Shown here piece by piece: positions 1 to 64,000 of a stretch of 64,000 bases of DNA (within the stretch, counting starts at the first letter, position 1; each line of letters opens with the position of its first letter). The notes beneath the pieces are model-generated. The model made no database searches. It saw nothing but the letters and a program-made list of their open reading frames with translations, and had not been told where the DNA came from. The position numbers and the translations under genes were made by a program. The stretch spans positions 83,328,001 through 83,392,000 of the forward strand of contig OZ024741.1 in assembly GCA_964016885.1 (NCBI GenBank), written 5' to 3'. The DNA comes from Eledone cirrhosa (lineage: Eukaryota).

Positions 1-729
1 AAGGTGTTTCCTCAAAAACCAGTATGACTCTAAAAACCGGTTTGTCTGTGTGTTTACATACAGAATAGCTGGCCACTCACAGTAAAGTGATCAGTGAAAA
101 AAACTTGGTACATCTACATATATATACGTGTGTGTATTCATATACATACTAGTATTTCAGTATACATATATGGATGTACATCTTTGACTTAATTGTTTGA
201 GCGTCAGTCATACAAAAGTGAGTTACAAACGAAACGAAATTTAATTTCGTTTCGTTATTTGTTTTTATCGTCTCCGTTGAACCGGTACTTACTCACACTC
301 TATGCAAGTTGGTCTGCCCACTACTAATTTTCATAGAAAAAGCATATAGCGATATGTGCTTTTACGATTCTCTAGAGAGGCCGGAAGATAGGTAAATATT
401 GCTGATGAGTTGTAACAACAACGAAACTAGTTCAATATTCCTTGTCTGGCTTTCTGGAGAATAGAGGAAAGGTGTTTCCTCAAAAACCAGTATGACTCTA
501 AAAACCGGTTTGTCTGTGTGTTTACATACAGAATAGCTGGCCACTCACAGTAAAGTGATCAGTGAAAAAAACTTGGTACATCTACATATGTATACGTGTG
601 TGTATTCATATACATACTAGTATTTCAGTATACATATATGGATGTACATCTTTGACTTAATTGTTTGAGCGTCAGTCATACAAAAGTGAGTTACAAACGA
701 AACGAAATTTAATTTCGTTTCGTTATTTG

Positions 730-736
<7 letters not shown>
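1..736 (+). repeat. Direct repeat with 468-bp period (1-268 = 469-736), hammerhead in the unique part, ending in (TA)n; non-autonomous PLE/retrozyme-like element
   Basis: The two copies are identical by eye except a122/g590; the window starts inside the repeat. Confidence 0.85.
395..439 (+). ncRNA. Minimal type I hammerhead ribozyme
   Basis: aatattg-CTGATGA-gttg(taacaa)caac-GAAA-ctag-TT-caatatt: 7-bp stem I, G-C closed stem II, palindromic CTAG loop III. Confidence 0.85.
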
Positions 737-774
<38 letters not shown>

Positions 775-1492
775 TAAAGTATAGAAATTATTGTGAGCGT
801 GAAGCCAACAGTATTTCATAATATATATATACACACACACACACGTAGCTGTGACGTGTCATTGCTATTCTGAGCAACAAAAGAAGAACATACTGTCCGT
901 ACCATTCATGTTATATTAACCATCAACAGAGAGGCTTACTCCGTTTGGTTGATGAGACGAAATACTCTAAAATCTTTATCTGATGATGAAGTTTATTTGT
1001 ATAGAGAGCAAAAGCCTGCGGGCTCAAATTAATAAGCGGTAGCGCTTGTCTGATATAGGGTAGTTGATAGGTAACCGGGGTTATATAATAGATCATATGC
1101 AAAATGCTCATGGAATAAAACATCCTTCTAGCATGTTTATGTGTGTTTTGTGTATATGAGTGTATGTGTGCGTGTGTTTTGTGTATACATTAAACGTAGC
1201 ACTAACACAACGAGCTTAATTGTAGCGGTGAGTACGTAAACATAATCATGCATCTATATATAAGTTCCACGCCATGAATATTTTAAGCTGAGATCAGGAA
1301 ACGTCAGTTGAGCAGGTTCATTATACATAAAAATTTCGTATATTTCTCCATAGACAATCTTACTGCAAGCTACGCTATGTTAGTGATACTACTAACCAAT
1401 CCTAGACCACCAAGTTTACATTATATGCAAATGGACATCTCCAGCCGATGTTTTATACGTAATGTTGTAAATATTTAAATATATGAAGATTC

Positions 1493-1544
<52 letters not shown>

Positions 1545-1546
<2 letters not shown>

Positions 1547-2229
1547 CGTTTCTGAATTTGTTTAGCAAGATTCTTTATCTGAAAACGTGTGTTGAAACCG
1601 ATATTGTTATACTTTGGGAGGGTCATGTTGCCAGTAAGAAACACACGCACCAGCTGCTTTCACTTCAATTTATTATAATAAATTTATAAGTTGAGGAATT
1701 TATAAATTTCCGGTTGGTTGGTTGGTTCCACAACCGGATGGTTGTTTATATATTGTCAAAGTTCTTTCGTCACACATTATGTGACCTCTTCAGTGACTGG
1801 GATTCTTTTCTCTGTATTTGTGCCTCTACTTTGTGCTGTCCTGCGCCATTTTGATTCTGTGTGTGTGTTGTGTACTCCGTCTGCGCATGCGCCACATCCG
1901 GGTGTCTGTGTGTGTTTATATTCGTTTAATTATTTGTTTATTTACATGTTATAGGTTGGTTGTTTGTTCTATGTGCGTGTGTGTTTTCATGTTGTCCTTA
2001 ATTGTAAGTTGTGATGTTGCTGTTCCACTCGTGTTTTCTATTTAAGAGGTCACAGAATGTGTGACGAAAGAACTTTGACAATATATAAACAACCATCCGG
2101 TTGTGGAACCAACCAACCAACCGGAAATTTATAAATTCCTCAATTTATAAATTTATTATAATAAATTGAAGTGAAAGCAACTGGTGCGTGTGTTTCTTAC
2201 TGGCAGCATGACCCTCCCAAAATATAACA

Positions 2230-2233
<4 letters not shown>
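1545..2233. mobile_element. Family A PLE-derived foldback element (arms 1601-1790 / 2044-2233) between (TA)n tracts
   Basis: ~190-bp near-perfect inverted arms; head gtgttgaaac..tattgttata..gggagggtcatg recurs at ~28670, 33385, 41570 and 55180. Confidence 0.75.
1755..1797 (-). ncRNA. Minimal type I hammerhead-like motif
   Basis: Minus strand: gtca-CTGAAGA-g-gtcaca(taatg)tgtgac-GAAA-gaac-TT-tgac. Confidence 0.7.
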
Positions 2234-2321
<88 letters not shown>

Positions 2322-2961
2322 TATATATAATATATATCATAATAATAATTATTCAGGTAAATGAACAGTTATATATAACGAATATAATTGTGTCGTGTCT
2401 ATCTTATAATTATATATAGCGTAGGGTCTAGAACTGGATATCTATTGATGATTTGTAACGGTATGTCATACATTTGGATTATGAAAAGTTCTTCCTAAAA
2501 TTGGCCACGTCTGGCAAATTTAGTGAAGGGGATATGTGATTAGGGGCAGCTCAGTAATTAAATGTTACTTTATTTCAACGTCCCCAGATGAATAAAAAGA
2601 AAACTTATACTGAGCGTAATTTGAACTTGAAACATCAATACTAAATACCACAAAGAATATTGACCGATGCTCCGAAGACTGTGTGAAACAACCACCCATT
2701 TTGGATTAAAACCCAAAAAAAGTACCCATGACTCGCTAGGAGTGACGAAGCGGACAGAAGGTTAGAGTGTATGTTTCTTGCATGTATATGCGTGTGTCTT
2801 AGAAGCTCATTCTCTAAGTGAAGTACATTTCTTCGATGTGCGAGTTTGACTCTAAGTGCGTGTTGATTTAACTATGAATGTGTATATGTTCATGCGCCAA
2901 ATGTGTGAGCCATATATATATACATACATACGGGCAGACAGGCACGTACATACGCACACAC

Positions 2962-3011
<50 letters not shown>

Positions 3012-3051
3012 GATATTAAACAAATGGAAACTACATTTATAAAACCATATT

Positions 3052-3117
3052 TATTTCATTATATATATTTCAGGGATATCATATTAAAAATATGGTATGC
3101 CCTCTTCAGACAAAATA
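3052..3117 (-). ncRNA. Type I hammerhead (antisense copy of 3225-3290)
   Basis: Reverse complement of the 3225-3290 motif. Confidence 0.75.
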
Positions 3118-3224
3118 CAATATATAAACAGTTTTATAAATAAATTTGACAAAACAACTTTTTAAATGGAAGTTGTAAAGTTTTAAGGTAAGTCAAATTT
3201 ATTTATAAAACTGTTTATATATTG

Positions 3225-3290
3225 TATTTTGTCTGAAGAGGGCATACCATATTTTTAATATGATATCCCTGAAATATATATAATGAAATA
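3225..3290 (+). ncRNA. Type I hammerhead ribozyme, family B
   Basis: tattttgt-CTGAAGA-ggg..ccct-GAAA-tatata-TA-atgaaata; palindromic loop III. Confidence 0.75.
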
Positions 3291-3417
3291 AATATGGTTT
3301 TATAAATGTAGTTTCCATTTGTTTAATATCGTAAAATACTCCAAAACTTGTTGAGTGCTTTTATATCAGTTATAAAATATTTACTCGTTGTAACCCAACA
3401 ATTTTAAATAAAACTTT

Positions 3418-3457
<40 letters not shown>

Positions 3458-3708
3458 CAGGCAGAGACTACTCAGACATATGTACATGCATACAAACAGT
3501 GTGTGTATGTATATACATATAATTCTAATCAATATATATAGAAAGTAGAAAGAAACAAAAGTGTTATTATGTTGTATATAATTGCATCGTTTTCTGAATA
3601 CTTTTTCATCTGATGAAGGAAGTGATAAAAAATTAATCATGATAGACAGGATTCTCGCGTGCAAGTTCTGCTTCTTAGATGTATTCGAATATATAAATAT
3701 ATATCTGA

Positions 3709-3837
<129 letters not shown>

Positions 3838-4397
3838 TTACTCACACACGCATATATATAATAAGTGCGTGTATGTATGTATATGAATATATACATGTGG
3901 TGTATACATTGTACATGCCTCATTTATGATAACGTCTTTTCCTTTCAGCTTAATTATTAAGTGTTGTCATTTGACTGGAGTGTTCAATCAATCGTATCAT
4001 TTCTATTTCCTCGACAGGTTTGAATCATGTCATAATCTAGATATATATTTGGAAGCAATCGAACTTAGTCATTACTTCATATGGGACAATAGAAACAAAA
4101 GGAACAAAGCAAGTATTTTGTATCTAATATATTGTATTTAATGTGTTCATTGGTTGGTTTGTCCAGTTTCAATTTTAGCGAAAGAAAGTATTACCATATG
4201 GGTTGAATATACATACTAACCGTAATGATAGGTAAATAATCAAAAAGTGAGAGAGAGAGAATGAGAGGAAGGGGCATTTAGTAGGTCGCTGGAATTGCAT
4301 ACACAATGCAGAGGGTGTTGTAAATATGAGTGGTGGGTTTGAGAGTTAAGGATGGGAACAGAAGAGGAAAAACTACAATCATAGATTATTTTAACAT

Positions 4398-5315
4398 GTG
4401 GATTGGCAATATCGGTAGAGGTTCGAACACCACGCGTTGCAACATAGAGTTACGGCCCTCAAAGATCTGAGTTCAAATCCCGATGAGGTTAACTTTGCCT
4501 TTCATCATTATGGGGTCGATAAAATAAAGTACCAGTCACGACATTCCACTCCACCAAATTTGCTGGCCTTGTGCCTATATATAATAAACCAATATATATT
4601 AATATCTATATATTTCGGATGCAATATCAATTATCATATGATCCGTGGAAAACCTCGGAGAATGACGGACTGAAGTCTGCATGCTGGATTCAATCTCGTT
4701 CAAATTTCAACAGAGTCCAGCCGATATGTAAAAGGAAATTTATAAATATTGTAGCAGGCTCAGTTTTAGATTAGTAGCGGCAAAAGTTGGCTGGCCCTTT
4801 ATTTATTGTGCAGTCCAGTCTTTTCTGTCATTGTTGTATAGTGTGCATTGTATTTATTCATTATTATTATTCATTTTGTTTCTAATTTTTGGCACAAGGC
4901 CAGCAATTATCCCAGTGCATTACTGGTACTTTATTTTATCGACCTCGTATGGATGAAAGGCAAAGTTAACCTCGGCGGGATTTGATCTCAGAACATAATA
5001 ACACCGAGGTTAACTTTGTCTTTAATCCTTACGGGGTCGATAAAATAAAGTACCAGTAATGCACTGGGGTAATTGATGGCCTGGTGCCAAAAGTAGAAAC
5101 AATTATTATTTATTTACAAGGGTGGTTGATTGGCAGTATCGGTAGGGGGTCGGACGCCATGTTTTGTAGCATAGAGTTACGCTCCTTTAGATCTGAGTTC
5201 AAATCCCGCCGACGTTAACTTTGCCTTTCATCCTTATGGGGTCGATAAAATAAAGCACCAGTAATGCACTTGCATAAATGCCGGCCTTGTGCCAAAAAGT
5301 AGAAACAATTATTTA
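4398..5315. mobile_element. Cluster of tRNA-derived SINEs with Nin/Deu-like core (4398-4575 +, 4877-4993 -, 5003-5108 +, 5120-5315 +)
   Basis: A-box-like tggcagtatcgg, B-box gagttcaaatcc, core aactttgcctttcatcc..ggggtcgataaaataaagtaccag, tail ggccttgtgccaaaagtagaaac. Confidence 0.8.
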
Positions 5316-5766
5316 TTTACAAAACCGGGAAAAATTATCTATTAGGCCACGCTTTTTCCAATGAGTGTCGATCTTAAATATAACGTATTTTAATATTATG
5401 TTGATTTTCCTGTTGCATCTTTTCATATTAACCAACATAACTCTATCCAATAGTAATAAATATTAATAATTCAAGCTCAGCGAAAATAACTCAAATTTAG
5501 TAGTGAGCATTTAATCGAGTGGTATCTGTTTTATCGCGGGCAAGGCGGAATTTGAACTTCGGTATGAAGGAGCAGCAATTAAAAGCAAAAAATATATTTT
5601 GCTTCAAAATGAACTGTTGTTTTCATTTACCAAAGATATAGGCATTGGCAAGAAAAAATAATCTCTAAATGACTCTGAAAATGAGATTCATCTGAGATTA
5701 TTCACCCATTCACACACACACTCACATATCTACACACCTACATACCAACAGACATACACACATACA

Positions 5767-5843
<77 letters not shown>

Positions 5844-8139
5844 TCTGTCCACATGATGTCTGTATTATATATACTTCTATTATAGCAACAATTCCCATGT
5901 GTTAGGCGAGTGGTTAATTAAGCTGACGTTTAACCTTTTCTTAGATTTTATGACATTTTTTCAAGAACACAATTGACATAATTGAAATTAATTGCCTTAT
6001 AATGTTAATAACTAAAATCGACATTGCGCTGTTTAAAGATAATTTCTGGTATGTTTATTGCTTGTTCGATACTCACTCGCGCTTTTGAGGTAAATTGAAG
6101 ATCCAATTTAAATTTAGTTATCCGGCTATGCAAAGTGTGAGATTGTTAATATATTACTGGTGTTTCAATTGGTTAAATTGAATTTCTACTTTAATCTCTG
6201 ACTATACAAGAGAGGAGTCGGTCACCTGATCAAATCTACGAAATTATATTTCCATTGGCCTTTCTATTAGTTGTCCTTCCATTGGCCTTTCTATTTCTGG
6301 TCCTTTCATTGTCCAACTGTTGTCGTGATAATTGAATTAAGCATTACACTTAATTATTTAGTTTCTCTAATTTGTCACATCAGTGCAAAATATAGAGAGA
6401 GTTGGGTTAAAATCGATTAGCTATTTTAACTACGCTAATCCCCGGTCCAAATTTTCATCGCAGTAAACAGTTAATGTCAACATCTTATTCCATTTATTTT
6501 CTCCTGAAAACAAGGTCCTATCTTAGAAATACAATGAAATATAAAGTAATAGCGTTTTTCGTTTTATTTGTTCTTTTTTTTTACTTTACTCTAGTAATTA
6601 CTCTTGTCTGTATTTCCATTCTACTTTGTAACGGATTCTTCAAAACAATCGTAGCCATATGTGGAGACCCAATGTCCTGACAATTATAACGATGGTTACA
6701 TTTGTATTTCCAGGACGGATACGATTTGACGGTCGTAATGTATGGTAGGATACAGCAAAATATAAACACAAAAGGTATAGAACTTGATTAGATACGTTGG
6801 TTACATATTCTTATAAACATTTATCCCAATCCTCAATCCCTGAGACAAACCCCCAAACATCATCACAGTCTTGAATATATAATCAATTAGACCTACGAGG
6901 GGTATCAATGAATTAATTATAATAGCTACATTAAACTCTAACACAAAATTCTCCATATTATCAAATGTCGTGGTGATATAATCAATTGAATTAAGCTAAA
7001 TATAATACGGGTATTTCATATACATGTCTACCCATGTCTTTCCCCGAGGTCTAGACCATGGTGTGATTGATGTGGTGCTTATTAAACTTGGAATTCATTA
7101 AACTGACGTTCGCACGGAAATGGTTAATGTCATTTTACAAATTCTAAAAGACAATGTAAACCAAATGCAACGGACTTGACCTCATGTTCTATGCGATAGA
7201 AGTGTAACACCTTTGTTTTCCATCAATTTCATTCCTACATTTAATGGTATTGTGCATTTTAATGACTCCTTTACTGCCAAATTTAGTTCTCTTTTCGAAA
7301 CAGTTTGTCGGAGTTAATGGTATACTTGTGTTCGTAAAAGTGTCAGTGTATTTATACATGTATATGAAAAATATGTCATTTACCATTGTAGATAATTTGA
7401 AAGCGTCTACTTTAACAAACAATCTATATGAAATTGGTGTAATTAATATCTAGCGTAGGTGGGTTTCCACATCTTACATTGCAATAAATTCTGCCATATT
7501 AGATTTCGGTTCTGCTCTCATGCGCCATCATTGAATTTCCCAGGCGTTCGTTACGAATTATTTAATTGTACGAGCTCACATTGTAAAATTGAGGGATTGT
7601 GAAATACTAATTACATTTCAGCAATTACCGTATTTATAATTGCATTAACTTGCACAAAGTAAACACAATCTAGAATTAACCAGTTTGATGCTTGTTAATA
7701 GCACTGTATCAATTTTCAGTGAGGTGAGCATCCATGGAAATGTGTGAGTTAACCAGTAAATGTTATCGCATTATACATGTGATACTTTGGTTAAATAGAC
7801 GAACAAACCAACAAGCAAGACTACATTGTAAAATGTTGTTAAAACACTTTTGGTAAAATCGGGCAGTCATTTTAAAAACATTATAGATACAGCTATATAT
7901 TTGACTTCATATAATTGCAACAAATAAACTAGTATATTGTTTTCTTAATCAGATTTATTAATCAACATGTTTAAGATGTTTACTCCTGTTGTCTAGGAAA
8001 GGCGGATGAAGATTTAGATTCAAGATGGTAAATTCTATAACTTTCAATATCTAGATATCAATTTCTCTTCCTCTCACTACAAAGATACACCCACACACAC
8101 ACACCGGCGCACGCGCACGCCCATACGCTTACACACACA

Positions 8140-8217
<78 letters not shown>

Positions 8218-8620
8218 GTAAAAAGTATGACCCCGACGGCAGAGCTCAAGCCGTTTCGACGGCTATTTCTGGACTAAATTACAATTTTTAGCCTGGTAAA
8301 TAAATAGTCGAACTTGTCAAGAAGTACTTCCTTATATGGGAAGATTGTAGTTGTTGAGAGGGTTGGTCAAAATTTGTTGTAAACACAAATAAGTCTATCT
8401 CTGGCATTTGGTGGGGGGTAGGGGTGGCTGAACTTGCCTGTAGAACAATGAGGGAATGAGTGGAGCCGGTCAAGCGTTGAAAGTGAAATCTATACAGCAG
8501 ATTCTAAGGATAGTATGAGAAGTCGAAAAATTGTTCTGGAGAAAATGGAGGAGGGAGGTTGTAATAGGTAAGTCAAATGAGAGTAGGAGACAATAAAAAA
8601 TAATAGAAAGAAATATTTTA

Positions 8621-8625
<5 letters not shown>
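8218..8625 (-). mobile_element. Family C PLE terminal-repeat fragment
   Basis: Reverse complement is homologous to 53275-53690, which lies 3' of a GIY-YIG remnant; (TA)n on both sides. Confidence 0.7.
8230..8325 (-). ncRNA. Type I hammerhead with full stem III and U3-A8 core variant
   Basis: Minus strand: acttc-TTGACAA-g..cgacta...tagccgtc-GAAA-cggc(ttgagctct)gccg-TC-ggggt; GUC cleavage triplet. Confidence 0.7.
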
Positions 8626-8651
<26 letters not shown>

Positions 8652-8658
<7 letters not shown>

Positions 8659-9194
8659 TTAGTTAAGCAAACCAAGACCACAAATTTCATAAGGAAGACA
8701 TTATTAAAAGATTGTCAACATAGTTTTAGTTTAATGTAAGGAATGTAAAGAATAATAATAATAATAATAATAATGTCCGTTTACACTTGTTTCGCTACTC
8801 CATATAATGTTTCTGGATCAAATCATTTTAGATCATTGTTGATCTGGTTCAGTTGAAGATAATTAACTTAGGTAAAATTGGAGCAGTTCATCGGAACTTC
8901 AAAAGGAATATAAATTAATGTAACAAAAGATGGTTACATGGATGCAATGTTCCATATATCTTTTGTTACCTTAATTTATATTCCTTTTGAAGTTCCGATG
9001 AACTGCTCCAATTTTACCTAATTTAATTATCTTCAACTGAACCAGATCAATAATTATAATCGATAATCAATTATAATCAATAATCAATTATTATTATTTA
9101 CATTCCTTCCATTAAACTAAAACTATGTTGACAATCTTTTAATAATGTCTTCCTTGTGAAATTTGTGGTTTTGGTTTGATTAACTAATGAATAT
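8652..9194. repeat. ~540-bp foldback (palindromic) element
   Basis: atattcattagtt...aactaatgaatat outer arms; inner arms ~8839-8934 / 8958-9052; apex ~8935-8957. Confidence 0.8.
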
Positions 9195-9380
9195 TTCCAG
9201 CTCTGTGCGACTAACTTCTGCATGAACCCAGCCACCTAGCTGCTTTCCACTGCATATTGCACATTGAGCACATGCCTTTCGGCTTTGGCTTCTAACTAAT
9301 TCACCAATCTCTCCTCTCCTATCTCCTATCCTATCTCCATCTCTCTCTTTAAGATTGGTTATTCTTGAACTGTGTATATG

Positions 9381-9441
<61 letters not shown>

Positions 9442-9658
9442 TATGTCTTCTGAATCCGCCACCAGACGCAATTTGAACCAAACTCACTGCAATATATATA
9501 TATAAGTATGTACACGTACATACATATATGTTTACAGACGCACAGCAGTATGTATATATCTATACATACATGCACACATACATAAATGGACGCATGGATT
9601 CACCGATCATTTATTATAATGCTCGGTGTGTTTGTAAACAAACATCCCGTATTAAGCC

Positions 9659-9727
<69 letters not shown>

Positions 9728-9931
9728 AAAAAGTATGACCCCAGCGGCAGAGCTCAGGCTTGTAGCTGGACATTAACCCTGACTTTTCTTCTTCTTCCTT
9801 TTCTTCCTTCCCCCTTCTTCTCTCTTCTTTCCTTTTTCTTGTGGCACGATATTAACGATCACTTATGTCCTCTCCCTTTCTGTTTTCCTCTAGTTGACTG
9901 GTAGTAGCACACTATAAGCTTTAGCCACGTC

Positions 9932-11378
<1,447 letters not shown>

Positions 11379-11689
11379 TGCAAACGAATCGAATGTTGTT
11401 ATTGTACGAAAAACTCAGATTACATTTATTGTATTAAGCCATGTAGAGCGAAAATATATACATATATGTATATATATAATCATTATGTACATTATGTACA
11501 TATATAATCATTCTATAATACAACTACCTCAAAATAAATCTATGTACACAGATTGGATACAATAACGAACGCACACATTAAATAGCAGCATTAGATATAT
11601 ATATACACACATGTACATATATATATATATATTTTTTTTAAATATATAGGTGTAACACTCGAGTTGTGATATATTAGTAAAAGGAGAAG

Positions 11690-14116
11690 AAAATGCTGAC
11701 AAATTTTTCCCAGTCTAAAATAATTTAATTAGGAATAATTATAAATTAGTAATAAGTATTGGTTAGTATTCAGTTTTGGTTTTAAGGTTTTACCGATTGC
11801 GCATTTCTAATGCTTTTCAAAAATAATTTTGAGATAGAGCGCCCGTGATGTTTGCTCTAATCTGATCAGTTTTGGAAATTCTTCCTCTTTTATGTGAAAC
11901 AAGTTGCTCCAGAGGTATTAAGATTTGGTTGGTTGTTGAATGTCACGTGAATGAGTTCTATAAATTTCGCGCCAATTCGTGTTACAAAAATTCTTCTAGT
12001 CAAAACAATTATAATTGGTCGGTAGAGGTCACGTGAATGTTAAAAATTGAGTTTGCGCCAAATGTAGGTTTGTCGAAGTGTGTCCTTTTTCGCCTGATCG
12101 AGAAGTCATTGAAAAATAAGTATTTTAAGACAAATACGTGTGTGTGTGTAGTAAAGAGGTTCATTGTTGTGGTAATGGTCAGTAAGGATGTGTGTGTGAA
12201 TTGCAGTCATGTTGAAAGGTCAACAGTTCAGGTGTCTATTAAGACAAATATATATAAATATATGTGTGTGTGTGTGTGTGTAGCAGAGTGGTTCGTGGTA
12301 GAGGGATTCGGTCAGTAGGAATGTATCTGTACGTGTGTGGGGGATATGTTAACATGTTGAAAGATATTTTTCTGCTCTTGTCTTATACGGAGAAGTGTGT
12401 GTGTGTGTGTATGTCTGTTTGTATGTTAGTGTACGCGTGTGTATGTGTGTGTGTATATATGTGTGTGTGAGTGTATATGTGTGTATGTGTATGTGTGTGT
12501 GTGTGTGTGTGCGTGTGAATGGACCAGTATTTTTGTGATACTGGTAAAAATGGTGTACATTTTTCGATATTTTCAGTAATTTGCAAAAACGATCCTCTCA
12601 AAAGAACATCAAAAACATTAATAATGAAAGGGGTGAAATGATGTATAGTATTGTCATAACACCAAGGTGTGTGTGAGTGTCCAAATTGTACGTGCTGCAA
12701 GGGGAATCCATTAGGCCCTGCTGTATGGGAATACTTGTGTACAAATATATATGTGCCCATCAGTGTGCAATGCATGTGTGCGCATATGTATGTGTGTGTG
12801 TCGGCACGTTTATATCTATAGACATCAAAAGGTATGCAAATTTGTGTATATTTGTGTTGCACCATAGAACATGTGTGTTTACGTATGTCATTGTGTTTAT
12901 ATGTGGATAGAAATGTATGTAGGATGTATGCTGATTTAGGTATGTATGTTGACGTGTGTATGTTGTGGGTTCGTCTTAGGGAGAAGTGTTTAGACGGGGT
13001 CCGTATTTGTTAATAAAGTGAGATTGCTTGCTGATGCGCTGGGTGTGGGTGGCATTATCTTTAAATTTGTAGAGGGGAAAGATTTTAAAGTTGGGATGAT
13101 TTTGGGCGGGACTGGTATCAATGTTTTCACTTAGTGGTATTTTTCTGTATTCCCGTATTTTAATTTGGGATCTATGGACAGTCATGCGTTGGTGGGGCTG
13201 TTTTTAGTCTGGCCTATGTATTGTTCTCGATAACCTGAGCAAGTTAATACATATAGTAGATTTTCTGATGCGCATGTGAAATTGTGATTTACTATAAAAC
13301 GTTGTCCTTCTTTGAAATAGAATTCCGAACCATCTATTAGGTTGATGCATATGCCACAGTTGAGTCCATCGCATTTTTTTACTGTGGGTTTCGTTGTTGT
13401 GGTTGGTAGTACTTTGGCATGTGTTAGGATGTTTATCATTGACTTAGATTGTCTTTTTCTCTTTATGATATCGTGTGTTCGAAGGATTTGGTTCATTCTA
13501 TGGTCCTTTTTTAACACAGGGATGTTCTGGAGGATGGTGTCAAAGGCCTCATTGTTGAAGGGGGTTGTGTGTGGAGATGTATGGAATAGCTTTTAGTTTC
13601 GGTTGATTTACTTTAGGGTGTCTAAGGTCCTGGGTACTGACTTTTAGGGCACGTTGGATTCCATTGTCAATTAGTGATGCAGGGTCGTCCCTGCCTATGA
13701 GTGTGTCCTTTAGTTCTTGTAGCTGTAAGTAAGAGGTGTTTTTATTGGAGACTATAGTACAGATTCACTTGGCTAAGTTGTAGGGAATATTAATTTTAAC
13801 GTTTCTAGGGTGGCAAGAGTTGAAAGGAAGATATTGCTTAGAGTCTGTGGGCTTGTAGTATATGTCTGTTTCTATTATATTGTTATGAATCTTAAAGAGA
13901 ATGTTGAGGAAGGGGATTGTTGATGGCTGTATTCCATCTTAAAGTTAATATTCGTGTTGAGCCCATTTATAAGGGTGTGAAATTCTTTAAGTTTCTCGAT
14001 GTGTTCGTGCCAAAGGATGAAGCAGTCATCTAGATATCGCTTCCAGTTCTTTTCTATGTGTAAGTGGAGAGTTTTCCACTCTGCTACACACACACACACA
14101 CACACACAGACACACG

Positions 14117-14213
<97 letters not shown>

Positions 14214-14783
14214 TTGTCTTAATAGACACCTGTTCTGTTGATCTTTCAACATGACTGCAATTCACACACACATCCCTACTGACCATTATCACAACAATGA
14301 ACCTCTTTACTACACACACACACATATTTGTCTGAAAAGACTTATTTTTCAGTGACTTCTCAAACAGGCGAAAAAGGACACTCTTAGACAAACCTATATT
14401 TGGCGCAAAATCAATTTTTAACATTCACGTGACCTCTACCGACCAATAAAAATTGTTATGACTACAAGAATTTTTGCAATACGAATTGGCGCGAAATTTA
14501 TAGTACTCATTCACGTGACATTCAACAACCAACCAAATCTTAATACCTCTTGAGCCACTTTTTTCACATAAAAGATGAAGAATTTCCAAAACTGATCAGA
14601 TTAGAGCAAACATCACGGGCGCTCTATCTCAAAATTATTTTTGAAAAGCATTAGAAATGCGCAACCGGTAAAAACTAAAAACTGAAACTGAATACTAACC
14701 AATACTTATTACTAATTTATACTTATTCCTAATTAAACTATTTTTCAGTGGGAAAAAATTGTCATCATTTTCTTTTCCTTTTA

Positions 14784-14790
<7 letters not shown>
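11690..14790 (-). mobile_element. 5'-truncated Penelope-like element (Neptune-type) with inverted pLTR (11690-12292 / 14078-14790)
   Basis: RT motifs WKRYLDDCF and YYKPTDSKQYLPFNSCHP; linker CDGLNCGIC; GIY-YIG FTCASENLLY..QYIGQT..RMTVHRSQI; ~600-bp inverted terminal copy. Confidence 0.9.
12976..14075 (-). pseudogene. Frameshifted PLE RT C-terminus plus GIY-YIG endonuclease
   Basis: ORF pieces 13875-14075, 13182-13517 and 12976-13185 carry the motifs; stops and frameshifts lie between them. Confidence 0.85.
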
Positions 14791-14819
<29 letters not shown>

Positions 14820-14824
<5 letters not shown>

Positions 14825-15263
14825 TAAAAGAGAAAATACAGGTGAGCATTAAGAGAAGGATTTTATCCAGATATTTACGACCGTTTCATTGGTAAGTGCA
14901 ACCTTATATTGCTATACTACAAATAGCAGCCACTCAATTATAATTGTTGTTCACAGTCCAAATTTTCAAAATAGTGAGTAAGTTACTTTTGAAATAATTC
15001 TTAATATATAGAGAAAAACATGTATTTGGAATTGTATTTACTAGTATAGAGAGAGAGGAATCAGAAGGTGAAGGGACAGATGGAATAGTATATATAGAGA
15101 GAAAGGGGGAAGAATTAGGAAGTAGAGAGACAAACTGAGATGGACGGAGGTGTAGAGGTGAAAGGACTCCATGATCCGTATTGGTAAGATGACTTCATGT
15201 CGTGGAATGTAGTGAGTTAAAGAGAATTAAATTGATCATAGTGAGAGGGATGGATAGAGAGAG

Positions 15264-15312
<49 letters not shown>

Positions 15313-17054
15313 GAGAGAGAGGGAGGGTGATATAAAAAGATAAATATAAAAAGATAAATACTGTCAAAAATAAAAGCAAAGAGAGGGTAGAGAAAGAAGA
15401 AAAGAAAAAATAGCCAAAATGGGGAGGGATGGAAGGAAGAAAACGAAGAAATATAAGTGGAATGAAGGAGAAGAGGGGATATAGGTATTGGTTTTTGTGG
15501 GTAATTAAAAGGGTTTAGATACAACAAGAGGGTATAAAGTCTAAGTATATGCAGTTTGTCAGTTGGTAGTAAGAGATTAAGGGTTCGATTTGCACTTGTA
15601 GTGCGAAAACTTCTCTTTGAGTCTATGGTTACAATAAATTGATCTTTCGATTTTATTTTTGAGTAACTTATTTTTCGAACTCAAGATGTGGAACAGCTCA
15701 AGGTCGCATAATCGACAGCTTCTCATACCACTCCGATATGGGGGCGCGCTCGATAACTTTTTCCACTTCAGGGTGTATTGATGATTACTTTCCCTCAGTT
15801 GCCAGGTCTTGTTTGCAAGGGTAGTTACATAACGATTCTGGGAATGTTTCATTGCGTAACGGTGTGTATACCAACGGGCTTTAAACGTATTCCCAGTCGC
15901 TCCGATGTAATACCATTTCTGGTTGTCTGATTCTACTGTGCAGTGGTAAACCAGGTTAGACTGCATACATTCATTATGTAATGGACAGGTCTCAGGTAGG
16001 TGGCTGTTACAATTCTTGTCATGGGCAACTTTGGCATTATTGGTGGGCTGCGATGCCTGTACAAGTGTGTTACGTTTTGTTTGCCTATTAGTGGGTGGTT
16101 GTGTATTAGATATTCTGTTGTGTTCAATGGTGATTGTATTGTTATTGTTGTAAATTTGTGTTCTGGTGTATCTTTTTAGCGTTAAACATATTAATGTGTG
16201 CCTCTATATTTGGTGCCGTGGAGTAAGATAGTCTAATAGATTTATTGTTAAGGATTTTGCTGTATTTATGTGAATCTGGAAAGTGCTTATTTATTATTCT
16301 AAAGAAGGTAGAGGGTAGGTTAGTACTAATATATGTGTTATATATGTGGATATACCAAATATATTTTCTACTGCGTGACTTGTTTGATTTCGATGTTTTA
16401 TTTCTATTTACCATATATTTTGTAATTCTATGCGTAAGTGCGTGTGTGCGTGTGTTTCTGGAGTTTGTGTTATGCGTGTTCGTGTGCGCTTTACGGAGGC
16501 TTTCATCCATATATTCTACTCTATCTAAGTGGCCTGCCGTGTGTAATGCGGTATTGTAGTATTCTGCATGTTCTTCGAAAATTTGTCGGTTAGACGAGAG
16601 GTGGGAGATCCTAAGGGATATGCTGCGTGGAATGGATTTAATTATGGATAGTGGGTGGTTTGAGTTACAGTTGATGTATGCTAAGTTTTCATTAATCTTG
16701 TGAAAAGGTTTTATAATTCCCGTATTTAGGTTAAGCGTCGCGTCTAGAAAGTTAACTGTTTTAGTGCTATGCTCATACATTATGCTAAGGCCTAGTTTCC
16801 CGAGAGTCTTTCTAATATTCTTACGGAGTCTTTCTATGCTCTGGTTATTCAGGTTCTTAACTAGGAGAAGGGCGTCGTCTCGGTAGATTCCACCGTGAAG
16901 GTCGCTAAACTCACTTTGTAAATGGACTATGTAAATACCTACTAAATCTGTAACTTGATCCGAGTCGTTAGCCCCCATCGTGATGTCAAAGTTATTTAAT
17001 CTATCCTTACGTTCCCAATAGGCGTTTTCAAATTTAATTATTGTTTTCCAAGCA
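14820..17054 (-). mobile_element. 5'-truncated Penelope-like element (YRDD type, Naiad-like)
   Basis: FDITMGANDS..GIYRDD..FLDATLNL..NSNHP; CNS..CPL..C..VY..YIGAT..FKARW..H..CRLC..CNHR; 1-nt frameshift at ~16142; purine/pyrimidine-skewed 3' UTR running to (TA)n at ~14820. Confidence 0.9.
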
Positions 17055-17265
17055 TCTACATGGCTGAATACAATAAATGTAATCTGTGATTTTCGTATAA
17101 TAACAACATTCGATTCGTTTCCAATTATGCAAACGAGCGTCATGTTTAAAGCCATGTCAGTAGAATGAACACTTCATGGAGTTACCCCTAACCGTACGTT
17201 GAAACTATGCATGAAACTGGCTTTCTTAACCACGGACTGGATCACAAAAAGCAATTTACTGCTTC

Positions 17266-17297
<32 letters not shown>

Positions 17298-17975
17298 TCG
17301 CTCTACATGGCTGAATACAATAAATGCAATCTGAGTTTTTCGTATAATAACAACATTCGATTCGTTTCCAATTATGCAAACAAGCGTCATTTTTAAAGCC
17401 ATGTCAGTAGAATGAACACTTCATTCTTTTTATTCTGTTGGCATGTAATCAGAACTGCAGACACTAATATTTCTGGGTATCACCCTCCATTAGTACAGCT
17501 CACTGTCCCCTGCCAACTGCCAGGGCTAGTGAAAATATATGCTATTTTCTAAAATATACAGTGATTGATCCGCCTGATTTCCATATTAGCAGATCCACTG
17601 ATCAGCCAGATTGGCATATCAGCAGACTGTCCAGTCAGTCTCCTGTATACGAGCGATAAATGGCCGGCTTTGCCACATTCAAATAAAAAAATAAGATGTT
17701 CGTTCTACGTGGCTGAATACAATAAATGTAAGCCATGTCACTAGAATGAACCCTTCATTCTTGCTCTGACAGTTGGCAGGTGAACAGTGAGCAATAGTAA
17801 TGAGAGTGACACCCAGAAAAATTAGTGTCTGCAGTTCTGTTTACATGTCAACAGAAGAGCAAGAATGAAGGGTTCATTCTACGGACATGGCTTTAAAAAT
17901 GAGGCTTGGTTTCATAATAGCAGAAGAATCGAATGTTGTTATTAATATTCGAAAAACTCAGATTACATTTATCAT
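17055..17975. repeat. Family D repeat: direct copies 17055-17177, 17302-17424 and 17704-17757, inverted copy 17800-17975; also at 10100-10167 and 11375-11455
   Basis: Shared motif ctacatggctgaatacaataaatg(t/c)aatctgagtttttcgt..aacaacattcgattc. Confidence 0.75.
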
Positions 17976-18443
17976 ATATACTAGCAGAAACCCCCCCCCC
18001 CTTCGTGTGGTTTTCTACTCCCATGTGAGTTGTGCATATTGATATTATACGCAAGATTATATGTAGATATGATACATCAAATAAAATCGTAATTGACAAC
18101 ATACACAGAAATTGAACGAAGACTGCGTATATCAGTAACGTAATCCATGATACATTAAAAAAGACCATATTATATATAAATTGCATTAGGAGAAAATTGG
18201 TGACAGAAAATTAATATATTTATTTAAGCGATCTCCACCGGAAGTGTTGACATTTCAGAAATTTTAAAGAATTGAATCTTTAAATAAACAAAATATATTT
18301 AATAAACAGCCACGAAATGTAGTAGATAAATTATGTAATATTCATTCATTATTTATTCAAAGTAATCCAACTTATTTTACTAATGGGATAAAAAAATTAG
18401 AAATCGTACGCAGTCCCGCGCTCCTCCCTTTATTATAGTTTAG

Positions 18444-18477
<34 letters not shown>

Positions 18478-18784
18478 TATAAAGTCAAAGAATAGTTATG
18501 AACTATTTGCAATTTGAGATTGATAACTATTATGCATCTATTTCTCCTACAGTGTAGCACCTACACTATCTATCGCTTTAGAACTAAAAAATAGGAAATT
18601 GATATTGTCCTAGCAGCTAGACGTATTATTAATGAATTCGATGGTAATTTTGTATAAGGAATTATCGTCCAAATAATTTTGATATTTCGATGGATTCAAG
18701 TGACTGGGCCCAAGTCTCTGATCTTGTAGGCTTACTTTTTATTAATATATTAAAATTTAAAAATACCTAGCTTTAATTGTGGGG

Positions 18785-18873
<89 letters not shown>

Positions 18874-21800
18874 CTGTGTAATATTCAAAGGCATCAGACG
18901 TGTGTGCTTCACTATTCCTCCACGTATGTAAGCGTATAAATGTGAATATGTCTTTATCTATGAATATATGTGTGTGTATGTATTTGCTGTAACTGTAGGG
19001 TACTGCGTGTGTATGTGCATTTGTGCCTGGACGTGTCTACGTCAATATGTGTGTCTTTATGTGAAAATAAGTGTGTGATTTTTTGCTTTTGTATTAGCAT
19101 GTAGATATATATATAGATATATATAGGCGCGTGTCCTTGTGAATATATGTGTGTGTAAATGTGTGCTTTGTGTATGAATACATGTATGTGAGTCTGTTTC
19201 TATGCGTATGCATGTATCTTTTAAGATTGGTGTGCCTTTTTACACGAATGTATGTATGTAAATAAGTGTGCTTGTGCTATGATGTATCTACGTGAGTGTG
19301 TGAATTAGTTTCAGAAAGTATGTGTTTAAAATGTGTCTGCTTGAATCTGAACGTATCTATATGTTTGACACGGATTTATGAGTGTGAATATGTGTGTGAG
19401 ACTGTGTATGTGTTTCTGCACCGGTGTTTGAATATGTGTGTTATTACTAGATTTATATCGAGTGCATTATCTATTCTTGGAAATACAGGATTAAGGGAAT
19501 CAACTGTGTGAAATCAAATACAAACCCAAGCAGTGATAATATATATTCTAATCAGGCATTGCTTATAATCCATGTCGATATTACTCCCACCATCTTTTGA
19601 TTCATTGGTTGACGTCTTTTCCAATACATATTCTTGTCGAGTTATCACAGAAAGCATCAGAGTCAAGCTATGTTTCGTGCTATGAGCAAAGCTTCTTTAT
19701 GTCTGCAAGATTCTCTGCTGTTCATTTGGTGTTCGTTGTCATAAATTTTATCGCCATTTGTCAGATCTATCTATAGAAATAAATAGATTTGCTCAAAGAT
19801 AGAAATGGTAAGCTTCTCTAATTCAATAAATGATTGGTCATAGAGGACTAGTTTACTTGTATTGGTATATGAACATCATTATGGTCTGAGAATGAATATA
19901 TTGAACTAAATAAATGCACCGACCATCAGTTCTGAACAAAGTCACATTTTCTACAGGCACTACGTTCTTTCAAAAACTTTTGCTTTTACTGAATAGTCGA
20001 AATTGTAAAAGCAATGGCCGTGTCACTTTTGAAGAAACAATTTTGAGAATGTTTTGAGACTGGTGGGAATATAGTGACAAGGTATCCTCAAACTTAAAAT
20101 TTGTTCGAAATGCTTCCAACATATTAGGGTCGCTATTTCTTAGAAAGTTGCTGCTACATATATAAGTCACTACACCGTAACAGATTGATTGCTTTATTTC
20201 TTTTACAATATATAATCCTGTCAAGTTATCAGAGAACACGTTAGATTTAAGCCTTGTTCCGTGCTATGAGTGACGATTATATATTTCCCCCAAGATTCTA
20301 GGCTGCTGAATATGGCCTTTGATGCCACAAATCTCATCGCTATTTGTCAAATATAGAGTTAGAAATAAATAGATTTACTCAATGATAGAAACTGTAAAGC
20401 TTTTTTGGCTTAGAAGAGAAGCTTATCTTATCTGAAAATGTCATTTAAATATCGATGATATCATTAATGAAAATACGTACCGACACGAGTAAGTATTTGC
20501 CAAACCAGTGCTTCTAGAGTCAAACCGCATCTTAAACAAAACTTCAGCATAACCAACGGGTAGATCGCGGTAAACTAATCTAAAATACGATAAACTTCAC
20601 AAGTATTTTTCTCTAGGGGTAGAGTATTAGTTAAGCAATTTAAAGGTAGAGAACTCGACAGAAACATATGCTGTCCAACAACAGGTTAATATAACATTTT
20701 TATGATAATAATAATCAAAGGACCCTCCGATTATTGAACCCTTCTGGCAGAATGGGATACATTAATATATTCAGTCGTCAGTAATGTTCTTTTGCTTAAG
20801 AAATTACAATAAAGGGAATTAGGCTGATTAACTAAAGCTCCACTCCTAGGGAAAATATTTGTGAAGTTTTTCTTTCTTTTTTATTACTTTATTGGGATCT
20901 ACCCGTTAGTCTCTCTGTATTTTTGTTTAAGATATCACTATTCTCTAAATTAGATTGTATAGCATTCTTTTTTATCGATATTTTAGTATACTGACACACA
21001 CACATATATATATATAAATATATGTGTGTGTGTGAGAGAGAGTGTGTGTGTGTATGTGTTTGTGTATATGTGTGTGTGTGTGTGTGTTTACGTGTTCGAG
21101 TGTGAATGCCTGAAAATGTTTTAACTCACACACACAAACATATGCACAATTACACATGATTCATTTCCCATTTCAGTCATGTTTCTGAGTATAAGTTCCG
21201 AATTGAGATCAGTCACGACAGAAAGAAAAGAAAAAAAAAAGGATTTATTTTACACTTCGATACAATAATTAATCTTTGATGAATAAATTATCAAGCTGAT
21301 GTTGAAAATCATGTTAGTGTTTTTATCCATCTATGCATTAAATACTGTATATAATTTGTACATTGATGTGTTTAATTTAGCATTAAAATAGTGTTAAACA
21401 TCTAGGGGTCTATATGAAAACCTATATTATACATTTATATAAAATTTACATGTGAGAGCCGTGCTACCAAAGAAAATATTTTTTCATAATGGAAAATATT
21501 TATTTTTCTATCTGGACCCTGAAACATTTCACAGATATCTCAGTAGTTGTTGAGAATATCATTAGCTAATTCAGGATTCGTTAATACCTCATCAGTGACA
21601 TTCACGCAACCGGTACTGAAATGAAAATAGAATAAAGACTATATATATATATATATATAGCGTCATGAACATTTACAGGAGGTCCTCATTTGGATATGGT
21701 AAATATAACACATCGGCTGGAAATATCCATTTGCTTATAATATGAATTTGGCTGTAGCACTAAGATAGTGTTAAACATAATGGAAGGTCTCATTAACAAA

Positions 21801-23629
21801 ATGGTGGAAAACTAATTTGGATATTGGCAAGGGTTGAAATCTTAGATCCTATATTACTTGTTTACCAATATGTTAATATATAAACAAATATGCGTACCAA
21901 CATTACCGCAGTTAATGCTTATAGAGATCAGCTATGATTTGTCAAATCCATGTTATCGAGACATGCAAACGTTCATACTGTGAAGATTGTACTAATTAAT
22001 ATTGGAAAATGCTCCTTAATTGATTAAACGTAAATGAGGTTGAATTAGATCTACATATAATGATTTCTAATGTAAACACAAGGCAAGCAGTTTGCGAGTA
22101 GAAGAGCAAGTTGGTTAAATCTTTATTGTATTGAGAACGGGCGGGTGAATGTTGTTGGTGATCGTAGTGGGATTTGAAATCCGAATGTATGGGGCTGTAA
22201 CTTATTCCGCAAAGCATTTTGTCCGAAGATCTGTTGAGATTACCAATCTATTGCTCTGTTTATCCATCGAAGAAGCACATATTTGATAATATTCATTTTT
22301 CATTAGAACATTTTGAGGGAAGTTTCAAGTGGTGTAAGTCAACCCAGTACTTGGCTGATACGTTATATTATCGATTTCGAAAGAATGAAAGGCAAAGTCG
22401 ACGTCGGATTGATTCGAACTCAGAATTTGATGAATCAGAACAAAAACCACTATTGCATTTTAGCCGACGCTCTACCAATGATGTAAATCTATCCAGCAGG
22501 AAACACATGATCAATGTTTTACTATTTGACAGATCGATATTACTGGAAGTAGGAGGCGATCATTTAGATTAATATCGGTTAAGATCCGAAAAGATACAGA
22601 ATTATAGAATGAATATTGAAGATAACCATTCTATTAGGAAAGGATTTCAATAGTGGTAGTGTCGGATTGGATGCGGCAAGACCAACACTATTGCGACCAT
22701 CTGAGGCTAAATGTGAAACACGCAGATTATAGCAAAGATGAAGATTCTACGATAAGAGATGAAGTAATTTCTATTGCTGTTGAAACATTTATTTACGTCC
22801 TACAAATCTCAAAACATAAAAGCACACGCATATACACAGACACACATGTGAGATCCGAACATTTAATCACATATACGTGCACATAGAGGTACTCATGCAA
22901 ACACACATACGCACACTCACAAAATGACAAACTAACATATCAGCATATAAACATACACATACATAAACACACAAACACACTCAGACGCTTACACGTACAC
23001 ATTAATAAATACAAAAATAAACGTACTCATAGAAAGACACATACATATTTACACACTTACAAAATCTTACACAATCACATCCGCATACAAAAGACATTCA
23101 TAAAAATTCATTCTTAGACACATATAACCAAATAAACACATACTCGTGCAAATAAATACATATAGACATGCTTAGAAACATTTGCATACATATAAACATG
23201 CAGACACAGACATAATAGAGTAATTCTTACTACACTTGGCACAAGGCCAGCAATTTGTAGGGCACTGAAGATCGATAGAATCGACTGCCAAACAACAACC
23301 CGTACACAATAAAGAATTTCAAACTGTAACGTTTTTTGCGTCTTCAGCGATAAGACAAATTCTAATACACATACACCTACTCACATATTTACACACACAT
23401 ACATATGCATACTTGTGTGTGCGTGTGTGACTGAGTAGGAGCTGCAGGGGCCTGTCCTTACTTATTTGTGTGTCAGCTAGCAGCGATACGCATTTGCAAG
23501 GAACGACGCATGTGTTGCCCCATAAATAATGTGAGATAATTTTCAGCCAGTTGACCAACATAGACATATATATGTGTGTGTGTGTGGGGGGGGGGGGGGG
23601 GTTGTATCTATGTGTGTGTGTGTGTGTAT

Positions 23630-24341
23630 AAATATAAATTCAGCGAGAATCGTATATTTCGGCGAGTAGAAATAAGCGAAACACAATTTCCGATTTGTGT
23701 TGTGGCAAGCGCTCCATGGACCAAAAGAGAACAGAGCAATAAACATATGTAATAAAGGCCATACAAACTGAGACGGCGGTTAAGAAGCTATCAACCACCT
23801 AAGCCAAAAAAACGAAGCAAACCAAACGGGTCAAACAAAATAAATGAATGAAATATTTACCCGGACCCATGGAATGATGGTATAATCCAGTCCATGGTTT
23901 CTGCGACACCTAAATCAATAATACTGTCTGCTTTAAAAAAATAAGCTTTTGGTATAATGGTCGAAGAAGTTTATCACTTTCTCAACCGATATTTTGTTCT
24001 GCACCAGAGTTTTGAATGTCACAGTGTTTTGAAAGCACATATGTAACTCTACAGGGGAGAAAAACTCAAATGTTGGCAAATGAATTCAGTATGTGTAAAT
24101 CAATGCAAAAATTGCAAAAAACAGCACAAATAAATTTAAGGGTAGTTTTTAAAATAAACTTAAGCAATTACTCAGTCAATAGAATTATCTAAAAAAAAAT
24201 AACTGGTTAATTATTAGACTCGGGAGATTAATACAAATATAAATTCACCGAGAATCATATTTCGGCGGGTAGAAATAAGCGAAACGCAAATTCCGATTTG
24301 TGTTGGCAAGCGCTCCGTGGTCCAAAAGAGACCAGAGCAAT
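23630..24341. repeat. Direct repeat (~110 bp, ~605-bp period) between microsatellites
   Basis: aaatataaattca..gagaatc..tttcggcg..gtagaaataagcgaaac...agagcaat occurs twice. Confidence 0.75.
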
Positions 24342-24384
24342 GTGTATATACACACACACACACACGCATAAAAAGGAACGATCA

Positions 24385-24745
<361 letters not shown>

Positions 24746-24949
24746 TTAGGTATCGAGAGAGAGAAGAAGAGATAGGAGATACATGTAGTTATTTGCCAAT
24801 AGCATATGCAAAAGGTGCTAAATACTTATGCCTGCATTGTTAAATATTAGAAGTGTTAATATCTAGTGAACGAGAAAATTAGCAAAGCGGATACACATGG
24901 AGAAATATATAAAAGAGAACAAACCGTTAAAGCATGTTTATTTAAAATA

Positions 24950-24990
24950 GCTCCTACGTACGTTTCGCCCGACTGGGCTTCTCAGGGGCA
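24950..24990 (-). ncRNA. Minimal hammerhead in the inverted pLTR (CUGAGAA core)
   Basis: Minus strand: gccc-CTGAGAA-gccc(agtc)gggc-GAAA-cgtacg-TA-ggagc. Confidence 0.7.
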
Positions 24991-27900
24991 TAAACAATTA
25001 AAAAGCGTTCCTTACATGACCCCTAATGGGTTTTAGAGATAAGTTCACATCACATTCCATTCTTCGTAAAAAAGATGTATTGATTTTGCAGTAGATCAAG
25101 GGAGATAATTCTAACCGGTGTTAGAGCACTGTTCCCCAGGCTACTTTTATCCGTTATTACGGCTTTACTATTGCCGATACACGCAGAGTTAGTGATGCAA
25201 AGTTAGTTTCCAGATGTTTGTTTGCTGCACCTGCCTGCCGGGGTTGATTCATGCCGGGTCTGGGATGCATGGTTAGTTTCTGGATGTTTTTTGCAGCGCC
25301 TGCTCGCCTGGTTGTTAAGGTTTGGTGCAGGGTGATCCGGTTTACGGTTCCCACGCCTCATTCTTATTCCATCTGGAGTAAGAGATTTTTAAGCGGTGTG
25401 TACAGCTTATCGTCGTTTCTGCTCTGCTATTGATGAGCTCGTGGGGTGCCGTTATGATATAGTAAAGCTCCATGAGGCAAAGCTCGCATTTCCTCTTGAA
25501 ACTGTACGGTGCTGCTCTGCCGACAATTTCCCAGTGTGTGGAGAAGCTGATGTTTGAGTCTTTTAATGCTGTGATGTAATTCGCGAGCGAAGTGGTGCGT
25601 CTTAGTTTCTTGTTTAGCGAAAGAATGGAGATGTGTTCGAAATCTATTTTTGAACGGGCCAGAGGTAGCCCCTGTATAATGTTTAACGCTATTATGGCTA
25701 GTTACTGTGCACCTATAAATAATCCTATCAGTCAGGAAGTTTCCACTAAGGAGGCAGCATCCCATGCCACGGCAGTTGCAATTTCGTTCGCAGTCCCTTC
25801 TAGTTCCCAAGCTAAGGCTATTATTATTGCTATCTATCTTGTTATCTACGCCCCTAGACCTGTCATTGGTACCATTATAACCCACTGCGTGCAGTGTAGT
25901 ACCATTATCATTCCGCACGCCGCAGCGCCTGCATATTCCCCAGTCATGTCCCGGTTATGTTGGTTGCGGATATAGTTACTATCTTAGAAATAGATAAGTA
26001 CACAAACCCGTATGTCCCTCTGCCACCTAGCTTCTCTGTTAAGGATCACAAATGTAACTTTAATGAAAGCCCCTCTATTAGACTAATATGTCCCTCTACA
26101 TCCGATATATGTAAAACTAGTAAAGTGATCCTCGATAGAGAACTACTGGAGCTTAATATAAAAACTAAGGTCTGCCTGTGCAGCAACACCGACCAGGTCG
26201 TTGATTAGTTCACCGAGTTGCCTGCTAAACCGACCCTGAAGTTCATCCAGTTTGGCATAGATAGTTACTAACTTCAATATCACGATGGGGTCCAGTGACT
26301 CGACGCAAGCAACAGACCTGGTCGGAATATACCTCCTCCAAAGGCTTAGGGGCGTGATACCAGCCCTACAAGGAGGTGTATATAGGGACGACGCTCTGTT
26401 TACCGTTAGGAACCATAGCCCCGCAGAATAGAGAACCTTAAAAAGCACATACACAGGTTCTTCAAGACATACGGCCTATCCGTAACTGTGTACCTCAACA
26501 ACCAGGTTGTCATCTTCCTGGACGTTACCCTGGAGTTGAGTACGGGCCTATACAAGCCATACTATAAGCTCGGAGAGAGCCTTTCTTATATTAATTACCC
26601 CTCTAACCACCCAAAGCAGGCTCTCAACTCCATAGTTTATAACATCTCACATACGATCTCGAGGCTCTCCGTCAATGAGGATATCTTCAACCAAGCGGCG
26701 GATTACTACAATAAGGCCTTGCTAGGCGCCGGTTTTAACCGAAGAATCTCCTACATCCCTAATGCTAGCTCCAGAAACCACCCCTCTCAGAAGACTAATG
26801 TTATAGTAAGCCATACCTATAACCGAATACGCGGTGGCTTTGAAAGGGTCAGAAATAATAGTATAGAGAATCGCACTAAGGAACACGGCCGCAATTTCAA
26901 TTACACAAGTGATAGTATTGGTAGCTTACCACACAATAAGCACCACGCCCCCGGGGACAGTGACCACTGTAGCCTATTTGAATTATTCCCCTACTATAAC
27001 ATCAACAAAGGCGATAGCCTACTACCAACGCCTTCCAACCAGCGTCTTCCTATACAGAAGCAGAAGGAAGCCGAGTGCACCCGTGGATAAAGCGAAAGGA
27101 ACACGTAACAGGCTACAGCACAATAACATGCATAAGAACTGTCAACCTGTTAGCACAAGCCTTAGCAAACATACAAAGACACGAAATCGCCAACGCAATG
27201 TCCTATGGTTCCTTCCTCCCTACTCTCGGAGTGTGGCCTCCGACTTACCCCGGATATTCTTCGAAGCCTTAGAGAAGAACTTCCCACCCAACCATAAGTA
27301 TAGGAAAATCCTGAATATCAACAATATGAAAATATCCTTCTCTACTACTTCTAACCTAGCAGACATCATAGGAACAACTAATCACAGTAAGATCACCAAA
27401 ACACAGCACCTTAGCACCGATACACCTACACCTGACAACAACTATATCGGCCTTAACGACTCACTAGCAGAACCCAATAGTGCTGGCAACAGCCACAACA
27501 GACGCAACGAACATAACCGCGACATGACTGGGGAATATGCAGGTGACCCGTACGGGTCACCAGCCGAAAACAGAAGGCGCTGTGGCGTGCGGAATGATAA
27601 TGGTACTACTCCGCACGCAGTGGGTTATAATGGTACCAATGACAGGTGTAGGGGCATAGGTAACAACATAGATAGCAATAATAATAGCCTTAGCTTGGGA
27701 ACTAGAAGGGACTGCGACCGAAATTGCAACTGCCGTGACTGGGGACGCTGCCCCCTTAGTGGAAACTGCCTGACTGATATGGTTATTTATAGGTGCACAG
27801 TAACTAGCCATAATAGCGTTAAACATTATATAGGGGCTACCTCTGGCCCGTTCAAAAATAGATTTCGAACATATCTCCACTCTTTCGCAGAAAAGAAAGT

Positions 27901-28513
27901 AAGACACACCACTTCGCTCGCGAATTACATCACAGCATTAAAAGACTCAAACATCAGCTTCTCCACACACTGGGAAAATGTCGGCAGGGCAGCACCGTAC
28001 AGTTTCAAGAGGAAATGCGAGCTTTGCCTCATGGAGCTTAACCATATCATAACGGCACCCCCACGAGCTCATCAACAGCAGGGCAGAAACGACGATAAGC
28101 TGAACGCACCGCTTAAAAATCTCTTATTCCAGATGGAATAAAAATGAGGCGTGAGACCGTAAACCGGGTCACCCTGCACCAAACCTTAACAACCCGGCGG
28201 GCAGGCGCTACAAAAAACATCCAGAAACTAACCATGCATCCCAGACCCGGCATGAATCAACCCCGGCGGGCGGGCGCAGGAAACAAACATCTGGAAACTA
28301 ACTTTGCATCACTAACCCTGCGTGAATCGGCAATAGTAAAGCCGTAATAACGGATAAAAGTAACCTGGGGAACAGTGCTCTAACACCGGTTAGAGTTATC
28401 TCCCTTGATCTACTGCAAAATCAATACATGTTTTTTACGAAGAATGGAATGTGATGTGAACTTATCTCTAAAGCCCATTAATGGTCATGTAAGGAACGCT
28501 TTTTAATTGTTTA

Positions 28514-28555
28514 TGCCCTTGAGAAGCCCAGTCGGGCGAAACGTACGTAGGTGCT
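28514..28555 (+). ncRNA. Minimal hammerhead in the 3' pLTR (U3-A8 core)
   Basis: gccc-TTGAGAA-gccc(agtc)gggc-GAAA-cgtacg-TA-ggtgc; palindromic CGTACG loop III. Confidence 0.72.
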
Positions 28556-29554
28556 ATTTTAAATAAACATGTTTTAACGGTTTGTTCTCCTTTATATATA
28601 TCTCCACGGATATATATATATATACCTCATTTTTGTATTTGGTTTGCAAGATATTTATGTAAATATTTGTGTTGAAACAGATAATATTATAATTCGACAG
28701 GGTCATGCAGCCAATAAATCTACAAGCACCAGTTAAATTTGACTACAATTTATTATCAAAATGTTCCGTCCGTCAGTTTAATAATAAATTGAATTGAAAC
28801 TCTACTGGAACGTGTGTTTTTATTGGCAGCACCCCCCCCCCTCCCAAATATTAAAAAGAAAATAAATATATATATATATATATATATAGAAGTAGCCTCC
28901 AGGCACTTTGCCTTGTTCTCTACTCTTCGCAAATATATTTAAAAGGCACCTATTATCATCTATCATAATGTCCATTTCCTTAGAAAAAATATGTTAAAAG
29001 GTATTTAAGTATTGCCTAACTTAATATTAAAGATGTATTTAGAATATTTAAATACAGAAATTATAAAAGAACAGACTAGAAATATGTTTTCTACGAAACT
29101 TATACAACGTTTCCAGTACTTCAGTATATACAATGACGTTAAGCGTCGATAAATTTATAGGTCTGGCTAATTCCAGGGTTAATATATGAAATATCTTGTG
29201 GATGACTCTTTCACAGAGCTACTCTTCTTTGCAATTGTGGATTTGTAAATTGGGGAATACTTAATTAATGAAGTTTACAACGCTTTCTACAACAGTACAA
29301 AATGACGAAGGATTAAAAAATCGTTCAGTATCAAGTGATTGCTTTTCTATGAATTTAAACGGCTGTGAGTTGCTTATATGTACCTATGAGAGTCTCCCAC
29401 CATCCCCGCCTGTATTATTCGGACTGGAAAAGTCTCTGAGGTTGGGAAAATCCGAGGTTTCCCCTACCTCCATTTCATTTTCGTAAAAGAATGTGATATA
29501 TAATAAAGAAAGAAAATAACAGAAAAATGTATCCTACGAAAATTATAAAACATT

Positions 29555-29990
29555 TACAGAACTTCAGTATATACACTGTGTTTAACTTTTTTCTTCGGAG
29601 CATATATGAAGAGTTTGTGTGGTTTCATAGTCTGGAAGAACATACATACAATTGATCATGTGAGAAACCTCCCTCTTCTAGATGGAGACCAACAACCTGC
29701 AGGGTTTGACCGTAGGACTTCTTAATGGTCATAGTGTAACTGAATCTCACTGGGAATTACATTTATTTGAACGAATGGGGTCATCTTTTGTTATTACAAT
29801 AGTGTAGTCATAAATACGATATCTTCCATTCCACACCAAGTGAGGAGTTTGGCTTCGCTAATGTGAGGCTGTAGATCAGACACAACCATACGCGTCCCAT
29901 TACGCAATCTTGGCTCATCAAACTTTCTGAGAAGCATCGTATCTAAGCCTTTCTCCAATTCAATGTTGTATGGCAGCATACCGAATTAAT
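29555..29990 (-). pseudogene. Helitron PIF1-type helicase C-terminal remnant
   Basis: MLLRKFDEPRLRNGTRMVV resembles MLLRNL..LCNGTRL; FPVRFSYTMTIKKSYGQTL..FSHDQLYVCSSR resembles FAMTINKSQGQTL..FSHGQLYVA.SR. Confidence 0.8.
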
Positions 29991-30325
29991 CTACTTTAAT
30001 TAGCTGGCATACAGCTTTAGATGTAGAGACCAGTGTGTGAAGTTGTTTTTGACTGCTTTCTCCAACATACCGTTATTGTCTGCAGATCCAAAATCACCAA
30101 CAATTAATAATCACCTCTATTTCAACCTTGGTGTTAATATGGTTTATCAACTTCCTATATCAGGTGCCGCATCTAAGAAATTTGAAAACATACATTATCC
30201 GCTTGCAACTTTATTCTGCATCATGTTAAGTTAGCGCTTCTGTTAATTAAATATACCCGTCAAGTCCGCACTATAAATGTGTAAATATGTGTGTATGTGT
30301 GGGTGTGGGTGTGGGTGCGCGCGCG

Positions 30326-30441
<116 letters not shown>

Positions 30442-30669
30442 CGTGTGTGTGTGCGTGCGTGTGCGTGTGTGTATGCAATCAACCGAATTCACAGAACCAT
30501 ACACACATACACACACATATACACAACTATGCACATATAACACACACAGAATCAATCATGCCGGTCAGACCTGTTGAAAACACAAACAAAACTTAATTAT
30601 TACCAATTTGATTTAGTTTTATTGGCGATCAACGTACAAACAATCTTTCTTTTTATAAGGATATATATA

Positions 30670-31429
30670 GTTACATAAATATAGAGAGAAAAGAGGACTT
30701 CGACTTCTTACTTTCTTCGGCCTCCGCTAATCCGAAATCAACCACCGAGGTCTCTGGATTGTACTTAAAGATCTATGTCTTATCATCAGAGATGACTTAC
30801 CCCAGTAAGCCAGGTTCACTTTCATAATGCTCGAGGTTGTCCTAACTCAGTTGCATGCACCGTTCCTTCTGGTATTCTTTCAGCAACTTTAGCCTCGTCT
30901 TCGTGCAGATTTTCTGCTTACCCAAATCCTCAGTGATATTCTTCCAAACGTTATTGCGGTTCTTACCCAGGTCACTTGCGATCAGTCAAAGAGTGAGCCA
31001 ACAATCCCCATGCACCACTTGCATCATGCGCTCAACGTTGGCCACAGTTTTGATCGTTGAAAACCTCCCGCTCCTGGGGTTGTCTTCCACTTCCTCGCAT
31101 CCCTGTTTGAACTTTTTGTGTCGCTCGAAATCCTCTGAGCGCGAGATACGCTTGCTGCAGTATTTCGAGGGTTTCCGAGGTAGTTTACTCCAGGCGCACA
31201 AGAGAGTTCACTTTGGTTCGTTGTTCTGTGCCCATCGTTAGGCGGCCTAAAATCGTGGAGCTGTTAAGAAAAGCATGCGAAAAAAAACATACAATAACTG
31301 CAGATACATGAGATGGCAATTATATAAACCCTGGATAGTATGTCACGTGGTGAGGCAACCGACTAATTCCGTCTTACTCGTTGCTCACACTGCGTACTAT
31401 GTCCTTTTACTTTTCTGACACATATCTTA
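30670..31429 (-). mobile_element. Mariner transposon remnant
   Basis: HKKFKQGCEEVEDNPRSGR (mariner HTH region); VISDDKT* resembles ITGDETW; TIR-like ta.aagatatgtgtcagaaaagtaa at ~31405-31429. Confidence 0.8.
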
Positions 31430-31439
31430 TATATATATG

Positions 31440-31471
<32 letters not shown>

Positions 31472-31566
31472 CATTTGTATATATACATATCGCAAACACA
31501 GTAGTCGATATAAATATTAGTCCACAAACTGGATAGTTTACCCGTTTTTCTAAACTATTATTTGTA

Positions 31567-31760
31567 GGTGGATTGGCAGTATCGGCAGAGAGTCGGACAC
31601 CATGCTTTGCAGCATAGAGTTACGGTCCCTTACAGTCTGAGTTCAAATCCCTCCGAGGTTAACTTTACCTTTCATCCTTACGGGGTCGATAAAATAAAGC
31701 ACCAGTAATGCCCCTCCCCCAAAATTACTGGCCTTTTGCCTGAATCGGAAACCATTATTT
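31567..31760 (+). mobile_element. Nin/Deu-core tRNA SINE
   Basis: Same family as 4398-5315. Confidence 0.85.
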
Positions 31761-31974
31761 GTAGCAGTCGACAGCTGTTACAGTTATTTTGTGAGTTTGA
31801 GATTCTCAGGTTCTGAATCTTCCAATAACCCAGCTTCGATAATTCAAAGGATATATCATGGTGGTGAGGAGGGGGCTTGTGTATGGCTTTTGCTTCATGC
31901 GTATCTGTATGCTGCTAAGTACACGTAGATGCCTGCGTGTGAACTTGCACGCATGCGTCTCTTAGTGTTATCGC

Positions 31975-32222
31975 GATGAAGATGATGACAAATTTAATGA
32001 TGGTGAAAATGATGTTGATGATGGTGGTGTTAATGATGATGATAACGATGATGTAGGTGACGATACTAATCATGGTGATAATGATGGTGCTTATGATGTT
32101 GATTATAATGGTAATAAGTATATTGATGATGATAGTGGTAGTCATGGTGATAATGTTGACGATAATAATGGCAATGATGATGGTCAGGATAATGATGATA
32201 ATGAATATAATGGTGATGATGG
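31975..32222. repeat. Degenerate (ATG)n trinucleotide repeat
   Basis: Run of gat/aat/ggt triplets; explains the I/M-rich ORFs. Confidence 0.85.
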
Positions 32223-32589
32223 GGTCAGTTACATTAATTTGCAATGAACTTTAACACCAGAGTCGTCATTTATTTCCTTCATTAACCCATTGTCTTCAAA
32301 CTAATGAACATTAACCGATCCATTCCAGGCCATTGCGTTTCCTTTCATGCTACAGTGCCAATATCATCCAGGATCCACAACCCTATCCATTACATTTCAT
32401 ATCCTTTAACAGAAAATCAATAGAAATACAGAAATTTAACAGCAGGTCTTAATATAGATTTCACTCCAAGTTTTGCGCAATTTCAAGGCTCATTGCAATC
32501 CCTTTCCTTCATTTTCTCTCATATTATATATGTATGTATATATATATATATATTCAAAAGTTAAACAAGGTTCAATGCATACATCAAAG

Positions 32590-32892
32590 AATGAGTTTTA
32601 CAATAGATTGGAAGCACTCAACAGCATTAAGGTTTTCAAGAGCTATTAATATTAATTCAAAATATTAACAAAATAGATATTCTTGTGATCAATTATATTT
32701 TATTATACATATTTCAGAGGTACTGAGTTAAGTTAAACAGTACGTCTAATATGTCAGGGTATGTCATGTATCATTTTATTTTATCTGATGAGGACGTACT
32801 GTTGAACTTAACTCAGTACCTCTGAAATATGTATAATAAAATATAATTGATCACAAGAATATCTATTTTGTTAATATTTTGAATTAATATTA
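32590..32892. mobile_element. Family B foldback (arms ~32647-32748 / 32793-32892)
   Basis: Inverted arms; reverse-complement family B tail (gcactcaacag) at ~32615; TA-flanked. Confidence 0.75.
32777..32843 (+). ncRNA. Type I hammerhead ribozyme, family B
   Basis: tattttat-CTGATGA-gg..gtactg..cagtac.ctct-GAAA-tatgta-TA-ataaaata; perfect 8-bp stem I. Confidence 0.78.
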
Positions 32893-32910
32893 TATATATA
32901 TATATATATA

Positions 32911-32987
32911 CAGGGTGTCCCAAAAATTGTGTAGACATTTTATTAGAATCCTGTTGAAAACTATGTTCATCTTGGGGGAACATCTTG
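32911..32987. mobile_element. Tiny Tc1/mariner-type MITE
   Basis: TA|cagggtgtccc ... gggaacatcttg|TA imperfect TIRs. Confidence 0.5.
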
Positions 32988-32993
32988 TATATA

Positions 32994-33065
<72 letters not shown>

Positions 33066-33216
33066 CATGTATATATTTACATATGTGGGTAGGCGTGGGG
33101 TGTGAGTCTGTATGTACGTGTAACAGAGTGGATGTGCGTGTAAGTGAGTGTGTGCGCACGTTTGTCTGTGTGTGTCTGTATATATGTATACCTAGAAAAT
33201 AATAGAGAGAATCATG

Positions 33217-33387
<171 letters not shown>

Positions 33388-33792
33388 TGTTATACTTTGG
33401 GAGGGTCACGTTGCTAAACAAATTCGGAAACGAAATATTTATATATTGTTCCACATAAACCTATATAGTACAGTTCTTGTTCATCTGAATAAAATATTAT
33501 ATCAAAAGGATTGCACATGTCCGTGACTATGAATTAATCCCTATGCCAATTAAATAAAACATATAATATAAAACGAAATGTAACATATAACGAAGATATG
33601 TAAATCTTACTACAAGTTATAAGGTGAAATGTCCAGCCACAGTTCGACGAAAGTCTCTTATAGTCCCACAATATATATATTCACAAATGGAAGTTTAGTA
33701 AGATCGATGTTTAGGCTGCAACCAGGCTAACGATATACAATTAGGAATATAGGAATATACAGCCAAGCACTCGATGAGGTTGGAGTAATAAC

Positions 33793-33979
33793 TGTTTCTA
33801 CTTTTGGCACAAGGCCAGCAATTACCCAGTGTATTACTGGTACTTTATTTTATCGACCCCGTAAGGATGAAAGGCAAAGTTAACCTCTGCGGGATTTGAA
33901 CTCATAATGGTAAAGTCCGTAACTCTTTGCGTCAAAGCATGGCGTCCGACCCTCTACCGATACTGCCAATCCACCGCCT
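33793..33979 (-). mobile_element. Nin/Deu-core tRNA SINE
   Basis: Reverse complement of the 4398-5315 family; short flanking duplication aggttggagtaataac. Confidence 0.85.
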
Positions 33980-35111
33980 TAGGTTGGAGTAATAACATAC
34001 GTTAGATAGCAAGACAATTTGAAAACTGGGCAGGTAAGCCTAGCCACAGCACCAACGCAACGAGAAGTGCGAAAGGTGTAAGAACGATACGAATTGAAAG
34101 AGCATGTAAATATATATATATCCTCATCAACAGTAAATAATTATATTTCATTTAGCCAAAAGGCCAATAATCTTTTTTTTTCTTGCAGGGAGAATAATTG
34201 GAACAAAGCTAGTTTATTTTATCGAACCCATTAGTACGTCCCCAATGTTGGTTTCGGCGGGATTTAAACATAGAAAGCAAAGAACAGTAATTAAATGCTG
34301 TGAACAGATTTGACCAAGTTCCTAGGGCTTCTTTCAATCTAGCAACATTAAGTGGTTCCAATTTAGGCACAGAGCAGTAGTTACAGGTAGGTGAACGTTG
34401 AGTAGCTTTACCTCACTATTTAGTGAGTATATAATACTTACACCCATGATGGAGGAAAAACAACATTGACATGATTCTCATTTGAATCCGAATACACGAA
34501 ATCAATACAAATATTGCGATTCTATGAATCCACCACACTAATAAATAAATAGATTAATAATGACATCAATGTAAATAGAAGAACAAAAATGCAGTCATTA
34601 ACGACGTGAAATAATATAACATTGTCACATTTCAACAATTAGACCAGCGGAACAGTAATATAAAACCATACATGTATTTAAAGAAACTAACTCTGTTTAA
34701 CATCAAATAACAATTGCACATTTATATTCTTGTACAATCGTCGCGTATTGGCGCCGAGAGAGTAAATTCAGACGTGATGTTTTATATTATCTACTGTGGT
34801 ACTTTACAATTCTGAACACAAAATCTCATTGGAATAATTCCTGCTTTTAATCCTAACATAATCGACTGAATATTGATCTGCACTATTCTGACATCGAATA
34901 AATTGGCAACAGAAGCTAATGCTTTACTAATAAAGGGAAAACGTATGTTCAAGAAAGTGAATAATGTTGAATAATGGGGAGAATGAATTCCATGAAGATT
35001 CCATTTTCGCATTGAGGTTTCATATCTCAATGACCTCTCCCCCCTCTCTATCTCTCTCTCTCTATATATAGAGAGAGAGATAGATAGAGAGAGAGAGAGA
35101 GAGAGTCTATC

Positions 35112-35322
35112 GACTTTCGTCAAATCGAACCGAGGAAACAAAGTTTTCGTTGGACTTTCCAATTGCTAATACTATCTATCGGTCGCAACTCCAGGTAGAA
35201 GGAACAACGTGGAATAAAGTGTCTTGCTCAAGGACATAACGTATCGCCTTGTCCAGGAATCGAACCGACAACCTCACGATTGCCAATCCAGTTCTCTAAC
35301 CAATCAGCCACACGCCTTCACT
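35112..35322 (-). mobile_element. tRNA-derived SINE (V/Meta-like)
   Basis: Homologous to 24385-24594. Confidence 0.8.
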
Positions 35323-35519
35323 ATATATATTTGTGTCTGTAAGCGTGTGTTTTGTGTATATAATATATATTTGATGTTGATGAATGGGAATATGCATATT
35401 TAATATTAAAGACTTGTTTCATGATCCTGGGAAAGGACAGCTGAAACTCCAGACTAACAAGGCTTATCTTCTAGCAATAATGAAGAACATGCTACATATA
35501 TGTTGTGTTCATTACTCCT

Positions 35520-35680
35520 GGATGACATTGTTCAGTGCCTTTCAGAGATTCCGGCACACACGAGTCATCCAGAGCAAACCATCGCTATTTAAATCTTTTA
35601 AGATTTCGGGCTCAACAGAGACACATTTTCCACATTTGTGAGCTTTAATTGCTCTAGTGACCTCGGTGTCTGAGAAGATA
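35520..35680 (-). pseudogene. RTE LINE RT fragment
   Basis: EVTRAIKAHKCGK..PEILKDLNSDGLLWMTRVCR resembles the 58058-58381 ORF. Confidence 0.6.
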
Positions 35681-35825
35681 ACCTTTACCTCTATATGAAT
35701 ATCATATATACCCGTGTACATTTTTGTGAAAGGAATTAGATGATCAGTAAAATATTCTCTTCGCCTTGCGAGGATGTATCTCTCTTTAGAAACAAAAACT
35801 GGCTGAGATGGAGAATAACTTCTTC

Positions 35826-35827
<2 letters not shown>

Positions 35828-35877
<50 letters not shown>

Positions 35878-38800
35878 AGTTGCATTTATCTTGCTTTATG
35901 TTCATACGAGTTATCACCAAGTCACAACCAGTGACCTCAAGAGACAACAAGGTCCGCCATGTTCAAGGAAGAACATACATACTCACACATGCATCTATAG
36001 TGTTTAGACTTGTGATGTACTTATATTGACAGAATCTTCCTTAGTATATGGGCAGTTCCCATTAGTACTATCTTTTGTATTTCTTCTATACGCGGGTTTC
36101 CTGGGATCTGCGATAAGTAATCATTAGACCCCTTAGGTATCATTCCCAGAGCACCTACAACCACTGGTATTGTTTTAGTTCTCAATTTCCACATTTTTCC
36201 AATTTCTATCTCCAGGTCCTTATACTTGCTCAATTTTTCAAATGTTTTTATAGATACATTCTTGTCTATTGGAACAGACATATCAATTAGCAGGCATACC
36301 CTCTTTTTAAAGTCCTTCAATATTATATCAGGTCTATTTGCATCTATTTTTCGGTCTGTTTGGATGCTAAAGTTCCACAAGATTGAGATGTGATCTTTTT
36401 CAAGTATGGGAGGTGGTTGATGCTCCCACCAATTCTTTTGATGGGGCAGGCCAAAATGCTTACACATTATCCAATGTATGTATTGTGCAGCTCTGTCATG
36501 ACTGTTTAGGTATTCGGTTGGAGCTATAGGACTGCACATTGAAATTATATGGTCAATGGTCTCTGGTTGTTTTTTGCATACACGTCATAATGGGCTGCAT
36601 CCATTTTTTATTATGTTGGCTTGGTAATTTTTTGTTGGCAGACACTGATCTTGTGCTGATATAATCAGTCCTTCAGTCTCCGATTTCAGTCCAGAGGATG
36701 CCAACCACTGATGGGTTAAAGTTTTGTCAACACCAGGATTGTTAGCTCGCTCTGGGTATTTTCCATAAAGAGGCTTTTCTTGCCATTTCTTAGCCAGTTT
36801 CTGTAGCAGTTCTTTCTTTGCAGTTACTTTTACCTGCTTTGCTTTTTCTGTGTTTTCCATTTCAGCAGTAAATGGGACTTCTGAAATTTGTAGTCCATTA
36901 CTGTATCTTTGTGCATCTTTTGTAATGGAATATGATCTTTTGATGCTTTCGTGTTTCAAAACGAGTTTGATCATCCAATCATGTGATTCCCTTAGATATG
37001 TAGATAATCCAATTGTTGCAGTTTTCAACGCAATGTCTAACTGGATTAACCCACGTCCTCCTTCTTTCCTAGGGAGATATATATATTCTATCTATATCTG
37101 CCTTAGGGTGATGCATTCTGTGCATGGTTAAGAATTTTCGAATTTTTGTATCGAGCCTACGGATCTCTGTGCTTGACCAGTTGATGACATTGTAACTGTA
37201 GGTTACTACTGGTATGGCAAGCGTGTTTATGGCATCGATCCTACTCCTTGCATTCAATTCCGTTCTTAAGATTGCTCTTACTCTGCGGTAACATTCCTTC
37301 CTTATCCTTTCCCTCATTGTCGAGTGCTTGATTCCGTCTCCTTCACAAACACCTAGATATTTGTAAGTTTTTTCTTGATCAAGTTCTCTTATCACGTTCC
37401 CCCGATCAAGATTAATGTATGAACTCTTCAGCAGCTTTCCTCTGGTGAACGTTGCTTTGGCGCATTTATCTAGTCCAAACTCCATTTTAATGTCATCACT
37501 GAACTGCTCCACAGTGGATAATAGCCCTTGCAATTGTTCATCATGTTTTGCAAATAGTTTCAGGTCATCCATGTAGAACAGGTGATTAATGGTTTTGTCA
37601 TAGACTTTATATCCATGTTTTGTTTCATTGAGCATTTTACTTAATGGTATAAGTGCGATGCAGAATAAAAGCGGTGATAAAGAGTCACCCTGAAAAATTC
37701 CACAATTAATATTAACTTCTCCAGCTTCCAGTGATTTTGTTTCACTATTCAAAAGGAGTGTCGTTGTCCATGTCTTCATACTGAATGACAAAAACCTCCT
37801 GACAACGGGGGATATTTTGAAAATCTCTAAACATTTTTCAATCCAACTGTGTGGCAAACTATCGAATGTTTTTTATAATCTATTCAAGCAATCGATAGAT
37901 TTTTGTGTCTATTATGACAATCTTCCAGTATCATTTTGTTAACCAGAAGCTGATCCTTACAGCCATATGAGCCTCGTTTACACCCTTTCTGCTCAATGGG
38001 AAATAGGTCATTTGTTATCAGGTGGTCATATGTGTATTCAGTTAGGACTGATGTTAAAATTTTATACATTTTGGTCAAGCAAGTTATCGGTCTGTAATTT
38101 TTGAGATTGTTTGTCTCATCATTCTTCGGAAGCAGGAATGTAATGCCGTTAACTAGCCATGAATGTATCTTTTCTGGCTCCTTAACTATTTCATTGTAAA
38201 GTTGGCCTAACAGCTCATGAGACTCTGTGAAGGCATTTATCCAAAAGTTTTGTATTTTGTCTTTTCCTGGGGATTTCCATTTGCTGGTTTTTCTTAGAGC
38301 CAAGCGCAACTGTTCAACTGTTATATTTTCCCATATTTGTTTCTCGAGGTGAGCTGTATCTTTCATTTGTCTGTCTATCCATGGGTCATGTATGTTATGA
38401 ACTTTTTCTTCGGCCCAGATCTTTTCCCAGAATTATTGCACTTCCTCCTTGGGTGGTATTGATTTAGCAGTTATTGTTGACTTACCAATTTTTCTGTAGA
38501 AGTTTATTTGGTTGTTTTTGAACATATTATTGTCCTTATAGAATCTAGATCGTTTTTCAAAGCGCCTTATACGAGCAGCTTTGGCCGACACTTTTTGCTT
38601 GATTATTTCTATCAGCATGTCTATGTCACATGTTGATTTTATACTGTACTTTTTTTTCAATTTTCTAAGTTTAGTTTGTTAAAATTTCTATGTCAGATCG
38701 GAGAAGGTTTATTTGGCGATTGATGTTCTCTTGCCAAGTAGATTTATTGTGGGAATTCCTTTGTTTGTTCATCTTCACTCCACATAAGTGAGTGGTGACT

Positions 38801-39810
38801 TTAGCCGATGCATAATAGAGATCATTTAAATCAGTAATGTTTAGTTTGTTTGTGATGATAATGTTTTTGAGAATTATGTTAGTCTTGTGTATTATCTTTT
38901 GGTTCTGTTTGGAGTTCTGGATCTTAGGGAGGGTGTCTCGTTGCCCCATGTCAGATTCTTTCATTTTCATCCATTCGATCATAATTTCATCCTTAAAGTT
39001 GGCAAGTTCATTCTCATTCATTTCTTTATCATTTACGATCTCATTATTTTCATTTGGAGTTTCATCCTGAGCATGCACTCCCTCCACTTTTTCGATCCTT
39101 TCTTTAATTTGTTCTGTTGCCAGTGATTCCGCCCCAACCCTGGGATTCGAAGTGTTACAGTTTACCTCGTTTTCACTGACACATGTTTCATTTTCCCTTC
39201 ACTGACGTTGTCCTAATAGCTTGATCTGATCAATTTCTATATCAGTTAGTAACTTTTTTCTTACAATATTTCTTCGTATATTGGCTAGTTTGTTACTGTC
39301 AATATAGCCTCTGTTTTCGGGATGTTTCTTTTTCCAGTTGATATATGTCTGTTCTGCATTCGATGTATTTGATGGGTAGTACATGGCAGTGTAGAAAGCC
39401 TCAAGGACTTCTTTATTATCTTTCCTTGACCATTTTTCTCTCTTTTTCTTTGGGTTTCTCGGTGGTGAGCATGGAGGGCCAACAGTAGGAGTATTCCGGT
39501 TATGGGAGGTCTCCAGCTCCGAAGTGATGGGAAGGTTTGAACCATTAGCTGATTTTTAGACCCCAGTCTGGTTCCTCTCTGAGGGACGCGGCCCTTTTTT
39601 ACCCGGGTGACGGCCGATCCTGTATGAGATTTTATCATTAGACATTTACTTTATTTTGTCGCGTTTTATCCTTATCCGCCAAGGGGTAATCATTTCGTGT
39701 TACCACTTCTAGAACGAGTGTCAACCAAGACTAGAGGGGTCGTTCTCCCCTAGAGACACGGCTATTCCCCGCCGGCCGCCATCCCGGTATTTCTTGGTCA
39801 CGGGGTTTTC
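35828..39810 (-). mobile_element. Near full-length R4/Dong-type non-LTR retrotransposon (RT, zinc finger, restriction-like endonuclease), decayed, with (TAA)n 3' end
   Basis: NYRPITCL, QKGC..GCKDQL, GIFQGDSLSPLLF, HLFYMDDLKL, GLDKC, YKYLG; HD..NRPDI..IDMSVP..EKLSKYKDL; several stops and frameshifts. Confidence 0.92.
39711..39799 (-). ncRNA. Candidate P4-less HDV-like ribozyme in the LINE 5' UTR
   Basis: P1 gaccaa/ttggtt (G.U first pair), P2 agaac/gttct, P3 gac/gtc, L3 ccctcta, J4/2 cactc. Confidence 0.4.
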
Positions 39811-40792
39811 TTTTTGTTGTTTTTTTTAAATTGTTATTATCATGAGTGGTTCCTTAATGTGAGCATTGCGTGGCTTAAGAATGAAATTATTAATAATTGT
39901 CTCCACTCCAGGCACAAGGCTAGCAATCACCCAGTGCATTACAATAATATAATATACTTTTTGCTGTAGTTGCCTGTTATTGTTGTTGGCTATGTCGGTG
40001 GTGGTGCCGGGGCTTTTTATATTGTTGGTGAGGAAGGGGTGAGCCAGCAGTCCCATAGTTGTTGATGTTGACGTTTGGCCGGTGGCCAGGTCACTAAGTC
40101 AATCTATTTATATCTTTTGCTAGCCTCTCCATTGTCTAGTGATACCGCCACCTTCCCCTTTCTCTCTCAAGTTAACAGGGGAATAGTGATGGTAGCAATG
40201 AAGGAGTGGTGGCGGCGGCGATGGGATAGTGGTAGCAAGATGATGGATGGGGTGGTGGCGGCGGTGGCGTTGTGGTTACTGGGTTTTGTGATATGTAGTA
40301 TCTATGAGTTTGTGTTCGTATGTTTAATATATATTGTGTTGACATATTCCCGTAAAATTGGAATTAAACATTTTGTTAAAATTTGAGACAATAATAATAG
40401 TAATTATTATTATCATGCCGGGATTGATGGTGGTGGTGAAATTGCCGTTATCTGGCTGTTATATTTAGTGTGATAGGATAGGTGGTGTATCAAGTTTCTG
40501 GTGTTGGTGAAATTGCTGTTATTTGGCTGTTCTATATAGTGTAGGCAGAGGGTGTTTTCTTCCATTTATAACCATTTTCTTTTTTTGAATACAAAATATA
40601 TAATATAAAATTGAATATTTGAGCGATATAACAATATAATATGGATCCGAAATTTTATGGGACTTCATTCGGTGGTTTATGCAACATTTGTGCTAAGAAT
40701 TGTTATTTCACAATTGATTTAAATATGTTAAAAATCAAAAACTTACGGGAGAGATTTCATGACCTTCTATCCACCTCGTGCGTCTGCTTCCC

Positions 40793-40830
<38 letters not shown>

Positions 40831-41018
40831 TTTTTTCTGCCATTTTTTTTAAAACTCATTCTAAACATTCATCTTTGAAAACTTTTTCGTCTTTCCTGCT
40901 TTATGGATTTCATTATATATCTATAAAATGTCCTTCCATACAGGCTTTGTTTATTCTATCATATTTCAGACACTACTTTTAATATTATTTATTTTCATAT
41001 TTTCTGCTATAAATAACG

Positions 41019-41074
<56 letters not shown>

Positions 41075-41121
41075 AGGGGGGGGAGGGCGTAAAAGTGTGT
41101 ATGTGTATATATATATATATA

Positions 41122-41408
41122 TAGAAGTGGTTACACATCAGATAGTTCACCATACCGAGAGAGGATCCGCTAAGGTGAATCAATTGTTCTCGGTATGGTG
41201 AGCTAACTATTGTGTAACCACTTCTAACTAACTCGTCCCATGGACTGAGTGCTCTACCAATACGGATATTAACTTCCAGTGTTCTACCACTATATATATA
41301 TATATATATATATATAGGTAGAAGTGGTTCACCATACCAAGAACAATTGTTTCACCTTAGCGGATCCTATCTCGGTATGGTGAACTAACTGTTGTGTAAC
41401 CACTTCTA
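41122..41408. repeat. Two inverted ~100-bp hairpin units with decayed hammerhead cores
   Basis: tagaagtggtt...aaccacttcta units at 41122-41226 and 41319-41408; GAAA-caattg-TT on the minus strand. Confidence 0.65.
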
Positions 41409-41529
41409 TATATATATACACACACACACTCTGACGCCCCCTCCCCCCACACACACAAACATATATATATATAATTAGTTATTTGTAGCAGAAAATATAT
41501 ATATATATATATATCATATGTATATATGA

Positions 41530-41732
41530 TGGTGATGAATTTGTTTTGCAAGGTTTTGATATGAAATCGTGTGTTGAAACAAATATTGTTATATTTGGGG
41601 AGGGTCATATTGTTATAATATTGCCAGAAATAATAATAAAACACACTCACTCTTTGGCTAGGATTGCTTTTCGCTTCTAGTTAATGTATCTAGCAATCAA
41701 CGCTTCGCATTGATTGACCTACGATATATATA

Positions 41733-41778
<46 letters not shown>

Positions 41779-42134
41779 GTCTATTAATATTCTTTCATCA
41801 CACACCTGTGGCATCATCAGCGGTACTATTATGTTTCCTCCCATTATATTGTAGTGTCTACGCCGATGGTGTAGACAGTACAATACAACGGGAGGAAACA
41901 TAATAGTACCAATGATGATGTCAAAGGTATGTGATGAAAGAACTTTGATAGACTATTTATATATATTTATATCAGTATTTTTAACCGTTGGGCAATCAAT
42001 GACATGCATTGATTGTCCGATAAATTAAGTATGGTGAGGTAAAATATACAGAAGCCAAAACCAATAGAAACAGTGTGTTTTATTATTATTCCCGGCAATA
42101 TTATAACAATATGACCCTACCCAAATATAACAAT
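41530..42134. mobile_element. Family A foldback element
   Basis: Outer arms ~41582-41647 / 42072-42134; inner palindrome 41778-41955 with a decayed CTGATGA..GAAA motif on the minus strand (41790-41820). Confidence 0.72.
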
Positions 42135-42139
42135 ACATA

Positions 42140-42660
42140 TGAGTATAAAGAAAGTGTACAAGCGCAGAAATGCTATAAAGATTGCGTATAAAATAGGGTG
42201 AAGACTCTTAAAATCAGAAAAAAAGAATTTGCCAACGACAGCTATGATGAATTGAACCCCATATTTTCCAATTATCCTCTAGCCGCTATCTGGAAAATAT
42301 GGGGTTCGAAAACCCATCAAGGTCGTTGGCAAATTCTGTTTCCGTCTTTCAAGGTTGTTCAGCCTATTTTATGAGCACTTTCTTTATACTTATATAACTG
42401 CATATATACTCATCGTTTCAAAAGCCAAACAACTTGGCTTCGTGCATTGTTTTATACATATATATATAGAAAAGTATGTGAGATCCTTGGTACAGTTAGG
42501 TATATTTGAAAAAAAATGGAAAAGAATGACTTCACTAACAGTTCTAAATAATTTGATTTAATTTTATAATATTATGATATTATGAGTTGTATAATATTTT
42601 TAAATTAAATCAAATTATTTAGAACTACAAGTGAAGTCATTCTGTTCTTTTTTAAATATA
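42140..42660. repeat. Two consecutive short foldbacks (42140-42395 and 42500-42660)
   Basis: gaatttgccaacgac/gtcgttggcaaattc, gaaccccatattttcca/tggaaaatatggggttc, agaatgacttcact/agtgaagtcattct. Confidence 0.75.
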
Positions 42661-42718
42661 TATATATTTGTATACAATGATATAAAATAAATGGAAACTA
42701 TATTAATAAAACCATATT

Positions 42719-42783
42719 TATTTTATTATATATATTTCAAGGCCAACCAAGACAACATTGGTACGCTATCATCAGATAAAATA
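42719..42783 (-). ncRNA. Type I hammerhead, family B
   Basis: Minus strand: tattttat-CTGATGA-..taccaa..ttggt..cctt-GAAA-tatata-TA-ataaaata. Confidence 0.7.
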
Positions 42784-44373
42784 AAAAGTTTGTTTTATAA
42801 ATAGAGACGTACCCATGAAAATCATACCTTATCGGTTGGAAATTCCCTGGATAGTGGAAATATATTAGGGATTATTCAAATCATTTGTGACTATGCAAAT
42901 GAATATGTAAATAATTGAAATACAACCGTTTATTTAAATGACACTGGAGAAAGAGGGAGAAGAAAGAGAGAGAGAACAAATATTAATATTACGAGAGAGA
43001 TAGAGAGAAGAAATTCACAAGAAGATGAATAGAACTCATGTAACGTTAATATGGGGGAATTTACGATTATTTAGTTGTTAACATTATTTTCTAATATATT
43101 TACTGTCATAAGTAGATAGAAAAATAAATAGATATATTAATAGAAAAATAAATATATATAAAATTAGATAGAAAAATATATGGAAAGATAAATAGATAGA
43201 AAATAGATAGATAGAAAAATAAATAGAAAAATAAATCAATAAATAGATAAATAGATAAATAGATAGAAAAATGGATAGATGGGTATATCGTGTTATAGAT
43301 AATTGTTTTAATGAGTTATGTTGGATATTGGTTTATTAATGTAATTAATGTAATTAATTAAGTTAGCTGAATTAATAAGAATATTTATATTTATATATTT
43401 TAAATTTGGAAAGATACGGAAAAAACTCCAGTTTTGTTTATTTATTCGTTAGTATGAGACTATTTTGTCAAAATAAGTATAAATGTTAAAGATATAAATG
43501 GTGAAAGATATATTTAGCCTGAATTAGTTAGTGGTTATAAATCTAATAAAAGATATTAAAAAATGTTATTAAAAATGTTATTAAAAAATATTAAAAATTC
43601 AGGGTAAATTTAAAAAAAAAAATTTATAAGAGATAAGTAAATTAAAAAAAAAATAATAAGTAATTTTTTAAAATATATGAAAAATTTAATAATAAAAAAT
43701 AAAAAATAAAGAATTAAATAAACTTAAAAAATATTAAAATTAAAATTAAAATTAAAAATTAAAATATAAAAATGTTAAAGTTAGGATCATATATGTATAT
43801 ATTTTAAGAAATTCTAAATCATATCTATAATAGTTGCTATAATTTCACTTGTTAAAATTTCTTAAAATATATACATATATGATCCTAACTTTTAATTTTT
43901 TTTATTTTAATTTTTAATTTTAATTCTAATTTTAATATTTTTTAAGTTTTTCTACTTCTTTATTTTTCATTTTTTTATTTCTTAAATTTATCATATATTT
44001 TTAAAAATTACATATTTTTAAAAATGACTTACTATTTTTTTTAAATTTACTTATCTCTTGATAAAAAATATTAATAATTCCTTGAATTATTAATATTTTT
44101 TAATATTGACGTTACATGAGTTCTATTCAACCTCTTGTGAATTTCTTCTCTCTATCTCTCTCGTAATATTAATATTTTTTTATCTCTCTCTTTCTTCTCT
44201 CTCTTTCTCCAGTGTCATTTAAATAAACGGATGTTTTTCAATTATTTACATATTCATTTGCATATTCACACATAAGTTTGAATAATCCCTAATATATTTC
44301 CACGATCCAGTGAATGTCCAACCGATAAGGTATGATTTTCATGGGTACGTCTCTATTTATAAAACAAACTTTG

Positions 44374-44438
44374 TATTTTATCTGATGAAAGAGTACCAAT
44401 GTTGTCTTGGTTGGCCTTGAAATATATATAATAAATTA
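44374..44438 (+). ncRNA. Type I hammerhead, family B
   Basis: tattttat-CTGATGA-aag..taccaa..ttggt..ctt-GAAA-tatata-TA-ataaatta. Confidence 0.72.
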
Positions 44439-44594
44439 AATATGGTTTTATAAATATAGTTTCCATTTATTTAATATCATTGATATTTACTCCAGTAAAC
44501 TGTTGAGTGCTCTAAATCAGTTATAAACATTTATTTGTTGAACTTCCAACAAATTAAATACAACTTCTACATATATATTTATATATATATATAA

Positions 44595-44715
<121 letters not shown>

Positions 44716-44932
44716 TGTGTGTGTGTCTGCATGTGTGTGTGCATGTGAGTGTGTGTGTGTCTGCATGTGTGTGTGTGTATATAGTACCATGTAAAAGTGG
44801 ACCCTAGTTTGCTTAATTATTTTCTTAATTTTTTTTTTTTTCTTTTTAAGCAACATTTTTTGTATTGGTCCCTATGTGCTCCCGAGAGGCCCACTTGCCA
44901 TCAGGCAAGCTAGCGACCTGGCCAATCCGCTA

Positions 44933-44990
<58 letters not shown>

Positions 44991-47900
44991 GGGTTTGAAG
45001 GTTCACCACTGGATAGAGCTGGTCAATTCCGTATGGTCAATCTTAATGTAATAATATGGAGAGTACTCAACGTAAAGCAGTTCAACCGTCTTCGTTTTTG
45101 TAGTTGGTGATGCTAGTACGGAGTTAAATATTATAATAAAATGACAGGAGGCTGGACTTGTGTAAATCCATGAAAAGTTTATTATACTATGATCATTACA
45201 ATGACCGGGTTCAGTATGAATCCGGTGATATCATCCGGTATTGGAAATACAATAAATGAATGTAATAGGTAAAATCTATGGGGCTGAATATCAAAGTCAA
45301 GAGGACGACCGACCATCTAGCATCTTCCACTTTAGCCGGTCGCTCTCAAGTGTTGGCTATTCGGTCTACTTGAGGCCATCTGGTGAGGGGGGTAAAGCTT
45401 TTAGTGTGCTACTACCCTCCCGGTTAAATAGAAAGGGAGAGGAAGATAAGTTAGCGTTAATATCATGCTACACGAAAAAAGACAGAAAGAAAGGGGAAGA
45501 AAAGGAAGATGATGAAAAGTGGGCGTTAATGTCGAGCTACAAGAAGAAAGACATAAAGAAAGAGGAAGAGAAGTCCGTACTAATGTCAAGATAGTCAGGC
45601 CAGGAGTGGGGCGAAAAAATGTTATTCTAAAGGCCCCGTATCTTAACAGAGGTATATATTATAACAGAGGTAAATATAGTGGGGGTCTGTATGTTATAAT
45701 GTGTGAGCAGAAGATTGAACGTTAATTTTTGTTTAGATCTATAGGATGAAGTTACAAAAATTCAATATTTAATATTAACATTATAATATTTAAGATATTA
45801 GAAAATTGAAAATTAAACAGTTTAAAATGTTTAAGGTTTTTGGTTGCGAGGTTTAAGTAAAGAAAGGGTCTTTTATGAAGAAACTTAAATTGTATTATAG
45901 AGTAAAGATTATGTCTTTGTTTAGCAATCAAACAGCATGCGGCGAGTGCAGGCTCTGTCGGCCCAACCTTACCGCGTGTCAGCCCTTCCGAGTGATATCG
46001 CCTAGCGAAAGATACGGAAATTAATTTTTACAAGCACTCTAGGAATGTATAACAGGCTTCAGGTGCGCCAGTGGGAAGCCAGCCCTCATCGTTAGGCCAT
46101 CCTTGTACCGAACCAGTACTATTAATCTACCCAGGAGGGGGACTTGTTTAAGTAGAGGGAGGCGTGATACATCTAATAGTTCTGATTAGGTCTCCTATTT
46201 AAAGGTATGATATGGCGGTCAAAAAACCGGCTGCGCGCCGGGCCCCTGGGACGAATCATCCGCTCCGAGTAGTTTCATTTACCGAAAGAAGGGGAAATTT
46301 ACTTTTCCAAGCACTCAAGGTACGCCTATGCGCCAGGAGGCCGGTGCAGCAGCCAGGAAAACCAACCCACCAGTCCGAGAGAAAATTGGAACGTTAAATT
46401 ATTGTTTAGATTTATAGGATGAACTTAAAAAATTAAAGATAAACATTATAAAATTAAAGAGTTAGAGAATTGAGAATTAAATAGTTAGAACATTGAAAAT
46501 TAAACAGTTTAAAACTTTATTAAATTGCTATTATATTTCATCAACCCCGAAATGATAAAAATAAAAGATCTACAGAAGTTTTCAACTCAAAGCACAAACA
46601 ATCAAATAAATACGGCAAATCATTTAGTCCTTTATATATTATACACAGAAATAAATAAATTAAAGATAACATAGTCACCTGAAAATGACTTAGATCTACA
46701 CTATACCTGATCTACCATATAAACTATGAAAACGCCCGGGTTGAATAAAGAAATCAATGTATTAAACAATTGATCGGGTATAATTTCTGAGAAACCCATA
46801 AAACTGATTGCAGACGCAAACATTTGTCAGCTCTCATATCCAATCTCTTGCAACTACTCACAACACACCTACACATCTAACTGCTGTTAAAATACCTTTT
46901 CTTACTTTATCCTCACTTCAGTTCTGATTCTTAATCCCCGCCTGAAGTTATGCTTCATATATATATGAAAGGGAGAGAGACGAGATAGTGAAACAGTGTG
47001 TTTTTGTACATAATTTTTGTGTATATATTTGACATATAAAAGCAATGCCAAATGAAAGAGATAATTGTATCAACGTTATCCGGTCAATAAATCTTCCTTA
47101 GATGAAGCAATGCTTTAGAGCGACGCCGTCTAGTAGTCTGTTTATAGGATTAACTCACCTATCGCCATTTTGATTAGCTATTCTTTTATTCATTTTATCT
47201 TTCATTTAATCCCCTCTATAGAAATGAAATTTCAATATTTACGCAAAAGACAATCATGGCGCAGTTACATTTTAAATAGCAGAATGACCTGTCGTTTGGT
47301 TCGTAATAATCAATAGTATTATAATAATTGCAACGTTGAAAAAAGAAAGGAAAATATACATAATCTTGATTTTATAGCCAGATTTCAATTAAATCCTTTT
47401 ATTTATTTCTGAAGTTGACACAATCTATCGAATTTATTTTCTGCTTGTAGAGGTGATTAGTGTATTATATTAATCCTAGTTTTCTTATTTTATCGACCTC
47501 GAAAGAATAAAAGCCAACGTCGATTTCAAACGGATTTGAACATGAAAGAACGGACTAAATAGAAGACGTTTTGTCTTTCGTTCTATCGATTTACCAATCA
47601 ATCACTTTTGACGAGAAAATGTTCACATTGGCTATTTGTCAACAAAAGGAAATTGGATGTTTACAATAAACCTCTTAGTGGAATAGAATGGAGTGGATCT
47701 CCGTTGTCTTCTGCGATGAGTCTTCTAGTTCTCCAATCAACGGAACAACCAACTCACGAAATCAACGTGCAAGTGGGTGAGTATTCCACAGACGCTTGTA
47801 CATTTAACGTAGTTCTCGGAGCGATTCAGCATTACAGAGTAAGAAGCCTGGTCGTTTTACGCATAGTCCATCTGACAGACTTCCAAACTTACGTCTACCA

Positions 47901-49927
47901 AATTGCATACCAAAAACTTGGGGGTCCGGACCCAACAGTAATTTGCCTTTGCCCAAGATAACGCACAGTAGGATTAAACACAGCACGTTATGACTCTGAA
48001 GTGAACATCTTATCCGTTTGTCATGCTACATCTACGATTCATATTTAGGATAGTGTACATTCCCATTAATTTTATCTAACAGAGAAGCAGCGGGAAATGA
48101 AAGAACTTCTACGTGCACGCTTGACTTGTTAGAAATACCAGCTAAATCACCCGTAAAACCCACACTCTTCCCTTTTAAAACTGCAAAGGAGAATTTGGTT
48201 ACCGTAAATCATATATAGCTATATACAGGTGGGAAGTTCATGGTCGGGGTGGTAGTCATTATTATATTGCTAGATTAACGCAGCAACAACAAAAATAACA
48301 GACTGTAACTCATACAACAACATCAAGAGAACAGTGGCAGATACGAATGTGATTTCAGTAGACATGTTTGAGAAGTCCATTAGCTGAATCAGTCGGCCAT
48401 TTCATCTCTAGCCAAATAGAATAGCAAGCCAAAAGCCAAAACGAATGGAAATCAACTGAAAAGTAAATAAAAGAAAAGGAGAAAGATAGACTAGAAAATA
48501 AGCTAGTGAATTGTGTGAAGTAAAATGAATAAGTTATATCACATTTATATGGACTATAATCAAATAAGTCCTCGCAACGTTATTTATTATACTGAAATGC
48601 TATTTCCCTCTCTACAATCACATACTGGTGCAGACATACGCATTCATCTCTCCCGAAAACCTATATGCAATTATCTGTGCGAGACACTTCAGTTTAATTC
48701 AATATACACAGCGAACATATGCCGAAAAACTTTTGTAATATTCATAAAGCCAAATAAAGCCTGGAAATATTCAAATGCGTCTTTCTTAACTAGCGATCGC
48801 AAACAAAGCGAGATCTAATAATGTTCATACAATTATTTATTAACAATCATTGATTGCTGTCGATTTAACATATCGATCACCCCTTCTCTCACTCCACCCC
48901 ATTATATTCCCCCTCCACTAAATACAATACAGCCGTTTTTTCTGTATAAGATCGTTCATCAAATTGGTTCAACCAGTTATAAATTGATTCCTATTGTTTG
49001 ATTAGATGTACATTTTCAGAAATATGAGTGTTGGTTATGGTGGTGGCGGTAGTGATTAGATGTGTTGTTTATTAATTTTCTAAAGAATTTAGTGGCGCCC
49101 TAAGTAAATGTTAATGGATTTCATAGCGATGTGAAATGAACTTTCTAGATTTCGATTCGATGGAATGAAAGGAAGAATAACACGATTTAGTGATTTCTGT
49201 ATAGTTGTATCGCATTCATTATCATACAGTAGAAAGTAATTGCCTCTCATTTATGATTTTCGAGTTTTCACCGCAAATGTAGGTATATAAGCAGTCATTG
49301 GATTGTTTTTAAACACAGACCTTTAGCGACGAATGACATCGCATGGAATGTGCCTGAAAACTCAACACGATATATTAAAGAACGCCAAAGTAACAAATTC
49401 AGGAACTTACACGATATGTACATAAACTCAAAGACAGAATTCTGCAGGGTATATTTGCATCAAAAGAACCAATTTTTATTTAGCTGGAAGCCCGTGCCGC
49501 AAGATGCCATTTCATCGGGCATCCTGAAGACACATGGCACGACCTATTTCTAGTACACCTTAACGAGCGTACCTCGCACAAACACAGATTGGTGAATTGA
49601 TAGAGGACATATCGAGATTACAATATCACACTACAACCAACGAGCATGGAGACACGCAACCTACTACATCTCAGATCTTAAACATTGGAGAAGCCTCATT
49701 AAGGACAGAAATGTTGAGTGAATATGCATGTTTTCGAACATGCATATATATATATATACCCTTTTAATGTAGTTCCACCACTCCCCCTCACACCCTCGGA
49801 ACTCTTTTCCTTCCCACTTTTCTCCTGTTGAAGGGCTTATGCCCGAAAAGTCGTCCCCACCCCCCACTCTCAAGCGTTAACCTAATACTAACACTGTTCG
49901 TTATTGTCTGTTTTTTTGTTTTTAATT

Positions 49928-49971
<44 letters not shown>

Positions 49972-50623
49972 CATATATACGTATGTGTGTATGTGTATGT
50001 GTATGCACTGTGTCTGTGTATATATGTATGCATGTATGCATATGTAGTTACCCGTAATGTTGTATGCAAAATTATACCTGTGTGAGCGCACGTATGCGTG
50101 CAAATGAATGTCAATTTTATTTTAAAATTTTACTTATTCATCTTCTCTGCCCGTGAGTGTACGTGTTACCGTGCAACAGATTAACTACCTGATAAACCCC
50201 GAGTCATTTCATATTATTCCAAATGTATAACCCTAAAAATTGATAAAATCTTATACAAAGTTTTCCAGCCAAGAATTACATCCTCTGCATCAAATATATA
50301 TCTCTACTTTTAAGAGAGAGATTTACTGAATGAAGCACCAGTTTAAAATAGCCTCCTCCATTATACAGTGGTGGCTATGACTGGACCCCGGAACCATTGG
50401 TAGCACATATATTTTAAGCGTATGGAATATTGTTTACACTATATAATCATATTTGAATCTAGCTGTCGAAAGGCCGGGGTCCTGAGACGGTCGGGTCGTG
50501 AATATTTTCATATATATATATGAAAAGATTCAGGACTCTGACCGTCTTATGCCTACTGGTCTGCAAAGTGAATAACCCGCATGACGGGTAAAATATCAAT
50601 GGATACTTACATCTCGTTTGGAG

Positions 50624-50695
50624 TTTTGTCTGAAGAGAACACATATGGCAGTTGTTATACAGCTGCCTTACGTCTTTGAAATACGTATAACAAAA
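50624..50695 (+). ncRNA. Type I hammerhead, family B-like
   Basis: ttttgt-CTGAAGA-ga..ggcagttg(ttata)cagctgcc..ttt-GAAA-tacgta-TA-acaaaa. Confidence 0.75.
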
Positions 50696-51549
50696 TAAAT
50701 AAGCATGTAGAAATGAAACCGTCTTTCTTGTTATTATTATTATATATATATATTATATATATATATTATATATATATATTAAATATATATATATATATGA
50801 ATAAAATAGACCAAGAAACAATGTCCTACATCAGTAGTCTGATGATTATCGTTGGTATTTTTTGGCATTAAAGAATAGATACCTAAAATCAGTGCGAGCG
50901 ATAACTAAATTAAGTTATCGAGACAGAGAAAAGGAACCTAACAACATGGTAGTAATGCAACGTAAAGAGAAGAAAAGAGAGACAATTCAATGAATCGTGT
51001 GGGCGTAAGTCCGACAAATCAAAATGACGAGAAGAAATAGACGCGTCCGAGCCACGAGAAGATTGAGAGGGGAAAGAAATGCAAGCAGGTCAGACGGGAG
51101 GAAGTGACAGAGGAGGAGTAGCAGAGAGTGAGTGAGTGAAAGTGTAAGGAAGGGGCCAGCCGAGAGTAAGTATCCATTGTTATTTTACCGGTCATGCGTG
51201 TTATTCACTTTGCAGACCAGTAAGCATATGTCCGAAATTCTCAGGTAGCAGTTGTTATATGTGTGGGCGATAGATATTCCAATTGGCTTTGCTGCTTGTG
51301 AGCTGACTAGGGTATCAAGTTACCAGATTGGTCGCTTGATTCCTATGTATGAACCACTAATCTAGTTCTTTTTTTCAGACTAGATTTGTTCATTCTAGAT
51401 CTTTTTCACTTAGATACTAATTCTAATTATAGATATTTGTACTTTGATACTGATGTTATAATGTATATATATGTTAATGAATGTTTAATTAACTATTTGG
51501 TGGTATATTTAACATTATTTAAGTTTTAACTATATACTCTAAGTAATGT

Positions 51550-52100
51550 CTTATTAATTTTGTGTAAACAAGAATTTAAAAATTCAGAGATTTATTAATA
51601 AGTATGTGTCTACTATTTATAATGTGAAGAGTCTTTGTAGTACAGAGGAAACACACCCTAGATATAGACCCATTTAAATGTGGAAAAGCATGAGAGAGTT
51701 TTGACCAAGAAAGGGAGTATTCCACTTGTTTATTTCTAGTGACCAAATCAGTTCCGACAAGGTCGTGCTAGATTTGTCATCATCTCTTTTAAACGAGTGG
51801 CGATGGTTGTATCACCTTTCCTTAAATCCAGTAGCAATTGCACCAATATATCTATAAGTCTTACTACTCGTTTTTACTTCACATTGATAAACAACATTTT
51901 TCTGTAAACAGTTATTTTTCATTCTGCAATTGCAATTATTTATGTTACAATGCATTGTTCCCTCTCTGTGTCTGTGTGTCCAATGGTTTATCTCATTTAT
52001 GTTTAGGGTGCTATCCCTGTTATTCGAGTTGCTGTTTACTCCATCAGTGTTCCTGTGCTTGCAATTGTGAGTTATCTCTTTATGTTCAATTCACAGATTT
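51550..52100 (-). pseudogene. PLE GIY-YIG remnant (Naiad-like)
   Basis: Manual translation: CNCR..NCLQKNVVYQCEV..YIGAIATGFKER*YNHRHSF..TTLSELIW..CFLC..SCLHK. Confidence 0.75.
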
Positions 52101-52109
52101 CTATTGATA

Positions 52110-53879
<1,770 letters not shown>

Positions 53880-55179
53880 CTTAATATGTTAATGGTGAAT
53901 CTTGTTACTTTAGAGTTTCACCTGTGCACTCACATGAACATCAGCCAGGACTGAACATTCAATGGTAGTCATAGAATAAACAGAGGCAGATTCGATGGGT
54001 GCGTCCATGGTGGATGGGTGTTTTTGAATTGGATGTGTATATGTGGAGGGTGATTATTAGTAGGGTATGGATAGTAATAGTGGCATTATTCGGAAGTGTG
54101 GAAAAGGGTTCTATAAAAAGAAGCAAAGGGATATACAATATATGGTGAAGGGGCCGGTACCAAAGGATAGGAGAGAATACGGAGAAAATCAGGAAGGTGG
54201 TGATGAAAACGAAGGAAATAATTACTGACGAAGACAAAAGAAAAAGAAAGGTTAAGGGAAAGAGAAAAGAGTAGGAAAAGAGAACAAGAAAAAAGAAAAG
54301 AAAATAGAAAAAAAAAGAACAAAATATGAGCAAAGAGAAAACAGGGGAGGGAAATGAGGAAATGAGGGAGATAGGAGGAAGAGGGATAGAGTTCTAAGAG
54401 GAGGTATTAACAAGCGTTGACGGTGATGGTAGTGGTGGAGTTAACTAAATGAAACGGGTCAGTAGGTAACTGCTAAAGAAATAGTGCTGCTTATGATATT
54501 GATGAGCGTAGCAGATAGTGATGGTGTTTAAAGCGATAATGATACATATGAGATAAACGTATTAAATAGCAAAAACATAAAAATAGGTGGGTGGTGAATA
54601 TGTATCAATTAATGGGGGAATAAACATTAATAGGTGTGATAGGTATAACAGATTTAGTGAATAGAAGGCACATAATAATCTCATCATCACCTATGTTGGT
54701 GATGAGGAGAAAAGAGTAGAGGTGGTGTATATATGGTGATAATAAAATGAATGGGAATTATTTAATGAAATAGAATCAATGAAAGAGTAGCTTTAGCTAA
54801 AGGCTATTTGGTAATGGTAAGAAGCAGTGAAGTTTTGGAGATTGATAATGGTAATACTTATTGAGATGATGATGAGAAACCTGTGAAGATGGTGTATAGT
54901 TAAATACCTTCCTTCTATTTCTCCTTTCCTTTGCAGTGTCTATTACTGCACACACCTCTCAAATAGACACCTCAACCACATTGCCATGCAATTCTAAAAT
55001 ACTCATCTATCCCACTCATCTGTTGATGAGTCTTCTGCTATTCATACTGCTCTGTCGTTAAGAGTACATTCTTGTAAGATGATCATGTTTGTGCACCGGT
55101 GAAATCTATAATATGGAATATTTAAAATCAATTTCAGTTCCCAGTACTCATTCTCCCGTTCGATAATACCACACAGGAT

Positions 55180-55760
55180 TGTTATATATTTTCATATTTG
55201 GGATGGTCATGTTTCCAATAGTTCCAATAAATAGAAACACGTATCATATGATTTTTAATTTATCTTTACTCGTTAATTCGTCAAAGTTCTTTCGTCACAC
55301 AATCTGTAACATCAATGACTAACTGTTCAATGTTATGCCTCCTCTTCTTTCTGATCTTAAACTTCTATTCATTCTTATCTTTTGTTTTGATGGTGCATTT
55401 TCATTTTTCGTGTCTGCACCTTCGTCTCTGTGTGTGTGTTTCTTTTTGTGTTTGTGTGGATTTGTATATTTCGGTGTATTTTCCCTCTATTCTGTCATCA
55501 GTCGGTAATTTGCGGGCTGTTACTATTCCATTCCGTTTTCTATTATGTGTGTGGCCTCAGTAATGTGTTTGAGTAGATATGATCTTCATAGTAGTACTAA
55601 TGAGCTTTTCTACGTAAGTCTCGCCAATGTCCCTTTAATCTCGTTACTATGCTGCTGGCTGTCTCTCCTATGTATGTTTTGTCTTGTTTCTTCACCGTCC
55701 CTCAATATCTTATTGACTACATTTCTATTTTTTCAGTATATCTGTGGGCTTAGCTTACAG
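55180..55760 (-). mobile_element. PLE 3' remnant (GIY-YIG) ending in a family A terminal repeat
   Basis: NVVNKI..TYIGETASSIVTRLKGHW at ~55625-55725; decayed family A hammerhead at 55280-55319 on the same strand. Confidence 0.65.
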
Positions 55761-56499
55761 GTATATGTTTTTTTGTTTTTTTTTATTCATGTGAAAGAAG
55801 ATATAAACTAATTGTTTGTTTAATTATTACGTTATATACTTTAAATTTATCTTACGTTCTTCGTTACCGTACTATCGTTTAATATATCTGTATTATCCAG
55901 TATTGATCCCCTTTTCATAATTTCTAACTATGATTTACACATCTTCCTATTTATTCCTATTTTTTTTTTTATTTACTTCAATCAAGATTTCAACTTTAAT
56001 TTTCTAATTTTCAACCTCATTACCAATTTTAATTTCCATTGTGAAACGATAATATCTAGACCCTAGAATTAAGTTTACATTCTCTTCTCAGGTGATGGTC
56101 AATACTATTGTCCAAGCATAATTTAGAGGTAGTATTGAAATCTATTAAAATATATACTCACCACTACCACAAAGTTTCGGTGGGCGGCCACTGGACGTGC
56201 GACTACGAGTAAACTACAACTTAGTGGCTAGCATGAACCCTGTGACCTTCTCACCTTACCGGCCTGAATGACGAAAATCTTTTTTTTGGGGGGGAGGGGA
56301 ATGCCTAGGCTAGTTTTGTTGTGTTCTGGAGTAGTAGTAGGATGGTCAACTTCCTTCACATTTGCGCCTGCGCAAAGCTGGGGTGGTGAATTGGGGGTTC
56401 ACAAGGGAACAGGTTAAGGCATCGTGAATATCATCTTTGTCGGTTCCCTTGTCGTGTTAATTTGACTTGAGTGGGAAACGTAACCTTAATATGTAAGAA

Positions 56500-56574
56500 G
56501 CTGTCTGATGAGATCATGGCACTGGGTGCACAGAATAATGTGGTGAATGTCGTCATTAAAATATGTATCACAGC
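56500..56574 (+). ncRNA. Decayed family B-type hammerhead (G12 to A)
   Basis: gctgt-CTGATGA-ga...tt-AAAA-tatgta-TC-acagc. Confidence 0.5.
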
Positions 56575-56699
56575 CTTGTCAATAAGGTACTTTAACATCT
56601 GAAACTATTCGCATTTCCTTATTCTAAATATATTCCGTCATTCGTATGTGTAAAAAGTACGTTGTATGCTTGAATTGAATTGTATCATGTTTACCGTAA

Positions 56700-56823
<124 letters not shown>

Positions 56824-57235
56824 CTGTGTGTGTGTGTGTGTATGTATATATATATATGCGTGTGTGTGTATGTATATATAAATGTGTGTGTATGTAAATA
56901 TAAATGTATGTGTATGTACATATATATATGTGTGTGTGTGTATGTATATATATATGTGTGTGTGTGTGTATGTATATATATGTGTGTGTGTATGTATATA
57001 TATGTTTGCGTATGTATGTATATATATATGTGTGTGTGTTTGTGTCTGAAGCTACATAAGGTTCCATTTCAGAAATGTATGCTTAAACAAGGAAAATGCT
57101 TACCAGAGAGTTTGACTCGACGGTATCCTTTATAGTAGACACAGAAACATATGTTAAAGCACATAAATTCCTAATCACCTTATATTTTTCTTGGTGCAAT
57201 ACATGCTTTTATATATATATATATATATATATTTT

Positions 57236-57299
<64 letters not shown>

Positions 57300-57303
57300 C
57301 ATA

Positions 57304-57334
<31 letters not shown>

Positions 57335-57364
57335 GTATAAATATATATACAACTATATATACAA

Positions 57365-59640
57365 CTACTTCCAGTAGGTCCTGTCAGAAGCATCCATCTC
57401 CAACGGATCTGGCTGAATCCCCAAGAGTGACCAGCCAAGCTCATGGACGTTATTCAACCATTTTGCACGAGGTCTACCTCTGGTTCTCTTGTCGGTTGAT
57501 TTTGCTCGGAAAATCTGTCCAGCGATATTTTACTGTGACATTCTAACCACATACCAATCGTATCAGAAATGTGATCTATCAATGCGAAGAAGAAAAGCTC
57601 TACATGGAGTAACTCTCTGATCTAGGACCTACTTTTCGACCAATTGTATTCGCGATCATATGCTTTCGATCATTACCCAGGATTCATGAGCATAGGTAAG
57701 GGTTTCCGCGTATTCCAAATTGAAGATAGCCAGTTTGGCTTTTACGCCTACCTCCCTTCTGATTAGTGAATCCTGAAGCTGGCGCATTACTGCACGAGCT
57801 CCTGCAATGTTTGCACATAATCCAGGCCCCTGCCTTCCATCACTGGTGATCAGGGCGCCGAAATACTTGCAATTCTCTACCTGCTTCAGAAGATCTCAAT
57901 TCACATGTAGAGTGCACTGCGCAAGCTCCCTTGAGAGGACGACTATCTCAGTTTTCGCAGAATTGATTTTAATTCCAGCATGCAGCACTCGTAATCAAAC
58001 ATATCAAGTGCAATTTGAAGATAACCGTCTGCCGAGTTAAGTAGCCAGATATTTAGCTTAAACTTTACCGGGGCGGCTTAACAAGATCCCTCTGTAATTG
58101 GAACAATCTCTCCTGTCACCCCTTTTGAAAATTGGGATTATCGCTCCCGATTGCCATTGCTTAAGTGCCTTTCTACAGATCCAGGCCACTCGGGACATAC
58201 GAGTCAACCAGAGAACATCTTCTCTATTTAATGCTTTTAACGTCTCATGTCGAATTTCATCTTCCCCAGCGGCTTTGCCACATTTTATCCCTTTAACTGC
58301 TCTTGTGACCTCAGCCAATGGGAGATTACTCACCACTCCCAGATACACCTCGTGTACATTCGAAGATGATGTTGTGATCAAGTTTAAGATATTAGCAAAG
58401 TATTCTCTCCACTTCGCGAGGATGCACCTCTCTGGAGACTGGAGAACCCCAGATGCGTTCTTGATAGCAGGTGTGGAGGAGGGCTTCGTATTAGGAAGTT
58501 AACTAATGATCTGCCACAAAACTTTATTTGCTGATCTGAAGTCAGATTCCAACTTAAATCGAAGTCCTCCCATGTCATAACTTTGAACGGTTTTACTGTC
58601 TCTGTTGCGGTTTCTCTTGCCTGCTCGTACCAAAAGTGCGAGAAGGAGGATTTATTTCCAAGCCAAGCCTTGTAAGCCTCCTTCTTCGCTCGGATGGCAT
58701 CTTTGACCACTCATTCAACCAAGGTGTCCTTCCTGTCATCCGGTGCATGAGACAGCTGAAAAAGAAACTGCTACGTTGAACAATCCCAACTTCTCAACTT
58801 TCTCTGTTTGCTAAGAGAGTTCCTGAAATTGGATGCAATAGTATCTGTATACATGGTCCTGACTTTCTTATCCATCGATGCTTCCCACTTATCCTTTTGG
58901 GCTTCTTTGGCTTTAGGAAGACTCAGCTTGCAGGTAACTCAATGGTGACCAGTTGACAACGCAGCGCCTCTTTTAACATGAATATCCAGCATAAAATCAA
59001 AGAGACCAGTGACGGGAACAAAATCAATTATTGATCTCTGTCCCTGATTCCCCTTATAACAAGTATATTTATGGATGTCTCTGTGCTGGAAGGTGTTCAT
59101 AATAGTGCGTTCAGTGCTAATTCGTAATTAGATGAAGGTTGCCATTCCTTCCTTTCCATGTCAGCACGTCAGTGCCAACATGTGCATTGAAGTCCCCCAT
59201 CAGGATATATGTATTAGTCTTAACTACATCTCACGCTGCAGTGACGACTTTATCCAGGAAGGACCTGTATTCAGACTCCTTGGTTGGTGCATAAGTTTGC
59301 ACCACCTACAGAAACCTATCTTTCAGCCTAAGCTTCAAGAAGCAAATCATCCATCCTAATGGTATAGAGTCCTTAACGCATTATGATAAACAGGGTCTTT
59401 TGAGTATCCCCACTCCTGCATGTGAAGTCATTTCTGGCGCCACACTTAAATAGTGGGGTTTCCATCCCCCATCTAAATCTACAGTATCAGAGCTACGAAA
59501 CTGTGTTGTGGAAAACTCGACTATATCTAGCCGTTAGCATCTAGCCTCCTCCACCAGTTCTGCTGCTTATCTCTAAGAGTTGTGAAGTTCCAGGTTCCAA
59601 CTGTCAATATTTGCTCCCCTCTGGATTCAAGTGGGGTCTC
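57365..59640 (-). mobile_element. Decayed RTE-clade LINE (APE plus RT; Expander/Rex3-like)
   Basis: LTVGTWNFTTL (APE start, ~59590); GKAAGEDEIR..IPIFKRGDRRDCSNYRGI..PGKV; central RT deleted; many stops. Confidence 0.85.
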
Positions 59641-60456
59641 GGGGTCGCAGGACCATCGCCAGTTTTTGCAGGATGAAATTGAGACTGCAATATATTCTTT
59701 TTAACAGAACCCGCTATCTAAGGTCTGAATGCATCCCTTTTAACCCGCGCGAAGGGTGATGCGATATCGTTCTTCTTTGTTTTCCTCGTCATATTGCAGT
59801 TTCAGTTTTAGTTGTCTTATTCGTGTAAGTCCCCAATCTGGTACTTTGCCAAACCCGCGAAGAATAGGCTTTTTTACGGAGGGAAAAGAGAGAATCTAAA
59901 AAAGTTGATAGAAGGGAAAGGGAGAAGGAAGAAGTAAACCCAACACATGTTTGGACAGTGTGTCTCAGCTGAGACACAGGGGAAGATGGCGAAAGCATTG
60001 CCGCGGATAAAAGCATATGAAACCCTCTGCATCAGTTATTCTACCTCACGAGACGCCTGGCACAGGCGAGATGCACTTCTCCCCATTTTAGACAATGATC
60101 GAAATTTATAGTGAATGGGTTTTCAAATCGTCAAACATCTATAGTCTATATAGTATAGTGTCAAGCCTCTAGTAGCGTAATTGTCTCTTGAGTGATGCAT
60201 TCTTCCTTTTAAAAAATCACACATAAAGATATCGTTGGATAAATGATTAATGGCGGTGAATATAATTAAAGAAGTGCAGTCGTAAATACACATACATTTT
60301 AGCTGACTGTGAATGGCTAACTAAAACTCTTACATTTCCTACCCCACTTCTCTGTCTCCCCCCCCCCCCATCTCGCTTTCTCTCTCATGCAAGCTCCCTC
60401 ACCGCCACACACTTTCGGTGGCAGCAGATGAATTGAAAATGGCTCTAGATACAAAT

Positions 60457-60642
60457 AATTGTTTCTACTTTTGGCACAAGGCCAGCAATTATTCAGTGTA
60501 TTACTGGTACTTTATTTTATCGACCCCGTAAGGATGAAAGGCAAAGTTGACCTAGGCGGGATTTGAACTCAGAATAGCAAGGGCTGTAACTCTATGCGTC
60601 AAAGCATGGCGTCCAACCCTCTACCGATACTGCCAAGCCACC
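60457..60642 (-). mobile_element. Nin/Deu-core tRNA SINE
   Basis: Family consensus; flanking duplication tctagatacaaataat. Confidence 0.85.
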
Positions 60643-60713
60643 ACCATCTAGATACAAATAATGCAAAACATATTGGTTTCTATTCGTCATTTCACAATGG
60701 CTATTTTGTATCA

Positions 60714-60801
<88 letters not shown>

Positions 60802-61475
60802 ACATTCACATACATGTATGTACGTGTGTGTAGTTGTTTTTTACGTGTGTGTATTATGTTTTTTGCGTGATAGTATCTAACAAGTGATATATTTTATTTA
60901 GTTCTATGTGTATTACGTGTTCTAATAAGTGTGTCAAGGGAATGCTTTATGGAACATCTAATCTATTTCGGATGCTTATTCAGTTCGGTATATTGATGCT
61001 AAACTAAACACACCAACGCATTGTGGGATATGATTTTTTCTTTCTTTGTGTTTTACTCTTTTTCAGGCTTGTTTGTTGCTTTGTCGATTTATGTCCTGGT
61101 TGTCAATATTTTATTCATTTTCTATGTTATCTACTCAATATACACCCAATAGTTGCGTTACTACCCCAGCCTCTCAAAATACTCACATGGTAGGCGATTC
61201 CTTATATTATTCGGCATTATTTGCCAGTCGATAGAAATAACACCAACGATTTGATCAGGTGGAAATTAGTGGAACAGTCTTCTACCCATCAGGGAATCAT
61301 AGTGATGAATTGACTTTTCTTTAATCGTAAAGTGGTGCTGGGCACGGGTTTAAAGTCTTTCATGGTTAGAATTTAAAATATGTTTATATATAACATGCAT
61401 TCATATATTCTTTTTGTAAGTACATATACGGTTTATTGTGAATCAGTATTTGTTAGTTCTATCACAAATTAATAA

Positions 61476-61682
61476 TTGTTTCTGATTTAGACACAAGGCC
61501 AACACTTTTAGTGGAGGATAAAGTCGATTAAATCGACCTCAGCGAGTTATTGGTACTTTATTTTATCGAAACCCCTAAGAAGGAAAGGCAAAGCAAACCG
61601 CAGCGCGATTTTATCTCAGAAGGTAAAGCACTGCAACTCTGTGCTACGAAGCAAGCTGCCCGATGCTACCAATCCACCGCCC
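61476..61682 (-). mobile_element. Older Nin/Deu-core tRNA SINE
   Basis: Diverged copy of the same family. Confidence 0.7.
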
Positions 61683-62011
61683 TATACTCCTTACTAATAA
61701 TATCATTGATTTCTAACACTTGTATAAGACCACATTTTCTTCATGTGGAGGAGAATATAACAAATTATGTCGATAAAAGTATTTATTTTTTCAACCATCT
61801 ATGGAATAGAAACATATAAGACTCCAGAAGGATTTGAACTCAGATATTAGTAATACTTTTACCTTGTTGGTTATTTGGTCATGCTAAAGATAACAGGAGA
61901 CCTCATATGGACTTCATCAATATGTTACATCTGCTATAACTAGAACCATTAGTGATATTCATTACATATATTTTTTTGTAAATATATTAAAGAGAAATTT
62001 GATTTCCATAA

Positions 62012-63380
62012 CACCGAGTAACATATTTTTTTGTTCCCCGGTTGTAAGTGTCATTTCCTGGTTTGTTATATCCCATTATTATAAAAAAACACTATCATTT
62101 AATAAGAAGTGTGGGTTTGTGGTCAGGAGTTTGATATTTCGTAATGTTAATATTTTTCAAGAAAAAACACATTTTTTTAAAATTTATCAGGTCATATAAT
62201 TAAATCAACAGAGTATATATTTATTTTATTATACAATATTTAGTTTATATTTATTTTATTATACAAGCTTATCAAAAGCAAACAAGTAAAATCAAATAAC
62301 ATTTATAAAGCAACTTATACACGTCAGAAATGACTGGATTTCCTGGATTTGCGGTTGTAGTCCAAGTCGTATTCCTGCACTAGCCCCCAGATATAGTCGC
62401 CCATCAAGTTTTCATTGTAGTGGCCCTAGTACCTCCGCTCTAACTCTTTCACATCTTGGTGGAATCGTTCGCCTTGTTCTTCTGAGTAGGCGTCCAGCAT
62501 ATGGAGTTTAAGCGACAACCTGCATCCCATGGCGCCAAAAGCCTTTATCAGATCCTGCACCAGTTGCTGGTAGTTTTCATCTCTGTAGTTGCCCAAGAAG
62601 GCTTTAACAACTGCCTTGAAACAGTTCCATGCTGTTCTCTCAATCCTATTGAGTTTATTGGAGAACTCGTAGACTCAAACACCTTCTTTATCTGAGGTCC
62701 AACAAAAATTCCACCTTTAATTTTGGCCTCAGATAACTTGGGGAAGAACTCAAGAAGGTACTTAAAAGCGGCTGATTCTTGGTTGAGAGCCTTCACAAAC
62801 TGCTTCATCAATCCCAACTTAATGTGCAGTGGCGGCATGAGCACAATCCTGGGATCAACCAGTGGCTCCCACATGACGTCCCGGGTCCCAACTACAAATT
62901 CTGTTCGCTGCTCCCAGTTTTTTCTTTTGTAGTGGTCAGAGGTGGCCCTGCTGCCCCAAAGGCGAGGAAGCATTGGAATTTGATAAAGCCTCCTTGGAGT
63001 CCAAGCAGGAAAGCCACCATCTTGAAGTCTCCAATGGTTTCCCAATTGTACTGGTTGTATTGCAGAGTTTCCAATAGAACTTTCACACTGTAGTAATCTT
63101 CCTTCAGGCAGACTGAATGAGCTAGGGGCAGTGTCAGGAACTTGTTTCCATTGTTGAGGAGGACAGCCTTCAAACTTGTGGTGGAAATGTCTATAAATAG
63201 CCGCCACTCCTTGGGCACAAATGGCACGCCAATAACGTCAAACAGTCCAGGCACGTCATGGCAGAAACAGAGGCCACCCCTAAGAGTGTAAAAGCCTGAG
63301 AAAGGTTCGTGTCGACTTCTCTGCTTGTCACCTGAATTTCCTCCTTGACCAAATTCCCCTGCTTCATTCTGGAGACGAAT
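62012..63380 (-). mobile_element. Chapaev3-like (CMC) DNA transposon remnant
   Basis: WRLFID..SLKAVLL.NGN, IGDFKMV..GLQGG, PPLHIKLGLMKQFVKAL, LSEAKIKGGIFVGPQI, SEEQGERFHQD..RY; terminus taa|caccgagtaac. Confidence 0.75.
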
Positions 63381-64000
63381 GCTTAAAACACAACTTAACC
63401 TTTATTCAGGGTGCGAAAATCCAGTATCAACAAATCTCTTTAATCCACTTTTTAAAAATGTTATACTTTATTGCACTTTTATAATTTTTTTTAGGTATTA
63501 CTCTTTATTTTATAATTTTAAGTTAACCTGAAGCATATATAAAAAAATCATTTAACATAAATTAAACTTACATACAAATTAAACTTGTCTTTATCCAGAC
63601 TCCTTAAATACCAGGAAATCTCTTCGAATCACTGGACTTTTCTCATTGCCTTTGTTATTATGAAAAATCCCTCGTCTCATTAGAACATTTTTTCACGATT
63701 CGCTTCTGCTTATTCACTTCTCAACGTCTCCATCTCTATCTCACTACCCTCTTCCTTTCTTTACCAATATACACAATGACCAGCATTATACGAGAATGAC
63801 TGCATGAAGACGTGCTTTTTCTCGAATTATTTTTCCGTTTCGTCTTCTTCCTGCTTTCTATTTTTCTATTTCTGCTTTTATTTCTCATTCTATCTACAGC
63901 TGAAACCTTAATACACTGTTGCTACTGTATAAAGAATTAAAATTAATATGTTCCTTCGCTGTAGTGTATAGTTCGATTTTTTGTCTACGCTTACGTTTCT

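Follow-up and report, generated by a model that had tools for sequence, protein, structure and literature searches.

Hammerhead-bearing tandem repeats are common in animals, so that one more would be modest news in itself. Those described as metazoan non-LTR retrozymes measure 220-245 bp in Acropora and 350-390 bp in Mytilus, with Rtz331 and Rtz353 in the axolotl (PMC7229834). As described by Cervera 2014 (PMC4209133), the canonical hammerheads of such repeats and retrozymes have a 6-bp helix I, a 4-bp helix II, interacting loops and a short palindromic helix III, and the minimal hammerheads of Penelope-like elements (PLEs) have a long helix II, a short helix I and an extra unpaired base 5' of stem II; canonical hammerheads are also reported there from Selaginella PLEs. 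A compact stem II is also found in some Hydra-clade hammerheads, and U at the cleavage site is common in the Hydra-clade tables (both PMC8557442). The axolotl hammerhead HHR_Amex1 was reported to cleave poorly alone and efficiently as a dimer, and RtcB to be far more efficient than self-ligation in vitro (PMC7229834).

As to mobilisation, animal retrozyme repeats are described as showing no motif that points to a mobilising partner (PMC7761336), and phylogenetic evidence on the question has come from Xenopus, where one of nine predicted retrozyme dimers was cleaved in vitro and the other eight were uncleaved (Li, Clavereau and Pollet 2026, 10.64898/2026.07.22.740005). Partial tandems are the typical structure of PLE insertions and trouble short-read assemblies, and Hydra-clade PLE families are listed with an insertion preference for (TA)n (PMC8557442, with File S1 for the preference). 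The reverse transcriptase (RT) of an anole PLE cuts AT-rich DNA and starts inside its own RNA at a stem-loop, and cleavage by the PAc hammerhead was dispensable for insertion in vitro (Frangieh 2024, PMC11167929). No description of a cephalopod retrozyme was found in the literature searched, including PMC7761336, PMC6155905, PMC3846280 and PMC8490949, although supplements in this literature may list some, and the main text of a 2026 repeat annotation of Octopus vulgaris contains neither "ribozyme" nor "retrozyme". Here we describe a repeat of Eledone cirrhosa that is probably a retrozyme of this kind.

The repeat unit and its hammerhead

Bases 1-268 of the window (the whole 64-kb stretch of DNA analysed) recur at 469-736 with 267 of 268 bases identical (BLAST E 3e-137), the sole mismatch being A122 versus G590, and 468 is the only head-to-tail offset in the range 400-519 with more than 150 of 260 matches. 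Base 268 leads into 200 bases that are present once (269-468), and base 736 leads directly into (TA)19. The G+C content of the unit is 36% (168/468). TRF did not call the repeat at its 1.57 visible copies, and no further copy or homologue of the unit was found within the 64-kb window, where the nhmmer matches were TA/CA-rich stretches only. The first-pass annotation had recorded the repeat with its single difference, the lack of a credible ORF, a 3' hairpin at 228-256 and an end in (TA)n, all of which the analysis confirmed. Its "partial terminal duplication" says more than can be claimed, as the left boundary of the repeat is the edge of the window at base 1; the 1.57 units are accordingly a lower bound, and the "fraction" is an edge effect until shown otherwise. 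The features of the locus are the following.

1..268, plus strand: upstream repeat copy with its 3' part visible, 267/268 identical to 469-736; left boundary at or beyond the window edge
269..736, plus strand: one complete 468-bp non-coding unit, from the junction to the (TA)n end (offset 468; MFE -158.6, z -9.5; no frame above 60 aa)
291..296, plus strand: 6-bp closing helix with 686-691 across the 736/269 junction (pair probability 0.90)
367..462, plus strand: full hammerhead domain, its core capping an interrupted stem of about 28 bp that is formed by 367-401 and 433-462 (pair probability 0.84-0.93 in the circular fold; HH9)
395..439, plus strand: type I hammerhead core, comprising stem I, CUGAUGA, stem II with its loop, GAAA, helix III and GUU (descriptor against 100 shuffles)
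426..431, plus strand: helix III, the palindrome ACUAGU; in the monomer one pair capped by a palindromic tetraloop, between two copies a 6-bp duplex of -4.8 kcal/mol
432..433, plus strand: predicted self-cleavage site after GUU and predicted ligation junction of a monomer circle (descriptor)
576..647, plus strand: long TA/CA-rich hairpin with a copy at 108-179; -28.7 kcal/mol for the G590 copy against -22.5 kcal/mol for the A122 copy
696..724, plus strand: 13-bp hairpin with a 3-nt loop, 12 nt before the 3' end, with a copy at 228-256 (fold; sequence)
734..771, no strand assigned: (TA)19 microsatellite, probable insertion target, with a 3-nt TAT overlap with the repeat end (TRF; sequence)

Within the hammerhead, stem I pairs 395-401 with 433-439 (7 bp), the core CTGATGA lies at 402-408, stem II at 409-422 and GAAA at 423-426. 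The type I descriptor matched six times in the 64-kb window itself, compared with 0.01 times on average in 100 dinucleotide shuffles, and none of the 100 shuffled windows contained a match at the stem quality of the 395-439 hammerhead. The Rfam model Hammerhead_HH9 (RF02275) aligned to 384-455 with 37.7 bits (E 2.9e-7 in 3 kb, 6.1e-6 in 64 kb), which is below its gathering score of 52 bits; no Rfam match reached gathering, and of the 61 matches that Rfam gives for the window at E<=0.05, none but the 395-439 motif is a hammerhead. The HH9 alignment spans the full 77 positions with every model pair formed, including the distal stem I, and gives the unit a 6-bp stem I, a 4x3 internal loop, a distal stem, a 4-bp stem II and a 6-nt loop, with the loop letters UA, U.C and AA.AA kept in register. 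Set against the minimal type of PLEs, helix I has 7 bp plus an extension, helix II has 4-5 bp, and there is no extra base 5' of stem II. Judged by its sequence, the ribozyme is of the canonical extended type with a loop 1/loop 2 architecture and a putative tertiary contact, which favours a retrozyme over an ordinary PLE pLTR. The "textbook minimal hammerhead" first assigned to 395-439 is a hammerhead by the type I descriptor, but its extended, looped stem I, its 6-nt loop 2 and the HH9 alignment show that it is not minimal.

The weak palindromic helix III predicts, by analogy, that cleavage would take place in a dimer. The 468-nt circle that had been read from the visible DNA does not follow from it, since one visible hammerhead with such a helix III cannot release a monomer alone. 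The visible DNA therefore needs a partner motif upstream, and for a 468-nt circle this second hammerhead would be expected to begin some 67 bases before the window does.

Coding capacity, predicted fold and age

The longest stop-to-stop frame of the unit has 60 aa on either strand, whether the unit is read as linear or round the circle. The tested frames had no Pfam match, 1-736 contains no RT or GIY-YIG ORF and 269-468 no remnant of either, and no relatives of the unit were found in phages or plasmids. For a 57-aa frame that spans the junction, none of 374 pattern matches in GTDB genome contigs was confirmed, and a set of 5.8 billion proteins contained no near-identical protein. The 60-aa minus-strand frame had three matches among 1.84 billion representatives, two of them to long proteins, with a summed identity of 29% spread across 20 and 7 short stretches, and the third with no passing stretch; these short and scattered stretches were read as repeat-sum noise. 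Two short motifs of the unit were absent from the PLE consensus files of Craig 2021.

Several other assignments were considered and rejected. A MITE or Helentron was dismissed for lack of terminal or subterminal inverted repeats (best 7/10, 10/14 and 12/20 between the unit ends), and a tRNA-derived polymerase III SINE of the Sm-alpha type for lack of a tRNA and an A box, with a B-box-like match at chance level and three T4+ runs. Rolling-circle translation was rejected because, although 468 is a multiple of 3, every frame contains stops. A donor-like motif at 218/686 and a branch point with an acceptor-like motif at 324-336 flank the 268/269 junction and recall the intron of the Penelope pLTR, but the donor and the branch/acceptor motifs each occur about 0.55 times per kb per strand throughout the window, that is, at chance level. 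Octamer-like (302) and B-box-like (430) motifs are likewise at chance level, and Rfam miRNA matches on TA-rich hairpins fall well short of the gathering scores and turn up again at many TA/CA microsatellites.

As a circular monomer (433-736 joined to 269-432), the unit is predicted to fold with an MFE of -152 kcal/mol (z -9.1 against 60 shuffles) and 67% of its bases paired, a strong fold built from numerous short helices. Keeping the ribozyme core single-stranded would cost 1.5 kcal/mol in this circular monomer, and both hammerhead motifs retain the ribozyme-on-stem fold in a modelled dimer; in the MFE fold itself, 402-404, which belong to the core, are paired with 428-430, and the internal loop takes another form than in HH9. 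The models thus predict that the monomer is stable and self-paired and leaves its ribozyme accessible. The plus strand exceeds the minus strand in stability by 37 kcal/mol, and the minus strand also beats its own shuffles (z -6.8). Among 63 background windows, four fold better than the unit, each relative to its own shuffles, and in all four this is due to one DNA palindrome of 46-77 bp; the longest helix of the unit has 13 bp. Three hammerhead-bearing PLE ends used as controls gave z scores of +0.2, -1.1 (unstructured) and -6.6 (50273-50740, structured), the first being the 468 nt 3' of the stop codon of a coding PLE in the window. The helix of 291-296 with 686-691, whose arms lie within about 22 and 45 nt of the junction, closes the unit; as it is short and forms in the linear unit too, it is weak evidence. 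The 13-bp hairpin at 696-724 may act in cis to set where reverse transcription starts.

In the long TA/CA-rich hairpin, G590 pairs with C633, and A122 leaves an A-C mismatch that costs 6 kcal/mol. ADAR prefers A-C mismatches. The A122/G590 difference may have arisen by later mutation, through an error of the RT or of the consensus within a TA-rich run, or from A-to-I editing recorded as G. A single difference across 268 bases corresponds to about 0.5 My (0.01-2.9 My, Poisson limits) if the octopus rate applies (JC 0.09 = 25 My, PMC13282606). The recent activity read earlier from near identity goes further than this, since near identity would give a loosely young age under that rate; homogenisation within a tandem could give the same identity and reset the clock.

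The (TA)n end and neighbouring elements

The window is rich in microsatellites (103 TRF rows, 46 TA tracts), and the chance that the repeat end abuts such a TA tract is about 0.005. (TA)>=8 follows within 260 nt downstream in five of the seven other hammerhead cores tested, against 16% of random positions, although two inverted pairs are among these seven, which are thus not independent cases. The window contains broken RT and GIY-YIG frames of the PLE type, for example at 15577-17173 (minus strand) and 26419-28141 (plus strand), with RT motifs that by eye resemble the Hydra-clade alignment, including Hydra-1_Obim; Pfam did not recognise these frames, and a homologue search with 26867-28138 found nothing. 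In one coding PLE of the window, the non-coding 3' sequence is about 470 nt long, so that 468 ORF-free bases are compatible with a PLE end. Homologues of the unit were absent from the rest of the window, which thus yielded no parent PLE.

Most of the other hammerheads in the window have a long or bulged stem II, and none was matched by Rfam at E<=0.05. Hammerheads and other elements observed alongside the repeat are as follows.

1793 (-), 3109 (-), 3233 (+), 32785 (+), 42775 (-), 44382 (+), 50630 (+) and 28519 (+): other hammerhead-like motifs from descriptor scans, that at 42775 chosen by eye from 23 loose descriptor matches
1793 (-), 3109 (-)/3233 (+), 32785 (+), 42775 (-)/44382 (+) and 50630 (+): hammerheads of the PLE type with a long stem II and palindromic helix III, several of them in head-to-head inverted pairs between (TA)n tracts; those at 3233 and 44382 are one family (78% over 261 nt)
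28513..28556, plus strand: hammerhead variant with palindromic helix III and the U3-A8 core covariation described for Schistosoma PLEs (PMC4209133), some 60 nt upstream of the (TA)n in which a Hydra-like PLE ends
24891..28613: broken PLE with RT at 26419-27090 and thumb/GIY-YIG at 26867-28141, a duplicated or inserted segment in the linker, and a flanking 1-kb inverted copy of its own 3' part (94% identity)
15577..17173, minus strand: PLE remnant with RT and GIY-YIG
13182..14261, minus strand: pieces of a CxxC-linker GIY-YIG and of an RT, Neptune-like by eye, inside inverted arms 11669-12282/14179-14792
51812..52413, plus strand: GIY-YIG pieces of a PLE remnant
36021..39555, minus strand: long broken non-LTR retrotransposon (RVT_1 E 2.5e-18)
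58058..58710, minus strand: second RT fragment
4398..5320, 31567..31763, 33787..33978 and 60453..60645: MITE-like fold-back family of about 195 bp, 82-92% identity, at least five copies
8652..9194, 41584..42135 and 43579..44105: imperfect palindromes of about 550 bp

Readings of the locus and comparison with known systems

Sequence and computation together yield a head-to-tail unit of less than 50% G+C, a type I hammerhead with loop 1/loop 2 anatomy, no coding capacity, a strong fold with an open core and a (TA)n end. On this evidence we consider it likely that the 468-bp repeat is a non-autonomous non-LTR retrozyme mobilised by PLE enzymes. The explanation first offered, a retrozyme or PLE-type footprint, is supported by the type I hammerhead, the folded non-coding unit, the head-to-tail arrangement, the (TA)n and the PLE-rich surroundings, with the circle as a predicted step. 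Against the retrozyme stand the 1.57 units and one hammerhead visible, the absence of a further copy in the window, the HH9 score below gathering, the partial pairing of the core in the MFE fold, the structure found in the minus strand and in one PLE-end control, the compact or canonical hammerheads of some PLEs, the uncleaved Xenopus dimers and the dispensable cleavage of PAc. Since Li et al. 2026 argue that animal retrozymes are themselves non-autonomous derivatives of PLEs, a circle and a non-autonomous PLE are not exclusive.

Among the alternatives, the one that survives best, though we regard it as unlikely, is an ordinary partial tandem of a coding PLE, in which 269-736 would be the last 468 bases (3' UTR/pLTR with hammerhead) of a longer element. 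Reverse transcription would have halted at 269 and gone on from the 3' end of a second template, one that extends upstream of the window and may be coding; the length of 468 would be accidental, and no circle would be involved. Such tandems are what PLE insertions typically leave (PMC8557442); 1-736 has the form of a partial tandem at (TA)n, and both copies share their end base. Many PLE ends in the window also carry a hammerhead about 100-250 nt before (TA)n, a coding PLE there has 3' non-coding sequence of matching length, and one PLE-end control is also well folded. An autonomous EN+ PLE would, however, be expected to show an RT/GIY-YIG ORF and a minimal hammerhead, neither of which is present in 1-736. 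The extended loop 1/loop 2 hammerhead differs from the long-stem-II PLE type of the other window motifs, 269-468 lacks any GIY-YIG or RT remnant, nhmmer similarity to the rest of the window is limited to TA/CA-rich stretches, and a helix closes the unit close to its junction on both sides (about 22 and 45 nt).

A duplication at the DNA level is less probable still. Here a solo hammerhead retro-copy beside a fragile (TA)n would have been duplicated by slippage or unequal crossover into a small satellite, a course that agrees with the right breakpoint at (TA)n, of which the window has 46 tracts, with near identity as the mark of a recent local event, and with the local amplification of PLE ends into tandem repeats proposed by Li et al. 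2026. The left breakpoint, however, would have to coincide by chance with the border of a folded domain that is complete in itself, and the palindrome in helix III is useful only if the element is normally tandem. An assembly artefact, in which a contig start or haplotype overlap doubled 268 bases, is very improbable: the repeat starts exactly at window base 1, the single mismatch could be allelic and PLE tandems are a known difficulty of short-read assemblies (PMC8557442), but the 268/269 junction is clean, non-microsatellite and exactly at the 3' end of the element, the window contains no N, an overlap artefact is not expected to respect element ends, and the hammerhead and fold would be real even then.

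For the retrozyme mobilised by PLE enzymes, the following course may be proposed. RNA polymerase II would read through at least two units; the three T4+ runs in the unit argue against polymerase III. Two hammerheads would then join by their palindromic helix III and cleave successive units at 432/433, which would release a 468-nt monomer (433-736 joined to 269-432) with its ends held together in stem I, and a host ligase would close it. A PLE endonuclease would nick (TA)n, the TA end would anneal to the UAU that comes shortly after the 13-bp hairpin, and the PLE reverse transcriptase would initiate within the RNA, 304 nt past the cleavage site, with the cDNA running through the intact hammerhead for more than one unit length. 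Given an insertion end 304 nt past the cleavage site and an intact hammerhead, the template would be a circle or an uncut multimer, or would have been crossed by a seamless jump. The full version, namely a young, active cephalopod-type retrozyme with a circle cleaved as a dimer, a fixed RT start 12 nt after the 13-bp hairpin and priming from nicked (TA)n, is put forward tentatively, as a possibility that is rather unlikely in its entirety. If true, it would link the unit to those Hydra/Neptune PLE enzymes of its own genome that target (TA)n, and would name both the missing partner and the cis signal for the copying of animal ribozyme circles. A fixed, hairpin-adjacent end at (TA)n throughout the family would make the question of enzyme and signal testable with purified PLE protein.

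Compared with EN+ PLEs of the Hydra and Neptune clades (PMC8557442, PMC4209133, PMC11167929), the locus shares the partial tandem, the sense hammerhead upstream of the 3' end, the (TA)n target, U at the cleavage site and a 3' end near a stem-loop, but it differs in its extended hammerhead and in having no RT/GIY-YIG ORF. Its hammerhead also lies about 330 nt from the end, as against about 100-250 nt for most of its window neighbours. With HH9 (RF02275) and the Schistosoma Sm-alpha type it has in common the type I fold, the internal loop of stem I, the 6-nt loop 2 and the model pairs; different from HH9, its helix III lacks the 5-nt loop, its cleavage base is U rather than C, it scores 37.7 against 52 bits, and it lies in a repeat, whereas HH9 is a lone conserved intronic motif.

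The Xenopus retrozymes of Li et al. 2026 are, like this unit, non-autonomous tandems with a type I hammerhead and co-occurring PLEs, and their reported range of 51-972 bp includes 468 bp. Their definition there asks for two consecutive units with complete hammerheads, where one is visible here, and the Xenopus repeats are homologous to pLTRs of named PLEs, in contrast to the window, which holds no parent PLE. Compared with the metazoan non-LTR retrozymes of Cervera and de la Pena 2020 (PMC7229834), the present unit, whose expression, cleavage and circle are predictions, is at 468 bp slightly larger than their 150-450 bp. Most invertebrate retrozymes are reported to cleave as monomers (PMC7761336), different from the weak, dimer-type helix III found here, and the passages compared make no mention of a 3' end fixed at (TA)n behind a hairpin. 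The unit resembles the retrozymes of PMC7229834 in being short, AT-rich, non-coding and head-to-tail with one canonical type I hammerhead, in a highly self-paired predicted circle whose ribozyme is free to fold, in the presence of PLEs in the same genome and, as in the axolotl HHR_Amex1, in a helix III of one pair plus a palindromic tetraloop.
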